Source of the DNA: a virus | DNA length: 64,000 nucleotides | IMG/VR virus record: IMGVR_UViG_3300044837_000078 | Location: 2,637-66,636 of that record | Direction: 5' to 3' (one strand) | Shown: piece by piece, positions 1 to 64,000 of the stretch | How the letters are laid out: the number at the start of each line of letters is the position of its first letter | How positions within the stretch are numbered: the stretch's first letter is position 1 | Notes under the pieces: model-generated | What the model was told of the DNA's origin: nothing | Database searches by the model: none | Seen by the model: the letters and a program-made list of their open reading frames with translations, nothing else | Translations under genes and position numbers: made by a program

Positions 1-77
1 ATGGTGAGGCGATGCACTTCGATGAACGGTGTCCGCAACAAAAGCTCGGTGCAGCCCCAGACCTTGCCGACTTTCAT
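1..77 (-). CDS. Cupin-like protein (sugar isomerase-type), N-terminal fragment running off the window
   Basis: ATG at 77 overlaps the stop of the upstream gene (ATGA). Reads MKVGKVWGCTELLLRTPFIEVHRLT, a K-x-WG start typical of small cupins. Confidence 0.5.
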   Translation of the reverse strand, partial: MKVGKVWGCTELLLRTPFIEVHRLT

Positions 78-856
78 CGCCTATAGTCACCGAACGGCTC
101 TGTCCGGTAGCGGTCCAGCGTATAGCCGGCCTCGATCGCGTCCCGCAGATACTTGTCGAACAGCGCCTGCACCTCGACGCGCGGGTGAGGGCGCGACTCG
201 CCGGCGAACCAGTGCGGCCGCCCTTCGGCGGCAAGCCTCGCCTTGGCGTGCTTGTGCGTTGGCTGCGTCGGAATGTTGGTGTAGTGCAGCGCCTTCACGT
301 CGGGATCGAAGATCGTGGGATAGCTCTCGCCGTCGCGGCAGTTCCAGTTGCCGTCGAAGGCTTGAATCCATTTTGAGCCGCTGTCGGCCAGCGTGCGGCG
401 GATATTGCGGTAGCAGTTTGGGGCCTGCCGGATGTCGTGGATTGGTGGCAGGATGCGCTCCAGCGCCTCGCAATCCATCAGCATCGTGCAGAACGTGTTG
501 CCGTCGCCCTTGGAGATGATCGCCTTGCCGGGCTCGAATGCCTGATCGTTGAGCTTGGCGATGTCGTCCATGACGATCATGTCGCAATCCATGTAGATTG
601 CGTTGCCCTTGTAATTGCACGCCGCCGGGATGCCCCAGCGCAGCGCCGAGAACGGCGTCGCCCAGGTCGAGGTTCGCCAGCCTTGGCCCTTGTCCGGGTT
701 CGAATACCAGAAGCTCGCAGGATCCTTCGACAATCGCATCCAGACCAGATCGATGTCGTCGGCCGGGTGATGGCGCCGCAGCGAATACTCAAACACGGCC
801 TGTGCTTCCAGATCCTCGTCGTTGGCCGAGGTTCCGATAAACATCCTGATCGTCAT
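74..856 (-). CDS. Glycosyltransferase, GT-A fold (GT8-like)
   Basis: IFIG start, TPFSALRW, IYMDCDM DxD motif, WN and LHYT motifs. Confidence 0.8.
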   Translation of the reverse strand: MTIRMFIGTSANDEDLEAQAVFEYSLRRHHPADDIDLVWMRLSKDPASFWYSNPDKGQGWRTSTWATPFSALRWGIPAACNYKGNAIYMDCDMIVMDDIAKLNDQAFEPGKAIISKGDGNTFCTMLMDCEALERILPPIHDIRQAPNCYRNIRRTLADSGSKWIQAFDGNWNCRDGESYPTIFDPDVKALHYTNIPTQPTHKHAKARLAAEGRPHWFAGESRPHPRVEVQALFDKYLRDAIEAGYTLDRYRTEPFGDYRR

Positions 857-1569
857 TGCGCCGCCAGTTGGGTAAGGAGCGCCACGCCTTCATCGACGCT
901 GCATTTGTCGAACGCGCGTACCGTGGTGACCGGCGAGGCGTTCATGACCTTGATATTTTTGACCAGAAGCTGGTCGCGGCAACCGAGGAAGTTGTCTCCC
1001 CAGTTTTGCCAATAACGGGCGTTGTGACGTGCGCCATTGCGCCACGTCTCCGGGTCCATCTCGACATAGCGCTCATGGTTGTGGTGAACGTCGGGATGAT
1101 CGAGATAATCGAACCCGAACAGCACCCATTGCCATGGATGCCGGCGCGGCCCGCGCTTGTGGAATCCTAGTTGCGTTGCGCCAAAACCGGAATTGCCGCC
1201 CGATTGAATGACGCTAGGGTCGTTGCTGTAGCCGTCGAACCGCGAGCGCAGATAATAGGTCGCGCCTTCGATAACAGCGCACGGCCCATATTCAGGCTCG
1301 ACGGCGAAATGTTTTTCCATCCGCAGCGCGTTGAACCGCGCGGCCCGCTTGTTGATGTAGGGACGATCCAGCGAGAACAGCGCATCCGCGAACGGCACAT
1401 CCCAAATCGTCTCGTTGACAGCAATGACGCGGATGCCAGGTATGCGCAGCCGATCGAAGTCAAAGCCTTTCAGAGATGGGCCGCCGCCAACTATCGCTAA
1501 CGGGCGATCGTCCCACCACGGCTCGGCGACTGAGCCGAGCGGCGGCAGCGGCGAATTACGCTGCAGCAT
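853..1569 (-). CDS. Maf/DUF115-like (sialyltransferase-type fold) glycosyltransferase
   Basis: AIVGGGPSL, IAVN, NSG, LFGFD and C-terminal NAS motifs. Confidence 0.7.
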   Translation of the reverse strand: MLQRNSPLPPLGSVAEPWWDDRPLAIVGGGPSLKGFDFDRLRIPGIRVIAVNETIWDVPFADALFSLDRPYINKRAARFNALRMEKHFAVEPEYGPCAVIEGATYYLRSRFDGYSNDPSVIQSGGNSGFGATQLGFHKRGPRRHPWQWVLFGFDYLDHPDVHHNHERYVEMDPETWRNGARHNARYWQNWGDNFLGCRDQLLVKNIKVMNASPVTTVRAFDKCSVDEGVALLTQLAAQ

Positions 1570-1828
1570 TCTTGCGCGGTCGGCCGGGCCCGCGTTTGGC
1601 GCGCTGCTCTAGCACTTGCGCCACAGCGGTCATCGGGGGCGATGCGACCGCGATCCATCGCTTGACGTACATTTCTTCCAGCACGCGCGGCGAGTTGATC
1701 GTGGTCTTGTCGAACGGCTCGCCCGGCTTCGGCTGGTAGCCGTTGACGGTAAAGCCTTGCGGCCATGCCGACACCTCGAAATCGGCGTAGGGATCGAACT
1801 TCGGGAGCCAGTAATACGATGGTGCCAT
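1556..1828 (-). CDS. Small protein after the capsid gene, with an AT-hook-like tail
   Basis: Directly downstream of the major capsid gene; C-terminal RGPGRPRK; start chosen at MAPSYY. Confidence 0.55.
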   Translation of the reverse strand: MAPSYYWLPKFDPYADFEVSAWPQGFTVNGYQPKPGEPFDKTTINSPRVLEEMYVKRWIAVASPPMTAVAQVLEQRAKRGPGRPRKNAAA

Positions 1829-1851
1829 AGAACCGGCTCCCGCTTTCGTTA

Positions 1852-2865
1852 TCAAGCAACCACGGTCGCGAAAAACGTTCCGCATTCCGCAGCTACAAGC
1901 TTTTGCGTGAACGCCATCTGCATTTCGATCCGGTCGGATTCCAGATTCTCCATGCGGAAGCGCTTGACGCGCTGGCCGGCATTGCCCGCGCCGAGGAATC
2001 CCGTCCAGGAGAACGTGTAACCGCCGGATGGCTGCATCAGACTCGGCGCCGGAGCTGCGTACACCAGCAACGCCGCCTTGCCGCCGATGAAGGCGTTGGA
2101 CTCAAGTCCGTTGAACGTGCCGCTTTCATGGCCGGTGTTCTGCACAGCGTCCATGACCAGGAGGCTGTCGATTTCCATCAAGGCCGCAACCGCCTGCTTG
2201 GTGACGATCGCCGGTGCGCCCGGGGAAGCGCCGTATTTGATGCGGTCGGTGATCGACCCGTGATCCTCGAGCTTCGACCAGACCTGTCGGCCAAGCACGA
2301 GCTTGTTGGGACGGAAACCGCCGGACGCCAGATGGATCTTGTCCGCGTTGGAACGCACGTCGGTGATCGGCGTGGCGTTCGGGTCGTTCCATTGCAACAC
2401 GGTGTTGCCCGCGGGCGAGGCCGAAACGCCGGTGACGTCCACACCAGAGCCGGTCCAGATGCCGGTGGTGAAGTAGTTCGACGCCCACTGCACTTCGCGG
2501 CTGATCAGCGCCTGATTGGACAGGAACATGGTGGCGTCGCGGTCCATGTCCAGCGGCGAATCCGCGTTGGCGCGGATCTGGTCTTCGACGTCCTTGTGCA
2601 GCGCCCAAACCGGGGCGTAGTACGACGGCGTATTGTCGATCCGGTAGCTAGCGCCGGCGGATTCCGTTCCTGGCGCGCGCTGGCGCATGGTGTCGCGGTT
2701 AAAGTCGCCCCGCGAATAGGTGTAATAACGGTCAGACTGCTTGGCGACCGGGACGTTCGGGAAGACCTGATCCGCCACGAAAGCGGAGGCATTCTGCATG
2801 AACGCGATCGAGATGTTGGTGAGCGGGGTGTTTACGTGGACATCCCCTGCTGTCGGGTTGCTCAT
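1852..2865 (-). CDS. Major capsid protein
   Basis: 337 aa with HVNTPLTNISIAF...ADQVFPNVPV, typical of lambda-E-like capsids; AAGGA RBS; position after the decoration gene. Confidence 0.85.
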   Translation of the reverse strand: MSNPTAGDVHVNTPLTNISIAFMQNASAFVADQVFPNVPVAKQSDRYYTYSRGDFNRDTMRQRAPGTESAGASYRIDNTPSYYAPVWALHKDVEDQIRANADSPLDMDRDATMFLSNQALISREVQWASNYFTTGIWTGSGVDVTGVSASPAGNTVLQWNDPNATPITDVRSNADKIHLASGGFRPNKLVLGRQVWSKLEDHGSITDRIKYGASPGAPAIVTKQAVAALMEIDSLLVMDAVQNTGHESGTFNGLESNAFIGGKAALLVYAAPAPSLMQPSGGYTFSWTGFLGAGNAGQRVKRFRMENLESDRIEMQMAFTQKLVAAECGTFFATVVA

Positions 2866-2907
2866 TTGACTTATCCTTTAAGTCGGATCGAATAGAAAAT
2901 GCCCAAC

Positions 2908-2929
2908 AAAAAGCCGCCCGAAGGCGGCT
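2908..2929 (-). terminator. Intrinsic terminator-like hairpin between the decoration and capsid genes
   Basis: Minus strand AGCCGCC-TTCG-GGCGGCT followed by a T run. Confidence 0.6.
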
Positions 2930-2959
2930 GTCAGGGCGGAGGGTGCAGCGCTAGTCGGG

Positions 2960-3331
2960 TTACGACAGGCCGCGGGGCTGGATCAGCATCGCGAAGATGT
3001 CACCGCTTGAGGCCGAAGCCAGAGCGATGCCCATGAAATTATTGTCGGCCGACGAGGCGTTGACCGCAGCACCGTTGGCATCGGCAACCAGCGCCTGGCC
3101 TGCGGTGATCGAACCGCCGGCCACGACCTTGCTAATGCCGCTGGGACGGATGCGAGCGGCGCGGGTAGCCGCCGCAGGGGCATCCTGCAGAACGCCTGCG
3201 GAAAGCTGGCCGCGGGTCGAAACGGCTGCGTTGCCCGACGAGTCGACGGTGATGAAGCGGTACTGCTTGGTGGAAAGATCGGCTGCCGCAGGCAGCGAGA
3301 AGTCGAGATTATTACCGTGATCGAACGACAT
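2960..3331 (-). CDS. Capsid decoration/cement protein (DUF2190-like)
   Basis: 123 aa, Ala/Gly-rich, AAADLS..QYRF, AGGSITAG..L.ADANG, GIAL..A..GD; upstream of the capsid gene. Confidence 0.8.
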   Translation of the reverse strand: MSFDHGNNLDFSLPAAADLSTKQYRFITVDSSGNAAVSTRGQLSAGVLQDAPAAATRAARIRPSGISKVVAGGSITAGQALVADANGAAVNASSADNNFMGIALASASSGDIFAMLIQPRGLS

Positions 3332-3442
3332 GGGTCGTTCCTTTCATTTTATCGAAGATAAAAGGGAAATGCGGGGGCGCGCCCGCCGGCCGTCAGGAGG
3401 ACCAGCCAGCGAGCGCTAACCGCGCGATTGCCGCCCAGGAGC

Positions 3443-4552
3443 TTAAGCGGCGCGCTTCTCGGTGAGCGACTTGGCGTAGGCAGCCTTGCCCTCGGCCGTC
3501 TCGAGCACCTTGGTGTAGGCGACTGCCTTGGACACCGTCTTGTCCGCGGCCATGTAGGTCGCGACCATCTTCTCGATATCGCCTTCGCCAGTGCCTTCGC
3601 CGCTGCCGTCCTTGCCGAGCGTGGTCAGTTGGGTTTTCATCGCCGCATTGCCGCCCTTGAGCATGGCCTCGACGACCTCGCGGTCCTCTTTCGCCAGTTT
3701 GGAGACAGCGCGCAGGGCTTTCGCCTTGGCGATCGACGTGCCAGGCAGCGACGGGATTTCGGTCTCGGCGCGCTTGGTGAAGGCGTTGATCTCGTTGGTC
3801 TCGGTCAGGGATTTCATGACCTTGAACTGATCCTCGCCGATCACCGACTTGCGCAGCACAACGCCGTCATGCTCGAGAGTTTCATCGCTCTTGGCAATGT
3901 CGGCGCGTTTGGCGATCTCGGCGTCGAACTCTTCCTTGGCCTTGGCGACCGCCTTGGCGACGCGCTTCTCGGTATAGGAGCGCCATGCCTTCTTGGCATT
4001 GTCGTCCATATCGTCCGCGTCAGGCTCGGGTTCGCCGTCGGTGGAGCTGTCGTCATACGGCTTTTTCTTGGGTGCCGCCTTCTGCAGAGCGGTAAGCGCC
4101 GCCGTGGTGTCAGTGAGTTTCTTGGTGATCTCGCCGGTCGACTTTGCGACCGCGTCTGCGATCATCTTCTGGATTTCTGCTTCGGTCATGTCTTCAATCC
4201 TTTCATGGCCGTGGTGGCTTTTGGCTACCCAACCGTCGGGCAGCATGGAGGTTGCGCCGAGCGACTTGGCGCGGCTGATGATATGGGCTTTTGCCTTGGC
4301 CGGGTCTTTGGCCCTGCCGATGGCGTGGATGGCGTTCTTGAGGTCCGCCGTGGTGGAAATGGGAAAGCTGCCGTCTGGCAATGCCGCCCCGGTGGATGCG
4401 AGATGATCGCGCTGGTCGGACGTAAAGTCGCGTTTCCAGTATTCATCGGCGCTGTCGTCGCGCTTCATGATGGTCATGCGCGCGCCGGCCTGGGCCGGCC
4501 GGTCAACGGCGCTGATCTCGTTCATCTTGAACGCCCGCATGATGCGTTTCAT
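3443..4552 (-). CDS. Scaffold-like head protein with an N-terminal protease-type EISAVDRPA motif
   Basis: Start 4552 overlaps the upstream stop (ATGA). N-terminal EISAVDRPAQ, a GAALPDGSFPI..DLKNAI module and a charged helical C-terminus. Confidence 0.7.
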   Translation of the reverse strand: MKRIMRAFKMNEISAVDRPAQAGARMTIMKRDDSADEYWKRDFTSDQRDHLASTGAALPDGSFPISTTADLKNAIHAIGRAKDPAKAKAHIISRAKSLGATSMLPDGWVAKSHHGHERIEDMTEAEIQKMIADAVAKSTGEITKKLTDTTAALTALQKAAPKKKPYDDSSTDGEPEPDADDMDDNAKKAWRSYTEKRVAKAVAKAKEEFDAEIAKRADIAKSDETLEHDGVVLRKSVIGEDQFKVMKSLTETNEINAFTKRAETEIPSLPGTSIAKAKALRAVSKLAKEDREVVEAMLKGGNAAMKTQLTTLGKDGSGEGTGEGDIEKMVATYMAADKTVSKAVAYTKVLETAEGKAAYAKSLTEKRAA

Positions 4553-4842
4553 TTTGGAGGCTCTCCGACTTCGATGATGACGTCGCCGCGAACAACTTCC
4601 TCTAAGACGTTTTCGCCATCGGTGGTGATATCGCCGTCCTCGTTCACGACAGCGCGGCGCACCCATCCTTTGACCGCATCGGCAGCGGTGCACAATTTTT
4701 GCGGCACGCCATTCAGCGTTATGGTGATATTCTGATTATTTTTGGACGCCTCGCAATATTGGGTATAGCCGGGCTCGCCATCCACAATCGACGCGCGCTC
4801 AAGCCTCATGCCGGCAATCCCACCTGTTTCATCGTCTCGCAC
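4549..4842 (-). CDS. Hypothetical protein
   Basis: ORF coupled to neighbours in the head operon. Confidence 0.55.
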   Translation of the reverse strand: MRDDETGGIAGMRLERASIVDGEPGYTQYCEASKNNQNITITLNGVPQKLCTAADAVKGWVRRAVVNEDGDITTDGENVLEEVVRGDVIIEVGEPPK

Positions 4843-5135
4843 CGATACCAGCGCTTGATTTCCTCAAGGTCGCGGTCGGAGCACGTCACTTCGACGCCGG
4901 GCTCTGATGTCAGGCTGTGCCGCGCCATCTTCATCTTGAGCCGCACGCACGGCAGCGGCACGGTCTGGCCGCGCTTGCCGAAATACAGTTTCAGGTCTTC
5001 GTCGGTCGGCGGCCCGGCGACGTCGATTTCCTCGCGGCCCATGCCGGCGAGGAACGCGCGCACCGCATCATGAACGCCGGAGTCGAACGAGATCAGCCAG
5101 CGAACGGGCGCGGCAGCGGCAAGGCCGAAGTTCAT
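4806..5135 (-). CDS. Hypothetical protein
   Basis: ORF in the head operon; start uncertain. Confidence 0.5.
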   Translation of the reverse strand: MNFGLAAAAPVRWLISFDSGVHDAVRAFLAGMGREEIDVAGPPTDEDLKLYFGKRGQTVPLPCVRLKMKMARHSLTSEPGVEVTCSDRDLEEIKRWYRCETMKQVGLPA

Positions 5136-5298
5136 TGCGCTTTCAGTTCGCGCGTTTTTGCGTCGATAATTTCGGCACCGATACGCATAAGAGACCAACC
5201 GATAATGATTGCCTCTTCCTGTAACCCGCGCTCAATCGCATCTTCGCGAAGCAACCATAGTGAGCGGCCTACGGGCGAAAGATAGCGAGGCGCCGGTT

Positions 5299-6033
5299 TC
5301 ACGCCGCGACCTCTTCGTCCTCAACGCGCCAGCCGCCTATCGAAAAGCCTGTGTATTCGCCTGAGCGATATTTCGCGAGGATGTCTGGCGGCGGCATCAT
5401 CGCAATCATCAGGCCGGTGGTGTCGCATTGAATGTTCATCGCCTTGGCGATGTCTGTGGTGAGCGGCCACGCGAACACCACGGGACCAATCTCGCTGCCA
5501 CGGTGCATGTCCTTGGCGACGCGGCTGTTCTGCATGAAGTCAGCAGCCGCCTTCAGCATCGAATGTTCCGGGATGTGATCCGGCTCCGGCTCGCCGGTCT
5601 CTTGGTTGCACTGCAGATCGAAATACGGCTCGCCCTTGATCTTGCAGACGATGGCCCAGCCGAACACGAGGCCGAGCGAATCATCGACCTTGAACACCTG
5701 TGCGGTTGTCTCGAATTTTTCCACGTCTTCCCCATAAGGCTTGCGCTTGGGCGGCTTTTTGCCAGCGCCGAGCGGGACATCGACATGAACGTCGCCAGCG
5801 CCGGGGCCATCCGAGGTTGTGCCGCCGTCATCCTTGAAAACCCACTTCTTGCCGGTTGCCGGAGCTTCCCAGCCTGCGCTCTTAACCGCCGCCCAGCCCT
5901 GCCGAATGCAGCCGTTATGGTCGATCTTGGCTTGCTCGGCTTCCGATGCGGCCTTACAAAAGACGTCCAGCGCCGCCTGCGGCAGGAACCGCGCGACGGC
6001 GGACACAGCGGGCGACGTTGCGTTAAATGGCAT
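5299..6033 (-). CDS. XkdF-like prohead serine protease with an N-terminal ChaB-like domain
   Basis: LVFGWA, DMH and YTGFSIGG motifs. The N-terminal LPQAALDVF...GWAAVKSAGW...KW resembles ChaB. Confidence 0.8.
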   Translation of the reverse strand: MPFNATSPAVSAVARFLPQAALDVFCKAASEAEQAKIDHNGCIRQGWAAVKSAGWEAPATGKKWVFKDDGGTTSDGPGAGDVHVDVPLGAGKKPPKRKPYGEDVEKFETTAQVFKVDDSLGLVFGWAIVCKIKGEPYFDLQCNQETGEPEPDHIPEHSMLKAAADFMQNSRVAKDMHRGSEIGPVVFAWPLTTDIAKAMNIQCDTTGLMIAMMPPPDILAKYRSGEYTGFSIGGWRVEDEEVAA

Positions 6034-6138
6034 GATCAGTCTTTGTCCTTTGCCCACCAAGGTCGCGGCATCCCGCCCTTTTCAACGGTGGTCGGCGGCG
6101 GAGGCGGCGGAACATCCTTTGCAGGGATTTTTCCCACG

Positions 6139-6351
6139 ATGACTTCTCCGTTCTGCAGCGACGAAACGGTCGACACCCCGCTGGCCGAGCCTCACGGTTC
6201 AGCGCTGGCGTTCCTCTCAGACCTGCACGAGCAGGTTGAGATGCAGATAAATCAGTGCAGCGACGACAGCTTGCGGCAAATTCTGGTAGACTTGCGCGGC
6301 CGGATTGAAGCGGCGGGGTTGTTGGTTATGACGGGAGGAGTGAAGCGATGA
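6139..6351 (+). CDS. Hypothetical protein, opposite to the head operon
   Basis: C-terminal part of ORF 5428..6351; overlaps the start of the next + strand gene (ATGA). Confidence 0.4.
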   Translation: MTSPFCSDETVDTPLAEPHGSALAFLSDLHEQVEMQINQCSDDSLRQILVDLRGRIEAAGLLVMTGGVKR

Positions 6352-6596
6352 CGGACTGGCAACCGATTGAGACAGCGCCTGACGACGAGGTAATATGGCT
6401 AGGTTGCGAGAGCGATCCTGCTGTCGATCGCCATATGTTTTTCGTTGGCCTTGGTTGGAAAGAGAAAGACGGCTTTTGGGACGTGACCGAAAACGACATC
6501 CGTTACTTCTCGCACTGGGCCAAGATCACAAGTCCAGTGCCTGGAGCTGCAGTTACGTTTCACCGGCGCGGCGAATACACTGTCAACGCAGCTTGA
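6348..6596 (+). CDS. DUF551-like phage protein
   Basis: WQPIETAP N-terminus, ..SHW C-terminal motif; GGAGGAG RBS. Confidence 0.7.
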   Translation: MTDWQPIETAPDDEVIWLGCESDPAVDRHMFFVGLGWKEKDGFWDVTENDIRYFSHWAKITSPVPGAAVTFHRRGEYTVNAA

Positions 6597-7761
6597 ACCT
6601 GTAAATCAGACTGCATCGGCAGTTGATCGTCAGCTCAGGCTCAGCGCTCGGATCACCGGGATAGGCTAGGCCGTAAGAGAAAAGATCATTCAGGCCGACT
6701 GTCTCGCCATCCATCTCGGCATGTTCCGGCCTGACCTTGTGGTCGCCGACTGTTATCCATTTCTTCGTGACTTGCCCAACCTCGAGCTTGCCGGAATTTA
6801 CGGCCTGATTCCAAAGTTGATTGTTGCCTGCGTTCAAAGCCCGGATCGATTCCGTCCGCGCGATGGTCTTGGATCGATATTTGAGGTACCGCGCCGAATA
6901 GCGCGAGACCATGGTGTCGATCTGCTCGGTCGACAAAGCACTCTCGCCGCGAGCAGCACGAGCCACAGTCGGATCAAAGCGTCGGTCGCGTAGTTGCCGC
7001 GAAAGCGCATCGCGTGACCCGCTGGTCAGAGCACCTCTATAGTTCTGCACAGCTTTCGTCTGTGATTCGGTCAGGCCGATGAACTGCCGCACGTCGCGCG
7101 CCACGTCGATCGGGTTGCGCCCGGCCGCGGCGCCTGCCTGTATCGCCGTGCGCACGCTGGCCAGGGCATCCGAACTCATGGCCCGGATCAGGCCCATCTC
7201 ATAAGTTCGCAGGAAACTCACCGTCTGCGGATTGGTGATGCCGAACGATATGTTCATCTCGCCGAGCGCATTGACCGCGCGCGCCGTCTGCCGTGCCGCG
7301 TCGACCGCCGCGCCGGTGATAGCTTCTGCGACCGGCGCAAACCCCTGTTGCAGCAGCTGCGCGTCAACGGTGCGGATGGCTTGGTCGACGCGGCCCTGTT
7401 CCAGCAGCGACTTGATCTGCTCGACGTCGATCTGGTCGCCGAGAGCATTCACCGCGTCCAGAAACGCCTGCCGGACCTTGGCGCTGATCTGGTCGGCTTG
7501 GCGGAGCAGGCGGTCGAGTTCGGCCTGGTCGGCGGCGGACATCTTGGCGATAAAGTGCCGGGGCTTTTTGATTGTCTCGGGTAGATGCAGTGCATCGGGC
7601 TCCGTAGCCCATAACCGATTCGCGGGTAGCTTCCCGGCTAAAACCCCGCCACGACTAGGTCTAGCATGACGATGCCGCGAGAGCCACCTCGGATCAGTGG
7701 CGGACTTGGCGACGACGATCTGCATCAATGTAAGAACTGCACCACAAGGGCAATCAGGCAC
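6583..7761 (-). CDS. Minor head protein (Mu gpF/SPP1 gp7 family)
   Basis: IARTE, KKW...D.KVR..H..MDG, YPGDP...INCRC. Confidence 0.9.
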   Translation of the reverse strand: MPDCPCGAVLTLMQIVVAKSATDPRWLSRHRHARPSRGGVLAGKLPANRLWATEPDALHLPETIKKPRHFIAKMSAADQAELDRLLRQADQISAKVRQAFLDAVNALGDQIDVEQIKSLLEQGRVDQAIRTVDAQLLQQGFAPVAEAITGAAVDAARQTARAVNALGEMNISFGITNPQTVSFLRTYEMGLIRAMSSDALASVRTAIQAGAAAGRNPIDVARDVRQFIGLTESQTKAVQNYRGALTSGSRDALSRQLRDRRFDPTVARAARGESALSTEQIDTMVSRYSARYLKYRSKTIARTESIRALNAGNNQLWNQAVNSGKLEVGQVTKKWITVGDHKVRPEHAEMDGETVGLNDLFSYGLAYPGDPSAEPELTINCRCSLIYRFKLR

Positions 7762-7837
7762 AGCAAGACACTAAATCCAGCAAGCATATTGCAAACAATG
7801 TCGCCTGTTCGATGGCTCATCTCGCTATTATCCGCAT

Positions 7838-8053
7838 TTAGCCGACGCTGGCAAACGCCCGCGTGTCAGGCGGATTGGACACAAACCGCGTGATATTGCC
7901 GTCCAGCGCGCGGGCCATGCCTGGATCGCTCTGCTTGAGCTGCGAGATCAGCCAGCCTGCCAGCACCACCTGGTTGCCGTCGGCGAGCGTATACGCCGCA
8001 ATCGCGGTCTTGAGCGTGCCCCACGCGGTATCGATATCAGTCTGAACGGTCAT
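7838..8053 (-). CDS. Hypothetical protein
   Basis: GGAG RBS; lies in the late operon. Confidence 0.5.
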   Translation of the reverse strand: MTVQTDIDTAWGTLKTAIAAYTLADGNQVVLAGWLISQLKQSDPGMARALDGNITRFVSNPPDTRAFASVG

Positions 8054-8237
8054 TCAAGTCTCCATTATTTCGAACCGTAGCCTTTTTATCGCACTGGGCA
8101 TGGTCCTCGGCCGTCATCGACTCGATTGTGCCAAATGGCGCAATTTCAGGAGGGTCTTTGCCAAACTTCTTTCTGTAGAGATCATCATCGTACAAAGCGC
8201 CATCTGGTCCAATTGTTCGAAACCCATCCCGTGCCAT
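8037..8237 (-). CDS. Hypothetical protein
   Basis: AGGAG RBS after the portal gene. Confidence 0.5.
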   Translation of the reverse strand: MARDGFRTIGPDGALYDDDLYRKKFGKDPPEIAPFGTIESMTAEDHAQCDKKATVRNNGDLNDRSD

Positions 8238-8248
8238 AAACTGAACTC

Positions 8249-9769
8249 CTATTTTCCGCCGCGCCCGGGCCCGGCCGTATTGGTCTCGAACCCTTCGGCG
8301 GCTAGGTCCGTAGTGTTGCCACCAATGTCGGCCCCGGCTTCGTCCACAGAGGCTTCACTGACACCGCCCGGCAGTTGCAGCCCGGTTTCCTCCGGCGGTT
8401 CCGGCAATCCCGCCACATCAGCGAGATGATCGGACAATTCCGGATTGGGAAACAGCGGCGCGCCGGCGGCGGCCAATTGCTGAATATAGGTCCCTAGTTC
8501 TGACAGATCGACCGGCGCAACCCGGCCAGGCTTCATCTCCGGCATCAAGTTATAGGGCAGGCCGTTGTAGGCCCAGATGCGTGGCAGCAGGAAGCGATTA
8601 AGCACCGCGGCGATCTGGTTGAGGTAGGTCTCGCAGGCCCGCAGGAACAGTTCCGACTTGTTCTTGCTCAGCGCGTAAGAACCCTTCTGGTCGCCCAACG
8701 TGATGAAATCGGCCAGCGCCGACATCGCGATGTTGCGGTTGTACCGGGCAATGATCGGATCGGTGTCGATGGCGCGGCGGCCGCCGGTGGACAGCAGCCT
8801 GACGTCGACGAGCGGCGCCGCCGAGATGGTGCCATCCGGGTTCGGATATCGGTCCGACGGCAGCACGATGCCGCCCTGCTGATTAAACTTTACGTCGCGG
8901 GCGATCTTCTCATAGAGCGCGCGCACCGCCTTGTCTTCCGCAGAAGCGTTGGCCAGCAGATACTTTGCCGGGATCGACACCACGGGAAGTCCGGCTAGCT
9001 CGCGCTCGATGCCGATCGCCTCCATGTCCTCGATGTTTTTCTTCTTGTACCAGGAACGATACGCCGCCCGAAGGATCGAGACGCCCTCCGGGTTGTTCTT
9101 CTTCGAGGTAGTGCGAAACAGCAACCCGCGCACGATCGGGATAAACAGCAGCGGTCCGCCTTGAGGCGGCATCTGCCACAGCCCATCGATACCGCCGTCG
9201 CTCTGCATTTCCCACCGCATTAGCGAGTCTTGCGAGCGAATCGGAAGCTTGCGGATGCCAATGCGGCCGTCGGTGAATTTCGACCGGGTAGACGCATCGG
9301 TTTGATCGGGCCCGACGCGGCGCTTGAGAATTATCTCATGGTACGACCAGCCGAACGTCAGCATCGACATGATTTCGGAAATCGTATCTTCCCAGCTGTG
9401 CGACATGTCGTCGAGCAGTGAGCGTGCGAATTCGGCCTCCTTCTCAGCCTCCGGCGTGTCATTGGCGGGCTCAACCCGCCAATCCACAGCGCGCAAAATC
9501 AGGATAATCGCGGTCAGGACCGCGTTGACGATCGCATCGCCTTCCGACATCTCCTTGTAGATGCGGATCGCTTGGACGCCGCGAAGTTCTTGAATGTACT
9601 CTTCGTTGACGTAGCCCGAGAAAACCTTGAGGCCGGAAACGCCGATCTCGCCAAAGGCTTTCGCTTTCGGATCGCCCTGAATGGTTGAGGCGCCGCCGCC
9701 GTAGGGCGATCCATCTGTCTTTGGCGGTCCCGGCGGTGCGACCTTGGCGATGTCGTCTGCTTCAGCCAA
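8249..9769 (-). CDS. Portal protein (DUF935-like)
   Basis: 506 aa after TerL; FGWSYHEI, NPEG.SILR.AY..W..K, EAIGIER, GSYALS. Confidence 0.9.
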   Translation of the reverse strand: MAEADDIAKVAPPGPPKTDGSPYGGGASTIQGDPKAKAFGEIGVSGLKVFSGYVNEEYIQELRGVQAIRIYKEMSEGDAIVNAVLTAIILILRAVDWRVEPANDTPEAEKEAEFARSLLDDMSHSWEDTISEIMSMLTFGWSYHEIILKRRVGPDQTDASTRSKFTDGRIGIRKLPIRSQDSLMRWEMQSDGGIDGLWQMPPQGGPLLFIPIVRGLLFRTTSKKNNPEGVSILRAAYRSWYKKKNIEDMEAIGIERELAGLPVVSIPAKYLLANASAEDKAVRALYEKIARDVKFNQQGGIVLPSDRYPNPDGTISAAPLVDVRLLSTGGRRAIDTDPIIARYNRNIAMSALADFITLGDQKGSYALSKNKSELFLRACETYLNQIAAVLNRFLLPRIWAYNGLPYNLMPEMKPGRVAPVDLSELGTYIQQLAAAGAPLFPNPELSDHLADVAGLPEPPEETGLQLPGGVSEASVDEAGADIGGNTTDLAAEGFETNTAGPGRGGK

Positions 9770-9778
9770 GGCCTATCC

Positions 9779-11428
9779 TCAATAGTTGCTTTGCGGACCT
9801 GCCGAGACCTGAACCGGGCTGCCGATGTCGATATCGCGCGACGCTGGCGGATCGACGAAAGTGAGCATCAACGCATCGGCGTGGTCTGGGCTTGCGATGC
9901 CGCGTCGAGCCAACGCTTCTTTCTTTTCAATCACGATCTTGCCGCGCTCATTGCGGCCCCACTTCACCAGAGATAGCTGAAGGCAAAGCGCGTCGCTTTC
10001 CTTATCGCCACTCGGCAGCGCCAGCAGATCCGTCAACGCGTGCTCTTTGCCACCTTCGGCATTTTCAAGAAACCGGACGTGCTCATGGGTGCGCTGTAAG
10101 GCCGTACGGCACAGCCACCAGACTTCGGCCTTGAGGTTGCCGAACATCTCCTCGGATGTCCGATCGTCAGGCCAAAGACGTCGCGATGGCGGCAGGCCGG
10201 TATTGATCGCAACAACGCCGATCCCGGCGACCGGGTTTTTCATCAACGTGGAAGAGACGCCGGCGCCGACGCCGGGCGCGTCAAAACCGATCCACCTCAC
10301 CGTGGTGGTGCGGGCGATACCAATTGCCCAGAACGCGGTCTCCGTCGTGTCGGGATCACCGCGAGATTGCGGCGTGTCGACGATCGCGCCTCTACGCACG
10401 ACGGCAATAGACTTGGCTTTGCCGGCGCCGACATCGAGGCCGAGAGTGCTCTGGTTCGATGCGACGAGGCGAGGCTCCAGCGCCTTCAACCGCTTTGCGC
10501 TTTCAACCCAGATAGCCGGGATACACACGCCCTCAACCGAGGCCGAATAGTCGATGTCGTATTCGCTGGCCCATGTCGTTGGGTCAGAGAAGCTTGCCTG
10601 CTTCGTCGCAGCCCACTCGTTCGTCTTCCGTGGATCATCGCGCCAGTGCAACCGGGCAATCTGCCGCTGGCCCAAAATCGAATGCCGCTTGCGGGCGAAA
10701 AGGTTCCCCATGCCGTTGACGGATGAAATCCAGATCACGCAATCGGTGTTGCCGGATAACGCCTTCTCGACTGTCTCGGCATTGGGAACGTGTGCGGCCT
10801 CGTCCAGAAAATAGACCGTCGATCGGCCACCGCGGCCCATGTTATCACCGCCTTCACCGGAGATGACCGCTTCCGACTTCGGGTTGGCGAGGCGCATGTA
10901 GTTGTCGTGAACGCCCGCATTGAACCCCTCGGGGAGCATCTCGGTCGGCAACCTCCGCAACATGATCCGTAGCTTCGCGAAGATGCTGTCCGGGTTATCC
11001 TTCTTGTCCACAAAATCGACGATGCGTGAGCCGAACGTCGCCTTGAAACCAGGCACGAACAGCCACTGATGCAATGCGACGCCGGCACACAAGTACGTCG
11101 CGCCGGTGTCCCGGCTTTTTTCGATCAACCCTTCTTCGGGAACGCGGATCCGATCAAGTATCCAAAGCACGATCTCGCGCTGCTTCGGCCATAGCTTGAA
11201 CTGAAGGAACGGACCACCGGGTTTGCCGGTGAGCCTCGGGTCATAGGTCCAAACCCAGCGATCGAACCAGTACAGAATATCGGCCGCGCACTTCGCGCGC
11301 TCGACTTCCCATCCACCTTCCTGCGCAGCGGCTGACCTACGTTCCCTCTCCGCCCTGATCGCCGCCATCATCGCTGCCGGCTGCGGCAAGGGGACCGAAG
11401 ATAGCTTCGAGCGCTGCGAGTTGTTCAT
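9779..11428 (-). CDS. terL: Terminase large subunit
   Basis: Walker A variant EKSRDTGAT, Walker B FLDEAA, nuclease LGLDVG and SPDHADAL; start uncertain. Confidence 0.93.
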   Translation of the reverse strand: MNNSQRSKLSSVPLPQPAAMMAAIRAERERRSAAAQEGGWEVERAKCAADILYWFDRWVWTYDPRLTGKPGGPFLQFKLWPKQREIVLWILDRIRVPEEGLIEKSRDTGATYLCAGVALHQWLFVPGFKATFGSRIVDFVDKKDNPDSIFAKLRIMLRRLPTEMLPEGFNAGVHDNYMRLANPKSEAVISGEGGDNMGRGGRSTVYFLDEAAHVPNAETVEKALSGNTDCVIWISSVNGMGNLFARKRHSILGQRQIARLHWRDDPRKTNEWAATKQASFSDPTTWASEYDIDYSASVEGVCIPAIWVESAKRLKALEPRLVASNQSTLGLDVGAGKAKSIAVVRRGAIVDTPQSRGDPDTTETAFWAIGIARTTTVRWIGFDAPGVGAGVSSTLMKNPVAGIGVVAINTGLPPSRRLWPDDRTSEEMFGNLKAEVWWLCRTALQRTHEHVRFLENAEGGKEHALTDLLALPSGDKESDALCLQLSLVKWGRNERGKIVIEKKEALARRGIASPDHADALMLTFVDPPASRDIDIGSPVQVSAGPQSNY

Positions 11429-11825
11429 CCGAGGCTTTGGTCAGGTCAACGGTCGTGATCGGGCCGCCACCTCTGCCGGTCAGTTCGATTAGTGATTTTT
11501 CAGTTTGCCCAAGATGGAATTTCGACAGGTGCACCGTCATCTGCACGCCGGCGCTGTTGGGCAACAGCATCAATTGAAACTGCCGGCGCCGGATGGAAAG
11601 CATGCCGAGCGCCTTGCCACGGTCCCAGATTTCCCGGAGTTCCGGCTCTTTCAGCCGCCGCTTCATGGTGTCGAGCGACACCTCGAAGAAGGCTGCCAGT
11701 TCCTCCATCGTGCACTGAAGCTTCGATAGCCGCAGCAAATTGGCCTTGTTGACGGCGATCTTCGGCCGGCCGATTTTCCTGCGCTTGCGCTTTTTTGGTG
11801 CCTTTGGCTTCTCGGACTCGCTCAT
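11337..11825 (-). CDS. terS: Terminase small subunit
   Basis: GRPK + HTH (CTMEELAAFFEVSLDT), K..LGQ, ELTGRGGGPI; directly upstream of TerL. Confidence 0.85.
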   Translation of the reverse strand: MSESEKPKAPKKRKRRKIGRPKIAVNKANLLRLSKLQCTMEELAAFFEVSLDTMKRRLKEPELREIWDRGKALGMLSIRRRQFQLMLLPNSAGVQMTVHLSKFHLGQTEKSLIELTGRGGGPITTVDLTKASDEQLAALEAIFGPLAAAGSDDGGDQGGEGT

Positions 11826-12178
11826 GCCAAATCACCGTCGGCCCCGGCCTCAGATCCACCAAAGTGAACGCAAAGCCTGTCGCTCAACGGCTCATACCTT
11901 CGGCACAATGCCGGACGGTCCTGATAGATCGAACAGCGCCCGCCGTCTGTCAGCTTCGTGCACCGGAACAGCAGTTCCGCGTACTCGCGGCCTGTCTTGT
12001 CGTCCGTCCACCTGCCAAGTTCCTGCATCGGTTCAAACGGCAGACCCTGCGCCTGCAGCTGGTTAACCACGCTGACATCACCATCAACCCAATACGTGGC
12101 AGCCGCGCCATCCTCGCCGGACAGATGAAGCATTTTGCAACATTGACCTGGCGCATAGCATCGATCGCAAATTGTCAT
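11822..12178 (-). CDS. YkgJ-family cysteine-cluster protein
   Basis: CDRC...GQCC and C..L...GRCSIY..RP..CR.Y. Confidence 0.8.
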   Translation of the reverse strand: MTICDRCYAPGQCCKMLHLSGEDGAAATYWVDGDVSVVNQLQAQGLPFEPMQELGRWTDDKTGREYAELLFRCTKLTDGGRCSIYQDRPALCRRYEPLSDRLCVHFGGSEAGADGDLA

Positions 12179-12396
12179 GCCAGTTCGACGTTGGCCGCCT
12201 TCTTGCCGTTGCCCTTGCGAGAACCTGAATCTACCAAATCGTAACTCACGGCCTGGTCGGGCAGCAGGATGGTCAGCGAGGCAGCGAGATCCGTCCGGTG
12301 GACGAACACTTCCGGGCTACCGTCGGCCGGCTTGATGAAGCCAAACCCCTTCTCGTCTGAAAAAAACTTGACGATACCGGTGATGCGTTCGGCCAT
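12175..12396 (-). CDS. csp: Cold-shock domain protein
   Basis: GIVKFF..EKGFGFI (RNP1), VFVH (RNP2), AANV. Confidence 0.93.
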   Translation of the reverse strand: MAERITGIVKFFSDEKGFGFIKPADGSPEVFVHRTDLAASLTILLPDQAVSYDLVDSGSRKGNGKKAANVELA

Positions 12397-12404
12397 GGCG
12401 ATGT

Positions 12405-12821
12405 TCAGGCTGACGGTGCGGCCGGTGCAGATGGGGCCGCAGGTGCGGGTGCCGGTGCAGGCGGCAAGGACGCCACCAGCGCGGTCGTCTCCTGCGAGAC
12501 GGTTGCGGAACTCGCCGCGATGCTGGTCGAGAGCGTGCCCAGCTTGTCGATCGAGGCCTGGATCGCAGGATCCGCAGCGGCCGAACTTGCGGCGACCGCG
12601 GCGGCAAGCGCCACCAGTTCCGCCTTCACGGCGTTGTCGTGCGCCACGACGTTGTCGTTCAGGCTTTGGACCTTGCCGTCAAGGTCGGTGACGGCGGCGG
12701 CGAGTGCATCGGATTGCGTGGTCATTTTGCGTATCTCCTCGAGGATAAATTGGACGGTTTCTAAGGTCGCGAACACGGCGCGCGCGAGCAGCTTCTGGAT
12801 TTTTGGGTCGTGAACGTTCAT
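12405..12821 (-). CDS. Hypothetical Ala-rich coiled-coil protein
   Basis: ORF with a Pro/Ala tail, co-directional with the late operon. Confidence 0.6.
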   Translation of the reverse strand: MNVHDPKIQKLLARAVFATLETVQFILEEIRKMTTQSDALAAAVTDLDGKVQSLNDNVVAHDNAVKAELVALAAAVAASSAAADPAIQASIDKLGTLSTSIAASSATVSQETTALVASLPPAPAPAPAAPSAPAAPSA

Positions 12822-13403
12822 GCGATCAACAGCCCGAGGCCCAGGATCAACGCCACCGCGGCGCCAATCACCACGAACGGCCAGATCGGGTCCCGCTCGC
12901 CTTCGCCCTCATGCCAGAACGAGCGCCAGGCGCTGTCGCGATGGCGAAGACCGAAGTTTCGGGACATTTTTTGGAACTCGCGCGCAAGGGCGGGGCAAAA
13001 GGAAGTAGCTGCCAAGGGATGCTTGTCAGTTTTTCCGTTAACGATTGAGGGGAAGTAGCAAGCGCCGTCAGGCGCGCTTGGCTTTCACCAAAAGCGCATC
13101 AGCTCAGTAGGAAACTTTAATGCTCTGCGGGGTGTCTTGTGGGGGAGCGCGAGCTTAGGGCTCGCTCCCTGGTCGGCCTCGTTTTGTGGCCGGGGCATAG
13201 TTCGCCGGGGTGTTGTTCTGGGCGCGATAGGGGAGCTATGCATTTTTGAATGTCAAGGGACATCGAGGACAGGACATACTTTTTTTGATGTCCCTTTTCC
13301 AACTAACACTTTGCAACATAACATTAAAAAATTATTTTCAAAAAGCCATGAGGACATCGAAAAGGGACATCGTGTTTTTGCCACTCCTAACCGATTTTAA
13401 CCT

Positions 13404-14201
13404 TCACTCACGTTTCCTGAACGAGTGATTCGACCAACCGCGATTCGCATAGACGCGGCTGCTTGGAGGTGGGTCAGTGAACTCTTCCTCACGCCTGAAG
13501 ATGCCAAGCGAGCCGGGAAAAATCGACGATAGCCCGGCAAACTTGTCAGCACCGGATGCGACGTTCTCGGCTATTCGCTTCGCCATCTTGATCTTGAAAC
13601 CCAACAAGTATGTCGAATAGGTAGTTGCGGCCACACCCGTCGCCTGCATCGCCAATCTATATCTTTTGTACCCCGCGTTCAGTGAGGAAAGACCGCCCGA
13701 GGCGTTCAGCGCTACAATATGGCGCTCCACCTCATCGACGGCAGTTTCGGCAGTGGCGACAATCTCTTGCGTTAATCGCCAGGCCGCACCGAGGTTGCCA
13801 GCTTCATTCACCACAGTGTCTCGCACTTCGGCTGCGCATAGGTTGATAGCCACATCCTGCTCGACGTCCAGAACGGCGAGGCACTGCTGGTAGACCAACT
13901 CGGCATGACTGGCTTTGGAGAACCATAGCGTGTCGAACGTCACCAGCGGGCCATCGCTTTCGATCAGATCGGGCTCGGCCTGTATCTGCAGCCAGCATGG
14001 TGTCTCCCCAGCGTTGCCGACCAATACCTTGATCGCCGTTAATCCGAGGCCGCCGACATAGGCCAACATCAGCTCGGCTTTGGCTTTGGAAAGCTTCTCG
14101 CCTGCACCCATACGGCAAGGCAATACCGCGCTGGATTTAAGTTCGCGTAAAGGGTGAAGTGTTTCACGTGAAACGATTGGTTCCGCTTGCATAATGCCCA
14201 T
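13404..14201 (-). CDS. Hypothetical protein
   Basis: 265 aa ORF abutting the DUF5131 gene. Confidence 0.55.
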   Translation of the reverse strand: MGIMQAEPIVSRETLHPLRELKSSAVLPCRMGAGEKLSKAKAELMLAYVGGLGLTAIKVLVGNAGETPCWLQIQAEPDLIESDGPLVTFDTLWFSKASHAELVYQQCLAVLDVEQDVAINLCAAEVRDTVVNEAGNLGAAWRLTQEIVATAETAVDEVERHIVALNASGGLSSLNAGYKRYRLAMQATGVAATTYSTYLLGFKIKMAKRIAENVASGADKFAGLSSIFPGSLGIFRREEEFTDPPPSSRVYANRGWSNHSFRKRE

Positions 14202-15257
14202 TCAGGAACCGGGCATTCCGTTGTGCTCGAGGCCGTCCAAAAGGCGGCCCGCCTTGGCCTTACCGACCCGTCGCAACCACGCCGCACCTTTGGGCATCGT
14301 CAGCAGATCGGCGACCGTGTCGCCATATCGTCCGTCCGGTGCAACCAATAGGTGATGATGCGAGCCGTCATCGTCGGCCCATTCCTGTTCGGATGACGGC
14401 GCATATTCGCCAAACTGCTTGAAAAAGAACGCCACGTCCGCGGCCGCGCACTGTTCACGGAGCGAGCGCGGCCAATCCGGATGCATAGGTCGGGCGCCGC
14501 GACCGCTCTCGCCGCCGACGATGACCCAATCCAGCGTCGCTTTTGGCGCGACACCTTCCAGTGACGGATTTGCTTTACCGGTCAGCACGTTCATGTGCTG
14601 GGTTCTCGCCCAATGCCTCCTTTGCACCATTGTCAGATCGAGAGGCCCGAGCAGCGGCTCGGCTGAGATGAAGCGCACCGCCGCCGGCGTTTCCAGTAAC
14701 CACAGAATACGATCATCGGCTTCCTGCTGGCGCTCGGCCGAGACGCCGAGCCAGACGTTGGGGAGCGGCCACATGGTCCATAGGTCATCCGCCGTAAAGC
14801 AGCCTCCGCGCCCTGTGGACGCATCAGCAACACGCCGACAGATTTCTATGGGAGAGCCGGAGAAATACTCGCGCATCCGTTCCGGGCGTTTTGTCAAAAC
14901 CTGAAACGTATGCTGCGGCGACAGCGCCATCACCGCGAACATCCGGTCGATCCACTCATCCGGCACGAAGTCGGCGAACAGGTCGGTCATCGAACAAACG
15001 AAAATCATGCGCGGCTTTTTCCAGCGCAGCGGCTGGGTCAGCATCTTGTCGTCGAGAAACAGCTCGATGTCCTTGCGATGGCCTGGCTTGAACGGAAGCC
15101 CGGTGCCGAGGCGCTTATTAAAGCCTTCGGCGTAGCAGAACTCGCAGCCGGTGGTGGCATGCTCGCAATGCCAGCCGACCTTGCCGGTTCTCAGGTTGCG
15201 CGCCCGGATCGGATTCCAAGTCGCGTCGGTCCATTCGATCGCGGATTTGTCGGCCAT
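14202..15257 (-). CDS. DUF5131 (phage Gp37/Gp68) radical-SAM-like protein
   Basis: IEWTDATWNP, C.....GCEFCYA, FVCSMTDLF, LTKRPER, SAEPLLG, WVIVGGESG, FFFKQ.G. Confidence 0.92.
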   Translation of the reverse strand: MADKSAIEWTDATWNPIRARNLRTGKVGWHCEHATTGCEFCYAEGFNKRLGTGLPFKPGHRKDIELFLDDKMLTQPLRWKKPRMIFVCSMTDLFADFVPDEWIDRMFAVMALSPQHTFQVLTKRPERMREYFSGSPIEICRRVADASTGRGGCFTADDLWTMWPLPNVWLGVSAERQQEADDRILWLLETPAAVRFISAEPLLGPLDLTMVQRRHWARTQHMNVLTGKANPSLEGVAPKATLDWVIVGGESGRGARPMHPDWPRSLREQCAAADVAFFFKQFGEYAPSSEQEWADDDGSHHHLLVAPDGRYGDTVADLLTMPKGAAWLRRVGKAKAGRLLDGLEHNGMPGS

Positions 15258-15265
15258 GCTTCCCC

Positions 15266-15949
15266 CTACGAAACCAGCACCTTGTCCCGGATTAGCCCCA
15301 TTGTGATGATGGTGATGCCGTGCGTACGGCGACGAAAGAAGGTCCGCGGCGAGATCCCGCGGGCCTTGCAGCGCCGCGCCAGATCGGCCCTGATCGCCTC
15401 CCATTGCGCGCCCAAGCCAACTGCCTTGGAAACCTCCGGCTTGTCAGCCAGATACCGCGGCGTCCACTGAAACGCTTGCTCCATACGGGTGATCTGGGCC
15501 GATGACGGTCGGCGCTGAACCCGGTTTTTAGCCTCTTCCTCCTCAGCAAGGTCTCCGCTCCGGTATTTTTCGATCCACTCCATGTTCGACATTTGCGGTC
15601 GCACCACTTCCGGCATCGCCGAGCCGTAGCCCTTCGGCCGCACGGTCACCGGCAGGCGCGCCAGCACCTCATAGGCCTCGGTGATCCGGTCCATCACATG
15701 GACCACGTTCCACCGCTCGGGCAACTCGCGCGGCCGGCGGAGCGCGCTTTTGGACTTCTCACCCATGGCACCAACCAGGTGCGCGCGCAGCGCCTTATCG
15801 CCGTCCGCCTCAATCAAGACCCCAAGCCTGGCCCGCTCCAAAAGGGACATCGAGGACACCTGGGACATCGAAAAAGGGACATCCTCGTCCGGATGTCCTC
15901 CAGTTGCATTTTCTTGTTTCTTTTCAGCCATTTGATAGTGCATTCCCAT
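15266..15949 (-). CDS. Putative late-gene transcriptional regulator (DUF6362-like)
   Basis: W....V..RI.EA...L..LP, PSSAQITRME.A..W and a C-terminal HTH; Q-like position. The true start may be downstream. Confidence 0.55.
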   Translation of the reverse strand: MGMHYQMAEKKQENATGGHPDEDVPFSMSQVSSMSLLERARLGVLIEADGDKALRAHLVGAMGEKSKSALRRPRELPERWNVVHVMDRITEAYEVLARLPVTVRPKGYGSAMPEVVRPQMSNMEWIEKYRSGDLAEEEEAKNRVQRRPSSAQITRMEQAFQWTPRYLADKPEVSKAVGLGAQWEAIRADLARRCKARGISPRTFFRRRTHGITIITMGLIRDKVLVS

Positions 15950-15994
15950 GCTGAAAAATCCGGTTTGAGGACATCAGGGACATCGAGGACATCG
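15842..15994. repeat. GGACATC iteron cluster, putative replication origin
   Basis: About 8 direct or inverted copies of (A/G)GGACATC immediately downstream of the primase-helicase gene. Confidence 0.65.
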
Positions 15995-15999
15995 GGCCT

Positions 16000-18291
16000 C
16001 TACTGCGAAGGTATTTCCGGGAATTCGGGTTGCTCACCGGCCAGCGCCAGCGGGTCCTCGTTGACCTGTTTGCCGGGCACGATCCAGACAAAGGGATTGA
16101 TCCGGCCGATCAGCCCGATCGTCTGGAACTGGTTGGAGGCATCACGCAGCCGCTTGTTGATGGTGTTGTCCGGCGCGGTTCCACCGTCCGGGGCCTTCTG
16201 CAGATAGATGTCCTTCCAGCGACCAGCCTTGACGACCCGGGAGATCGAACGGGGCAGCTTCAGCACGCCCGGCGTTGGCTCGCCATGCTCCTCGATCGCG
16301 GTGCGCAGGGCGTTGAGGATCACGGTGCGGTCATAGGTCAGACGCGGCCCCTTGGGCACGTCCGCCCGCTGGCGAGTTTCGCCCGCCCCCTCGAACGGCA
16401 CGATCACGCAAGAAGTCCGCGCGCTGCCGAACTTGTTCACGGTGCCGTCCTTGACCGCATGAAGCACAAAATCGAACTCGTCGCCCTGCTTGCCCTCGCG
16501 CTGCTTGATCACCTTCAGCGTCCGAATGTCGCGACCGTCGTCGTCCTTGATCTGGATAATCTCGCGGCCCTCGATCCGGGTTTTGAACGAGACCTTTAAG
16601 ATGGTATCGACGTTGTTGGTCAACTGCTCGTTGCCGCGGTGCTTGCCGGATGAATTGGTATGTCCGACGATGATCAGGGTGGCGCCGGTTTCGGCCACCG
16701 CCCGGCGGAAATAGCTGCGAATCCGCGACACCACCTCGCTATCGATCTCGGAGGCGCCAGGGGTTGCTGCGTTGTAGGTATCGACCACGATGGCGCCCAG
16801 CCGGATGCCGTCAAACCGGGTCCGCTCGATGCCGAGCACCTCGTTGATCAGCAAGTCCCCGTTGGGCTCATTCGGCCACAGCGGCAGCGGGTGCTGTAGC
16901 GCGGCAAAGGGTAAGGGCTCGAGCGATAGGCCATAGTGCCGCCGGTAGGCCCGCATCCGCGCGCCGGCGCCCTCGGCAGCCTCATAGGCGCACCACACCA
17001 CGCCGGTGGACTTTAGGATGCGGCGCCCCAGGAACGGCACGCCGCGGGCCAGCGCCATCGCCATCGAAAATGTCAGGAACGACTTTCCGGTGCCGGTATC
17101 GCCCATCAGCACCACCACCTGGCGCTCCGGGATCATGTCCTCGATCAGGTATTCGTATTGGGCCCCGGGCAGGTCCTGGTCAGCCCACATCCGCAGGCCC
17201 ATGGTGGATTCGAACGGCGCCGGCCGCCACTCCGGGGCCCGCCCGGCTATCTCGGCCAGCTCCTCGGCCGTGCCCTCGCGTTGCCGTACCCAGTCGGTGA
17301 CGTCGGCGCCCTTCGGCGCGTCCGGCCATACGCCGGAAAAGTCGGCGAGCCGAATCCGGCTGGCGATGCCGTGCAGCGACCGCGCGATTATGTCGCCACG
17401 CTCTCGGCCGGGCTGGTCGTTGTCGAGCAGGATCACGACGTCGCGGCCGCGCAGCACCTCGGCATGATCGGGGCGCCAGTTCCTCGCCCCGCCGCTGTTG
17501 GTGGTGGCCGCCAGGCCGATGCCGCGCAGCGTCTCGACGTCCTTTTCGCCCTCGGGGAGATAGACGATCTCGGCAGCCCCGGCCTCCTCGCGCAATTCCA
17601 TCAGGCGGTAGAGACCGTGATTGACGCCGGTCGGGAAAGACTGGTGCTCGGCACCGGTCCACTTTTGGACCCGATCTTCCGTCGCCTGGTACCAGTCGCC
17701 ATCGCGGCCGCGGATGAACTCGCCGCCGCTCAGGCCCCATATCCAATGCCCGGCGCCATCGGGCCGGCGCTGCATGAAGGTCTTTTTGTGCTTGCCGTCG
17801 TCCCGCCATTCGATCCGGCAGACCTGGTACAGCAGGTTACCGCTGCCGTCGGCGTAGTCGTAGGCCTTGGTGATCTCGCGCTTGGTGGTCTGGCGCGGCG
17901 CCGGCGCGGCATCGTAGGCGTCGGGGTCGAACGGAGCCTCGTCATGCCGCAGATGGCCGTTGGCGGCCTTGGCGGGCTGGTGCTGGACACCGCCGTCCGC
18001 AGGCAGCGGCAAGCCCGCGATCTGCGCGCACTCAACCACGGCGGCGCGGAAGTCGATGCCGCTGGTCTCCATCAAAAACGAGAAGATATCGCCGTGCTTG
18101 CCGGAGGAAAAATCGTGGTAAAATCCCTTGCTGTCGTTGACGGTGAACGAGGGCGACTTCTCATCCTGAAACGGCGACAGCCCCTTGAACTCGGCACCCT
18201 GCTTCTTCAGCTTGACCTTGCGGCCGACGACTTCGGAGACCGGAAGCCGGGCGCGCAACTCGTCGAGAAATAGTGCGGGGAATGCTGTCAT
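16000..18291 (-). CDS. Primase-helicase (CHC2 zinc-finger-like + TOPRIM + RecA-like AAA_25)
   Basis: GLSPF.DEKSPSF, EGEKD, DND..G, Walker A GDTGTGKS, Walker B VVDT. Confidence 0.92.
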   Translation of the reverse strand: MTAFPALFLDELRARLPVSEVVGRKVKLKKQGAEFKGLSPFQDEKSPSFTVNDSKGFYHDFSSGKHGDIFSFLMETSGIDFRAAVVECAQIAGLPLPADGGVQHQPAKAANGHLRHDEAPFDPDAYDAAPAPRQTTKREITKAYDYADGSGNLLYQVCRIEWRDDGKHKKTFMQRRPDGAGHWIWGLSGGEFIRGRDGDWYQATEDRVQKWTGAEHQSFPTGVNHGLYRLMELREEAGAAEIVYLPEGEKDVETLRGIGLAATTNSGGARNWRPDHAEVLRGRDVVILLDNDQPGRERGDIIARSLHGIASRIRLADFSGVWPDAPKGADVTDWVRQREGTAEELAEIAGRAPEWRPAPFESTMGLRMWADQDLPGAQYEYLIEDMIPERQVVVLMGDTGTGKSFLTFSMAMALARGVPFLGRRILKSTGVVWCAYEAAEGAGARMRAYRRHYGLSLEPLPFAALQHPLPLWPNEPNGDLLINEVLGIERTRFDGIRLGAIVVDTYNAATPGASEIDSEVVSRIRSYFRRAVAETGATLIIVGHTNSSGKHRGNEQLTNNVDTILKVSFKTRIEGREIIQIKDDDGRDIRTLKVIKQREGKQGDEFDFVLHAVKDGTVNKFGSARTSCVIVPFEGAGETRQRADVPKGPRLTYDRTVILNALRTAIEEHGEPTPGVLKLPRSISRVVKAGRWKDIYLQKAPDGGTAPDNTINKRLRDASNQFQTIGLIGRINPFVWIVPGKQVNEDPLALAGEQPEFPEIPSQ

Positions 18292-18653
18292 GCGTCCAGC
18301 ACCGCGCGAAATAAATCATCCGCCGCCACGATCTCGGATACCCGCGCGATCAGCGTTGCCGCCTTGACGCCGCGGCGCGCGGCCTCGCGCTGGATCATCT
18401 CAAGCGCCTCACACCCGATCGGCACCTCGATCGTTCGATATTGCGGGCGGCCGCCGTCGGCGAAGTGGTATGGACTCAACGGCGGCGCGCCATCTTCTGT
18501 CGCGACCAGTTCAATGCCGTGCTTGGAGCAGATGCTTTCCACCGTGCCGGTCGAGCAATTGAGCATCCCGGCGATGAACGAGGCATCGCGGCGGTTGCCG
18601 GCATGGCGCCGGATGATGGTCAGCGTCAAGGGGGTGAAGCGGAAGCTGCGCAT
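18288..18653 (-). CDS. Small putative DNA-binding protein
   Basis: C-terminal part of ORF 18288..19139; HTH-like IAGMLNCSTGTV and RHH-like EAARRGV. Confidence 0.5.
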   Translation of the reverse strand: MRSFRFTPLTLTIIRRHAGNRRDASFIAGMLNCSTGTVESICSKHGIELVATEDGAPPLSPYHFADGGRPQYRTIEVPIGCEALEMIQREAARRGVKAATLIARVSEIVAADDLFRAVLDA

Positions 18654-19396
18654 TAGGCCGGCAACCATTGATCCCGAGAGACTGGCCTGCCCACGCCGAG
18701 CTGCAGTGTTTGACGAATCTTGGCGCGCGCGTTCTGATTTGCTCTGGCCTTCGGATGATCCTTGACCAGCGCCCAGATGTCGGCGATGCGCAATGGTTCG
18801 GTGGCGCCCTCGATCACGCTCGCAACCAACTCGGACCATGTCACGTCGCGTAGCGCTGTGACCAGGACGGATCGCGAAAAGATCAATGGCACAAACTGCC
18901 CGTCGATCGCACAGCAGGCGAGAATGTCCGCGTCGGTCGAGCCGTAGGCGCACAGTACCGTCGGCGCCCCGCTGTTGGCGGACGCGCGGGTGCCGTCGAG
19001 ATGGTGAAAGTTGACACGGCCGCGCATGAACAGCAGCGCAGAGGCCCGATCCCAGACGTAGCGGAAGAACGCATCGGTCTCGGTGCGCGCGAATATCAGC
19101 GCGGTGCCGTGGTTGTGATCGGCCATGCGCCCCATCCACTTCGCGATGTCGTCGCTGGTGTAGGGCGGATTGAGAAAGACGCGCCCGAACCAGCGCTGCA
19201 TCAGGCCATTATCGTTGCGCGTGTAGCGATGCTTTGCCGTCGGCCACGGCTGAACTTCCGGCGTGGCGGGGTCGAGATCGAACGAGTCTGCACCACCAAC
19301 CGCAGCAAGGATTGCCGGCGGCGTGAGCCATTCGACGGTCGCAGCACGATTGCTGTGATGGCCACCGATCCCGCCAAAGCGCGACAGCTTGCTCAT
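18653..19396 (-). CDS. dam: Phage DNA N6-adenine methyltransferase
   Basis: EWLTPP, FDLDPA, NPPY, ARTET..F, RGRV.F. Confidence 0.88.
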   Translation of the reverse strand: MSKLSRFGGIGGHHSNRAATVEWLTPPAILAAVGGADSFDLDPATPEVQPWPTAKHRYTRNDNGLMQRWFGRVFLNPPYTSDDIAKWMGRMADHNHGTALIFARTETDAFFRYVWDRASALLFMRGRVNFHHLDGTRASANSGAPTVLCAYGSTDADILACCAIDGQFVPLIFSRSVLVTALRDVTWSELVASVIEGATEPLRIADIWALVKDHPKARANQNARAKIRQTLQLGVGRPVSRDQWLPA

Positions 19397-19686
19397 ACCG
19401 CCGCCGCCCTTGCAAACATGCCCCAGCGCCCGCTTTTCTTGCGCAGCACCATGGCGCGGACTTCGTTCTCGGCAGCGGAATTGTTCTTGAAAAAGTGGTG
19501 CGCGTGTACGATCAGATCGAGATTTTTCTTCAACTCGGAGACGGCGATCGAGCATCCCATCGGAGAGAGGTTGATGCGGGCTGCAATCAGCTCCATCTGG
19601 TCAAGGTCAAGTTTTAGCTTTGAGGCTGCGAGCGCGAGTGCAACCGCAATATCGTCGAAGCATGGCGGTGTGATTGCGTTAGGCAT
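19393..19686 (-). CDS. Hypothetical protein
   Basis: Overlapping start/stop with neighbours. Confidence 0.55.
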   Translation of the reverse strand: MPNAITPPCFDDIAVALALAASKLKLDLDQMELIAARINLSPMGCSIAVSELKKNLDLIVHAHHFFKNNSAAENEVRAMVLRKKSGRWGMFARAAAV

Positions 19687-20248
19687 GCTTGCGCCCCACG
19701 GGTTCGAACAATTGGAAATTTTGAATGGATGCCGCGCGGCTTCCGAAGTTGGCGCAGGCCCAGTCGTGGATCGCGAGGGCGTCGCCGCGGTTGTCGTCGT
19801 GGCAATCAGGCGACATCAGCTTGAGCGCGTGGCACCGCGCGACCACGGCGCGCTTGGTCTCCTCGCGATCACCTGTCCTTGCAATCCCGATGAAGTGTTT
19901 TCTCGCCGTCGAGTCTGCCACTTCATCCCAAGGGATGTTGAACCTGACGCATAGGCCATCGACGATCGCGTGATAACCGGCATGGGCGCGCACCGTGCTT
20001 TCGGCATTGCCCATGGCCATGAACGCCTGCAGCGCCAGCATCTTTTCCTTAACGACGAGGACCGGTCGCTCCCGCGCGAACTCGCCCGCCAGAAAGGCGA
20101 TCAAGTTCGCATACGCGACATCGATCGTTTCACCCTTTTGTTTGAGCCGAACCGTTCCGGACACAGGCGCGTCGCCGGGCTTACCCTTGGCAAAGCCAGT
20201 GGTGATGCCGAGATCAAGGCAATAAATCAGCCCGGTGACGCGGTCCAT
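19679..20248 (-). CDS. RuvC-like Holliday junction resolvase
   Basis: LDLG..TGFA, V.E, RKHFIG, DDN.GDALAI. Confidence 0.8.
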   Translation of the reverse strand: MDRVTGLIYCLDLGITTGFAKGKPGDAPVSGTVRLKQKGETIDVAYANLIAFLAGEFARERPVLVVKEKMLALQAFMAMGNAESTVRAHAGYHAIVDGLCVRFNIPWDEVADSTARKHFIGIARTGDREETKRAVVARCHALKLMSPDCHDDNRGDALAIHDWACANFGSRAASIQNFQLFEPVGRKHA

Positions 20249-20252
20249 GATT

Positions 20253-20837
20253 TCACTGCGTTATTTGAAACGTCGGGCGCGATGAGCCGATCGCGGCGGA
20301 ATTCTTGACGTCAGCCTTCTCGTCGGGTTCGAGTTTAGAAAACCCCTTGGTTGCAAGGGTTTTTTGGCCTTCCGCAAAGCCTTCATCATATTTGCGCGCC
20401 GCTTCCGTCGTGTGGTGGTGCGGGTTGCTGACAGGCTCGCCGGCCAAGCCTTGCCGCTTGCCCTCGTTGAACGCGCGCTCGGTAAGCGGAGTGCGGTCGG
20501 CATCCCCGAACAACGCGCCTTGCGAGCCGATCGGGATATTCATCCATCGCATCACCCGCACCTGGCGTTCCATCTCCGCTTTCATCGCGGCCTCGCCCTC
20601 CGGCGTCGACAGCTCGATCAGGTCCTTGATGTCCTGCAGACCCTTGGCGCCCAAGTCTGATTTTATGATCTTGCCCAGATCAATCAGCGCCTTGTTGGCC
20701 TTCTTTTTGACCTCCAGCACCACCTCGTATTTCTGCCGGTGCTGTTCGGTCAGCGAATACAATTGATCGTCGCTGATGGTCTCGGCAGTTTGCTTCGGCG
20801 CCGCTGGCTTGGCTCCGTCTTTCGGCTTGCGTCCCAT
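20253..20837 (-). CDS. GapR-like protein with an RMF-like C-terminal motif
   Basis: Helical region KKKANKALIDLGKIIKSDLG; C-terminal AFNEG...GLAG....NPH......YDEGF..GQ. Confidence 0.45.
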   Translation of the reverse strand: MGRKPKDGAKPAAPKQTAETISDDQLYSLTEQHRQKYEVVLEVKKKANKALIDLGKIIKSDLGAKGLQDIKDLIELSTPEGEAAMKAEMERQVRVMRWMNIPIGSQGALFGDADRTPLTERAFNEGKRQGLAGEPVSNPHHHTTEAARKYDEGFAEGQKTLATKGFSKLEPDEKADVKNSAAIGSSRPTFQITQ

Positions 20838-20861
20838 GGCTTTTGCTCCTCAGGTTGAAGA

Positions 20862-21485
20862 TCAGGATTGTGTGTCGGCTCGATGCATTGCCCATTTATC
20901 GGCGGCAACGCGCGCTTTCGGCGGCGCGTAGGCCAGTCGTGTATGGCGCGAGCAATAGGGGCGATCGGGAAGCGACTTGCCGCCGCAGAATTCGAAGTCG
21001 TCATCGGTCGGAGTTCCGCGCGGCCAGCGGCAGCTATCAGGCTTGAGGTCGATCAGCTTGATGCCCGTGCCGTCCGGCTTCTCGCCCCTGAGCATCGGCG
21101 ACAGGCCCGGCTCGGCGGCATCGATTGCGATCTTGGCGAGGATGTTGTGCGAGGGATTGCGCCGTTGCGGCGGCGCAAGGCCCGGATCGTGGCCGTTGAC
21201 GACGGCCTGCAGCCGGGTTGGATTGCGGATGCGGCCGGCCGATGTAGCCGGTGGAGGCGCAAGGTGCGGCCGGTCGATCGGCCTTTGCTTGGTGCGAACC
21301 GGCGTCTTGCCGCGTCGCTCAAGTTTGAGCCGCATAACCTTTCCGATGATGGCGTTGCGCGAAAACCCGGCCTGCAGCTCATTGGCTATTTGCGAGCAGG
21401 TGAAGCCGTCAGCCCATAGCTGCTTGAGTTTAACGACGTTGGCATCGCTCCATTCGCCATACATCAGGCCCATGCGTTTCCCCAT
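20862..21485 (-). CDS. gcrA: GcrA-family cell-cycle regulator
   Basis: WSD..V..LKQLWADG.T.SQIA..L...SRNAIIGKV.RL and L.DL....CRWP.G......FCG......PYC..H...AY. Confidence 0.92.
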   Translation of the reverse strand: MGKRMGLMYGEWSDANVVKLKQLWADGFTCSQIANELQAGFSRNAIIGKVMRLKLERRGKTPVRTKQRPIDRPHLAPPPATSAGRIRNPTRLQAVVNGHDPGLAPPQRRNPSHNILAKIAIDAAEPGLSPMLRGEKPDGTGIKLIDLKPDSCRWPRGTPTDDDFEFCGGKSLPDRPYCSRHTRLAYAPPKARVAADKWAMHRADTQS

Positions 21486-21634
21486 TTTTTGGCGCAAGCG
21501 CGCTCGCCGTCCGCAACCGACGCGATGACGAAGGTGCAAAAAAGTCCTGACACCGGGCGCCGCTTTCCCGATTGCGTCTGCCGCAGGTTTCGCTGCGGGC
21601 TCGTACTGTGTGTTGGCTTTACTGGTAGAAAAAC

Positions 21635-22096
21635 CTAGACCGCGCGCAGTTTCGCAACCGCCTGCACGGTGTCTTCCGCCGCCCCGATCAGGGCGCCGGC
21701 GCAGACTTCTGTCTGCTTGATTTCGTTGTTGGAGGTCTTGCCGTCGGCGACCGCGTCGAGCGCTGCGCTCTCCAGGTCAGCGCCGGCGTGAGCGAGCCGC
21801 CCCACGATCTTGCTGACGCTCTGCGCTAATTCGAGATGCTGCTCGTGGGTGATGACCTCAAAGCCGCGCCGTCGCGCCCAGGCTTTGAGCATCACGTCGC
21901 CCGCAGCCTCGTCAAGCGTCATCGCCCGCCACAGCGAAATATGCTTGTTGGCGTCGTCGTTGGCGAACAGGCTGAGTTCCGATCCCTGAAAGCCGGTCCA
22001 CTCCGCCGCGGCCCGGTTGCCGCCCGCCTTGTGGATCGCCAGCCGCACCAGGCGCTTGGTGAAGGCCTGCAATTCGGTCAGTACGATTTTCTCCAT
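21635..22096 (-). CDS. CII-like phage regulatory protein
   Basis: Downstream of cro; N-terminal HTH-like region and C-terminal AVADG..S..E. Confidence 0.55.
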   Translation of the reverse strand: MEKIVLTELQAFTKRLVRLAIHKAGGNRAAAEWTGFQGSELSLFANDDANKHISLWRAMTLDEAAGDVMLKAWARRRGFEVITHEQHLELAQSVSKIVGRLAHAGADLESAALDAVADGKTSNNEIKQTEVCAGALIGAAEDTVQAVAKLRAV

Positions 22097-22190
22097 TCAC
22101 TTTCCCCGTCCACTAATTGTTCCCTGAAAATGTTGGCATGACAGCGGGGCCTACGGTGGCGCTGGATGCGTCCCCAAAGGAGACGCCCCA

Positions 22191-22283
22191 ATGCTGGCCT
22201 TGATACTGATCCTGCTCTCCGCGGCCGTGGTGCTGTCGGCGGTGGCCTGTCTGCTCAACGTGCTGGACGGAGGGCGCGCGTGA
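22191..22283 (+). CDS. 30-aa hydrophobic peptide
   Basis: AAAGGAG RBS; MLALILILLSAAVVLSAVACLLNVLDGGRA. Below the ORF-track length cutoff. Confidence 0.45.
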   Translation: MLALILILLSAAVVLSAVACLLNVLDGGRA

Positions 22284-22294
22284 TCCGGCGGGGG

Positions 22295-22543
22295 TCATGA
22301 TTCAGCCCTCGCCGGCGCCGGGCGCGGCACGCCGAGCGGCCAAGTCTCGTCAGCTTCGGGCCAGTTATCCGAGAACCACGAGAGGGCTTTTTCGAATTGA
22401 GCGGTGCCGAGATCGCCGCCGCGCTGGATGGCGTCGAATCGCTTGCCGTCGTTGAAGATCAGGGTTGAGACGCGCGCCAACGAAATTGACTTGGCACCAC
22501 AATAGGTTGTGGCAACGGATAGCAATTGCTCGGTGAGTTTCAT
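22295..22543 (-). CDS. cro: Cro-like regulator
   Basis: Divergent from cI; LL.VA..Y......SL.RVS..IFNDGK...AL.WFS.NWP....WP..VPRP. Confidence 0.75.
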   Translation of the reverse strand: MKLTEQLLSVATTYCGAKSISLARVSTLIFNDGKRFDAIQRGGDLGTAQFEKALSWFSDNWPEADETWPLGVPRPAPARAES

Positions 22544-22552
22544 GCCGGAAAT

Positions 22553-22635
22553 ATGCGGGTTTATTCCCGCATCGTCAAGCCATCGCGGAAATTTATCCGC
22601 TAACTCGCCTGAACTGTGCGCGGGCATAATCCCTC
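22553..22635. promoter_or_regulatory. OR-like operator region with three GCGG-N8-CCGC-type palindromes and a PR-like promoter
   Basis: ATGCGGGTTTATTCCCGCAT 22553-72, GCGGAAATTTATCCGC 22585-600, GCGGGCATAATCCCTC 22620-35. A minus-strand TTGACG -35 abuts the first site. Confidence 0.8.
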
Positions 22636-22637
22636 AC

Positions 22638-23312
22638 ATGAGGGCGTCGGGCAAAGGCATCATCAGCAGAATTGAAAAGCGCCTCAAGGCGTTAGGACTC
22701 ACCGAGAATTCGGCGAGCTCAAGCGCTGGCCTGTCGAGAGATGCCATTCGAAGCATCCGCCGGAACATTGAGTCCGGCAAGCAGCGAGGGGTTTCATCCG
22801 AGACTCTGGAAAAGCTGGCGCCCGTCCTGCAAACCTCGAAGGCGTGGCTCCTATCCGGAGACGGCCCCGAGGTTGTCGGCGGAGATCATATCGAAAGCGG
22901 GGATATCCTGCAGGACAGTGACGACCGCAGCAAAACCGTCAGAGTGGTCGGCTACGTCGGCGCCAGCGGCGAGGCGGTCTACTACCGTTTCTCGGACGAT
23001 CAGTTCGAGTATGTCGAGCCGCCACCTGGCGCCACCGATCAAACGGTCGCCGTCGAAGTACGCGGCGGCAGCTTGGGCGACGCGTTCAAGAGTTGGCTGG
23101 TGTTCTACCGCGACATTCGCTCGCCGGTGACCGAAGACCTCTACAACCAGCTTTGCGTCGTGGGCCTCGCCGACGATAGGATCCTCGTCAAGATCATCAA
23201 GCACGAGCGCAACGGGAGTTTCACTCTGCTTTCGAACGCCAACGTCGAGCCGCCGATCGAAGATGCTGGAATTGAGTGGGCGTCGAAAGTCACCGACATG
23301 AGGCCGCGGTAG
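22638..23312 (+). CDS. cI: CI-like repressor (HTH + S24 peptidase-like domain)
   Basis: N-terminal HTH (AGLSRDAIR...TLEKLA.VL......L), VGYVGA, VRGGSL, VK, LLS. Confidence 0.88.
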   Translation: MRASGKGIISRIEKRLKALGLTENSASSSAGLSRDAIRSIRRNIESGKQRGVSSETLEKLAPVLQTSKAWLLSGDGPEVVGGDHIESGDILQDSDDRSKTVRVVGYVGASGEAVYYRFSDDQFEYVEPPPGATDQTVAVEVRGGSLGDAFKSWLVFYRDIRSPVTEDLYNQLCVVGLADDRILVKIIKHERNGSFTLLSNANVEPPIEDAGIEWASKVTDMRPR

Positions 23313-23323
23313 GAGGGGAAACC

Positions 23324-23830
23324 ATGAGAAGTTTTTTATGTGCCGTTTCGTTTGCTTTCGCATTTCTGGCCGTTGAAGCGCAAGCACAAGAGCAACGCGA
23401 ATACACCATTCGGAACGTACCGCGGTGCACGTCGAATCTACCGCCCGGCATGGCCGACCCTTGCCGTGACGGGGTTATCACCTATCAGACGCTGGCGCGG
23501 GCACCGGAAAGTTTCGTCAATTCCACCGTAAACGGGCGCGGCAAGGTCATTCAAATTATGGAAAACGGCGATGACATCACGCTTCGCGTCGATACCACGC
23601 GCGGCCCGCAAGGGCTCACCACGTCAGACACCATCTATATGGAATATCATAGGGAATTAATTTCAGAGCCGCATATTTTGGTGAACGATGTTGTCGCTTA
23701 TTCCGGCAAATTTATGGGATTGAAATCGTATCGCACCGTGCGCGGCGATACCCTCCAGCTGCCCTACGTGGTGGCCCGAACATTGGCCAGCGTACCGCCG
23801 CTGCCGGGACGCACTGCAGACCGGCCCTAA
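23324..23830 (+). CDS. Secreted protein, OB-fold-like
   Basis: AGGAGG RBS; signal peptide ending AQA; GKVIQI...LRV...D.V...G.F.G. Confidence 0.65.
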   Translation: MRSFLCAVSFAFAFLAVEAQAQEQREYTIRNVPRCTSNLPPGMADPCRDGVITYQTLARAPESFVNSTVNGRGKVIQIMENGDDITLRVDTTRGPQGLTTSDTIYMEYHRELISEPHILVNDVVAYSGKFMGLKSYRTVRGDTLQLPYVVARTLASVPPLPGRTADRP

Positions 23831-23871
23831 AATGACCCGCCTCTCGCGCTGGAGGAACGAGGGCTGATCTG

Positions 23872-24258
23872 ATGGCGGACGATCCGGAGCATGAGGTGGA
23901 CGGTGCCATGCACCTATATCTAATCCAACTGACTGAATGCCAGCATTCGGACGGCAATACGCTTCTGACGTTCCGCTCTAGGAGCGGGTCCGAGCATAAG
24001 ATCGCGGTAAGCAAAGATGTTCGCGAGAGCCTGCTTCGCGAACTTCAGATTGAGGCAGCTCATCAAAACGTAGATTTGCTATCGCTGACCTTAACAGGGA
24101 CATCGAATGCGGTGTCGGCTGTGGGCAAGGCGCTAGTTCTTCGAACGCGCGAGTTAGGCACCATCGCAGTCGTGGTAGATGATCGTTCAATTGACAGTCT
24201 CCAACAAAATTTGGCCGAGCTGGCCGCGGTCCCGCCCTCTAGTGATAGCCGAAACTAA
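23872..24258 (+). CDS. Hypothetical protein
   Basis: ORF in the immunity region. Confidence 0.5.
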   Translation: MADDPEHEVDGAMHLYLIQLTECQHSDGNTLLTFRSRSGSEHKIAVSKDVRESLLRELQIEAAHQNVDLLSLTLTGTSNAVSAVGKALVLRTRELGTIAVVVDDRSIDSLQQNLAELAAVPPSSDSRN

Positions 24259-24283
24259 TCTCCCTCGCACTGGAGCATCTGAC

Positions 24284-24574
24284 ATGCCGACGATCGGAGG
24301 TGCTATCGGTGCGTTGTATTCTGCTGTTTCGGTCGAACAGATTTTTTCACGCTCGCTGGCCGCTGTTTTGATTGCGCGCGAGATTGCGCGTTCACCTGAT
24401 CCCGAGGCCGAGCTTCGACTCCTGACAGGAGAGATACATCGCGTGATCGATCGCTACGGGATCGACCGGCCAACACCGGAACACCATTTGGAAAAAGACA
24501 AGGAGGCCGCACGTCTCGTGGTGGACGCAGTGGTCCAGATTGTTTCGCTGCTGCGAACGCAACCGGATCGATAA
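24284..24574 (+). CDS. Hypothetical protein
   Basis: GGAG RBS before MPTIGG. Confidence 0.5.
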   Translation: MPTIGGAIGALYSAVSVEQIFSRSLAAVLIAREIARSPDPEAELRLLTGEIHRVIDRYGIDRPTPEHHLEKDKEAARLVVDAVVQIVSLLRTQPDR

Positions 24575-24900
24575 CAGGCAACCCGAACAGTTCCCGTAAA
24601 AGCATCTCACGACCTACCATCTTCGCGCCTCCTAACAAGAAGCCACCAGCCGTAGCCTCTCGGTTGTAAAATACCCGAATCACACGGGAAGTGAATGTGG
24701 CGAATCACTGTGAAGAAACTACTCGCATCCGACTAACGTAGTAGCTGCCAAGCCTCTTAAAGGCGCTGGCAGCGTACTTACTGACAGTTGTATCTTGGAG
24801 GACATTCTTTGGTTCGGATATGTCATTTTTGATGTCCTTTTTGTTCTGGCACGGTATTTGCTCCATACAGATTAGACTTACAGACTCTCAGCAAGTAGGA

Positions 24901-25031
24901 GCGGGGATTTAAGACCCCGCTCCCAGCACTGAGTCTAAAATTGGAAACGTCCGCGCGCGCGACCCCTCGAAAAATAATTGCGGGTTTTTTCCCGCGCGGT
25001 AGTTGACTGCGGGGAAATACCCGCATATGTT
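24901..25031 (+). promoter_or_regulatory. OL-like operators and early promoter
   Basis: GCGGGTTTTTTCCCGC (24980-95) and GCGGGGAAATACCCGC (25009-24) match the OR consensus. TTGACT at 25003 is followed 17 nt later by TATGTT; a further palindrome lies at 24901-20. Confidence 0.8.
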
Positions 25032-25055
25032 CCCTCCATCACCTTGGAGGGTTCG

Positions 25056-26499
25056 ATGCAGCCTCGCCTCAAAACACAACCACAACTTCCCACACCGCTG
25101 GTGACCAGCCAGCTCGCTCTGTCCGCGCTCGTTGTCGTGCTCGGCGACGCGCTCGATGAACTGAAACAGCCCGGCGCCGCCTTCGACCGCAGCGACATCG
25201 TCGGGCGGATTGAGGACGTACTGGCCTCGGCAGAGGCGGTGCTGCAGTGACACTCACCGTCCTGAATTTACTCGACGAATGCACCGGCGAGATCAACCGC
25301 GCCGTGCTGCGCTCGATGGTCCACCGCCGCGCTATGGCCGACTACGGCGCGTTGACGCCGCGCTCGCTCCGGCAGGCCCAGCGCTACTACGCCAGCGTCA
25401 TTGCACAGCGGAAGGCCGGCTGGCGCCAGCGCCACGGGCTACCAGTCAAGATCACCATAACGACACCCTTTGGCCGTCCGGCCGAAGGCGTCCGCCGCTC
25501 GGCGTTTTGAGGTCCGTGATGAAAAGCGACGAGGATATCGCCAAGACGTTCCTGCTTCGCGGCATTCAGCAATGGGGGCAGTCACCCGCCGATCGCGAAC
25601 AAGCCACACGCGAATACGTCACCGCTGCCGGGTTTGTTTTCGGTTCGGATGATGGAAACGAATGGCTCAGGCACATCCTCCAGAACCTCAAGCGAGGGAA
25701 GCTTGAGACCGAGATCGAACAGTTGGTAGCAGCTCTTGCTAGCCGCGCATCCATCCTCAAAGCGGCGAGGGCGCAATGATGCTCGCTCAACATCCGTTCA
25801 TCCTCGGCATTCTGACCGGCGGCGGATTACTCGGCGGCGCGCTCGGCATCATCGGATGGTGCCTCGGTCACGACGCCGCAATGCGCAAGGTTGTGGGCTG
25901 GATGCGGCCGAAGGTCGACGAGGCGCACGGCGACGTGCCGGAGCTGCCGCCGATTCGTGAGCGGCGATTTATTCCGACAACGCCGGGACGCTGGACATGA
26001 ACGCGCTCAATCTCAAAGACCGGCTGAACGAAATTATCGCCTCGCTTTGCCGCGATGCCGACATGCCAAACGGCGGCCTATGTGAGGCGTCGCGCGTCCA
26101 GTCACGGAATCTTGTCGCCGCGCTTCGGGATGAGGTGACCGGCAAGCGCCCGAAATCAATCGATCCTTCATGGGGTGACCGATGAGTGCCCTCAGCCGCT
26201 TCATGTCCACCGCGCGCGGCATCCTCGACGAGAAGCCCGCACCGAAAGCGCAACCGCCGTTCTTCGTCCGCACGACGTGGCTATTCGCCGAACTGGAGGA
26301 GCTGGCGACGCCCGACGAGATCGAGACCTTCATGGCGATCAAGATAGCGTGCCTTCAATGCAACGTCGCAAAGATCGCGCCTCTAATCGAGGTAATCGCA
26401 ATCAATAGCGAAAGACTGACGGACGGCCGCCAGCGCCACGAGCGGAAACAGCTCTGCGCCTGGATCAAGGAACAGATCGCGCGGGATGGCTTGAAATGA
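25056..26499 (+). CDS. Six small early hypothetical genes (25056-25250, 25247-25510, 25519-25779, 25776-26000, 25997-26185, 26182-26499)
   Basis: Mostly translationally coupled ORFs downstream of the early promoter. Confidence 0.6.
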
Positions 26500-27428
26500 C
26501 CGTCGAAAGAATTCCGATCGACCCCGTTAAGATGCGCCCGCAATGGCTCGACCTGCGCACTAAGTTCATCACGGCCTCCGACGTGCCGGCCGTCTGCGGC
26601 GAGGGCCTGTTCGGCTCGGCCGCAAAAGTATGGGCCGAGAAAAAGGGCCTGCTATCGCCGCAGGAAATGAACGACGCGATGTTCCGCGGCATCATCGGCG
26701 AGCCCGCGGTGATGCGCGCCATCCAGTGGCACTTTCCCGATTGGGAAATCCGGCCGACCGGCGTGTTTCTGTGCGATCGCGAGACCCGTCTCGGCGCAAC
26801 CCCGGATGGCGCGGCCGTCATTCCCGGCCGCGATGGCATCGGAATCATCCAATGCAAGACCGTCTCACGGCCTTGGTATGAGCAGAAATGGCTCGACGAC
26901 GATGATAAGCCCGTGGTGCCGTTGGCCTATGAGCTACAGACCCTCACCGAGGCCATGTTGGCCGACGCGCCATGGGCGATGATCGCGGTCCTGATCGTCG
27001 ACACGTTCAAGTGGGAACTAAAAGTTTTCCCGGTCGAGCGCAACCCCGGCGCCGAGGCCAAGATCAGGCAGTGCGTTGCCGAGTTCTGCCGCGACTACCT
27101 CGACGCCAACGTGCAGCCGCCGATCGATCCGGTGCGCGACGAGGAGTTGGTGAAGCGTCTTTTCCCGCGCGACAACGGTGCCGAGATCGACCTTTCCGGT
27201 GACAACTCTTTGCCCGGCATCGTTGCCGATTTCGAGGCCGCCAAAGCCATCAAGAAACGGGCCGAGACCGAGGAGAAGATCGCGGCCACCGCCATCAAAG
27301 CAAAGCTCGGCGAGCACAGCACCGCGCGCCTCGCCGACGGCCGACGGATCAGCCATCGGCTGCAGCAACGGGCTGGTTACGTTGTCGCTGATACTGAATT
27401 CCGAGTTCTAAGACTGTTGAAAGGTTGA
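26496..27428 (+). CDS. YqaJ/lambda-exonuclease-family recombination nuclease
   Basis: WL..R...ITASD, G...EP, LGATPDG, IQCKT, Y.LQ. Confidence 0.9.
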   Translation: MTVERIPIDPVKMRPQWLDLRTKFITASDVPAVCGEGLFGSAAKVWAEKKGLLSPQEMNDAMFRGIIGEPAVMRAIQWHFPDWEIRPTGVFLCDRETRLGATPDGAAVIPGRDGIGIIQCKTVSRPWYEQKWLDDDDKPVVPLAYELQTLTEAMLADAPWAMIAVLIVDTFKWELKVFPVERNPGAEAKIRQCVAEFCRDYLDANVQPPIDPVRDEELVKRLFPRDNGAEIDLSGDNSLPGIVADFEAAKAIKKRAETEEKIAATAIKAKLGEHSTARLADGRRISHRLQQRAGYVVADTEFRVLRLLKG

Positions 27429-28192
27429 TCATGAGCGTTGCAGCCAGAACGGCAGTAGTCGGCGACAACCGCCCCTCGCTGATTACGACCGATCAACTCG
27501 CCAAGGACTTTCCCCAGGTCGAGGCGTTCATCGCCGAGCTTGAAAAGGCGACCGCCGAGTCGCCGCTTGTGATCGAGGATGACGCCGATATGGAGACGGT
27601 GAACGCTCTCGCGGTGAAGTTGGGCTCGGCGTCCAAGCGCTGCGACGTGCTGCGCGACGACACCGGCCGACCGCACCTAGAGGCCAAGCGAGTCATCGAC
27701 GGGTTTTTCAAGGGCTTCATGGCGCGCGCCGACAAGGCGCAAGCGATGCTCGCCGCGCGCGCTACCGCGTACCTGCGAAAGAAGGCAGCGGCCGAGCGGG
27801 CCAAGCGAGAGGCCGAGGAAGCCGTAGCGCGCGAAGCCGCCGCCAAGGCTCAGCGCGAAGCCGCGGCCGCCGTGAAGGCTGGCGACGCCGAGAAAGCCGC
27901 ACTGGCCCAGGCCAAGGCCGACGAACACGAAAGCTGCGCCGACCAAGCCGCGGACGCTGCCAATGCAAAGCCTTCCGAACTGGCGCGGACACAGACCGGC
28001 GCCGGCAGTTCAACGCTTGAGGAGCGGTGGTCGTTCGAGATCACCGACATCAACACCATCGACCTGAATGCGCTGCGCCCCTTCCTGCCGCAGACGGCCA
28101 TCGAGCAGTCACTGCGCGCATTCGTGAAATCCGGCCGGCGCCAGATCGCCGGCGCCCGCATCTTCCCCGACACAAAGGCGCGCTTCCGCTGA
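27425..28192 (+). CDS. Coiled-coil recombination-module protein
   Basis: Lies between the exonuclease and annealase; P.LE..R.IDGFF and a C-terminal G.R.I.G.RIF. Confidence 0.65.
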   Translation: MIMSVAARTAVVGDNRPSLITTDQLAKDFPQVEAFIAELEKATAESPLVIEDDADMETVNALAVKLGSASKRCDVLRDDTGRPHLEAKRVIDGFFKGFMARADKAQAMLAARATAYLRKKAAAERAKREAEEAVAREAAAKAQREAAAAVKAGDAEKAALAQAKADEHESCADQAADAANAKPSELARTQTGAGSSTLEERWSFEITDINTIDLNALRPFLPQTAIEQSLRAFVKSGRRQIAGARIFPDTKARFR

Positions 28193-28221
28193 TCGCGGAC
28201 GGCCGACACAAGGAGGCTACC

Positions 28222-29337
28222 ATGTCTGAAGAAGCCGCAACTGCCGAAGTCGTTCACCTGCCGGCGACACGCCACTTCGTATCGACGACGGATGTTTTCT
28301 CCGATCCCGCCTCATTCGAACATGCCCAGCGCGTGGCTAAAGTGTTTGCCTCGTCAAACCTGGTGCCACCGCACCTCAAGGGTCAGGTTGCCGATTGTCT
28401 GATCGCCTATCAGATCGCGCGCCGGCTCAATGAGGAACCGCTGACAGTTTTCCAAAACATCTATGTCGTCTCCGGCCGGCCGGGCTGGAAAACCGAATAT
28501 GTGATCGCGCGCGCCAACAAAGCCGGCGTGTTCAAAAGCCGGATCACATGGAAGCCGACAGGCGAGGGCGACAACCTCGCGGTGACGGCCAGCGCGGTGC
28601 TCGCCGATTCCGGCGAAGTCATCTCGGTTACCTGCGACATGAAGATGGCGCGCGCTGAGCACTGGACGAAGAACGCCAAATACACCTCGATGCCGGAGCA
28701 CATGCTGCGCTGGCGATCGGCCGCCATGCTGATCAGGCTCTACGCGCCGGAAGTCATGCTCGGCATGCCGGTGATCGAAGAACTGGAAACCATGGAGCCC
28801 GCGCCGATGCGCGACATCAGCCCGGCGATGCGCCGCTCGCTTGATGATTTTGCCAACGGCATCAACTCGGCCAGCGCTGCCGAGAGTGAAGTATCCGAAG
28901 ATCAAACCAATTCCACCGCGTCGTCGTCAGCAACCGGAGAACATTCATCTGCCGGCGCGGCGGAGGCAGGGGAGGCCGATCCAGCACAGGATCCTGACAA
29001 GGCCGGCCCTGCCAACAATCAACAGAGTTCGCCGCAACCGTCCTCGCCGCCCGCTGGGCCGGAAGCGTCGGGCCAGGCCGCTGCCAAGTCCAATCCCTCC
29101 AAGGAAGATAAGGCAGCGGCCAAGGCCGGAGATAAACCACCTTCAACGGAGGCGGAATACGTCGAGGCCACCACGATCTGGATTGCCAATCTGCTTGATG
29201 CGGACGCCGGCGAGAAGCGCTGGAAATCTGAAAAGACGCTTCGCAACAAAGCCAACGTCGGCGCCGATGCGCGCGAGTCCCTGCAAGAGAAGCTGGCGGC
29301 CAAGTGCTCCGAGATCAGGGACGCGGATCGGTCATGA
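28222..29337 (+). CDS. RecT/Redbeta-like ssDNA annealing protein
   Basis: AAGGAGG RBS; S.LVP....G...DC.IA, QNIYVV.GRP, W....KY..MP..ML.WR, YAPEV.LG. Confidence 0.8.
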   Translation: MSEEAATAEVVHLPATRHFVSTTDVFSDPASFEHAQRVAKVFASSNLVPPHLKGQVADCLIAYQIARRLNEEPLTVFQNIYVVSGRPGWKTEYVIARANKAGVFKSRITWKPTGEGDNLAVTASAVLADSGEVISVTCDMKMARAEHWTKNAKYTSMPEHMLRWRSAAMLIRLYAPEVMLGMPVIEELETMEPAPMRDISPAMRRSLDDFANGINSASAAESEVSEDQTNSTASSSATGEHSSAGAAEAGEADPAQDPDKAGPANNQQSSPQPSSPPAGPEASGQAAAKSNPSKEDKAAAKAGDKPPSTEAEYVEATTIWIANLLDADAGEKRWKSEKTLRNKANVGADARESLQEKLAAKCSEIRDADRS

Positions 29338-29771
29338 GCGCCGAGCGCAACGAAGTCATGTGGTGCGTCGATTGTGGCGCTCGCTTCACCCAAGAAGAGA
29401 TCAAGGGCTGGGGCTGTCCGAAGTGCGGCAGTCGTGGCGTTCCATGCGGCTGCGACAAAGATACGAGTGTAGAGATCAACTGGCACGAGCTGCGCATTCT
29501 TGTCATCTGGGCCGAACAATGGGCCCGAAAAGCGAGCGGTGACAGTTCGAAAACGATGCCTGATACAGTTCATGCGATTGCGAGGCGCCTGCAGAGCCAG
29601 CATCCGGATTTCGGTCACCTTACACTGTCCGGCGAAATCGCCTCGCTGCCAGCCGATCTTGCGAAGGCTGGTATTGAGATCGGTTCCGTTGAAACCAGCA
29701 TTCCGAAGCCCGGCTTGCTGCCCGTCAATGGTCCCGGCGCCGTGGGACATTCTGCGCGGGAGCGGTCATGA
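29334..29771 (+). CDS. Zinc-ribbon hypothetical protein
   Basis: CVDC...CPKC. Confidence 0.6.
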   Translation: MSAERNEVMWCVDCGARFTQEEIKGWGCPKCGSRGVPCGCDKDTSVEINWHELRILVIWAEQWARKASGDSSKTMPDTVHAIARRLQSQHPDFGHLTLSGEIASLPADLAKAGIEIGSVETSIPKPGLLPVNGPGAVGHSARERS

Positions 29772-30139
29772 CAACCCACGCCGACCGCCTAAAGGCCTCC
29801 CACCGCGGCGCGCAACTGGCGGCACCGGCGAGCGCGTCGCGGCTCGCCTCGCTCGAATACCACAAGCTGCGATACGAGATGCTCGACGACGGAACGGTGC
29901 TGGTTGAAGGCGAGTTCGTTTTCAATCTCGCGGCCAGCCATTGGCGATCGAACAAGCACAGCGACTGCCATGGCTATACTGTCGTTGGCTTGGCTGGAGC
30001 GATCAAACAACGAACGCCTGAGAAACCCGCCGCGGGCAGGGACAACATGCAGGTCGAACTGGAGACCACTGAATCACATCAGCACGTCGAGTCCGCGGCG
30101 GGCCCCAATACGGTTCTGCCGATGAGCAAGTGGCCATGA
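29768..30139 (+). CDS. Hypothetical protein upstream of the TIGR-like locus
   Basis: ATGA-coupled on both sides. Confidence 0.5.
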   Translation: MTTHADRLKASHRGAQLAAPASASRLASLEYHKLRYEMLDDGTVLVEGEFVFNLAASHWRSNKHSDCHGYTVVGLAGAIKQRTPEKPAAGRDNMQVELETTESHQHVESAAGPNTVLPMSKWP

Positions 30140-30864
30140 GCAAGGAACCAACTGCCATCGGCGATGCTCTCGCGGCGCTTGGTCTCAATCGCTCTGAATA
30201 TGAGTTTGCCGCCGCTATATCGAAACTGTGGAATAGTGGGGTTACAGCCGAACGCGGGCGCGTAATTTACGAAACGCTTGCCGAAAGAATGCCGGGGAAG
30301 GGCCAGGAAGATTTTGCCAGCGATGGCCAGAAGTTGGATGCCAAGCCCCGGCAACCAATGCCGGACATCAGCCAGAGCAACCGTGCCAGCGATGGCCATC
30401 GATCAGATGCTGACAGTCCGGCGCCTATTGAAGATGATGGGGCCAATGAGCACAAGCCTCTAGGCCACGGGCCGGATGCCCCGTCATCTTCGCCCGCTCG
30501 CGGCGGGGAGGGCCAGAGTGCGCATGCTCAAGACCGCCGAATCGGTGTTGCTCTTCCCGCCGCGACACCCGCGCGAGAGCCATCTCCGACCTACCTGAAA
30601 GCCGCCGGCGACTCTCGCAGAGAAACCGCCCGCAGCATTCTCTACAGGTACAAGACAAGCACCGGCGCATGGTGGGGAGATGTCCACCCCTACGAAGTCA
30701 GCGGTATGACGCGCGACAGCATTCGCGGCCTGGCCATCATGTCAACTTTAGGTCCTCTCAACTCCAAGCAAATGAACATGACGTTCGATCAGTTGCTCAC
30801 ACCAGAGCAAGCGCAAATCGCTATGGAAAAGGCAGACAAGGAACTCGCGAATGTCGCACAGTGA
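30136..30864 (+). CDS. Tas-associated hypothetical protein whose central low-complexity region is encoded by the guide array
   Basis: Coupled to both neighbours; protein-like N- and C-termini flank array units 1-4. Confidence 0.6.
   Translation: MSKEPTAIGDALAALGLNRSEYEFAAAISKLWNSGVTAERGRVIYETLAERMPGKGQEDFASDGQKLDAKPRQPMPDISQSNRASDGHRSDADSPAPIEDDGANEHKPLGHGPDAPSSSPARGGEGQSAHAQDRRIGVALPAATPAREPSPTYLKAAGDSRRETARSILYRYKTSTGAWWGDVHPYEVSGMTRDSIRGLAIMSTLGPLNSKQMNMTFDQLLTPEQAQIAMEKADKELANVAQ
30290..30564 (+). ncRNA. TIGR-like stem-loop guide RNA array, units 1-4
   Basis: Four units about 70 nt apart: closing stem-GCCA-9 nt-(T/A)GC loop GCC(A/G)-9 nt-TGC-closing stem. Spacer pairs: GGAAGATTT/GAAGTTGGA, GAGCAACCG/TCGATCAGA, ATGAGCACA/CGGGCCGGA, GAGTGCGCA/AATCGGTGT. 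Confidence 0.85.
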
Positions 30865-31777
30865 AATCATCGATCTAATCCGCGCGAAGCATCGAGAGCG
30901 TTGCTTCGCTATGGATCAGCGCAAGCGGCTTGATCTCGCGCTCGGGGCGTTTTTGCGCCTCATGATGGGCTGGCGCAAAGACCTCCCCGAAGCTGAGCGG
31001 AAGGCGATCGCAGCGGAGGTGTCCGGCATGATGGACGATGGCGGCGGTCCCTGGGCGGAAGTCATCGCGGCCTCACGCATAGGCAGCGCGCCATTCGAAA
31101 AAATCGAGGGCGACGCCAAGAAGGAAATGGCGCGACTCGCCAAGCAACTGCCAGCCTGGGAAACGTTCGGCACTAAACACCGCGGTTTCGGCGAGGTCTC
31201 GCTTGCTGTGATTATTGCCGAAGCTGGCGACTTGTCGAACTATGCGACGCATTCGAAGCTGTGGCGTCGCATGGGCATGGCTCCTTATTCCAGGGAGGGG
31301 GTTACGAAGTCAGGCAAGCAGTGGCGAGTAGAAGGCGGACTCAGTGACAAGGATTGGACCGCTTTCGGTTACAGCCCAAAGCGGCGAAGTGCGATGTATG
31401 TGATCGAGGATTCGCTCTACAGGCAGCAAGGGTTCTACCGCGAAGTTTACCTGAAGCGGAAGGAGTATCTTCGAAGCCGCGCCGCGCGGAACGGACTTGC
31501 GGTCGCGCCTTCCGCCAAGATTCCAGCGAAGAGCCGTGATGAGTTCGTATCGCTCGGCCACATCGATCAAGACGCAAAACGATACATGGGAAAGCGCCTT
31601 CTGCGCGATTTGTGGAAGGCGTGGCGGCGGGCCATCACCGCGGTGGCTGAAAAGTCCGGATCGCGATTGCCCGCCGACGAAATCTCGCCGAAGGGCGAGG
31701 GGGAGGCCACCTGCGGTGGGCCTAAACAGGCCAGAGAAGCATTGCCTCTCCGTCAATTCATGGATGCCGCCGAGTGA
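30851..31777 (+). CDS. TasA-like Nop/IS110-derived RNA-binding protein with no nuclease domain
   Basis: GFGEVSLAVIIAEAGDLSNYATHSKLWRRMGMAP (IS110 Transposase_20/Nop-like), YSPKRRS, GHIDQDAKRYMGKRLLRDLWKAWR. Coiled-coil N-terminus; no DEDD RuvC or HNH motif; flanked by the arrays. Confidence 0.8.
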   Translation: MSHSEIIDLIRAKHRERCFAMDQRKRLDLALGAFLRLMMGWRKDLPEAERKAIAAEVSGMMDDGGGPWAEVIAASRIGSAPFEKIEGDAKKEMARLAKQLPAWETFGTKHRGFGEVSLAVIIAEAGDLSNYATHSKLWRRMGMAPYSREGVTKSGKQWRVEGGLSDKDWTAFGYSPKRRSAMYVIEDSLYRQQGFYREVYLKRKEYLRSRAARNGLAVAPSAKIPAKSRDEFVSLGHIDQDAKRYMGKRLLRDLWKAWRRAITAVAEKSGSRLPADEISPKGEGEATCGGPKQAREALPLRQFMDAAE

Positions 31778-31891
31778 GGCGGCGGTGTCGGCCAGTCTGC
31801 ATGCGCCGAAAGGCCAAGGCGTGGTTGCCGACACCTTCAATTCGCTGGCCAGTCCATCGTTGTCGAAAAACCATATCGGCACTGCCAGCGA
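31625..31891 (+). ncRNA. TIGR-like stem-loop guide RNA array, units 5-8
   Basis: Same architecture. Spacer pairs: TCACCGCGG/GATCGCGAT, CCTGCGGTG/GAGAAGCAT, GTCTGCATG/AGGCGTGGT, GTCCATCGT/TATCGGCAC. Followed by the hairpin CCTCTCCGG-GAAA-CCGGGGAGG (31892-913). Confidence 0.85.
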
Positions 31892-31940
31892 CCTCTCCGG
31901 GAAACCGGGGAGGACAAACAAGGAAGGAAGCGGTGACGCG

Positions 31941-32780
31941 ATGACCAGAGACGAGGCTTACAACATTGTTTGCAGGGCGTTCGATACGACCGACCAAAAT
32001 GGCCACTTCCGGACCAACCCGCGGATGCTGGTGGAAACTTTCGTTTCGCTCGGAATACTTAAACTCGATGAGCCGAAGAATTTGAAAGATCGCCTTCGAT
32101 GCGTCCTTGAGCCGCCGGGATATTTTCGATCGCCGGATGATTTTATGCGGGCGCTTGATGCGGTGCATCTCAAGATCGTGGAGAAATAACATGCCGCTGT
32201 CCCGCCGCTCGCTTCTCACCGCGCTTGCGTCTCTCACCGGCTTTGCGGTCGCGGGGAGGGCGAGCACTGCGCCAGTGGTTGAGCCCGTGATCGAGCGGGA
32301 GCTCGCTGGGCTACCTGTCTTTGCAGCGGCTCGTGGCGAGACCGTCAATATCACTGTCCGCGCCGGTGTCAGTGCCGCCGCCTTTAGAAGATCGCGGGCG
32401 CAGATCATGAAGGAATTGCAGCGCCGGAAAATAGATGACGACAATGCGGATGGAATGGAGCCAGCATGATCATGCCCGCCGCCCGCCGCTATTCCACCAG
32501 CCGCGCCGCTTCGCTGCAGCCGGAGATCGTGGCCTCGCTCTCCGATGACGAGTGGCGCAACATCACGGCGATCTGCGCAAAGCTCCATCGCTCCAGCGAC
32601 GACGCCGAAGTGGCGGCCGAGATCGCGGCCGATGCCGCCGCATACGGCAAGCTGCTCGCGGCCGGCGATGACCGCGGCTGTCTTGAGATCGAGCAGAAGT
32701 ACGGCCTGACAGGTCTGCCGCCGCAACAGGTCTCCGAGCAGCTGGCGGAAATGTCGAAGCCGGAAGGTGGTGGGGCGTGA
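31941..32780 (+). CDS. Three hypothetical genes (31941-32189, 32191-32469, 32466-32780)
   Basis: Coupled ORFs; the second begins with a Tat-like SRRSLL signal. Confidence 0.55.
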
Positions 32781-34507
32781 AGCAACCTATCCCGGATGCT
32801 GCGCTTGATGATCGACTCGGCTTTGTCGGCACCGCCGGCAGTGGCAAGAGCTACAACGCGATGGGCCGCGTCGAGCGGCTGCTGGAGCGCAAGGCCCGCG
32901 TCGCTATCGTTGACCCGCTTGGTGTGTTTTGGGGCTTGCGCCTCTACGCGGACGGCAAGACGAAGTCCGGTTTCGATATCCCGATCTTCGGCGGCCCGCA
33001 TGGCGATCTGCCGCTGACCGAACATTCCGGCGCCTTGATCGGCGAGACGGCGGCCGGCATGGCAGAAAGCTGCATCATCGATTTGAGCGAGATAGGCACC
33101 AAGGCCGGCGAGCGACGGTTCATGCTGCATTTCCTTACCGCGCTTTATCGCAAGGCCAGCGGTGAGCCGCTGCATCTCGTCATCGACGAGGCAGATATGT
33201 TTGCGCCGCAAAAACTCACAGACAAGGATGGCGAGGCGGCAAAGCTGCTCGGCATGATGGAGACGGTTGTTCGCCGTGGTCGCATCAAAGGATTTATCCC
33301 GTGGCTGCTTACTCAGCGTCCGGCCGTCATCGCGAAGGATGTCCTGAGCCAGGTCGACGGTCTTGTCGCGTTCAAACTGACCAGTTCGCAGGATCGCAAC
33401 GCGCTCGGCGCATGGGTCGAGGGCACGGCCGATAATAATGACTGGCCTGAGATGAAGGCCAAGCTGCCATCCATGGAGCGCGGGCAGGGCGTCGTCTGGA
33501 TTCCAGGTCGCGGCATTCTTGAGACTGTCAGCTTTCCGGAAAAGATCACGTTCGATTCATCTCGCACCCCGAAGCGTGGCGAGAAGAAATCGACCGCGGC
33601 TTTGACGCCGCTAGACCTCGGCAAGCTAAAGGACAGGCTTGCCGCAGTTGATGCCGAGACCAAGGCCAACGATCCGAAGGCGCTCAAGGCCGAGATCGCC
33701 GCTTTACGCAAAGAAGTGACCGCAAAAGCCCTGATTGCGCAAAACGCGGCTCCGGACCCGAGGGCCATTCGGGACGCGGAGGTTCGCGGACTGGAGGAAG
33801 GCTTCGTGGCCGCCATGCGCTTGCAAGCGAAGGCAATCGAGGCAATATCCATTCCGCTCAATTCCGCTGCCGGTGAACTGTCCGCGTGGAACAAGCGTCT
33901 TTCCGAAAGTGTGCCTGTTCGTCCATCGGGCTCGCCACCTTCGCAGGCATTCAACCTTTCCCCTGCGAAGCTCACAGCCCCGGCGCGGGAGGCCGTTCGC
34001 GCGGCACCGCGCAAGCCAATGCCGGCGGCGAGCGGCAACGGCGCCTGGAATTCTCCGCAACGGCGCGTGCTGGACTCACTCGCATTCTGGCGCACCATCG
34101 GCCACGAAATGCCGAGCCGCGAACAGGTCGCGTCCGTTGCCGGTTATTCGCCGGGATCGGGCAACTTCAACAATCTGCTCGGCGGGTTAAGGGCACACGG
34201 CGCGATCGATTACCCGGCGACAGGCTCGGTTGCGCTCGCGATCGATCATGAGAGCAACATGGACGCGGACGACGCCCGCCGGATGCTCGACAAAATCCTG
34301 ACCGGGCCGCAGCAGAAAATCCTCGAAGCGATGCGCTCGCTCGGAAGTCACGCCTCGCGCGAACAGATCGCGGAGGCCAGCGGCTACAGCGCTGGCAGCG
34401 GCAATTTCAATAACCTGCTTGGGCAGCTTCGAACGCTTTGCGTGATCGACTATCCGCGCACGGGCGAGGCTCAGATTACAGATTGGGCGGGGCAGGTGCT
34501 GGGATGA
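32777..34507 (+). CDS. HerA/FtsK-like (DUF87) ATPase with a duplicated C-terminal winged-helix-like module
   Basis: Walker A GTAGSGKS, IVDPLG, Walker B LVIDEAD, RGR..G, TQRPA; two SREQ.A...GYS.GSGNFNNLLG.LR...IDYP repeats. Confidence 0.85.
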   Translation: MKQPIPDAALDDRLGFVGTAGSGKSYNAMGRVERLLERKARVAIVDPLGVFWGLRLYADGKTKSGFDIPIFGGPHGDLPLTEHSGALIGETAAGMAESCIIDLSEIGTKAGERRFMLHFLTALYRKASGEPLHLVIDEADMFAPQKLTDKDGEAAKLLGMMETVVRRGRIKGFIPWLLTQRPAVIAKDVLSQVDGLVAFKLTSSQDRNALGAWVEGTADNNDWPEMKAKLPSMERGQGVVWIPGRGILETVSFPEKITFDSSRTPKRGEKKSTAALTPLDLGKLKDRLAAVDAETKANDPKALKAEIAALRKEVTAKALIAQNAAPDPRAIRDAEVRGLEEGFVAAMRLQAKAIEAISIPLNSAAGELSAWNKRLSESVPVRPSGSPPSQAFNLSPAKLTAPAREAVRAAPRKPMPAASGNGAWNSPQRRVLDSLAFWRTIGHEMPSREQVASVAGYSPGSGNFNNLLGGLRAHGAIDYPATGSVALAIDHESNMDADDARRMLDKILTGPQQKILEAMRSLGSHASREQIAEASGYSAGSGNFNNLLGQLRTLCVIDYPRTGEAQITDWAGQVLG

Positions 34508-34779
34508 AAAACAAACTCACCGACCTCAACGATCATCTATTCGCGCAGCTGGAGCGACTGTCAGACGAGCAGCTGACGCCGGAGCAGGTCGACAAAGAGG
34601 CCAAGCGCGGCAAGGCCATCGTTGCTGTCGCGGATCAGATCGTCAAGAACGCTAGCCTCCAGGTGCAGGCGGCAAGACTCGTCTCGGAAAAGGGCGCGAT
34701 CAGACCGCATCTGCCCTCGGTTCTCGGAGATTTGATTGAGGCGCCGCGCCCGAAGCTTATCGAGGCGAAAACCCAATGA
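34504..34779 (+). CDS. Conserved phage protein, commonly paired with an HNH gene
   Basis: MKNKLTDLNDHLFAQLERL. Confidence 0.75.
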   Translation: MKNKLTDLNDHLFAQLERLSDEQLTPEQVDKEAKRGKAIVAVADQIVKNASLQVQAARLVSEKGAIRPHLPSVLGDLIEAPRPKLIEAKTQ

Positions 34780-35612
34780 AGCGCATGCGCATCAACTGGC
34801 GGCCGCGCGAGCTGACCTGGATCAAGCGCCGCAGGAAGTGGGAGCGGCGCAAGCTGCACGCCGCGTTCGTGAAACACTTCCGTCGGCACCGCGACGTACC
34901 TTTTGGGACGTTCAAGTCGCTCTGCGCTCGTGCAGGCTGGTGGACCGGCCGGAAGAGCGGCCGAACTCCGGGCTACTTGCTGGCGTACACCAAGCCCGAA
35001 CTTACGTGGATCAAGCGCCGGCGCGCCATGCCACGGCGCGAACTCCATGCCGCATTCATCGCCGCATTTCCCAACCACACCATCTCGCTCAATGGGTTCA
35101 GACAGCTCTGCAAGGCCAAGGGGGTTATGACGGGTCGAGATGGTCGTCTGGTGAAGGGCAATATCCCCGCCAACAAGGGCAAGAAGATGCCCTTCAATGC
35201 GAACTCGGCGCGCACCAGGTTCAAGAAAGGCGACCTGCCCGCCAACACGAAATACGCCGGTCACGAGCGCATATCCAAAGACGGTTATGTCGAGATCAGC
35301 GTCCAGCAGATCAATCCGCACACGGGCTTTGAGCGTCGTCACGTCCTCAAGCACCGCTGGTTGTGGGAGCAGAAGCACGGTCCGGTCCCCGAAGGCATGT
35401 GTCTCAAGTGCAAGGGCGACCGGCTCAACACTGATCCTTCGAACTGGGAGTTGATCCAGCGCGCTCTATTGCCGCGATTGAACAGCCGTTGGGGAAAACG
35501 CCGCTACGACCAGGCGCCTTCTGAAGTGAGACCGACGATCATGGCTATCGCAAAGCTGGAGCAGCGGCTGCGCGAAAAGCCCCGCAACCAACAATCCGCA
35601 AAACAGGAGTAA
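34776..35612 (+). CDS. HNH endonuclease-like protein with N-terminal repeats
   Basis: KGNIPANKG, FKKG..P.N, G.ER...DGY, KHR.LWE...GPVP.G...D.SN.ELI; two ELTWIKRRR...LHAAF repeats. Confidence 0.8.
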   Translation: MKRMRINWRPRELTWIKRRRKWERRKLHAAFVKHFRRHRDVPFGTFKSLCARAGWWTGRKSGRTPGYLLAYTKPELTWIKRRRAMPRRELHAAFIAAFPNHTISLNGFRQLCKAKGVMTGRDGRLVKGNIPANKGKKMPFNANSARTRFKKGDLPANTKYAGHERISKDGYVEISVQQINPHTGFERRHVLKHRWLWEQKHGPVPEGMCLKCKGDRLNTDPSNWELIQRALLPRLNSRWGKRRYDQAPSEVRPTIMAIAKLEQRLREKPRNQQSAKQE

Positions 35613-35617
35613 CCACC

Positions 35618-36247
35618 ATGCAGATCATCGAAGCCAAGCTTTCCGGTTTGAAGATCGACCCCGCCAACGTCCGGCAAACCGACAAGGCGCCTGACGAAGG
35701 ACTACTCGCCTCAATCCGCGCCAAGGGGATGCTCTCGCCACTCACGGTGAGGAAGAACGGTGGCGCCGGCTACTACGTCACCGACGGCGACAAGCGTCTC
35801 GCGGCGCTGCATATCCTGGCTCGCGACGGCGACTTCGACAAGACAAAGCCGATTCAGTGCGCGTTGAGCGATGATGATGCAGCGGCCGCCGCCGATACCA
35901 GCCTGACGCTGAACTTCATCCGCGAGGACATGCACCCGGTCGACGTCTCCGAGGCGTTCGCGCAGCTTGAGAAGGCTGCGGTCTCCGGCGAGCGCTGCCC
36001 GATCACCGGCACGAACGGATTGACGAGCAACCTGACCGGGGCTCTGGCCCGCGCCGGTCAAATCAGGATCGACGTCTATCCGCATAACTGGCGCGTCGTC
36101 ACGATCATGTGCGGCCCGCATGCCGGCAATGCAACCGCGCCGCCGAAGAACAAGGACTAGCGACCGTATCTCACCATCGAAAAGGGATCGGCGCCGAAAA
36201 AGCAATATACGCGCGACTACCTTCAGACGACCCGCGCCGGAAAGTAA
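35618..36247 (+). pseudogene. Truncated ParB-N fusion with an in-frame amber stop
   Basis: NVR.....L.ASI...G.L.PL.V, DG.KRL.AL, N..RE.MHPVD. The frame continues past the TAG at 36158-60 for 28 codons to a TAA. Confidence 0.55.
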
Positions 36248-36786
36248 ATGATGTCTCACCCTAAGTCACTCAAGCCCATGCTTCGCCGAGCAGCGCCGCC
36301 GATGAAGCCATGCAATCTCGTCAGCCGGATGCGGCGGATCCGATGGGAGCTGGCGATCACCCAGGATCGCACCCGCGACCCTGCGGTCGCCGACGAACTG
36401 GCAAGGTTGGTGCAGCAAACCGATGAGGCGATCGGGCGGATCGAGATCAAGCATCAGAGGCGGGCCGAGACATGAGCCATCTCGCCGCGATTATCATCAG
36501 CTTCTTTGTGTGGCCGTTCACCGCCATGTGGCGGGCTTACGTCATCATTGTTCTGTGGGGCTGGTTTGTCGTGCCGGCCACCTCTATCCAGGCGCCGTCT
36601 ATTTATTTGGTCGTCGGCATGATGATGACGCTGCACATGATGCTGCCCTACCCGCGATACCCGAAAGAAGAAGGCGACGCCCTCGCAAATTATTTGAGCA
36701 ATTTGATCGTCTATGGCGGATTGGCGCCTGCGGCGTTTCTGGGACTCGGCTGGGTTTGGAAATGGCTGCAATGGGGGGTGGTATGA
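36248..36786 (+). CDS. Two hypothetical genes (36248-36475; membrane protein 36472-36786)
   Basis: Coupled ORFs; the second has about three hydrophobic segments. Confidence 0.55.
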
Positions 36787-37172
36787 ACGAAGTTCGCGTA
36801 CTCCCTGAGTGGATCGGAAAATCGCCGAATAGCGCCGTTCCGCCGCGGGTGCGCTTGCGCGTGTTCGATCGATACAGCGGTCGTTGCTGCTGCGGCTGCA
36901 ACCGAAAAATCCGTGCTGGCGAGCGCTGGGATTGCGAAGATACCATCGCGATCATCAACGGCGGACAGCGGCGGGAAAACAACCTCAAGCCCTGGCTTGC
37001 CGCGCATCATCCGAAAAAGACCAAGCTGGATGTTGCCGAGAAATCCCGCGTCTATCGCAAGCGCGCGAAGCACTTAGGGATCACCGGACCAAAGCAAAAG
37101 ATCGCATCGCGCGGATTTGCCAAACGCCCGCCGCAACGAACTGCCAGCAGGCCATTGGAGAGACGGACTTGA
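36783..37172 (+). CDS. Small HNH-like protein, degenerate active site
   Basis: EWIGK.....VPPRVRLRVF....GRC..C, NGG...ENNL....HH..KT; CEDT in place of the usual DH. Confidence 0.65.
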   Translation: MNEVRVLPEWIGKSPNSAVPPRVRLRVFDRYSGRCCCGCNRKIRAGERWDCEDTIAIINGGQRRENNLKPWLAAHHPKKTKLDVAEKSRVYRKRAKHLGITGPKQKIASRGFAKRPPQRTASRPLERRT

Positions 37173-40100
37173 CTTGGAAGCGCGGAGAAATGTGTGGATC
37201 ATGCGCCGGTCGAAAGGGGACTGACGCCAACCTTGCGCCGGATACCATGAAAACGCTGGGCGAATGTATCGCAAGCGGCGAGCCATTCTACTGTCACGAA
37301 AGCACGGCGGAACTTGACCCGAATAGCCTTTCAATCGACCGCTACGGAAACAGATACCGCAAATTGCCGTTCAGTCGCTGGCGTCTATGTCGCGCATGGA
37401 TGACCGCAATCGAATCTCTGAAAGCCCTGGCATAGGAGAATGAGAATGAAACACCGCTGGCATTTTCTTGGCATCGAATGGCATCGCCGCTGGCGTGAAG
37501 GAAAAACTTGGCTCGACAATGCGGGTGGCGACCACCTGTTGGTTCACCACGGTTTCTATTCGCTGGAATGGGCGCGTGGACCCGACGTTGATTTTTACCG
37601 CGCTCGTAAAGCAGCACAAGCATCATGACTGACCTTCTTGCCTACCTGCTTATCGGTTTTGTGCTTCACTGGATTGCCACGCAAATTCTTCGCGTTGAAA
37701 CTAACCTGGATTGGCGGTGGGAACTGGCGGCAACTATTTTTTGGCCGATAGCTGCGATCTGCGGAATTATTTTAGTGAGGCGTGATCGTCAAATTCGTAA
37801 ACGAGGTGCATCATGAACAAAAAATTGGCTAAGGAAAAGAGTATTGCTGGCGAAATCAGCGTTGGCGAGTTGCGCAAGATGATCGCGACTGCCAGACCGC
37901 GCGGGGGCATGAGTCGGGTCAATCCTCAGTTCACGCTAGAGCAAACTTGTGACATTTTCGAGAAGGCGTTGACCGGCCGCGACGATACCGAAATTCCATC
38001 TGGAATGCGGCTAGATACTTATCGTCAGCAGATGGTGCCTAGCCGCGACAGTCTGATAATACGCAATATTTTGCGAGATTGCGCATCATGACCCAATCCC
38101 CCGATACCAAACCCGAGACAGCCCGCGCCGTTGAACCCAGGGCCGATGCCGGAGGGGCACTGGCGGAGGAACCGTTTGAAATGTCAGAAGACGTGCAAAC
38201 CGAATACGAGCGCGGCATCGAAGACGGCAAAACGCGTATGCGTAGCTTGGCTGACGATGTTCTGGCGCGGGCGCGGGCAGACGAACTTGAAATCGAAGCT
38301 CTCAAAGCGCGGGTTGATGATTTGAACCGTCGTCTTCGCACCCCCGCACTTCCCGCAGCGGGTGAGGTGCTGAGCAAGGTTCTTAGTAGATGGCAGGAAA
38401 AGCTTGCTGACTTAGAGGACATGAAGCGGCGGGGCGACTTAACCAAAGATTGGGGAGAATGCTCTCTCATCAATGCGCGCACCATCGTTCAAGATTTAAC
38501 CGCCGCCCTCGCCCTTCTGCAATCGAAGGAGGCGGGGCGCTGTAGAAATTGGGCCGGCGACTGCGCGGCCTTTACCGATCATGGCATTGTTTGCGACTCC
38601 TGTTCGTCATTCCAAGCTTCACCTGTCCCGCAAGGGCAAGAGCCTCGCACTATTACACTCACGCCGCCGACGCCGGATCAGGTTGAATATCTGAGGGGCC
38701 TCGCGGCTGAAAATCCCGGCGCTAAAATCTTCGAACACAAGTGGTTAAACCCGAACTGCATTGAAAACGGTTGCCAGTCTCCCGCCCCGACCGGAGTTGC
38801 GCCGGTAGCATCGGGGGGCAGTCCGGTGGCGGATGAGTTGGGACAAACCGCCGGCGATGTTTATGGTGTTTCAACGGTCCGCCCCACCGGAGCGCTGCGG
38901 AAGGGGCTAACTGAAATCGCCGAAGCTTGTGAGAAAGCCGCGCATCCGTTCGCCCCGGTTTGCCTTTCGGAAATACACTTGGACAGCTTGCAACAGATTG
39001 CGGCAAAAGCACGCGCCACCCTCGCCGCATCGGATCGGGAGTAGCGGGATGGCAATCAAACTCAAGGTGCATGAACGCTGCCAACGGTGCGGACGGATCG
39101 CAGCATGAGCTATGAATACATCAAGCGCGCCTATTCGGTCGAATTAAAGGTCGGCCAGCGCGTCAGGCATCAGGTAACCAACCGCGACGGATCGGTGGCG
39201 CGCGAAAGCAAGAGCCAATCGCATTACGCAATGGTCCGCTTCGACGGCGATAAACATTCGCTGCCCTGCCATCCGTTGGAATTGGATGTTCCCGCTGATG
39301 GGGCGCTGCGCTCTGATGGAGAAACGAAGTGAAAACCGTGAGCCACATAATGTTAATCGGGCCGCCAATTTTCCCGATTTTTAATGAGCATTTACTGACA
39401 AGCATGGAGCCGATCAATGACGCCGACATAGTGCCATTTATCCGAAGCGACAACGCCGACATGAACTTCGCGACAAACTGCGCATGGAGTTCGGACACCG
39501 AATGGTTCTTCGTCGTGCTGCCAGAAGGTATCGCCCTTTGGAACGTCTATAGCCGCAATGGGCTCCTATGCCAAAAACAAAGCGGCTCGTTCATCGGCCA
39601 TTGTCTCGATAGCGGATTATTGAGCAGCAGTATCCGAAAACGGGGCGAACGTCCGAACGTTAAGCACACCGCGCTGCGCTCTGATGAGGAACGGGATGGA
39701 TAGTTTCCTTTGGTGGTCAGGTGCTGTGGCTTGGGGCGCCCTTGGTGTTGCCGGGTTTCTCGGCATTTCAGATAAAATCATCGAATACACGGTCAATAGC
39801 TTGTGGACGCAGCGCGAGTTTCTGGCATTCGTCGCGGACCGTCTGAAAAGGAGCCGCATATGAGCGACAAGGAAGAAACCATCGGCGAGTTAATCGAGAA
39901 AAAACGAGCGGCTGGTTACGATCCTGAATTTGAGGCTCGACTAGCGAAAATATGGCTATGTCCAAACTGCCAACGCCGCGCAACAATCCTTGAACTCCTG
40001 TTCGCTCCCAACAGAGGCATGGCCTGCCCACGCTGCTTATCCGAAGAAATCGAGCCTATCGATGGCGGCAATCCTGATCTCTCAGTAATTGTTGGAGGAA

Positions 40101-40792
40101 AACCCCTCCGATGACCGATGACCGTCAAACCTTGCCGAGCGGTGCGGTGAACCAAATGTTTGAAATGCGGGAGTGAGAGATGACATCTGCACAGAAAGCT
40201 ATTGTAGCACTCCGCAAACCAGATGCCACACTTGCGCGGGTGCCAAATACTATTCGTCAATCCATCGCGGACATTATAGAGGAACAAAATCGCAAGGTCG
40301 ATAAGTGCGGTTTAGCCCTGATGATGATTGCAGAAGGGTGTGCCGATCCGGCCGGATTTGCCGCGAAGATAATGCGCGAACTGCCGTGACCCTCCCCACC
40401 TTAACCCTTGAGCCATTAGAGATGGAGACGAGATGAAACCTACAACACAGATCGCGCTCGATTGGGCCTGCCGCAGCTTTGGCACTGAGCATGTCTACAA
40501 TTTTCCGATCCGCGCGCTGCGGGTCGCGGAGGAAGCCGTGGAACTGGCGCAAGCCTATCGCATTCCGAAAGAGAAGATGCTGGACCTGGTTGAGATCGTC
40601 TACAGCCGACCTCCGGGCGAGCCAGATCAGGAACTAGGCGGCGTCGCCATGACGGCTGAGGTTCTTGCCGCTGCGCACGGCCACGACTTGAACGCCTACT
40701 TCGAAATCGAACTGCGGCGCGTGCTGGCGAAATCTACCGAACATTTTGCGAGGCGCAACCAAGACAAGATCGATATTGGACTGACCGCCTAG
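37169..40792 (+). CDS. Run of small accessory early genes (37169-37435, 37440-37628, 37625-37816, 37813-38091, 38088-39044, 39105-39332, 39329-39703, 39860-40114, 40180-40389, 40433-40792)
   Basis: Mostly ATGA-coupled ORFs. The last has a MazG-like EEAVEL...QELGGV helical motif. Confidence 0.55.
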
Positions 40793-40831
40793 ACTTTCAC
40801 CCGACAGCGCCGATGCTGATGCGAGAAAGAG

Positions 40832-41611
40832 ATGAACTGTAGGAAAGCATTGGCCATCGATTTGTATTGCGGGCTTGGCGGCTGGACGGACGGCCTGCTT
40901 GCCGAGGGCTTTGACGTGATCGGTTTCGATATCACTCGGCACGCCTACGGCGAGCATCGCTATCCGGCGCAACTCGTCATCCAGGACGTTCGCACGTTGC
41001 ACGGCTCGCAATTCAAGAGTGCTGACCTGATCGTCGCATCGCCGCCATGCCAGGCATACAGCTATCGGGCGATGCCGTGGAAACGCGCGAAGGCTTTGCC
41101 GCCGCCGTGCAACGCGCTTTTCGAAACGTGCTTCCGAATCCAGCGTGAAGCCTGCGAGGCCGCCGGGCGGCATATCCCGCTGATCGTGGAGAACGTGCGC
41201 GGTGCCCAGAAATGGGTCGGGCGAGCGCGCTGGAACTACGGCTCGTTCTATCTATGGGGCGACGTGCCAGCGCTGATGCCGGTAACGTTCAAGGGCGTGA
41301 AGGTGCCCAGCTTTCGTTTCGATGGCAGTGGAAGATCATTCCAGAGCGAATCGGTGAAGGTCGCGGGACTGAATTTCAGCAATTACGGAAAGCCGGGCTA
41401 CAAAGCTCAGGCTTTCAACACGACCGCAGAGCAGCGCTTACGAGGCGAATACGGCGGCAACTTCGGCTGGGACGGCTCGCCGCTTCGTCGTGGCAATTCC
41501 AAATCCCCCGGCCGCAAGATGGCGTCCGCCATGATCGCAAAGATTCCGCTGCCGTTAAGCCGGTATATCGCCGCGACTTTCCGTCCTCAAATCGCACAGG
41601 CCGCAGAATGA
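40832..41611 (+). CDS. DNA cytosine-C5 methyltransferase-like protein
   Basis: IDLYCGLGG (motif I), ASPPCQ.YS (catalytic PC), ENV. Confidence 0.8.
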   Translation: MNCRKALAIDLYCGLGGWTDGLLAEGFDVIGFDITRHAYGEHRYPAQLVIQDVRTLHGSQFKSADLIVASPPCQAYSYRAMPWKRAKALPPPCNALFETCFRIQREACEAAGRHIPLIVENVRGAQKWVGRARWNYGSFYLWGDVPALMPVTFKGVKVPSFRFDGSGRSFQSESVKVAGLNFSNYGKPGYKAQAFNTTAEQRLRGEYGGNFGWDGSPLRRGNSKSPGRKMASAMIAKIPLPLSRYIAATFRPQIAQAAE

Positions 41612-41836
41612 CCCGCCCGCCCCTCACGCTGGAGAGGTTGCCGCTGTACCCGACAGAAGCCGAGTACGCGCGGGCGATATTGGGGGGACGATGACGCTGC
41701 CCTCGACCTATCCGCGCCAGCCGCGCCGCTTCAACTGCCTTCGCTGTGGCTGCGAGGTCTACCGGCCGGAGAGCGACCGCTTCGATGACTGGATCTGTTT
41801 AAATTGCAGGTACGGGCGGGTGAGGCCGGAGGAAGC

Positions 41837-42010
41837 ATGATCGACCGACAGCACGGCAAGCTTATCTTTGAGTGTGACAGCTGCGATGAAACGCTGACGT
41901 GTGACACCGACAATTTCAACGAGGCTTGGAACGAGGCTAAGCGCGAGGGCTGGCGCTCGCGCAAGATCGGCGACGAATGGGTCCACGGCTGCCCGAGTTG
42001 CGGGGTTTGA
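41837..42010 (+). CDS. Small zinc-ribbon protein
   Basis: CDSC...AK.EGW...CPSC; GGAGG RBS. Confidence 0.6.
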   Translation: MIDRQHGKLIFECDSCDETLTCDTDNFNEAWNEAKREGWRSRKIGDEWVHGCPSCGV

Positions 42011-42282
42011 TGACCAAGCTACAGAACACACTCGCCTATCCGCCCCGTGGCATGTGCGCCGATCGGGCTGCGGCCTATTGCGACCTGTCAAAAACAAAAT
42101 TCCTGGAGGGTGTGAATAGTGGGACTTGGCCGCCCGCAAAGGATGTAGATGGCGCACCAAGGTGGGATCGTCGGGAACTCGACGCTGCCTGGGATGCCTT
42201 GGATTATCGAAAGAAGGCCAGCAGTCGCGTCAAGACGGTGAGCGAACTGCTGGAGAAACTTGGTGGGGGCGGTGGACATTGA
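42010..42282 (+). CDS. xis: Excisionase-like HTH protein
   Basis: PRG....AAAYC.LS...F...V..G..P......RWDR.ELD, directly upstream of the integrase. Confidence 0.75.
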   Translation: MTKLQNTLAYPPRGMCADRAAAYCDLSKTKFLEGVNSGTWPPAKDVDGAPRWDRRELDAAWDALDYRKKASSRVKTVSELLEKLGGGGGH

Positions 42283-43324
42283 GTTTGTAAATAGCTTTGA
42301 GGACCGACATGGTCATTGGCGCTACTATTTTCGAAAGAACGGCAAGCGCTACGCGCTGCCTGGTGCGCCAGGCACGAAGGTTTTCACGGAAGCTTATGAC
42401 GCTCTGTGCGCCGAGCATGCGCCGCACGTCCTGCTGAAGAACAGGGGACCGAAGGCTCTGATTGACGGGTCGATCAATTGGATCATTGCCGAGTATAAAA
42501 AGTCGGGTAGCTGGAGCAATCTCGCTGACACGACGAAGGAAGTCTATAATCGTCGTTTCGATTGGCTGAAGCAACATTGCGGCACGGCGCAATTCAAGTC
42601 GATGACAGAGCGCGACGTGCGAACAATCAGAAATCTGTTCAAGGACAGGACAACCGTTGCAGACGCGATGGTCGAGAAGATCGGCATGCTTTGGGGCTTT
42701 GCGAAAGAGCATCTCGACATGGCCGAACTTGGCCCTAACCCGACGAAGGAAGTGGCCTCGCTGCACAAGGGCAGCACGCCGCACCCGAAATGGCCGGAGG
42801 CGCTTTGCAAAGCTTTTGAGCAACTCAACAACCCGCGCATGGTGCGTGCGTACTACCTTCTGCGCTACACCGGTCAACGCCGTTCCGATGTCGTGAAGAT
42901 GCAGCCGCGGATGTTCGACGGCTCGGCAATCGAGGTCGTCCAGCAAAAAACCGGAACCTACTGCTGGATCCCCTGCCATCAGAACCTGCGTGACCACCTG
43001 ACGGCGACCGGCATAGACGATCCATACCTGTTGACGCACTCGCTGGGCGGTCGCTACCAGGCGACCAGCCTGACGAACCTCATCATCATCGAATGCAAGA
43101 AACTGGGCTTTCCCGGGTTCTCACCGCACGGTCTGCGGCACCTGGCCGGAGCCGCGCTGGCGGAGGCCGGCTGCACGGTCGACGAGATCATGTCGATCCT
43201 GGGCCATAAGACCGAAGGCGAGGCGAGGGTCTATGTCCAGCAGGCCAACCGCAAGGTCATGGCGTCGTCCGGTGTCCTGAAATGGGAACAAAAGTCGAAA
43301 GGAAGTGGCAAACCGGTGTCCTAA
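42260..43324 (+). CDS. int: Tyrosine integrase
   Basis: DRHG..R.YFR arm domain; TGQRRSD, QQKT, HGLRH, LGH and Y. Confidence 0.93.
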   Translation: MVGAVDIEFVNSFEDRHGHWRYYFRKNGKRYALPGAPGTKVFTEAYDALCAEHAPHVLLKNRGPKALIDGSINWIIAEYKKSGSWSNLADTTKEVYNRRFDWLKQHCGTAQFKSMTERDVRTIRNLFKDRTTVADAMVEKIGMLWGFAKEHLDMAELGPNPTKEVASLHKGSTPHPKWPEALCKAFEQLNNPRMVRAYYLLRYTGQRRSDVVKMQPRMFDGSAIEVVQQKTGTYCWIPCHQNLRDHLTATGIDDPYLLTHSLGGRYQATSLTNLIIIECKKLGFPGFSPHGLRHLAGAALAEAGCTVDEIMSILGHKTEGEARVYVQQANRKVMASSGVLKWEQKSKGSGKPVS

Positions 43325-43480
43325 AATAGTGGCTACCCCATTGATCCAACTAAATCTTGGCGATCCCAGCAGGATTCGCCCTAACCCTAGAAATCATTCA
43401 GCTTTTTCAATCGGAGTGGCAACCCTTTGACCGTATCAAGTATTGATAGCGTTGCAGAAAAACGACCATTGGCAACCCTA
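43304..43480. other. attP: 21-bp core matching a tRNA 3' end, flanked by arm-type repeats
   Basis: 43358-43378 reverse complement is CGAATCCTGCTGGGATCGCCA. Direct repeats TGGC(A/T)A(A/C)CC at about 43306, 43330, 43417 and 43470. Confidence 0.85.
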
Positions 43481-43849
43481 AAGGGCGGCCGAAGGTTAAC
43501 TGAAGGCCTGCTTAAATCGGCCAGCGCTCGCCTCTTCAAATATGCGCGCAGGAGAGCATGGAATTCGAAGGGGGCGATTCCCTTTGCTCTTTCCGTGGAT
43601 GACGTTTTCGCTCGGCTTCGTGAAATTGACGGCAAGTGCGCCATCACAGGCCTTCCGCTGGATTTTGGTCGCCCGCTTGCTGGCCATGCCGGTCCGTTCA
43701 GCCCAAGTATTGACAGAAAAATCCCGGAGGTGGGCTATGTGCCAAACAATATCAGGATTGTCTGTTTAGCCGTTAACATGGCCCTCAGCTTCTGGGGTGA
43801 CGACATCTTCGCGGTGGTGGCCGACGCGTATCTTCGGAAGCGGGTCTGA
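43427..43849 (+). CDS. His-Me-finger-like endonuclease-type protein
   Basis: GKCAITGLP...SPSIDR....GY...N...V...VN. Confidence 0.6.
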   Translation: MTVSSIDSVAEKRPLATLKGGRRLTEGLLKSASARLFKYARRRAWNSKGAIPFALSVDDVFARLREIDGKCAITGLPLDFGRPLAGHAGPFSPSIDRKIPEVGYVPNNIRIVCLAVNMALSFWGDDIFAVVADAYLRKRV

Positions 43850-43957
43850 CAGCCCAATTCTAACGCCCCATGCGTTCCGGCGATGCCGGCGCTATCTCAC
43901 CACTTGTTTCGGGCCAGACCACTCACGGGGCTTCCTACGGGGTTCCGGCATTTAGGC

Positions 43958-43998
43958 AACAAAAAAAGCCCCGCTGCCGGTGAGGGAGCGGGGCGTTT
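43958..43998. terminator. Terminator between converging early and late transcription units
   Basis: A-run, then GCCCCGCT...AGCGGGGC-GTTT. Confidence 0.7.
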
Positions 43999-44028
43999 AA
44001 CTTTTAGCCGGAAACCTAACGTGGTCGC

Positions 44029-45810
44029 TTAGGTCAGGCTGCCTGGCATGCCATCTTCGGCACCCTTTGGCTTGTAGCGATGGGCGCCCTTTTGCCGATC
44101 GGGCTTACTGTCATCGTCAAGGATGCTCAGAACAAGCTGATCCCGGCCGATGATCTCGATCAGTCTTCCCAAAAGCGCTGTTTTGGACATGTTGCGGATG
44201 CGGGCGCAAGCATCGAGGTACGGCCCATATTCGTCAGGGATTTTTTTGAGAAAAGCCTGCATCTAACCCATCGATCCCGGCATGAAGCACCTGATCTCGA
44301 TCCGGTCCAGCGCACCATTGCTGTGATAGTAGATCGGCCACACCATGGTGCGTCCGGCTTTATTCGGTTCGGTAATCACGGCATCATCTGGCACGTTCCA
44401 CCACTGCTCCTCGAGGCGGACGCGGTAGCGGCCGTCCTTGGATTCCCAGTCGACATCACTTAACGCGGTGCCATCGGCATCGCTGCAACACAGCCCCTTG
44501 CCCGAGGCGAGATGGTTGAACCATTCCTTCAGCGGTGAAGCGGCATAGCGGCCGTCCAGATCGCGCGCCATCGCGGGAGCGCAGAGCAGCAGGATCGCGA
44601 TCAACGCTCTGCCAAACATCGCCTTGCCTCCTTGATCGTCTCTTCCGAATATCCGTGCTCCCGCGCCCATTTCTCCGCAGCCTTGATACCTTGCTTGGCA
44701 AACGGCGCGTAGCTCAACTTGATGAGCCAGCAAGGCGCAGCTTGGGCAGGGAATGGCATCAGGAGGGCGGCCAAGAGCGCGAGGGCCGACAGGGCCGGAA
44801 CCTGCCTGCTACTCATGGCGCTTGCGATAGTTTCGATACTTCCAATATTCGTGCTTATCTCCGAAGTCGGAATCGACCCAGCTTTCCCACTTGCGTTCGA
44901 CCCAGCCCCATTTGAGATATCTCATCTTGCCGTCCTTGATTTCGCTATTGTCGTAAGCATCCACATAGACCGGACGCCACGCGAAATAAGGTTGCCAGTC
45001 AGCTCTCGGAGCCGATCCATAGGCAGCGTTGATGGCGAACACGATTACGATCACCACCAACACTCCGCATGTCACCATCACATAGTCGCGCGTCGTCAGC
45101 ATCCCTTGCACACTCCCGGCTTGAACGGCTCGATCGGCTGATAGTCGCTATCTGAGAGAGGGAAAGTGCATGCTGCTGCCGCCTCCCGACAGCAGCGTCA
45201 GCGCGCCGATCAGGCAGAGAATCAAAACTATCGCCCACACCGCCTGTTCAATGCGAGGAGGGATTGGCGCGAACAGCTTGACCACGTAAAGGGCAAGCCA
45301 CACGACGCCAAGCAACACGATGACCCCGATCAGGAGCCATAAGATAGCGATTGCAAGTCCGATCATGACGGTTCTCCTTTAGTCGATGACATTGAATGGA
45401 ATATCGGGCGTCTGTACCTTAAGCGGCCAGATATGGTGCAACGGGTTGCAGACGTATTCGGCGTTGGACCGGTACAGCTTTGGCCCCGGCTGCATTTCTT
45501 CTGGCAGAAAGAACGTCCGCTCCAGAAATGTGTCACCCATCTTTATCGTCGTGAGCGCAGCCGTCGGATCGTAGGAAACCGTAGCGCCGGTCTTGGCGTC
45601 GACGATGGTCCGCACGATGATGCCCGGGCACAGACGGTTTATTGTTAATTGCCAGTGCACCGTGACCTGGCGCCCAGCATGCGACGGATTGGGGATGACG
45701 TAGCTTTCGCTGATGATGTAGCTGTAGGGCGGTGTGGTGTCCGCAACCATGTAAGAAACCCATCCGAACAGGGAAGCAATGATGCAACCGACGATCCAAA
45801 ACCGCTTCAT
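44029..45810 (-). CDS. Small genes distal to the lysis cassette (44029-44262, secreted Cys-containing 44263-44619, 44601-44816, 44809-45111, 2-TM 45148-45366, 45379-45810)
   Basis: Co-directional ORFs, most with signal peptides or TM segments. Confidence 0.6.
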
Positions 45811-46109
45811 GGTTTGCCGAGCCACGGCGCGAAGATCGCCTTGCCGTATGCGAGCAGGACACCACCAAGCGTCCCGACCGCAGACAGACCTATTAGAATT
45901 CCAATGCCTCTGCCGATCGATCCTTCGATCTTGGAAATACGCGCCTCTAGCTCGCGCTCGCGATCTTCGCGTTCGGCCCTTTCCTGCTCAAGGTCGCGCT
46001 CAAGGTCTTCCTTTTCCTTGCTGAGATTTTTGACGCGCTCCGCCAGCAGAGCAAGGGCGGTATAGGGGTTGTTCGGATTGAACTCGTCGAAGTCATGCGG
46101 ACCCGGCAT
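45807..46109 (-). CDS. Coiled-coil + C-terminal TM protein, possible holin
   Basis: Charged coiled coil followed by one TM segment; in the lysis region. Confidence 0.5.
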   Translation of the reverse strand: MPGPHDFDEFNPNNPYTALALLAERVKNLSKEKEDLERDLEQERAEREDRERELEARISKIEGSIGRGIGILIGLSAVGTLGGVLLAYGKAIFAPWLGKP

Positions 46110-46139
46110 TTGCGCCCCTTGTCACGGATTGGGGTCCGA

Positions 46140-46331
46140 TCACCTCGACGGCCAGCAGCCCTGCGCCGCGCCATACAGATTATGCTTCAGGATCTGGCGC
46201 TCGGTCCCCTCGGTCATCTTGTCCTTGCTGGAGGGGTCGATCTCGCTCCAGCCGGTGCAGGAGAAGTGCGAGCAGCCGCTCGCGCTAATCCCTATTCCAG
46301 CGACCAAGATCAGTGTGCACAGTCGGCGCAT
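46140..46331 (-). CDS. o-spanin (Rz1-like lipoprotein)
   Basis: Lipobox ASGC, C.GW..I..S..D.....T..QI..HN..G...C; overlaps the i-spanin gene. Confidence 0.7.
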   Translation of the reverse strand: MRRLCTLILVAGIGISASGCSHFSCTGWSEIDPSSKDKMTEGTERQILKHNLYGAAQGCWPSR

Positions 46332-46617
46332 CTTTCTTTTCAACGTCATTGTCCACCTTCGCTCTGTTTTCAAGCGCGTCGGCATCGCGCCGCGCCTGCA
46401 GGTCCCGCTCGTCCTTGGCTCCCTTGTAGCGGCCGGCCAACACGGCACCGATGATCGCCACGATAGACGCGAGGGCCCATTTGACCGGCTTGGGTGTGAT
46501 CGCCCACAGCGGCACCAGGACCGGCGAGAGGAAGTAGAACGCCGCGGCCGCGCCCAGGCATCCCACCGTGACGTAGAGCCATAGCGGGATGTGATCGAGG
46601 ATCGCGTTTAGGATCAT
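46285..46617 (-). CDS. i-spanin-like membrane protein
   Basis: N-terminal TM segments and a charged periplasmic tail ending WNRD; follows the endolysin. Confidence 0.65.
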   Translation of the reverse strand: MILNAILDHIPLWLYVTVGCLGAAAAFYFLSPVLVPLWAITPKPVKWALASIVAIIGAVLAGRYKGAKDERDLQARRDADALENRAKVDNDVEKKDAPTVHTDLGRWNRD

Positions 46618-46620
46618 GGC

Positions 46621-47595
46621 TCAAGCCGCTTTCGTTTCGGTATCGCCCGCGACGCGCCCGGATTGCGTGACGTGGCCCAGCGCAATGTTACCGGTTTCAG
46701 AGCCTGTGGCCTTCGGATCGACGTACTGCGACAGGACTTCGGGAGGCACAACGTCGTTGTCGTTGTCGGCTTTCACCGGCAATAGATCGAGCGCATCGGA
46801 AAGCGCGGCGTTCTTGGAGCGCGCCCAATAGGCATAGGCAAATCCGAAGGCGGTCGCCAAGCCGCCTGCGACCAGTAGCCCGATGATGATCTGATCGACG
46901 ATGCTGGAGTGGCCCTGCAGCGGCGCCAGCGTCGTCTGTACTGTTGTAAGCGCGGTCGTCACAGTGCCGCCGGCGGCGGTCGCATCGGCGGGCGCGGTGC
47001 TGACCAACGGCCTGGCGTCGACGATCTTGGCCTTCTTGTTGCCGTTCGGAATAAAGACGACTTCGGGGCCGATCGAGCCCATCGCCCAGGCCTGCCCGGT
47101 CTTGCGCAGCGAGTCGACGCGCGCGGTCCAGCCCTTACCGAAGTGATCGAATGTCTTCAGCGACTTGAGAAACGCGATGCGGCGATCGAGGATTTGTCCG
47201 ATCAGGACGTCATGATCCTCGTGGTTGAGAATGCGCTGCATCGTCACCGAGCCCAGCACGCCGTTGGCGGTGATGCCGAGCGCGCGCTGCGCCCACTTGA
47301 TCGATTGCGAGGGGCCGGAATTGATCGCGCCGTCGAGCAGCACAAGATCGATGCCTGGCGGCAGATCGTCGAATTGAATTTTCTGCCCATAGTTCTGGTA
47401 ATAAATCTCGTCGCGCTCGTCGGGCGTCATCAGGAACACGTCCTGATTGGGGAGGCCCTTGCGCAGCCGCCATGCCGAATATTCGCGCTGGATAATTCCC
47501 TCGTTAGTGCGGCCGCCTGGATCGACCGGATCGTCGTCCTTGCCACCTTCGTACTTCAACTCAATTTGCATCGAGCGCGAATAATTTTCTTTCAT
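46621..47595 (-). CDS. Endolysin, glycoside hydrolase family 108 with a C-terminal TM region
   Basis: EGG..DDPVDPGG.TN.GI, LP.GID....D.AINSG, FGKGW..R. Confidence 0.9.
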   Translation of the reverse strand: MKENYSRSMQIELKYEGGKDDDPVDPGGRTNEGIIQREYSAWRLRKGLPNQDVFLMTPDERDEIYYQNYGQKIQFDDLPPGIDLVLLDGAINSGPSQSIKWAQRALGITANGVLGSVTMQRILNHEDHDVLIGQILDRRIAFLKSLKTFDHFGKGWTARVDSLRKTGQAWAMGSIGPEVVFIPNGNKKAKIVDARPLVSTAPADATAAGGTVTTALTTVQTTLAPLQGHSSIVDQIIIGLLVAGGLATAFGFAYAYWARSKNAALSDALDLLPVKADNDNDVVPPEVLSQYVDPKATGSETGNIALGHVTQSGRVAGDTETKAA

Positions 47596-47737
47596 AGCGC
47601 CGCTCGCAGCGCCTTCGCCTTAGCCTCGAGCGAGGTTGCGAGCGCTTCCGTGCCGGTTACCAGCGCAATGATCTTGTCTTTCGCGAACCAGCACAGCGCG
47701 AAGCCGCCCGCGGCTCCCAGTGATATCAGAAATGCCG

Positions 47738-48274
47738 TCATGACAACTTCCTCTCATTGAGCACTTCGCTGATTGAAAATTCCCGGCCGAAATGCACCAC
47801 CTGATCGTCGTGCATTGCCGCGGCCGGAATCCAGTTGAGATAATCCTCGGTCTTGATGATCTGGTTGAACATGTTGTCCAGTGCCCGCCACGCGCCGTCG
47901 ATGAATGCCGCGCACCAGGCGTGCTGCGGATTTTTCTTGTACGTCGATCCGATCTCGCCGATCACGATGCGAACCGGAATGCCGATCGTCCGCAGCACCG
48001 CGTATTTCACCAATGCAAAATCCTTGCAGTCGCCCTGCGCTTGCTGAAGCGTTTGCGCCGGCGATTGCCATGCGTCGAGTTCTTCAGACTCAAGCTGGTT
48101 GAAGGTGATGATCTGATTGACGTGCAGGTTGAAGGCGGCGATCGAAGATAGGTTTGGCGCGGGCACGGCCAAGCCGGAAAAATCCAGATTGGCGCGCATT
48201 TGATTCCACTTGGCGCGCAAGGGATCGTCAGGGCCGACCGGAAGCGGCCGGTAGCCCGCAAATGCAAGGTCCAT
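47738..48274 (-). CDS. Transglutaminase-like cysteine peptidase (BTLCP/LapG-like)
   Basis: VN..I, D.W..P, GDCKDFA..KY..L...G, HA, LDN. Confidence 0.8.
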   Translation of the reverse strand: MDLAFAGYRPLPVGPDDPLRAKWNQMRANLDFSGLAVPAPNLSSIAAFNLHVNQIITFNQLESEELDAWQSPAQTLQQAQGDCKDFALVKYAVLRTIGIPVRIVIGEIGSTYKKNPQHAWCAAFIDGAWRALDNMFNQIIKTEDYLNWIPAAAMHDDQVVHFGREFSISEVLNERKLS

Positions 48275-48332
48275 GGGGATTGCCTTTTAGGTGAAGCGGC
48301 CGACCGCAGTCATGTAGGCGCGCATGTGATTG

Positions 48333-49103
48333 TCATGATCGCGGGAACGGCACGGTCGGCACCGTGAAACCGGAATCGCTGGCGTAGCGCGCGACGCCCT
48401 TGGTGATGCGCAACTCATCTAGGTAGCCAGCGTAGTTGGCAGAGGTGATACCGTTAGCGGCGCTCCCGATCGCAAGAGCAAGACTGCTATTGTGTATCGT
48501 CGTCGGGGTGCTGTACGATCCCTCCATCACGCCGTCCAGATAGAGACGATACTTTGAACCATCGTAATCAACGCAGGCATGGTACTGCGAGGAATCGATG
48601 ACGAGAGTGGTGGTCCCGGTCATGCCAACCGCAGCGCCACCGCCACCTGTGGCGGTCATGAGCCACGCCAATTTGTTAGTCGCGACGTAGAATACCCAGC
48701 TCTGATCGCCGTCGAAAATTGACCACTGGTTACAAATAAACTGATTGAAGGCGGGCAGCGCGTGCGGCCTGATGAACCCTTCTATCGTAAATAGCCCGGC
48801 CCCGAAGTCCCAGTCGCTGCTGTCGGTAAAAAGTATGTCCGAAGCACCGTCCAGGAAAAGGGATGATGCGCCCGCCTTGAACTGGGCCGTGGAAATGCTG
48901 GCCCCTGTGTTTACTGTCGCGGTGCCGTGCGCGGCAGAACTTTCATCGGTCATGCCGGGGGCACCGGTCGAGCCGTTGCTCCCCTCGAAGCCCATCAGCA
49001 GTTTGACGTTGGCGAAATTTGGATCGGTCGGGCCGCCACCGCCAGCCGCCGGATCAATCGCGCCGCGCCCGCTGATAAATCCGCGCCTTGCCTGCCACAA
49101 CAT
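48333..49103 (-). CDS. LamG/concanavalin-like tail protein
   Basis: DPNFANVKLLMGFEG.NG, FTIE, LYLDG, GYLDELRITKGVARY...FT.PT.PFP. Confidence 0.85.
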   Translation of the reverse strand: MLWQARRGFISGRGAIDPAAGGGGPTDPNFANVKLLMGFEGSNGSTGAPGMTDESSAAHGTATVNTGASISTAQFKAGASSLFLDGASDILFTDSSDWDFGAGLFTIEGFIRPHALPAFNQFICNQWSIFDGDQSWVFYVATNKLAWLMTATGGGGAAVGMTGTTTLVIDSSQYHACVDYDGSKYRLYLDGVMEGSYSTPTTIHNSSLALAIGSAANGITSANYAGYLDELRITKGVARYASDSGFTVPTVPFPRS

Positions 49104-49679
49104 TTAGGTGAAGTTCCCGCAACCGATGGCGGTCACGTTCGCACCAGTGCTTACTTTCCACGCTCCTCCCGTGCTCTTGATCCCGAGCGGCACAAAGAAC
49201 GGCACCAGATTGCTGACGCTGGACGCGCCACCAGCGAAAATGCTGATGGATGATCCCGAGCCATCCTTGATGCTTACCGCGCCCGGCGAGGTCGTGCCCG
49301 GCACGATCAGGACGCCGGAGAGATAATCGCCAGCTGCCCCGGTGGCGCCCATCGCCTGGTCGGTCTGCGAGGCCGCAACCGTTTCATATTCCGCGTCGGA
49401 AATATCGGTCAGCCAGACCTTGTTGGTTGTGCCAGGCGTGGTCTGGTCAATGCCGACCTTGCCGATGATATTAGAGCCGGCCGCAAGAACGATCAGGGAT
49501 AGCAAATCCTTTAGGCGACCAAGCACAGTGTTCGCGGTCGGGCTTGCCGTCACGCGGCCAAGGACTTCGGCTTCGGCCTCGTCATAAAGGATACGCGCGG
49601 TGCCATGACCGGTTGCGCCGAAGTCCTTGGTCTTGAACTTGGTTCCGGCCGGGATTGGCGTGGTGATATTATCGGTCAT
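49104..49679 (-). CDS. Virion structural protein
   Basis: Tail module position; L.AG.N.IGKV motif and a beta-rich C-terminus. Confidence 0.6.
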   Translation of the reverse strand: MTDNITTPIPAGTKFKTKDFGATGHGTARILYDEAEAEVLGRVTASPTANTVLGRLKDLLSLIVLAAGSNIIGKVGIDQTTPGTTNKVWLTDISDAEYETVAASQTDQAMGATGAAGDYLSGVLIVPGTTSPGAVSIKDGSGSSISIFAGGASSVSNLVPFFVPLGIKSTGGAWKVSTGANVTAIGCGNFT

Positions 49680-49681
49680 GC

Positions 49682-50116
49682 CTAGGCCTCAGTGATCACG
49701 CTGGTGGTCGGGAGCGTTGGTGCGGGAGTGCCAGCGCCGATTGGAATGTTCGGTGAAACTGTCCCGCGATAGAGAATTTTCCCAGCCCCGCTGGGTGCCG
49801 TTCCAACCGCTGCATGCGTTGCACTTGCGGTGCTGCCGCCCGTCCATGCCGGGAAAACAATAGGGCTTACTGGCGACACGTCGGAGCCAGTCACCGTCCA
49901 TCCACTTGAGGTGCGCACGATCGCAACACGGCCATAGGAGGTGTAGGCGCATTCATTGGTGGTCTGATCGCCCGCGCCGCCTGGGTCTGCGATGTGCAGC
50001 GAGAGATAGAGATTTGTCAGCGGCGACGATGCCGCATTATCGGCGAGGTTGGCGATCGGCGTTCCATTAAAGATTAGCAACAGCAAATCGTGGTCGAAGG
50101 CGTCCGATTTTGGCAT
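49682..50116 (-). CDS. Tail-associated structural protein
   Basis: LYLSLH.ADPG..G.Q...E..Y..Y.RVA...I.FP...G.ILY.G. Confidence 0.7.
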   Translation of the reverse strand: MPKSDAFDHDLLLLIFNGTPIANLADNAASSPLTNLYLSLHIADPGGAGDQTTNECAYTSYGRVAIVRTSSGWTVTGSDVSPVSPIVFPAWTGGSTASATHAAVGTAPSGAGKILYRGTVSPNIPIGAGTPAPTLPTTSVITEA

Positions 50117-50124
50117 TCAGGCTC

Positions 50125-52290
50125 CTAGAGCAGCAAGAGGAAGATGTCGTCGTCGTCGGAACTAGACGTGAAGGTGACGCTCGCTGCGCCCGCTGAGGTA
50201 AAGATGCCGACGCCGCCAGCGGAAAACGATGCGGTTGACGAGCCTTCCATCAGAAATCCCAAATTCCCAATGATGTAGCTGCCGGCATATTTTGCCGTGT
50301 TCAAGGTGATGATAAGCCTGTCCATGTTGCCGCTGAAGAAACCGGCAAAATTGTCGGAGTTGGCGCCTATCGCCAGTGGTTTTGTGCCGTCCGCAAAGGA
50401 CAGATTGCTGATGACGGCTGAATCGACCACGATGCCATTGATGTACAATCTCGCCGTGGTGCCGTCATAATCAACGGCGGCGGCGTTCCATCTGTTAGCC
50501 GCAAGCGTGCCGCCACGTAACAGCTCGTTGTTGTCAACCCCGCCAACGCTGTAACTGAACACCAACTCGTCGTCGTTCTGCCACAGGATCCACGAGAGAT
50601 CGACGGATGGACCAAAGGGCTCCAGGTTGCCCCACTGCCCGACAATAAAACCAGCAGTCGAAACAATACTGGTCGGGCGTATCCAGTCTTCCACGGTGAA
50701 GCGGCCGTTGCGGCTGCTGTTGACAGCGGTCAGATGCCAGTCGGGACTATCGGCGAAGTTTAGCGCATCGTCGCCATCGAACAGACCCGACGAGCCGCCG
50801 AATTTATATTGTGTGGTGTCGACCTGAACGTCGCCGATGACTGTTGCGTTGCCGTGATGCGCCGGGCTTTCGTCGGTGAAGATCGTGCTGCCATTCGCGC
50901 CCGGAAAATTGAGTAGCAGCACGACTCTTGGGATGTTGCGCCGGCCACCATTAAGCGACATGCCGCCATTGATATCGGCACCGGCCTCAGTCAATAGCGC
51001 CAGCCCTTGTATGCCGGTCGCTCTCGATTTGGTGTAGGTCGCTTCCTCGACCAAAATCGTATAGGCATCGCCTTCATTAGTGGTGAGCCGGATCACGTCG
51101 GACACTTCGGTCACGACGTTGTCCAACTCGATTGGAAATCGCAGTGCCTTGGCTCTGAGCCGATAGAGTAGATCGAAGGCCATCTCCCGCGCAGTGGTGT
51201 TGTCGGTGCCAAAGATCGACTGCACCGATGTGATCACGGTCGAGGCCGCGGTGCCTTCGTGCAGCGCCGGTTCCATTCCGGTATCGAAATCTGTGTCGAC
51301 ATTCGGAAACTGGAAATTGATCCCAATCGGCAATTGCGATGGATTGACACGCGTGCTCGGCACGGCCGGCGCGCCGTTGGCGCGGTCGACGTCGGCTTCC
51401 GCCACCTCCAGATCGATGACCAGGCTTGAACTGATCGGCTTGCGCACGATCGTGATCGGATCGCCGTCTAGGATTTGATAATTGTAGATATCCTTGTGCC
51501 GGGTCAGAACATCGACAGCCGTACCCTGATCGGAGATGGTGGCGCCATAACACTCATCGTCGATGCCATCGGTGTCAAAGGAGATGCTGACGCCAGTGCG
51601 CAGGATGTAGCGGTCAATGATCTTCTGAAAGCAGGTATCGACGCGCACCAGAATCGTATCGGTGCGCCTGAACAGGCAACTGATGGTCGGGATGGCGTTG
51701 CCGGAGATCAACACCGGAAAATCGATAAAGGTGATGGTCCGCAGGCCGCGGTTCGCTGGCACATTGGCCTCGCCAAGAATGCTGACCATGGTGGCGTCGG
51801 CGAGTTCGCCGGGTCCGCCGGTGTGCAGCACCATGCTGGCGATACAGGCGTCGAGCGCGCTCTGCGCATCCGGCGTCAGGTTGGCGACCGCGAGGCCAGC
51901 CGTTGGATTGACAGAGAAATCATAAAACTGCGTGCCGTTGGCCCACAGTTTTTGAATGCGGATCGGCTCGTCGGGATCGGCGGGCTCGCAGAATGCCCAC
52001 ATCCCCGTCACCAACCCGGTCTGCGTCGCATCCGGACTGGCCACAATTCCGGTCGTCCAGATGTTCTGGCCTCCTAGCCGCCCCGTGCCGTAGGCCATCA
52101 TGACCGTCGAGCCGATGGTGTTGGGGCTGGTTAGGTTGAATACTGGTGCTGGAGCCGGGGCCGGGGTTGGCGCAACTGTCGCGGCAGTCGGCTGGCTATT
52201 GGAGTAGTTCCAATAAAAGTTTGACCCCATCCCAATGATGTCGCCATTCGGCGCAACATAGGTTCCTCCAGGGCCGAAGTTGCTCATCAC
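50125..52290 (-). CDS. Tail tip/central fibre protein with a C-terminal LamG domain
   Basis: YGT.RL.GQ.IW, I.KLWANG, PA.RGL..I.F.DFP....GN.IP; C-terminal LamG domain. Confidence 0.8.
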   Translation of the reverse strand: MMSNFGPGGTYVAPNGDIIGMGSNFYWNYSNSQPTAATVAPTPAPAPAPVFNLTSPNTIGSTVMMAYGTGRLGGQNIWTTGIVASPDATQTGLVTGMWAFCEPADPDEPIRIQKLWANGTQFYDFSVNPTAGLAVANLTPDAQSALDACIASMVLHTGGPGELADATMVSILGEANVPANRGLRTITFIDFPVLISGNAIPTISCLFRRTDTILVRVDTCFQKIIDRYILRTGVSISFDTDGIDDECYGATISDQGTAVDVLTRHKDIYNYQILDGDPITIVRKPISSSLVIDLEVAEADVDRANGAPAVPSTRVNPSQLPIGINFQFPNVDTDFDTGMEPALHEGTAASTVITSVQSIFGTDNTTAREMAFDLLYRLRAKALRFPIELDNVVTEVSDVIRLTTNEGDAYTILVEEATYTKSRATGIQGLALLTEAGADINGGMSLNGGRRNIPRVVLLLNFPGANGSTIFTDESPAHHGNATVIGDVQVDTTQYKFGGSSGLFDGDDALNFADSPDWHLTAVNSSRNGRFTVEDWIRPTSIVSTAGFIVGQWGNLEPFGPSVDLSWILWQNDDELVFSYSVGGVDNNELLRGGTLAANRWNAAAVDYDGTTARLYINGIVVDSAVISNLSFADGTKPLAIGANSDNFAGFFSGNMDRLIITLNTAKYAGSYIIGNLGFLMEGSSTASFSAGGVGIFTSAGAASVTFTSSSDDDDIFLLLL

Positions 52291-53345
52291 GCCCGCCCCG
52301 TCGCGAAGTCAGTCCCCGGCGCATACGGCACGCCGCGGAAATTATCCTTGTTTAAGAAAACGTCGCGGCAAGTGGCGAACACCTTGTCGCAGCCGCGGTG
52401 GATCAGAAAATGTGTGCCAACCGGGAAATTAGACGGCGCGAACGGCTCGAATGTGGTGACGATATTGGTGCCGCTATCAAACGCGCAGATTGGAATCTTG
52501 ATGCCGGCCAGGGGTCCGTCCTGCGGGATGATGTTGCCGGTGATCGTCGGCAGAGGGTTTGGCGTTGCGGTAAGTTGAATAATGAAGAAGTCCGTCGCAT
52601 GGCCGACCGCGGCCACCAGCCACGCCTGCCGCGCGGTGAATACCGCCGTTCCGTCGGTTATCGTGTTGCCGATGATGGTCGGATAGACCGGCTGTATGGT
52701 GGCGTGAGTGGTCCCAGCTGTGGTGCATTCATAGGCGCGATCATTGTAGGAACCGCCCTGAAGCACGCGGCCCCAGACGTCGCTGGTTTTAATGAACAGC
52801 GCCGGTGTCGCTTGCGTCACGAACGCAACGCCGCGGCCGATATCTGGAACATAGTCAGAGCCGAGCGGAATATGGCAGCGGTTGTCGCCGAATTTTGCTT
52901 TGCAGGTGATGGTATGAACTTCGGTGACTGGCCCAAGCATCAACGCCAGCGGGCCTTGCGCGGCAATCACGACGACGCCGTTGGTGTCTTCCGCAGCCGA
53001 GCCGATGATGGCATTCGGCAGCATGTCGAAGGTGCCGGCCGATGGATTGCCGACGTCGAAAATCTCTATTTTGATCGGCCGCCCGTCGAGCAGCCCGCGA
53101 CGCGCCATGCCTGGCGTGATGATGACACCGTCCGGCGAAATGCGAACATCGGCACCCGCAGGCGTGCCGTCGGTGGTATAGAGGATTTGCGTGAGGTTCA
53201 CTGCGCTTTCGGCAAGGAAGATGTTGCCGTTGAGCAGAACGTCTTCAGACGCCGTCGTCACCCGCAGCGTTTCGGCAAACAGCTGGATCGTGATCGCGGC
53301 GTGAATGCCGAGCGCTTGCGGCCCGTTGAACGGCAGTGTCCTCAA
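52287..53345 (-). CDS. Baseplate hub protein (DUF2163/BR0599-like)
   Basis: C.A.FGD.RC and GCDK.F.TC...F.N..NFRG.P..PG.D. Confidence 0.85.
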   Translation of the reverse strand: MRTLPFNGPQALGIHAAITIQLFAETLRVTTASEDVLLNGNIFLAESAVNLTQILYTTDGTPAGADVRISPDGVIITPGMARRGLLDGRPIKIEIFDVGNPSAGTFDMLPNAIIGSAAEDTNGVVVIAAQGPLALMLGPVTEVHTITCKAKFGDNRCHIPLGSDYVPDIGRGVAFVTQATPALFIKTSDVWGRVLQGGSYNDRAYECTTAGTTHATIQPVYPTIIGNTITDGTAVFTARQAWLVAAVGHATDFFIIQLTATPNPLPTITGNIIPQDGPLAGIKIPICAFDSGTNIVTTFEPFAPSNFPVGTHFLIHRGCDKVFATCRDVFLNKDNFRGVPYAPGTDFATGRA

Positions 53346-53950
53346 GATGTCCGCCTGATCAACTCTTTTGCAAAAATCTGCTCCAGCCGGATGTCATGAA
53401 ACTGATATTGCCCCGGCCCGAAGGCATTGGCGCTCGGCGCGTCCAGCATGCAGACCGGCCTGAGGTAATTGGCGGTCACCTCGACCGTGTCGCTCAATGG
53501 ATTGAGTGCCGGGCTCAAGGTGATGACCCCATAGTCGCCGAGCACGGCATGGCCGGAGGTGGCGGCGACGCCGTTGATCTCGATCAGCACCGAGCCGTCG
53601 AAAATCAGCACGCGCTCGAATACCTGGAGGTTTCCGGTCGATGGTGCCCAGGTCTTGCCGACCAGCGCTGAGAGACCATCAGCCGCGATCAGCGCCTCTT
53701 CGTTGACAAGTGCATTCGCGATGGGATCTCGCATGCACAGCAGTTTGTCCGTGCCTGCCACCATGATGATGGCCTGCATTTCATCGGCATAGTCCGGCGA
53801 TACCGTGACGATATAGTTGCGCAGAACATCGCGCATCCGTTTGCGGCCAGAGATACCGCCCTCGGAAGTGTTTTTCGCCGTATCCGGCACAGGGGTTACG
53901 GTGGCGCCGGCCGCGATCGCGTCCGGGATTCTTGGCAGGTTGACCGTCAT
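53342..53950 (-). CDS. Distal tail protein (DUF2460-like)
   Basis: Position between the tape measure and hub genes; RDP motif; about 200 aa. Confidence 0.65.
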   Translation of the reverse strand: MTVNLPRIPDAIAAGATVTPVPDTAKNTSEGGISGRKRMRDVLRNYIVTVSPDYADEMQAIIMVAGTDKLLCMRDPIANALVNEEALIAADGLSALVGKTWAPSTGNLQVFERVLIFDGSVLIEINGVAATSGHAVLGDYGVITLSPALNPLSDTVEVTANYLRPVCMLDAPSANAFGPGQYQFHDIRLEQIFAKELIRRTS

Positions 53951-56900
53951 CCGCGCATCGCCCGCTGAATTTGGGCGCGAGACCGCATGAAGTCGTCGGC
54001 CTGCACGCCCTGCTGCACATAAATCTTGACGGATCGATCCGCGCCGGGGCCGCCCGCGCTACCGCCGCTCGCCGCGACCGCCGCACTGACGCTGCCGCCG
54101 ATCGCCGAGTCCGACATCACGCCAGAGCTGGAGCCCGGGATATTGTCCTGCAGCGCCGGCATGAACCTGGAGAGCGATTCCGGCGTGACGCGAATGGTGT
54201 TCTTCAGATCGTCGAAGGCTTTGGCCTCGTTCGGCGGCAGCACCACAATCCGCTCGCCTGGCGTGGCCTTGATCCCGACGGTAACATTGTCAGCACCACC
54301 AACACCGCCTGGCACGACGAACGTGCCGCCGTCGGCCATACCGGCGAACGGCGAAATCTGGCCGCCAAAGCTCGGGTTGCCGCCGTTGACATGGGGAACG
54401 CCTGCGACAGAGCCGGCTGCGTACTGGACAAGATTCGCGTGCTGCGTTGCATTCAGGTAAGCGGCATAGGCGGCCGCGTCCTGCGGAGTCTGGCCGATGA
54501 TGCCGGTTGATGTGCCTGTCGTGCTCGCCATAGCCCTGGCGCTCGCCGCCATCTGCGCCAGCGCCGCCGTCACCGTGTTGCTGATGGAATTGGCGCCAGC
54601 CGTGATCGCATCGATCACCTTGGCCGCGATCTGGTCCAGCTTGTCCTTGAGGTTGGCGGTCTGGTCCTGCGTATTCTCGGCGAGGTGCGCGGCCACGATG
54701 TCGGCACCGGCCAGCCACGGCTCGCCCATGGCAGCGCCGAGCGTGAACTGCCCGCCGGTGGCAAATGCCATGATGCCGGTTTTGGTCGACGGAGATCCTG
54801 CCATCGAAGGATTAGGCGGCGGCGTGCCGCCGGGCGGGGTGATGGTGACCGTCTCGCCGGGGCTGGCCATGAACTCGACGTGTTCGGTGTCGGTGCCGCC
54901 GGCGCCCTGGACGGTGAACTGGCCGCCGATCGCCATCGCCGGCAACGAGCCATCGGCGACCGATGAGGCAATGTCGGTGCTACCCATGCCTTGGGCGAAA
55001 AAGGCAGCGCTTGGCGTAAATCCGCCGCTGTCGCTGCCGGACGATCCGCCACCTACCGACTGGCCGCCGCCGGCCGAACTGTCGCCTCCGGATGAGCCGA
55101 ATATGCCACTGCCGCCAGATAGGCCACCGCCGCCGCTGAGGCCCCCGCTGAAGCCTCCGCCGCTTGAACTGGCTACCGAGACCGCGCCCGATACGGCGCC
55201 CGCTACCGAGTTCGCTATCGACGGCCCTAGCGCGTTGACCGAACCGACGATGTCGCTGGAGCCTGTCGAGACCGCTTCCGTGGTCTGGCCGACACCTGCG
55301 GTGGTTGCCATGCTGGCAACGTGGACGTCATCAAGGCCGGCGTTGGTCGCGCTAAATCCCGAGGTGGTGGCTTGATTACCCGCCAGCGTCGCCTGGTTGA
55401 CGCCGTCGAGCGTCCGCAGCGAGCCCTGCGTCGCCTGCTCGACGCCACTAAGCGAGGTGTTGGTCTTGTCGCCGATCGAGGTCATATTCTCGGTTTGGCT
55501 TATGACCGTGTCGGCGACCGTCCTGCCGCTGTTGTCCTGCGATTGCTTGAGCGCATCGGTCTGCTGCTGGACATCATCTTTCCCAGCTAGGTTGGTGCCG
55601 CCTGGGCCAAACCCCGCGGATTGCAGCGCGGTCGAGCCCGACGGGTTGGCGGGGAAATAAGGATTACTGTCGTAGTAGCTCGATTGCGCTGTGCCGAGGG
55701 CCTGCATCGGCGCGTTCGGAGTTGAGATGCCCTGCGCATCCGCCCCCGCGGGACGCGGTTGCGGCAGCGGTATAGTGGGAGCCGACGTATCCTGCACGTA
55801 CTTGTTATAACTTGGGAACGATATCGGTGCGCTGATGCCGGGCTGGTACGGAAACGGATTTTGCTGGCCAGCGAACGTGTAGTCATTGGTCTTGGGCTGG
55901 AAGCCGTAGCCGACGTTGCTGGGATTGTTCGGTATAAACGCCATCGAGGCTTCGTCATAGTGCCCTAGCACTGGCGGTGGATAGCTTGAAGAAACGCCGC
56001 CTGGAGGAAGCGTCTGGAGTCCTCCGTTCTGCTGCGCGATATTCTGGTTGAAAGACTGCTGCGACTGAAAATCCCTCTGCAGCTCTTGCAGCTGGTTCGT
56101 GAACATAGCAGTCTGCTGCGAGATGCTTTGGGGAGCCATGCCTTTAATGAGGCCGTCCGCGTTGAAAACCTGCCCAGCCGTAGGATTGGCATCGAACGGA
56201 TTGAGCGGGTTAGCGATGGTATCAGCGGAACTAACCCCCGGATTTGGAAATGACTTGCCGGAGCTCGTGCTGGTGCTCGTGCTCGTGGCGGGCTGAAAGC
56301 CGGCGGCCCGGATCGGCACGGCCAGCCCAGCCGCCTCGCCCATGCCTTGCATCTGCTCGGCGCGAATCTGGTCCGGCGTCAGCGTCGCCCGTTGTCCAGA
56401 TTGGTTTGTCTGCGGCTGCTGCTGCGAAGGCGTCGATTTAAAGCCGCCGAAGGTAGCGCCGCCGCTGGCCGTGCTGGACGCGGCCGCTGCTGTAGTCGCT
56501 GTCGACGTGGTCGATAGTGTCGCCGTGGTTCCGGTTGCCGCGGTTGCAATCGTGGTCGACGCCATCACGCTCTTGAACGAGATCGCCAGACCGGCAATTG
56601 CCGCCGTGACCGCAGCAGTCACGATCCCGAGTTTGTCGATAATCGCCGCCGTCTGTGTCTGGATGTCCTGCGACAAATGCGCCGAGACAATGTCGCCTTG
56701 GGCTGCCGGGGTGTTATCGTTGGTCGGAATCAGCGAGCCCAGCGTTTGTGCGCCGCTGCCGCCGACTATGCTCGGCGTGTCAATCGATACCGTCTCGCCA
56801 GGCGTCGCCATGAACTGAATGAGCTGGCTGTCGGTGCCGCCGCTTCCTCCAACCACGAAGCTTCCGCCACTGGCGAAACCCTGAAGGTTGGAGGCTACGG

Positions 56901-58368
56901 CGTCGTTGATGAATGAGGAATTGTCGAAGCTGAAAGGACTGGCGCCACCGCCGCCTCCAAGCCCTGCGCCGCCGAATTGCTGCGCGGCCATGCCCGCACC
57001 TTCAGCGCCGCCTATGCCGCCGGACGCGTTTATATTCTGCTGCACAATGCTCGGTATCTGGGGAATGCTCTTGATAGCGTCGGCAAGGGACTTGGCGTCC
57101 CTGGCGTCCTGCTGAAGGATTTCACCAACTGTGCTCAGGATGCCGTTTACGCCCTGAAATGCGCCGGTTTGTGCGATGGTTTCAAGCAGATTGCCCCACG
57201 ATATCTTGAGTTGCCTAGTTGCCTGATCGAACGTCTGCGGCTTGGTCGGGTCGAAGTTGGCGTCAACGGCCGGCTTAATTCGGTTGATCGCAGCTTCAAG
57301 GTCAGCGAGTGGAATAGGTGTCTTGGCGAGTTGCCTGGCAAACTCGTTGACGTCGGTGTAATTGAACGCCGATGAGATAGCGCGTGCGACTTGCGGCGAG
57401 GTATCGCGGATTGCCTGAAACGTATCTGCTGTGAGGCCGCCGACCTTGCTGATCCCCTGCGAGAGCGAATCTAACACCTTGCTTTCTTCTGCGGCGTTCG
57501 CGCCCGACGACTGCATCACCTCGCCCAAGGTGGTGAACATTGAGTTGAGGTTTTTGATTTCGCTCGCGGTCTTGTTGCTGCCGAGCTGAATCACAGGCCA
57601 GCTCGTGCTCATTTTGTCGACGCCCTGGGCGGCCTTTTCGACCGCGCTTGCCAGCGTCGTGAATTCAACGCCCGTCGCGTTGGCACTTTGCTTGATAAGG
57701 CCGAATGAGGCAGCGCCCTCCTTGATGCTGCCCGTGATCGCAGACAACCGGCTCTTGGCCCGATCGACCTCGTCGCCGGCCTTGACGATGGCCATAGCGG
57801 CAACACCAGCCGCCGCCGCAATGCTACCAAACTCAAACGTTGCGGAATGCACATATGTGGCCAGTGACTTGAGCGTCGTGCCGCCAGCGCCGGCCGCCTG
57901 CGCGATATTGTTGAGGGGCAGAACGGCGCCGCCCGCCGCGCCGGCCAGCGTGTTGAGCGCGCCGCTATGACTGGTCGCGGCATCGCCTGCCGCCTTGTGG
58001 GCATCGACCGCGCCTTTCAGCGCCGCGCTGGCGGCTGTGTAGGAAGCACCGGTCTTTGCGACGATGGTATCCAGCGCTTGAGATATGTTGAGATATTTCC
58101 CGCCTTCTGCGGCAGCGCTGACGAGGGACTTCGCCATTCCATCCACAGACTGCGCCGATGCAGTCGCGCTGTTCTTGATATTCGAGGTGGACGATGCAAC
58201 CTTGTCCAGCCCGGCCGATGCGCTCGCGCTCGAGGCTTGGGTCTTGTCAAGCTCGGCGTTGAGGCCCTGGACCTTGGCCTTGGTATTGTCGAGTTCGTCC
58301 TGCAGCGACTTGAGGCCGCTCGTGTCGCTACTGAAGCCCACGCTCGATATATCGACCACTTCGCTCAC
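53947..58368 (-). CDS. Tail tape measure protein
   Basis: 1473 aa, Ala/Gly/Ser-rich, tape-measure domain and C-terminal F.RSR.QI. Confidence 0.85.
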   Translation of the reverse strand: MSEVVDISSVGFSSDTSGLKSLQDELDNTKAKVQGLNAELDKTQASSASASAGLDKVASSTSNIKNSATASAQSVDGMAKSLVSAAAEGGKYLNISQALDTIVAKTGASYTAASAALKGAVDAHKAAGDAATSHSGALNTLAGAAGGAVLPLNNIAQAAGAGGTTLKSLATYVHSATFEFGSIAAAAGVAAMAIVKAGDEVDRAKSRLSAITGSIKEGAASFGLIKQSANATGVEFTTLASAVEKAAQGVDKMSTSWPVIQLGSNKTASEIKNLNSMFTTLGEVMQSSGANAAEESKVLDSLSQGISKVGGLTADTFQAIRDTSPQVARAISSAFNYTDVNEFARQLAKTPIPLADLEAAINRIKPAVDANFDPTKPQTFDQATRQLKISWGNLLETIAQTGAFQGVNGILSTVGEILQQDARDAKSLADAIKSIPQIPSIVQQNINASGGIGGAEGAGMAAQQFGGAGLGGGGGASPFSFDNSSFINDAVASNLQGFASGGSFVVGGSGGTDSQLIQFMATPGETVSIDTPSIVGGSGAQTLGSLIPTNDNTPAAQGDIVSAHLSQDIQTQTAAIIDKLGIVTAAVTAAIAGLAISFKSVMASTTIATAATGTTATLSTTSTATTAAAASSTASGGATFGGFKSTPSQQQPQTNQSGQRATLTPDQIRAEQMQGMGEAAGLAVPIRAAGFQPATSTSTSTSSGKSFPNPGVSSADTIANPLNPFDANPTAGQVFNADGLIKGMAPQSISQQTAMFTNQLQELQRDFQSQQSFNQNIAQQNGGLQTLPPGGVSSSYPPPVLGHYDEASMAFIPNNPSNVGYGFQPKTNDYTFAGQQNPFPYQPGISAPISFPSYNKYVQDTSAPTIPLPQPRPAGADAQGISTPNAPMQALGTAQSSYYDSNPYFPANPSGSTALQSAGFGPGGTNLAGKDDVQQQTDALKQSQDNSGRTVADTVISQTENMTSIGDKTNTSLSGVEQATQGSLRTLDGVNQATLAGNQATTSGFSATNAGLDDVHVASMATTAGVGQTTEAVSTGSSDIVGSVNALGPSIANSVAGAVSGAVSVASSSGGGFSGGLSGGGGLSGGSGIFGSSGGDSSAGGGQSVGGGSSGSDSGGFTPSAAFFAQGMGSTDIASSVADGSLPAMAIGGQFTVQGAGGTDTEHVEFMASPGETVTITPPGGTPPPNPSMAGSPSTKTGIMAFATGGQFTLGAAMGEPWLAGADIVAAHLAENTQDQTANLKDKLDQIAAKVIDAITAGANSISNTVTAALAQMAASARAMASTTGTSTGIIGQTPQDAAAYAAYLNATQHANLVQYAAGSVAGVPHVNGGNPSFGGQISPFAGMADGGTFVVPGGVGGADNVTVGIKATPGERIVVLPPNEAKAFDDLKNTIRVTPESLSRFMPALQDNIPGSSSGVMSDSAIGGSVSAAVAASGGSAGGPGADRSVKIYVQQGVQADDFMRSRAQIQRAMRG

Positions 58369-58416
58369 CCTGATTTTATGTTACGGTGCTTCGATTGCAA
58401 AAGTCGGAGCGTTGTA

Positions 58417-59148
58417 ATGCGCAAGCTTGGTATGATCGGAAAGACGTTTGATAGATGGACAGTCGTCAGCGAAGCGGACAAGCGCGGTCGCTTGCATCTT
58501 TACTGGAATTGTGTTTGCAAATGCGGAGCTACTAAGGAAGTTCTCGGCAGTGATCTTCGCAGAGGCCGCAGCCGAAGTTGCAGCTGCATACGAGTTGAAA
58601 TCGCTGCACCGTACTTAAAGCCGACGCCGAAAGCCAAACTAGTCGGCCAGCGTTTTGGGAGACTTCTTGTCACCGGAGAAGCGGATTCTGTCCGCTTGCC
58701 ATGCGGGACTTTTGTAACCCGTTTTTTCGTCCGGTGTGACTGCGGAGTAGAAAAGATCGTACAACGCAGCGGACTTTCTAATGGCGACACGAAAAGCTGC
58801 GGCTGCTGGCTGACGGAAGTAAGACGACGGCCGAAGAAGCACGGCGAAATCATGGTAGGGAAGCCGACGGCTGAATACACCGCCTGGCAGGGCATGAAGC
58901 AGCGATGCAATAATCCAAATGATAAGAAATTCAAACACTACGGCGGTCGCGGCATCACCGTCTGCGCGCGCTGGCTCGATAGTTACCAAAACTTCCTCGC
59001 CGACATGGGCCGGCGTCCGTCTGCCGATCATTCAATCGATCGCTACCCCGACAACGACGGCAACTATGAGCCTAATAACTGTCGATGGGCGACGCCGAGC
59101 GAGCAGAACTTCAATAAACGCCCGTACAGCCAGACCAAAGCCGCCTAA
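58417..59148 (+). CDS. Free-standing HNH-type homing endonuclease
   Basis: Two G..F.R..V...W.C.C.CG...L..G.S.SCGC repeats; W..MK.RC, YGGRGI.VC.RW, SIDR..DNDGNYEP.NCRWAT..EQ..N. Confidence 0.88.
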   Translation: MRKLGMIGKTFDRWTVVSEADKRGRLHLYWNCVCKCGATKEVLGSDLRRGRSRSCSCIRVEIAAPYLKPTPKAKLVGQRFGRLLVTGEADSVRLPCGTFVTRFFVRCDCGVEKIVQRSGLSNGDTKSCGCWLTEVRRRPKKHGEIMVGKPTAEYTAWQGMKQRCNNPNDKKFKHYGGRGITVCARWLDSYQNFLADMGRRPSADHSIDRYPDNDGNYEPNNCRWATPSEQNFNKRPYSQTKAA

Positions 59149-59575
59149 GACCTCTTCGCTTTCATACCGAGCGCGCGGAACATGCCGAGCAGGCCACCGG
59201 CCGTACCGGCCACGGCCGGCGGCGGCGGATCGTTCTTGATCCGGACGTAGAATTCATCGATCAACGTGAGGCCCGCGAACTGCCACGGCTCGATATCGAG
59301 CCGTGCCATCCGTGCCCAAGACTCGATGCGTTCCGGCGAGATGTGCAGCGACCGCGACTTGACCTGCCAGCCGAGCCGGCCGTCCGGCATCTGCACCGGC
59401 TCGGTCAGCCGCGAATACTCGCGCAAGACGTTGAGATGATTGAACCAGCGCCAGACCTGGCGCAGCGGCTGCGGCAGATTGGGCTTTTCCGCTGGTACGA
59501 CGTGGGCGCCGTGGCCCAGCGCCACCATGATCTCGACCTCGGCGAAGCGGACTATTTGTTCGCAGAGGTCGGCAT
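59145..59575 (-). CDS. Tail assembly chaperone, frameshifted (gpT) part
   Basis: VW.WF..L...R, I....IE.WA...PW motifs. The frame is open upstream of ATG 59528 to the slippery site. Confidence 0.75.
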
Positions 59576-59992
59576 AAAATTCAGCCGGTTGGTCGCCCTG
59601 ACCGACATCTGCTCGGCGATTTCCGGAAAGCGCTGATAGAGAATTCTGGCATTGACCTTGGAAAATGCCAGCGGCTTGCCGTCCAGTTCGACATTGTCGG
59701 TCCAGCCTTCGGTCAGAAGCACCAGGTCGTCGACGATATCCTGCTCACGCATTTGCCAGTTATATTCGACCACTTCGCCCTTCTTGGCATCGGCATCCAA
59801 CGCCTTTCGCGCGGCCTGGCGTTCCTCCACCGCGCTCTTGATGCGGGAGGCATCGCCGCCCGATATCTTGATCTTGATCTCGCTGCCCGCATCGTCCTTG
59901 AGCGGTTCACCTGTCTTGGGATGCAGCACCGGGAAGAACACGCCTTCCTCGGCGTATTTGCGAGTCTCAATCACACCTAAGTCAAACCCCAC
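59552..59992 (-). CDS. Tail assembly chaperone (gpG-like)
   Basis: LHPKTGEPL, I.G.D, GW..V..DG.PL.FS..NA..LY..FP.I..Q...NF. Confidence 0.85.
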   Translation of the reverse strand: MGFDLGVIETRKYAEEGVFFPVLHPKTGEPLKDDAGSEIKIKISGGDASRIKSAVEERQAARKALDADAKKGEVVEYNWQMREQDIVDDLVLLTEGWTDNVELDGKPLAFSKVNARILYQRFPEIAEQMSVRATNRLNFMPTSANK

Positions 59993-60010
59993 GTCGTCCT
60001 CCTGTGAAAT

Positions 60011-60054
60011 GCAAAAAAGAGCGCCGCGCCCCGATCAAACAGGGACGCGGCGCC
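60011..60054 (-). terminator. Terminator after the tail tube gene
   Basis: Minus strand GGCGCCGCGTCCC...GGGGCGCGGCGCT followed by CTTTTTT. Confidence 0.6.
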
Positions 60055-60063
60055 TAACTGTGT

Positions 60064-60528
60064 TTAGGTCGCGGCGACTTCGAGGAAGGTGGCCGCGTTG
60101 ATGCCGAGCTGGATCGTGGCCATCACCGCGGCACTCGTTGTGAACGGGCCGGTCTGGTAGCTCATCACCTTGGCCTTGAAATAGATGATTGTGCCGTGCG
60201 ATCCCGTGGTTTCCGACGAGTCGTTCAGCGTGACTTTGAAGTTGAAATCGAGATGCGAGGCCAGCGCGGCGATGCAGGCCGCCTGGCCGCCATCGGAGGC
60301 CTTGCGGCCGAGACCGAGCTGCGGACTGCCGCCCTGACCGATCGCCTTGAAGAAGCGCTCGAAACCGTCCGCGAGCGCCGCAAACGTAATCGAGGTATAG
60401 GAAAGGCCGATCGGGGGAATGGTGACGACCTCGGCGATATCGGTATAGCTGTCGGTCAACTGGTTGGAAGCCGTGGTGCCGATCGCAATCGTGCAACCAA
60501 GGCCGGCATTGACGAGGCCTGCGGTCAT
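60064..60528 (-). CDS. Major tail tube protein
   Basis: 154 aa, I.EV..I..IG, D.GQ, YF.AKVMS; upstream of the chaperones. Confidence 0.8.
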   Translation of the reverse strand: MTAGLVNAGLGCTIAIGTTASNQLTDSYTDIAEVVTIPPIGLSYTSITFAALADGFERFFKAIGQGGSPQLGLGRKASDGGQAACIAALASHLDFNFKVTLNDSSETTGSHGTIIYFKAKVMSYQTGPFTTSAAVMATIQLGINAATFLEVAAT

Positions 60529-60616
60529 GGTGGTGATCCTTTCTTAGACGAAAACTGGACATGGGAAAGCGGCACGGCCGCGGACGTGCAGGCCCATAGG
60601 CTTGCAGTGGATGATT

Positions 60617-61024
60617 TCAGCTTGGGAAGTTGCGCCAGGAGACGGTGATCGGCGCATGGAGAGCGTCGGGTTGCTGCAGCAAGGGACCGCGCTGCGCGTA
60701 GTAGATCGAAACCCGCGTCGTGCCCTTGAACAGACTGTGATTAAGCGGGAAGGCGTCGACCACGGCGTCGGCGACTGCATCGATTGTCGCGGTGCCCTTG
60801 TCGATCGGATAGAACAGATCGACCTGAAACAACCCGCCAGTGATCTTGCTCAAGCCGTCGAGCGAGAACGGCTGGCGCGAATTGTTGAGCAGCGTCATCC
60901 GCGCCCAGGGCACCCCTAACACCGGGCTGAAACCAACGCCCTCATAGTCAACCGAAGTTGGAAAGCCTGCGGCAGACGCTGCCTTTAGCTGCAGCGCCCC
61001 CCTGATGTCGGCGATCAAACTCAT
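60617..61024 (-). CDS. Tail terminator protein
   Basis: F.P....PWAR, G.FQVD.FYP...G, ADAV...F. Confidence 0.75.
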   Translation of the reverse strand: MSLIADIRGALQLKAASAAGFPTSVDYEGVGFSPVLGVPWARMTLLNNSRQPFSLDGLSKITGGLFQVDLFYPIDKGTATIDAVADAVVDAFPLNHSLFKGTTRVSIYYAQRGPLLQQPDALHAPITVSWRNFPS

Positions 61025-61425
61025 GACTGCGATACCCGAACCGCGGCGGCATCTGCGAATTGCTGCGCCCGGTCGATCACGCCGCGCACAAAGGCGCGCG
61101 GGCGCATGTGCTGTGTGCCGAACTCGACGAACACGGCATAGTTGGCGCCGTTGGTGGCATTGTAGACGTCGCCGATTTTCAGATCGGCCAGCGTCAGGTT
61201 CATCCGGGCGATAGCTGCGGCTCCGGACGGATCAGGCTGACCGGCGCCGTCAGGCGCGCTGTTCAATCCGGCGTACCATGAGCCGCGCAGAAAGCCGGTC
61301 TTGAACGGCGTTTCCGTCACCACCGCTTCGTTGATGTCCTGGATCACCTCGACTGCGAATTCTGTGATCTTGCCGTTGAGCTTTTCGAACTGCGCATCGT
61401 CGAGCTTGAAGTCGATCTTGATCAT
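61021..61425 (-). CDS. HK97 gp10-like tail completion protein
   Basis: TP..TG.LR.SW, N...YA..VEFGT..M.PR.FVR. Confidence 0.85.
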   Translation of the reverse strand: MIKIDFKLDDAQFEKLNGKITEFAVEVIQDINEAVVTETPFKTGFLRGSWYAGLNSAPDGAGQPDPSGAAAIARMNLTLADLKIGDVYNATNGANYAVFVEFGTQHMRPRAFVRGVIDRAQQFADAAAVRVSQS

Positions 61426-62027
61426 TTGCGGATTTGCAAAACATAGAGGTACGGCGTGCCGCCTAACTCGCCGGTCTTGAACGGCAGGACCGCGTAACGC
61501 TCCGCAGCCGCGATGGTCCACGCCGCGTGTGTGCCGGCGCCAAAGGACACATCCGCTTCGATTGTCAGCGACGTGCCGGCGTAGGCCGTCACAAGGCCCT
61601 CCATGTAATTGTCGGCGTCATAGGTTGCCCGAACCACTGAGCCGACCGGCCACGATTTACCAGCCTGCGTGACAAAGACTTTTGCGCCGCCGCCGATGGC
61701 GAGAGATGATGCGCTTGTGCCGCGAAACGCGCTAAGTGTCTGAGGAACGATCAGGCCGTCAGTTTCCTCCGGCACCGTGCCGAGGTTGAGGGATTTCAGT
61801 ATGCACTTGCGGTCGCCCTGGCGGATTAAAGTGCCGTTGATGAGCGAGTCCTTGTATCCGAGGATCAAGCCGCGTGACGAATAGTCGGTGACTGTCGCCG
61901 CTGCCGTCGCGCCGGTAGCCGGATCATAGGCTCCCGCCACGGTCCGGCGCAGCGTGACGTTGCGACCGAAGTCCGGATCGTCAAGGACTTCCGCGATGTC
62001 GCTGGATAGATCATCTGCCAGCGCCAT
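61422..62027 (-). CDS. Head-closure protein with an inserted beta domain
   Basis: FG..VTL.R...G.YDP.TG, I.GT.I..GD.K and C-terminal Y.LQIR, with an internal ~75-aa insertion. Confidence 0.75.
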   Translation of the reverse strand: MALADDLSSDIAEVLDDPDFGRNVTLRRTVAGAYDPATGATAAATVTDYSSRGLILGYKDSLINGTLIRQGDRKCILKSLNLGTVPEETDGLIVPQTLSAFRGTSASSLAIGGGAKVFVTQAGKSWPVGSVVRATYDADNYMEGLVTAYAGTSLTIEADVSFGAGTHAAWTIAAAERYAVLPFKTGELGGTPYLYVLQIRK

Positions 62028-62452
62028 CAGGGATTGTCCACGTCGTCGACGGTTCCAGCAACGGACGCTCCGGGATAGTCCGACATACCGACCTTGAAGC
62101 GGCTTGGCGTGCGGTCGAGATTGTCGTCGACCGCGTCCATCTCGGATTTGCTGATGCCGAGTACACTAGCCCCGAGCGCGCCGGGGTCGGTCAGTACTGC
62201 CTGCGATCTTAACCGCTGAGCCAGCGCACGGTAATTCGCAGCCTTCTGCGAATTCTGGATGCTCAGGCCTTCGACTGAGAAAGTGACAGAACGCGAGAAT
62301 TTCGCGGCGAGGGCGTCGGCACAAGCTGCGGCAGCGAGTGTGCTGCTGCTGAACGATGCCGTAAGCAATGCGACCTGGTCGTCATCCAACAGCTGATTGG
62401 AATCGTCGGTATCGCCGATCAGGAGCCGGACGAGATCGGTGTTGACGGCCAT
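62027..62452 (-). CDS. Head-tail connector/adaptor
   Basis: VRLLIGDTD...LL.D..V, AAA.CA..LAAKF.R.V. Confidence 0.75.
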   Translation of the reverse strand: MAVNTDLVRLLIGDTDDSNQLLDDDQVALLTASFSSSTLAAAACADALAAKFSRSVTFSVEGLSIQNSQKAANYRALAQRLRSQAVLTDPGALGASVLGISKSEMDAVDDNLDRTPSRFKVGMSDYPGASVAGTVDDVDNP

Positions 62453-62486
62453 GCTATTCCTCAATCACTCGGGCTTGTGGTGGCGG

Positions 62487-63461
62487 TCATGCTGGCGTCA
62501 CGGTCGCTGAGCCACGCACCACGCGCCAATGCGCGCCATCATAGTTTTCGATCAGCAGGTATTGGCCGGTTGCATCGAATGTAATGCTGGCGATGTCGGC
62601 CCCGTCAGCAGCCTTGATATTGCCGGGGGTTAGTGAAGCGATATCGCTGCCCTGCCGGTTGAGCATGAGGATCAGAATTCTGTTGCCGATCAAATCTGCG
62701 CTAAGGGCCTGATCATCGATTGAAAATATCTGCGTTCCACCGCTGTTATCCGTAACAATCTTAATTTCGCGAAATGCAGATGAGGCCACCACAGGATCGG
62801 ACCCCGTGACGCAAGTGGGGGAAGTATTATTGATAAGACCATTGTAAACAACGTCACTGGCAATGGCATTGCCGTCCGAAGTGCCGTCAGTCAGACCCGT
62901 CCCGCCGCCGCCGACGGGCGTTTCGAACCCGACTGTTCCACTTCTCCACGTTGAAACCTGACCGTCCGAGCCGTCACTAGACGGATATCGTTTGTTGATC
63001 CAGTTTGTACTGTTGGCACCGTTCTCCAGCGCGACATACCACTCATAATCTAGCCACACGAAGCTGATGCTGGCGCCGGCGCTGTTGAGTTTTCCGCCAC
63101 TAGAATCACTGACCGCAATGATGTTGCCAACATCGTCAGCGGCTTCGATTGGATCGCCGATTGATCCGGTGAAGACGTGAACACGGTCCCCGCTGCTGGT
63201 TCTGTGTTCAACGATCAGCGTATGGATGGAGCCGTTCTTTTCGTGGTTGAAGCCGTTGCCATCGAGCGTGAACTTTCCGAGGGTCACGTTCTCGGTATCG
63301 TTCGTCCCGCCGGTTGTAATGTAGGTGATATCGACGTTCGGGTCTGCCGTAATTGGAGAGGCACCGGACGTGATATGTTCAACGGTTCCCTTACCCTTGA
63401 TGAGGTTTAGTTTGGCACGAACGCTTGACCCAGATTCTGCATCTGAAATCCAGTCGGTCAT
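62487..63461 (-). CDS. Putative neck/head fibre protein
   Basis: N-terminal I.D.ESG.SVR.KLN anchor motif; beta-rich body. Confidence 0.55.
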   Translation of the reverse strand: MTDWISDAESGSSVRAKLNLIKGKGTVEHITSGASPITADPNVDITYITTGGTNDTENVTLGKFTLDGNGFNHEKNGSIHTLIVEHRTSSGDRVHVFTGSIGDPIEAADDVGNIIAVSDSSGGKLNSAGASISFVWLDYEWYVALENGANSTNWINKRYPSSDGSDGQVSTWRSGTVGFETPVGGGGTGLTDGTSDGNAIASDVVYNGLINNTSPTCVTGSDPVVASSAFREIKIVTDNSGGTQIFSIDDQALSADLIGNRILILMLNRQGSDIASLTPGNIKAADGADIASITFDATGQYLLIENYDGAHWRVVRGSATVTPA

Positions 63462-63700
63462 GCCGCGTCCTTCCACATTGAAGCATCATCCCAGGCGCCG
63501 GAATCGTTCCATGCGCCGGATGACAAAATCCAGTTGTCGCCTCCCCCGCCTCCATCGATGTCCTCGCCGATGTCCGGCGGCGTCCATTGCTTGCGGTGAT
63601 GCGAGGTGATCGCCTGTGCCAAATCGGGTGAAAGCCATGGCTTCGGATTGCCGCTCTCGATCGACTGCCGGATATCTGGCGAGTGCCACGTTTTGATCAT
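63458..63700 (-). CDS. Small Trp-rich virion protein
   Basis: Three W.(S/P)PD(I/L).(Q/E).I repeats and WIL..G.WND.G.W.D...W.D. Confidence 0.55.
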   Translation of the reverse strand: MIKTWHSPDIRQSIESGNPKPWLSPDLAQAITSHHRKQWTPPDIGEDIDGGGGGDNWILSSGAWNDSGAWDDASMWKDAA

Positions 63701-64000
63701 GCCGCGATCTTCCGGTCGATGACCATCTGCAGATATTCCTTCGCCAGCCCCGATCTCATCTCGTCCACCGTGAACTGTTGCGCCATCAGGCTGTCAAACC
63801 AGCGCGCGCGGTCGGGCATGTCGGGTGTTTCCAGTTTTGCCAGATCGAGGTTGCCGACCGGTGCGGCCGGACAGGTCGGCGCGACGAATACCGGGATGCC
63901 CATCAGCACCGCATCAACTGCGACGTTGCTGGAGTGGGTCACCAGCGCCCAGCAGTTGCGCAGATCATCAGCTAGCGGCGTCTTGCTCAATCGGTCGCGT
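63697..64000 (-). CDS. KpsC/KpsS-like (GT-B) glycosyltransferase, C-terminal fragment
   Basis: L..DL.....LVT.SSN.AV.A...GIPVF...L...QFT..E..SG; the ORF extends beyond the window. Confidence 0.6.
   Translation of the reverse strand, partial: RDRLSKTPLADDLRNCWALVTHSSNVAVDAVLMGIPVFVAPTCPAAPVGNLDLAKLETPDMPDRARWFDSLMAQQFTVDEMRSGLAKEYLQMVIDRKIAA

Follow-up and report, generated by a model that had tools for sequence, protein, structure and literature searches.

The locus described here raises the question whether one and the same stretch of DNA can be a guide array and a coding sequence at once. In the window, i.e. the whole stretch of 64,000 nucleotides that was analysed, four tandem units of tigRNA type lie in the middle of an open reading frame on the plus strand (30136–30864, 242 amino acids, termed host gene in the following), and the next gene downstream resembles tasA. 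A first-pass annotation had proposed that at this place a guide array is written into a tolerant linker of a protein-coding gene. The explanation preferred here, to which we assign an overall probability of roughly 0.78, is that tigRNA hairpins and the host protein are read from the same DNA at a TasA locus.

The downstream gene (30851–31777, plus strand) encodes a protein of 308 amino acids with a coiled coil and a Nop-type domain. It has no nuclease domain, and neither an HNH nor a RuvC family was found in it with Pfam, where its sole match (PF02371, 20.9 bits) remains below the cut-off of 21.3 bits. A profile built from 50 homologues finds TasR (9mty_A) among the PDB sequences with an E-value of 3e-13. 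The structural model (pLDDT 86.5) is all-helical save two strands of three residues each and shows long N-terminal helices; with Foldseek its ranks 1–10 are all occupied by chains of TasR (9mty) or TasH (9w02), with E-values of about 1e-5 and TM-scores of about 0.5, before IS621 follows. The product is predicted from sequence and model to be a nuclease-less, TasA-like Tas protein, and the region around it is most simply classified as a stem-loop TIGR-TasA locus of a temperate-phage-like element.

The array follows the TIGR unit plan, in which box C (CCA), a 9-nt spacer, box D (TG), a loop, a further CCA, a second 9-nt spacer and TG are enclosed by a closing stem of the unit's own. Unit cores were detected with a regular expression without any stem requirement. 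This yields eight cores on a single strand within 1.6 kb, and all eight possess a pair of 9-nt spacers, within the 8–12 nt characteristic of the stem-loop type, and a closing stem of about 7–15 bp, the sequence of which is different in each unit. The upstream units lie inside the host gene and end 286 nt before the tas start: U1 (30290–30353) with box C at 30303, a 15-nt loop and an 8-bp closing stem, U2 (30360–30422) with its core starting at 30372 and a stem of 8 bp, U3 (30429–30492; core start 30443) with a closing stem of 14–15 bp that coincides with inverted repeat I16, and U4 (30498–30565; core start 30513) with a closing stem of 15–16 bp and inverted repeat I10. The downstream units, equally on the plus strand, span the tas tail to 114 nt beyond the tas stop. 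U5 (31625–31676) is found in the disordered 3′ tail of the tas frame and U6 (31700–31751) in the same tail, U7 (31784–31835) directly after the tas stop and U8 (31842–31891) ahead of the next gene. Deviating boxes are seen in the first box D of U3 (AG), U6 (GG) and U7 (CG) and in the second box C of U4 and U5 (CCG in both). The triplet CUU, reported as processing motif for other stem-loop arrays, is recognisable by eye at the base of the stem in certain units (U3, U7), though not consistently.

Such a cluster exceeds chance expectation: eight units within 2 kb of the plus strand stand against a largest cluster of two in 60 dinucleotide-model shuffles of the window, and closing stems of at least 7 bp accompany 8 of the 10 core matches inside the cluster versus 3 of the 29 elsewhere in the window. 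Folding is strand-specific, with sense z-scores of −3.9 and −3.7 and an antisense z-score of −0.9; the former value belongs to 30286–30570, where none of 200 shuffles was equally stable. U2 is a 69-nt tandem duplicate of U1, and the comparison of both copies is instructive. Their loops are identical in 15/15 positions, loop plus boxes in 20/20, and their spacers in 5/18, i.e. at chance level; the stems carry paired changes on both arms with the pairing kept. Tandem Repeats Finder and a generic repeat finder report this 69-nt duplication (71% identity) and nothing else. This means that the array escapes repeat tools and is visible only via its motifs and stems. Rfam gives a single sub-threshold match (GA-cis, 19.8 bits versus a threshold of 34.7 bits). 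For the spacer pairs no targets beyond chance were found in the 64-kb window. The search considered both strand arrangements per spacer pair, gaps of 0–8 nt and at most 3 mismatches (288 arrangements) and gave 24 sites, the best with 2 mismatches, where uniform composition predicts about 6 sites at up to 3 and 0.4 at up to 2 mismatches, numbers that are higher in GC-rich DNA.

The host gene itself begins with the ATG at 30136 and ends with the stop codon at 30862–30864. Coupling to both neighbours, one of the claims of the first-pass annotation, is evident at both ends: the TGA of the upstream frame (29768–30139, plus strand, 123 amino acids, without family match) overlaps the ATG of the host gene, and the 3′ end of the latter overlaps the ATG of tas by 14 nt. 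Based on five non-self homologues, their alignment and an AF2 model, the protein comprises two domains. The N-terminal one (30136–30288, residues 1–51) is predicted to consist of three helices (residues 7–14, 19–33 and 38–51) and is also recovered by HMM; the C-terminal one (30565–30861, residues ~144–242) is helical and conserved, and nearly all invariant columns of the close family are located in it. Between these ends, both predicted to be helical, residues 53–141 have pLDDT values below 50 and are predicted to be disordered, which agrees with the tolerant linker originally proposed. The whole frame is without family match in Pfam and PHROG, and among 30 C-domain sequences no Pfam family is common to more than one. 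The C-domain profile reaches at best an E-value of 1 against PDB sequences. With VIA-align, the highest Z among 48,161 chains was 4.8, which is the noise level for helical models, and the ESM Atlas returned no feature match and structure rows with query-normalised TM below 0.5. The suggestion that the host protein might be an effector thus found no backing, as neither a catalytic nor a known fold emerged from the Pfam, PDB-sequence and structure searches. With no recognisable fold or family, any role given to this protein is a guess.

Within the window the host frame is open through U1–U4, and the other two forward frames contain 1 and 4 stops there. The translation contains the G-Q/H-x-x-x-A pseudo-repeat peptides, and 7 of the 8 box C triplets share one codon phase, as follows from arithmetic on the core positions; in these points the first reading of the sequence was correct. 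Taken by itself, the window would show four units without a stop by chance with a probability of roughly 0.3, so that the case rests on the comparison of loci. A total of 97 related tas loci were collapsed to 88 by merging identical tas matches. HMM searches detect the C-domain upstream of tas in 41 of these 88 distinct loci (E-values from 1e-33 to 1e-14) and the N-domain in 23 (1e-25 to 1e-7). In all 23 loci having an N-domain both domains share one stop-free frame across linkers of 132–507 nt made of units, and a stop or frame break between array and C-domain occurs in none of the 41 homologous loci. Since the loci are related by descent, 23/23 does not represent 23 independent trials, though hardly any two linkers are of equal length. 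Units are spaced by a multiple of three in 33/38 cases within linkers versus 10/23 in arrays that are stopped in all frames (Fisher p = 5e-4). Of 77 linker units, 67 have box C in one and the same codon phase, and phase 0 does not occur. From these phase and spacing counts locus L002 was excluded as near-duplicate of L001. The unit detector demands TG as last box D and 9-nt spacers and therefore undercounts, for example in L067; in one family member (L027) no unit was detected in the stretch ahead of its C-domain. Between codons 75 and 191 of the host gene there is no in-frame start codon, which means that the conserved first half of the C-domain cannot start after the array. The alignment of homologues, set beforehand by the first-pass annotation as its test, thus came out as predicted: both terminal domains are conserved, the region between them varies in length without leaving the frame, and neither of the two outcomes named there as refuting was found. 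Comparison at the sequence level shows selection on the array to preserve the reading frame, to avoid stop codons and to keep the unit spacing divisible by three. The DNA of U1–U4 is, on this evidence, probably dual-coding, being guide array and at the same time the entire interdomain linker of a conserved gene.

In DNA of 60% GC such as this, an array may be traversed by an open frame incidentally: a second forward frame is open through the entire array of L001, the frame 31497–32189 of the window traverses U5–U8 into the next gene, and units outside such reading frames are stop-free in a given phase in 50–76% of cases. It could be argued from this, and from the low GC3 of the host N-domain (0.49 versus 0.67–0.78 in the adjoining genes), that the host frame is not translated through the array, that its openness is a by-product of GC-rich and motif-constrained sequence, and that small peptides or none are made. 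We regard this as highly improbable, since it accounts neither for the common frame of both domains despite linkers of such different length nor for the excess of three-base spacing, protein HMMs recognise both domains in different loci, and a start codon after the array that could serve the conserved half of the C-domain is missing. Moreover, short C-domain proteins (40–181 amino acids) amount to merely 3 among 1259 candidates from a collection of 5.8 billion proteins, and two of them carry linker-like sequence. The opposite simplification would be that only the protein matters, with a low-complexity linker rich in G and Q/H and RNA motifs that are incidental or the decayed relic of an array without guides. 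The peptide pseudo-repeats are real and no spacer target beyond chance was found in the window, yet closing stems that differ from unit to unit and nevertheless remain complementary are left unexplained, as are the strand-specific folding and the spacers of chance identity beside identical loops in the duplicated U1 and U2. U5–U8, which lie in the tas tail with its different frame or outside any gene, are built to the same plan, and the neighbouring gene encodes a Tas protein, so that this reading is hardly credible.

A more serious alternative accepts dual-coding DNA and assigns its two products to separate RNAs. Guides would be matured from transcripts of promoters of their own or from a sub-population of transcripts, the protein would be made from intact ones, no feedback would exist, and the array would sit in the linker only since a disordered linker tolerates any sequence in a packed phage genome. 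For intragenic tigRNAs Xu et al. (bioRxiv 10.64898/2026.09.09.750476, September 2026) state that sequence alone cannot separate co-transcription from internal promoters. A weak promoter-like match (9/12 positions) indeed lies inside the array at 30410–30438, but the region contains only 3 such matches compared with 1.4 ± 1.0 in shuffles, and the overlap of the host gene with both neighbours, with no terminator-like site in between, fits one operon transcript. In many related tas loci the upstream arrays have stops in all frames and lie outside any reading frame, from which it follows that embedding is not required for function. The constraints on phase and spacing hold equally for separate RNAs and do not discriminate here. 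In sum we consider separate RNAs to be unlikely.

If instead hairpins and protein are read from the same RNA, the locus could work as follows. Eight tigRNA units are arranged around a nuclease-less tas gene and extend into it. As RNA, each unit would form a hairpin that offers its two 9-nt spacers, each framed by box C and box D, to a TasA dimer. As mRNA, the same units would be traversed by ribosomes starting at 30136 and give a disordered linker of variable length, followed by the conserved C-domain. The operon transcript, including the host mRNA, may thus be the guide precursor (pre-tigRNA), with translation and guide maturation competing for one molecule. Excision of a unit would split the message of the N-domain from that of the C-domain and tas, and the coupled translation of tas would fall, so that guide processing could act as feedback on the message, as had been suggested from the outset. 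TasA may, under RNA guidance, bind DNA or exert repression, an analogy drawn from the TasA proteins tested by Xu et al. 2026. The host protein, the gene of which is tightly linked to tas, is a putative Tas partner and might act together with TasA, possibly in guide maturation or loading. That it is a TIGR accessory factor, for instance in tigRNA maturation or loading, the own mRNA of which is the pre-tigRNA contested by ribosomes and TasA-dependent excision, is a tentative and rather doubtful extension. If true, this competition would determine how much guide is made per accessory protein and also, since stop and start overlap, how much TasA. Every guide of these arrays would furthermore have to encode part of a protein and could contain neither a stop nor a shift of phase; CRISPR knows no comparable restriction on how guides evolve.

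Dual-function bacterial RNAs such as SgrS/SgrT and RNAIII/hld combine a regulator and an mRNA in one transcript. The likeness consists in base-pairing and coding functions on the same molecule; in those RNAs the functions mostly occupy separate parts, whereas here the same nucleotides would be codons and scaffold or spacer, and this in arrayed form. Closest to the present locus are the stem-loop TIGR arrays described by Faure et al. 2025 (PMC12045711), as far as the accessible text goes, including a TasA from the gut of Peromyscus leucopus with 13 stem-loop units in three sub-arrays. Shared features are a nuclease-less Tas, a variable palindromic stem that closes the units instead of an edge repeat, and sub-arrays that flank tas, all on one strand. 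In that text the arrays are placed relative to tas and intergenic regions and processing is shown, whereas here the upstream sub-array forms the linker of a conserved gene and its processing is a prediction. The same source describes tasParB-tasA operons, the arrays of which precede, follow or separate the two genes. They resemble the present case by a conserved second gene in one operon with tasA and differ from it by arrays that are of dual-repeat type, beside or between genes and outside the coding frame. Pfam detects no ParB in the host protein.

According to the text seen of Xu et al. 2026, tigRNAs also occur inside tas coding sequences, in disordered regions with the frame unbroken, as in the TasA of Bifidobacterium longum. 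These authors propose that maturation of tigRNAs and translation may be connected and raise the possibility of “auxiliary factors”; neither “accessory” nor “neighbor” occurs in their text, figures and supplements aside. Stem-loop units in disordered coding segments are common to both cases, and U5 and U6, lying inside the tas frame without breaking it, are plain examples of intragenic tigRNAs in the sense of that preprint. U1–U4 fall outside its definition, as they belong to a separate gene in a frame other than that of tas; there the host is tas itself, here it is another conserved gene upstream with its own N- and C-domains. In the searchable texts on TIGR-Tas no conserved non-tas host gene was found, although loci of this kind may appear in the supplementary figures of PMC12045711 or among the extended data of the preprint.

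Stem-loop TIGR-Tas systems have been described only recently, and the guide processor as well as the link between tas and guide expression belong to their current questions. This locus family offers a conserved and tightly coupled second gene as concrete candidate. It would also be a natural example of nucleotides that serve as codons and as guide scaffold or spacer together, outside the effector gene. The rules on frame, phase and three-base spacing are simple sequence tests that can be applied to thousands of catalogued tas loci and could reveal how much of so-called “upstream array” is coding. For annotation this is relevant because such genes resemble low-complexity hypothetical proteins and the arrays are missed by repeat finders. 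Cultured carriers, for which records of the genome collection name Aminobacter anthyllidis LMG 26462 and Mesorhizobium mediterraneum USDA 3392, would render translation versus processing directly testable.

The layout of U1–U8, i.e. tandem units adjoining tas on the same strand, is found in most of the 88 related loci, and the embedded arrangement recurs in many related phages and prophages. In 27 of 43 loci with a long upstream frame its stop lies 0–16 nt beyond the estimated tas start. The co-occurrence with TasA-like genes that the first-pass annotation had named as a check is well visible, both in the 41 loci mentioned and in bacterial genomes, where 5/5 contain one C-domain and one tas, 20–265 nt apart. 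Two C-domain-like matches (E-values 2e-6 and 8e-4) from an order-wide genome sample were rejected as distant or false, the respective genomes being without tas. Fusions between host domains and Tas were not encountered among the matches listed (120 Tas homologues). Homologues of the whole host frame were not confirmed in viral and genome contigs, and metagenome contigs contributed two near-identical loci. The plasmid collection yielded no match and the phage collection no match at the DNA level; the latter contains one distant Tas, encoded by an isolated Rhizobium phage.

The genes around the guide array lie on the plus strand as a run of overlapping ORFs in a window with a GC content of 60%. 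The run comprises a RecE/YqaJ-like exonuclease (26496-27428), a RecT-like protein (28219-29337), two small ORFs, the ORF of 242 amino acids that hosts the array (30136-30864; hereafter the host ORF) and a TasA-like ORF of 308 amino acids (30851-31777; tas). The ATG of the host ORF overlaps the stop of the preceding gene and its own stop is found 14 nt past the ATG of tas. One of the small ORFs (29334-29771), the second gene ahead of the host gene, contains two CxxC pairs and matches DUF7129 weakly (19.7 bits, under the cut-off). The locus is flanked by the RecE/YqaJ-RecT module (26496-29337) and by a terminase-like/HerA-like ATPase (32777-34507). Further downstream ORF 35618-36160 has a ParB-like appearance, judged by eye only; ParB-like genes are known from TasA operons of dual-repeat systems (Faure et al. 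2025, PMC12045711).

The first-pass annotation had reported a guide array inside the host ORF, and the four tigRNA stem-loop units found there (U1-U4) bear this out. The unit core was defined as box C CCA, nine bases, box D, a loop ending in a second box C, nine bases and TG, with no stem required. This pattern occurs 29 times on the plus and 10 times on the minus strand of the 64-kb window, and eight of the ten plus-strand matches between 30303 and 31849 are non-overlapping units. Besides U1-U4 these are U5 and U6 (31625-31751), within the last 50 or so codons of tas, and U7 and U8 directly after its stop. All eight possess closing stems of 7 to 15 base pairs, each of different sequence, and a comparable stem accompanies only 3 of 29 core matches elsewhere in the window. 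Eight units within 2 kb compare with at most two in 60 dinucleotide-preserving shuffles of the window. Sense-strand folding of the two array blocks gave z = -3.9 and -3.7, with none of 200 shuffles as stable; the antisense strand of the first block (z = -0.9) has no excess stability over shuffles. U1 and U2 form a 69-nt (23-codon) tandem duplication (30288-30425) in which all 20 loop and box positions are shared, spacers agree at the chance level (5 of 18) and closing stems carry paired changes that retain complementarity. This combination is the behaviour of a guide array, unlike that of a protein repeat, and suggests that the array grows as units duplicate in frame and their spacers then change rapidly.

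The 308-residue protein has 386 relatives at E ≤ 1e-3 among 3704 candidates, and a profile of 50 relatives matches the solved TasR chain 9mty_A (E 3e-13). In a Foldseek search of the PDB with its AlphaFold model (pLDDT 86.5), TasR and TasH chains take the first ten ranks (E about 1e-5, TM about 0.5) and the IS621 recombinase ranks behind them. These matches, together with the lack of a nuclease domain in the Pfam search, make it TasA-like as judged by sequence and predicted structure. At the sequence level the locus conforms in every respect to a stem-loop TIGR-TasA system, and its unit anatomy matches that of the stem-loop TIGR arrays of Faure et al. (2025, PMC12045711). Guide units within the coding sequence of tas itself are already published (Xu et al., bioRxiv 10.64898/2026.09.09.750476), and U5 and U6 represent such a case. 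A conserved non-tas gene with an array as linker was not found in the searchable published full texts, the figures or supplements of which may show one.

Five non-self protein relatives of the host ORF were detected (42-52% identity, 221-267 amino acids). Their N-terminus is moderately and their C-terminal 95 residues are strongly conserved, and the middle varies in length, as the first-pass annotation had expected of an array in a tolerant linker. The comparison drew on 64 viral and 30 bacterial-genome loci surrounding Tas relatives, plus two metagenome loci surrounding the host ORF; after removal of duplicates 88 distinct loci, the window included, remained. Profile HMMs of both end domains were iterated on upstream ORFs and searched against every stop-to-stop segment in all three forward frames, thus without bias toward intact ORFs. 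The C-domain is found upstream of tas in 41 and the N-domain in 23 of the 88 loci, and in all 23 loci with both domains these share one stop-free frame, so that the stops or frameshifts which would have spoken against dual coding are absent. The intervening linkers span 132 to 507 nt with 0 to 5 detected units; on inspection those without a detected unit keep the hairpin plan and vary in their boxes, the exception being locus L027. This family member (2255-2779; C-domain E about 1e-15) has no detected tigRNA unit before the C-domain and the stretch there resembles ordinary helical protein, so the family may include host genes that lack an embedded array. In the AlphaFold model of the host ORF the N-domain consists of three helices and the C-domain is likewise helical (pLDDT 70-84), and residues 53-141, which are exactly the array, fall below pLDDT 50. 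No known match for these domains was found by profile comparison with PDB sequences, Pfam, structure comparison or the ESM Atlas.

An open frame might also be incidental. For units outside such ORFs the share without a stop in a given phase is 50-76%, a run of four would then be open by chance with a probability of about one third, and a second frame is indeed open through the entire array of the related locus L001, as is a frame of the window (31497-32189) through U5-U8. Therefore, the open frame of the window taken alone is weak evidence of coding, and the case for coding rests on the comparison of loci. Of 77 linker units, 67 have box C in a single codon phase, and in none is it a codon of its own. 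Unit-to-unit spacing is divisible by three in 33 of 38 cases in linkers versus 10 of 23 in arrays with stops in all three frames (Fisher p = 5e-4). Translation of the C-terminal part from an internal start, the other alternative raised, finds little room: in the window no in-frame ATG, GTG or TTG occurs between codon 75, inside the flank of U2, and codon 191, past the most conserved C-domain residues, so the C-domain can only come from ribosomes that read through units. Short proteins (40-181 amino acids) with the C-domain are rare (3 among 1259 candidates); two of the three open with linker-like sequence and one of those two plainly starts mid-protein. These comparisons lead us to conclude that selection maintains the reading frame across the array, and translation is the simplest reason for this.

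The suggested co-occurrence with TasA-like genes is also seen. In 27 of 43 loci with a long upstream ORF the host ORF stop is located 0-16 nt past the tas start, the offsets being approximate since starts were estimated by BLAST extrapolation. Each of five bacterial genomes (3.2-7.2 Mb) contains one C-domain and one tas, 20-265 nt apart. Of 301 genomes sampled from the same order, two have strong C-domain matches, both adjoining tas, two have weak matches, both without tas, and one has a distant tas without C-domain. No fused host-domain/Tas forms occur among 120 listed Tas homologues. Other clades of this Tas family have upstream arrays that share the frame of tas itself or are stopped in every frame; thus, as far as these loci indicate, embedding in the host gene is a clade habit and not a requirement. 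The isolated and sequenced Rhizobium phage RHph_X2_25 (L097, MW960032.1) contains a distant Tas-like CDS (2255-3310, 28% identity, annotated as hypothetical) adjoining repressor protein C, with at least one stem-loop unit (12-bp stem) inside its N-terminal extension; host-gene domains are absent from this Tas locus. The Tas matches in the genomes that hold L068 (G002, titled Mesorhizobium mediterraneum USDA 3392) and L071 (G004, titled Zhengella sp. ZM62) contain internal stop codons, one TGA plus one TAA and one TGA, respectively, and may be broken copies or overrun the gene ends.

As judged from the compared loci, the same DNA specifies the hairpins of a guide array and is translated as a linker, within a conserved gene coupled to tasA. 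The search for promoters and terminators between the genes gave no convincing candidate, and one weak promoter-like site is located inside the array; the operon transcript would be the guide precursor. Excision of units would detach the N-domain part of the message from the part for the C-domain and tas, guide maturation and translation would then compete, and translation of tas could depend on ribosomes coming through the array. RNA-guided DNA binding or repression is demonstrated for other TasA proteins (bioRxiv 10.64898/2026.09.09.750476), and by analogy this TasA would use its guide RNAs for DNA binding or repression, with the host protein as a possible auxiliary factor. No spacer targets were found in the window.

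The tail of tas, which carries U5 and U6, is predicted to be disordered (pLDDT about 50 from residue 270), and in related loci such as L004 and L016 the tas frame continues through 4-6 downstream units. In the window a second forward frame (31497-32189), different from the tas frame, is open across U5-U8 and on into the next small gene. The likely start of this gene is near 31941, with a purine-rich stretch ahead of it; if the ATG at about 31763, which overlaps the tas stop, were the start, U7-U8 would lie in a putative N-terminal extension.

Follow-up and report, generated by a model that had tools for sequence, protein, structure and literature searches.

A very probable stem-loop-type TIGR-TasA system in the genome of a complete temperate phage

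The DNA analysed here (64 kb, hereafter the window) comes from a record that represents a complete phage of 66,636 bases with direct terminal repeats. The genome carries terminase, portal, capsid and tape-measure genes together with an integrase (42260-43324), and is that of a temperate phage. A gene for a nuclease-less Nop-type protein, which we call tasA, lies in a co-directional string of plus-strand genes with a RecE-like exonuclease and a RecT-like annealing protein, directly after a second gene that we refer to as the companion gene. Eight hairpin units, all co-oriented on the plus strand, occupy two blocks of the window at 30290-30565 and 31625-31891 (Table 1). Downstream of tasA, at a distance of 1-5 kb and on the same strand, are a gene for a HerA-like P-loop ATPase (32777-34507; NCBIfam match with E 3e-8, far below the cut-off) and genes for two HNH proteins (34776-35612 and 36423-37172). 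When four neighbouring genes were searched against Pfam, three had no match and one had weak sub-threshold matches of zinc-finger/ribbon type; neither fibrillarin nor L7Ae was found among them.

Table 1. Coordinates and properties of the companion gene, tasA, the eight tigRNA units and the terminal hairpin. z, fold z-score; bits, score with the covariance model built from the units.
Feature	Position	Strand	Description	Fold and score
Companion gene	30136-30864	+	242 aa from ATG 30136; alternative GTG start 30130	
tigRNA unit 1	30290-30353	+	8-bp stem, 3x3 internal loop, GG/CC, CCA; spacer A 30306-30314, TG, 10-nt loop, CCA; spacer B 30330-30338, TG	z -2.95; 60.9 bits
tigRNA unit 2	30359-30423	+	spacer A 30375-30383; spacer B 30399-30407; 10-nt loop identical to unit 1 loop	z -2.85; 53.4 bits
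tigRNA unit 3	30429-30492	+	14-bp stem; spacer A 30446-30454 (box D AG); 8-nt loop; spacer B 30468-30476	z -5.02; 52.3 bits
tigRNA unit 4	30498-30565	+	15-bp stem with G-U pairs; spacer A 30516-30524; second box C CCG; spacer B 30540-30548 (alternative register 30537-30545)	z -4.11; 57.1 bits
tasA	30851-31777	+	308 aa; nuclease-less; coiled-coil and Nop-type C-terminal domain	
tigRNA unit 5	31625-31676	+	inside tasA 3' end; 7-bp stem; spacer A 31635-31643; 10-nt loop; CCG; spacer B 31659-31667	z -2.67; 40.9 bits
tigRNA unit 6	31700-31751	+	inside tasA 3' end; 7-bp stem with one G-U pair; spacer A 31710-31718 (box D GG); spacer B 31734-31742	z -2.10; 33.2 bits
tigRNA unit 7	31784-31835	+	intergenic; 8-bp stem; spacer A 31795-31803 (box D CG); loop CCGAAAGG; spacer B 31817-31825	z -3.14; 41.9 bits
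tigRNA unit 8	31842-31891	+	intergenic; 7-bp stem; spacer A 31852-31860; 8-nt loop; spacer B 31874-31882	z -3.02; 31.2 bits
Hairpin	31892-31913	+	9 bp, GAAA loop; directly 3' of unit 8; no T-run after it	-18.4 kcal/mol; z -3.79

The units share a common plan, in which a closing stem encloses CCA, 9 nt, UG, a short loop, CCA or CCG, another 9 nt and UG. Closing stems are 7-15 bp long when G-U pairs are allowed, and the loops have 8 or 10 nt. The canonical CCA and UG stand at 27 of the 32 box positions. The five departures are a first box D of AG in unit 3, GG in unit 6 and CG in unit 7, this box being T, A, G or C followed by G, and a CCG in place of the second CCA in units 4 and 5. All 16 spacers in the window are 9 nt long and mutually different, with a second register possible for spacer B of unit 4. 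Units 1-4 fall within a linker of the companion gene, units 5 and 6 within the 3' end of tasA, and units 7 and 8 after tasA. An earlier note on this DNA had described eight such units with this plan, unique 9-nt spacers and occasional single-base variants in the boxes; every unit was recovered on the plus strand within 1 base of the coordinates it gave, and the unit listing bears out both the spacers and the variants. The hairpin that follows unit 8 is absent from terminator predictions and may mark the end of the array or serve as a processing site.

The array is far above chance. A relaxed form of the pattern with a stem of at least 7 bp had 11 matches on both strands of the window, of which nine were the eight units (one of them in two registers) and two lay elsewhere, against a mean of 1.62 and a maximum of 7 matches in 100 Markov-2 random windows. 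The closing stem formed in all eight unit folds, with z-scores from -2.10 to -5.02 relative to shuffles. An unfiltered search with the covariance model gave 31.2-60.9 bits for the eight units and 15.2 bits (E 0.32) for the next best site in the window; the units match their own model by construction, and the informative part is this gap between their scores and the rest of the window. The sole Rfam match was GA-cis at E 0.68, which is chance level, and no promoter or terminator near the arrays rose above the shuffled background.

A Pfam search of TasA returned only a weak match to Transposase_20 (PF02371; E 4.7e-4, 20.9 bits against a cut-off of 21.3), covering 45 residues, and found no HNH or RuvC domain. 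The NCBIfam model NF052498 (TIGR_Tas_endo, 'TIGR-Tas system RNA-guided endonuclease') matched residues 72-259 with E 2.4e-28 and 99.6 bits, the cut-off being 100. In the AF2 model (pLDDT 87.5, pTM 0.80), long helices begin at residue 3, without an N-terminal domain, and residues from about 263 to 308, which are encoded by the DNA of units 5 and 6, have no predicted ordered structure. The ten best matches of this model in a Foldseek search of the PDB were all TIGR-Tas proteins, namely TasR (9mty) and TasH (9w02, 9vzx, 9w03, 9w04 and 21kl), with E values of 6.9e-6 to 7.6e-5, a probability of 1.00 and TMq of 0.49-0.51. IS110-family recombinases ranked after them at E of about 1e-3, and the Nop5 structure 3nvk_A (E 0.51) and 2ozb_B (E 0.58) were weak matches. 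As modelled, the product of 30851-31777 folds as a Tas Nop/coiled-coil protein. The earlier note had read this gene as encoding a Transposase_20/Nop-like region without RuvC or HNH in a layout like that of TIGR-Tas and TasA, and had proposed a fold comparison as a check; the comparison points to the Tas fold, and the other sequence-level and fold-level features tested agree with its reading.

We considered two other identities for the protein and rejected both. As an IS110-family recombinase it would be a poor member, reaching 19 bits with NF033542 (cut-off 140) over profile positions 119-275 only, with a Pfam match confined to 45 residues. The IS110/IS621 bridge-RNA recombinases (PDB 8WT9, 9T56) have an RNA-binding Nop-like domain in common with TasA, but the locus encodes no DEDD/RuvC-like or Tnp catalytic domain, carries eight tandem guides rather than one bridge RNA, and shows no sign of a mobile element. 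Canonical box C/D motifs are RUGAUGA and CUGA, with L7Ae and fibrillarin as partners. A box C/D snoRNP or sRNP was rejected on the CCA/UG boxes, the lack of a fibrillarin or L7Ae match in the four neighbours and the E value of 3nvk_A. The archaeal and eukaryotic box C/D RNPs (Nop5/Nop56/58; Prp31) resemble the locus in having a Nop domain and a two-guide C/D-type RNA on a coiled-coil dimer, as stated in Faure 2025 (PMC12045711), but the boxes of the locus are 2-3 nt long and the published Tas target is DNA rather than RNA.

The companion protein consists of an N-terminal three-helix domain, a disordered linker and a conserved helical C-terminal domain. In its AF2 model, residues 55-142 fall below a pLDDT of 50 and the C-terminal domain lies at 85-90; guide units 1-4 are in frame within the part of the gene that encodes the linker. 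The stop of the companion gene overlaps the start of tasA by 14 nt. Among eight homologues compared, the N and C ends are conserved and the middle is hypervariable, and the layout is kept in all 10 loci that have a domain match. The gene matched no Pfam, PHROG or NCBIfam family, and a wide structure search of the PDB gave a best match of only Z 4.9, with no fold assignment; the Atlas yielded no usable feature match for it. Because the guides lie in frame in the linker, a given transcript must serve either as companion mRNA or as guide precursor. It is conceivable, if somewhat doubtful, that the companion protein serves this system specifically as an accessory factor, with a part in, say, the maturation or loading of guides or in regulation, and that guide excision tunes the synthesis of both the companion protein and TasA.

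At E <= 0.001, TasA has 386 relatives. The relatives belong to phages and prophages of Hyphomicrobiales-type Alphaproteobacteria, and arrays are present in prophages of Aminobacter anthyllidis, Mesorhizobium mediterraneum and Zhengella. The closest relative is 70% identical. We ran the covariance model on 99 of 114 related loci and kept matches at E <= 0.01, which yielded 103 further units beside TasA relatives, in 42 of the 99 loci. Every one of them is on the tas strand; most are found either in the roughly 1 kb that precedes tas or immediately after the gene. Over the 105 distinct units of the window and the related loci, all 210 spacers are distinct. In the alignment of 91 distinct related units, 95.0% of cells are paired compared with 62.5% after shuffling, a pairing that is somewhat inflated by the alignment having been fitted to the model structure. 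Two-sided changes occur in each of the 15 stem pairs. Covariation scores 0.672, compared with 0.160 for shuffled alignments and 0.036-0.077 for slid partners. The stems vary in sequence but covary, and the 42 homologous loci with matches carry units whose spacers differ.

These comparisons bear on whether the hairpins are guides at all. They might be ordinary palindromes (terminators, REP-like repeats or the RNA of an IS110-type element) or an effect of protein-coding repeats, since six of the eight hairpins fall within open reading frames and TasA has a weak IS110-family match. We give this reading almost no credence: the stem sequences vary yet keep pairing while the box letters stay constant, the model matches in other loci respect the tas strand without exception, and the peptide segments encoded by the units are predicted to be disordered and are hypervariable. 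In addition, the match to the IS110 transposase model is partial and far below its cut-off, no T-runs follow the unit stems, and a comparable density of units far from tas or on either strand was not seen in the window and the related loci.

The Tas fold, the absence of a nuclease domain, the unit architecture, the covarying stems and the conserved association of units with tas in relatives are direct observations on this locus and its relatives, and together they support the interpretation that a complete temperate phage genome here carries, very probably, a stem-loop-type TIGR-TasA system. This kind of system has already been published (Faure 2025; Xu 2026, 10.64898/2026.09.09.750476), and the locus is a clean example of it rather than a new kind. 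In the parts of the literature on which we draw, stem-loop arrays with TasA are described in Faure 2025, tigRNAs inside coding sequence in Xu 2026, and CCA and UG as conserved boxes in a yeast preprint (10.64898/2026.07.30.739390).

The closest systems in these sources are PlTasA, from a Peromyscus leucopus gut contig (Faure 2025; Guan 2026, 10.64898/2026.08.11.744272), and BlTasA and MbTasA (Xu 2026). They have in common with the locus a nuclease-less Nop/coiled-coil protein in a phage setting, tandem hairpins closed by palindromic stems of variable sequence, each hairpin with two spacers of about 9 nt that stand between a box C and a box D, and sub-arrays on both sides of tas and inside the tas coding sequence. 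The locus differs in that its upstream sub-array is carried by a conserved gene distinct from tas, the companion gene; the portions of the known TasA accounts used here describe guides inside tas itself and a ParB-like partner, and no companion gene. A CUU motif at the stem base, which marks processing in Xu 2026, may be inconsistent in the locus: in a non-systematic reading by eye, a CTT stands at or near the 3' base of the stem in about three of the eight units (units 3, 4 and 7).

TaTasR (PDB 9MTY) and SpTasH (PDB 9W04), which represent the best fold matches of TasA, belong to systems with conserved edge and loop repeats, 36-nt tigRNAs, an N-terminal RuvC or HNH nuclease and a Y/H processing loop. 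In the locus, closing stems take the place of edge repeats and there is no nuclease domain; the identity of TasA to solved Tas proteins is only 16-19% in fold alignments. More distant are the nuclease-free CRISPR effectors (type IV, Cas12m/V-M and Cas12k), cited as functional analogues in Faure 2025 and Xu 2026. These also combine RNA-guided, non-cutting DNA binding with carriage on mobile elements and a proposed role in competition between elements, but their proteins and guides are unrelated, and they read one DNA strand with a single spacer and depend on a PAM.

The following course of action would be consistent with the locus. A long plus-strand operon would be transcribed, beginning with the RecE-like and RecT-like genes and continuing over small genes, then the companion gene and tasA, into the genes downstream, and the position of tasA in this RecE/RecT-type operon suggests, from position only, that this happens early in infection. 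The eight units would be cut from the operon transcript, probably by a host RNase, and a TasA dimer would hold each unit by its boxes C (CCA) and D (UG). At its top, the closing stem would carry a pair between the box C cytosine and the guanine of the distal box D. The two 9-nt spacers would then pair with opposite strands of a single 18-bp DNA site, without a PAM. Since TasA has no nuclease domain, the bound complex would block transcription or replication rather than cut. Processing, a 2:1 complex, dual-strand recognition of 18 bp and repression are carried over in this scheme from other published Tas proteins; for another TasA, Xu 2026 describes PAM-free DNA binding without cutting and RNA-guided repression.

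Alternatively, TasA could recruit a nearby nuclease or motor so that its targets are destroyed, for which the HerA-like ATPase and the HNH endonucleases encoded downstream on the same strand would be candidates. We regard this as very improbable, given that HNH and ATPase genes are ordinary packaging and replication genes of phages, that the relatives inspected (non-systematically) gave no sign of a conserved link between such genes and tas, and that the repression by TasA reported in Xu 2026 needs no partner.

We searched for targets of the spacers in three sets of sequences. According to Faure 2025, cleavage takes place 3' of the nucleotide that faces spacer base 5, and the overhangs are 8-nt 3' overhangs; by our derivation, these two statements fit different strand arrangements of the target. 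In the whole 66,636-base genome, with both strand arrangements and gaps of 0-2, no site was found at two or fewer mismatches, and the eight sites found at three mismatches are about the number expected by chance. When the 105 units were compared with 773,294 bases of loci, no exact site was found, and 24 sites with 1-2 mismatches in one half were on the order of chance. Exact 18-mer scans of IMG/VR used spacer A followed by the reverse complement of spacer B for seven of the eight units (all but unit 4), amounting to 7 of 16 possible patterns. Units 2, 7, 3 and 6 matched no contig, unit 1 matched two, unit 8 four (three of one low-GC lineage) and unit 5 one, and none of the matched contigs is related to the phage by tblastx. 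These five independent events over seven scans equal the estimated chance level. The 18-mer search proposed in the earlier note, as carried out on the phage's own genome and, for seven units in one arrangement, on IMG/VR, therefore yielded no target above chance. With no target in the genome of the phage itself, the spacers are likely directed at host genes or at competing mobile elements.

The self-target search also bears on a different role for a genuine TIGR-TasA system, namely that of an RNA-guided DNA-bending or site-marking aid to recombination or integration, acting with the RecE/RecT-type genes or the integrase. The gene string that tasA shares with the RecE-like exonuclease and RecT-like annealing protein would suit such a role, as would the integrase of the phage, and a passage of Faure 2025 speculates that TasA, given the DNA bend of about 180 degrees that Tas introduces, could assist phage integrases. 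The absence of a spacer match in the phage genome means, however, that no attP-like self site is marked, the published experimental results on TasA are, in the parts of Xu 2026 and Guan 2026 drawn on here, DNA binding and transcriptional repression only, and synteny by itself is weak evidence for the idea. We consider this role unlikely, and favour a TIGR-TasA complex that would bind and block DNA of the host or of competing elements.

With a score 0.4 bits below the cut-off of the NCBIfam model, this kind of system is close to being within reach of automatic annotation. The locus is a clean case: the temperate phage genome is complete and circularly closed, and the eight guides, the operon context and the integrase are all known, and for this reason it would suit experiments. 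It also exposes a layout that recurs, with guides placed in the part of a conserved companion gene that encodes a disordered linker. Should the companion gene turn out to be functional, stem-loop TasA systems would gain a second protein component.

The earlier note had described eight dual-spacer stem-loop units flanking a gene for a nuclease-less protein, and direct reading of the sequence bore out the units, in two blocks (coordinates in the table). Each consists of a 7-15 bp closing stem, CCA, 9 nt, a UG-type dinucleotide, an 8- or 10-nt loop, CCA or CCG, 9 nt, TG, and the closing stem. A MAFFT alignment of all eight has invariant columns at GCCA, at G in the first box D, at CC in the second box C, and at TGC; the closing stems have no common sequence. 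Units 3, 7, and 8, whose loops are 8 nt long, and most of the units with 10-nt loops have loop ends able to pair (CC...GG), often enclosing a GNRA-like tetraloop. Base pairing is also possible between the C in each box C and the G in the distal box D, a contact that Xu et al. 2026 (10.64898/2026.09.09.750476) report in the PateTasR structure.

A relaxed regular expression requiring a stem of ≥7 bp, run on both strands, matched the window 11 times (nine matches to the eight units, two elsewhere), compared to 1.62 on average, and never more than 7, in 100 Markov-2 random windows. A covariance model built from the eight units (R1) scores them at 31.2-60.9 bits, as it must by construction; the informative part is the empty remainder of the 64 kb, where nothing exceeded 15.2 bits. 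The closing stem forms in all eight unit folds (z from -2.10 to -5.02). Interspersed with units 5-8 or following them are three small, strong hairpins, possibly serving as linkers or as marks for processing.

Coordinates of features in the window and in related or matching loci
Feature	Location	Strand	Remarks
RecE-like exonuclease, second exonuclease-like gene, RecT-like annealing protein	window 26496-29337	+	upstream of tasA
Companion gene	window 30136-30864	+	units 1-4 in frame within disordered linker
Guide units, first block	window 30290-30565	+	four units
tasA ORF	window 30851-31777	+	308 aa
Guide units, second block	window 31625-31891	+	four units
Hairpin	window 31684-31699		-12.0 kcal/mol
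Hairpin	window 31766-31783		-14.2 kcal/mol; tasA stop codon lies within it
Hairpin	window 31892-31913		-18.4 kcal/mol
HerA-like protein	window 32777-34507		576 aa
C-5 cytosine DNA methylase fragment-like gene	window 40832-41611		E 1.6e-8
Tyrosine integrase	window 42260-43324		Pfam Phage_integrase, E 3.1e-9
Companion counterpart	L010 (viral) 1868-2773		ORF reading
Companion counterpart	L021 (viral) 2214-3002		ORF reading
Companion counterpart	L084 (Zhengella sp.) 2035-2748		ORF reading; C-terminal domain of different sequence
Companion counterpart	L019 (viral) 2295-3005		ORF reading; C-terminal domain of different sequence
tasA ORF with N-terminal extension	L084 2800-3747		two in-frame guide units (2756-2885)
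Unit-1 18-mer exact match	L117 (IMG/VR contig) 7266-7283		intergenic
Unit-8 18-mer exact match	L120 (IMG/VR contig) 742-759		inside tyrosine-integrase gene

The tasA product matched Pfam Transposase_20 just under threshold, the PHROG 'transposase' family (E 1.4e-18), and, over residues 72-259, NCBIfam NF052498 'TIGR-Tas system RNA-guided endonuclease' (E 2.4e-28; 99.6 bits against a cut-off of 100). By sequence only, its best PDB chain was 9mty_A (E 0.04), from the TaTasR structure 9MTY (Xu et al. 2026). An AlphaFold2 model from 43 aligned relatives (pLDDT 87.5, pTM 0.80) is confident to about residue 262 and disordered beyond, and the DNA of units 5 and 6 also codes for this disordered C-terminal tail. 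The earlier note had proposed comparing the fold with Nop5/Prp31, IS110, and Tas proteins: in a Foldseek search of the PDB, the ten top rows were all TIGR-Tas structures (TasR 9mty; TasH 9w02, 9vzx, 9w03, 9w04, and 21kl; E 6.9e-6 to 7.6e-5), IS110-family recombinases ranked next (E ~1e-3), and Nop5 and Prp31 reached only E ~0.5. As that note had claimed, no nuclease domain was detected by Pfam or in the model. Since, in addition, the long helices of the model start at residue 3, the predicted structure identifies the product as a TasA-type Tas protein.

Among the candidates scored, 386 TasA relatives were found at E ≤ 0.001, and we collected 79 viral loci and 35 loci from species-representative genomes. 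The closest named relatives (48-52% identity) are from Aminobacter anthyllidis, Mesorhizobium mediterraneum, a Hyphomicrobium MAG, and Zhengella sp.; the sole relative in deposited phage records is in Rhizobium phage RHph_X2_25 (28%). We applied R1, which knows only the window's units, to 99 of the 114 loci (all but L101-L115, from species-representative genomes); at E ≤ 0.01 it gave 103 matches, distributed over 42 loci, every match on the tas strand and clustered just upstream or downstream of tas. Aligned, these matches give 91 distinct rows, in which 95.0% of cells are paired compared to 62.5% when shuffled, all 15 modelled stem pairs show changes on both sides, and the covariation score is 0.672 compared to 0.160 shuffled and 0.036-0.077 with slid partners; these figures are biased towards structure by fitting to the model, and the margin is still large. 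In agreement, a simple pattern scan of the viral loci assigned 72 units to the tas strand and 21 to the opposite one, and a scan with a stricter score in the 35 remaining loci assigned 29 and 2. Across 105 distinct units, all 210 spacers differ.

TIGR arrays and Tas proteins were defined by Faure et al. 2025 (PMC12045711), who also reported that arrays of another, stem-loop type occur with TasA and follow exactly the plan of the window units. Xu et al. 2026 catalogued 2,559 stem-loop arrays, lying upstream or downstream of the tas coding sequence or within it, in disordered regions, and reported guide-dependent transcription repression by one TasA without cutting. The structure of PlTasA with a stem-loop guide was solved by Guan et al. 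2026 (10.64898/2026.08.11.744272), and a yeast preprint (10.64898/2026.07.30.739390) identifies the conserved boxes as CCA and UG. Because the locus agrees with these descriptions in plan, and its protein with TasR/TasH in fold, the TIGR-TasA-like reading of the earlier note was right: the locus is a member of the already published stem-loop TIGR-TasA class.

The virus record to which the window belongs is 66,636 bases long, has direct terminal repeats, and is rated complete; the window covers most of it and carries genes for terminase, portal, major capsid, tape-measure, and primase/helicase proteins. An integrase gene makes it likely that the phage is temperate. On the + strand, tasA follows the RecE-like, exonuclease-like, and RecT-like genes in a closely spaced gene string, and near the arrays no signal resembling a promoter or terminator stands out, which together suggest that the guides would most likely be cut out of a polycistronic transcript. 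By eye, a gene upstream of the companion gene in L010 also looks RecT-like, which hints at synteny shared with the window. Elsewhere in the window, a protein whose core resembles HerA-like P-loop ATPases (score far below family cut-offs) has two near-identical C-terminal repeats of ~60 aa (…GYSxGSGNFNNLLGxLR…, by eye), which may be tandem winged-helix DNA-binding modules.

A search for targets with unit 18-mers (spacer A plus the reverse complement of spacer B), also proposed earlier, yielded nothing above chance. The phage's own genome has no site with ≤2 mismatches for any unit in either strand arrangement, and the related loci (0.77 Mb) have no exact site. In exact scans of IMG/VR with seven of the eight units in one strand arrangement, five independent events turned up, all in unrelated contigs; chance would give about as many. 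L117, a 62% GC contig unrelated to the phage, is the only GC-rich viral contig in IMG/VR matching the unit-1 18-mer exactly; the intergenic stretch with the match, which precedes an HNH-like gene, holds GATTTTCCA three times in tandem. In L120, a 63% GC viral contig, the matching stretch is ~30% identical at the protein level to the phage's own integrase region, which lacks the site. Both matches are indistinguishable from chance.

The companion gene directly upstream of tasA is conserved. Its homologues (n=8) share an N-terminal (~57 aa) and a C-terminal (~95 aa) region around a hypervariable middle; in the AlphaFold2 model the C domain is confident and residues 55-142 are disordered, corresponding to nt 30292-30555, the array. 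The N-terminal three-helix domain was found in six further loci and the C-terminal domain in three. In all ten loci (window included) with a tblastn match to either domain upstream of tas, the frame is open through the array region (201-335 codons), ending within ~70 nt of the tas match in seven and ~150-250 nt upstream of it in L010, L018 (also viral), and L084. No family or fold was recognised by Pfam, PHROG, NCBIfam, or PDB structure comparison. The TasA papers compared describe guides inside tas, a layout also present in the window's clade in the tasA ORF of L084, and a ParB-like partner; a search of Xu et al. 2026 gave no mention of a neighbouring, accessory, or adjacent gene. By analogy with the published systems, we infer that the window's TasA would bind DNA under RNA guidance. 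The array-bearing companion gene may be a functional accessory of the TasA system.
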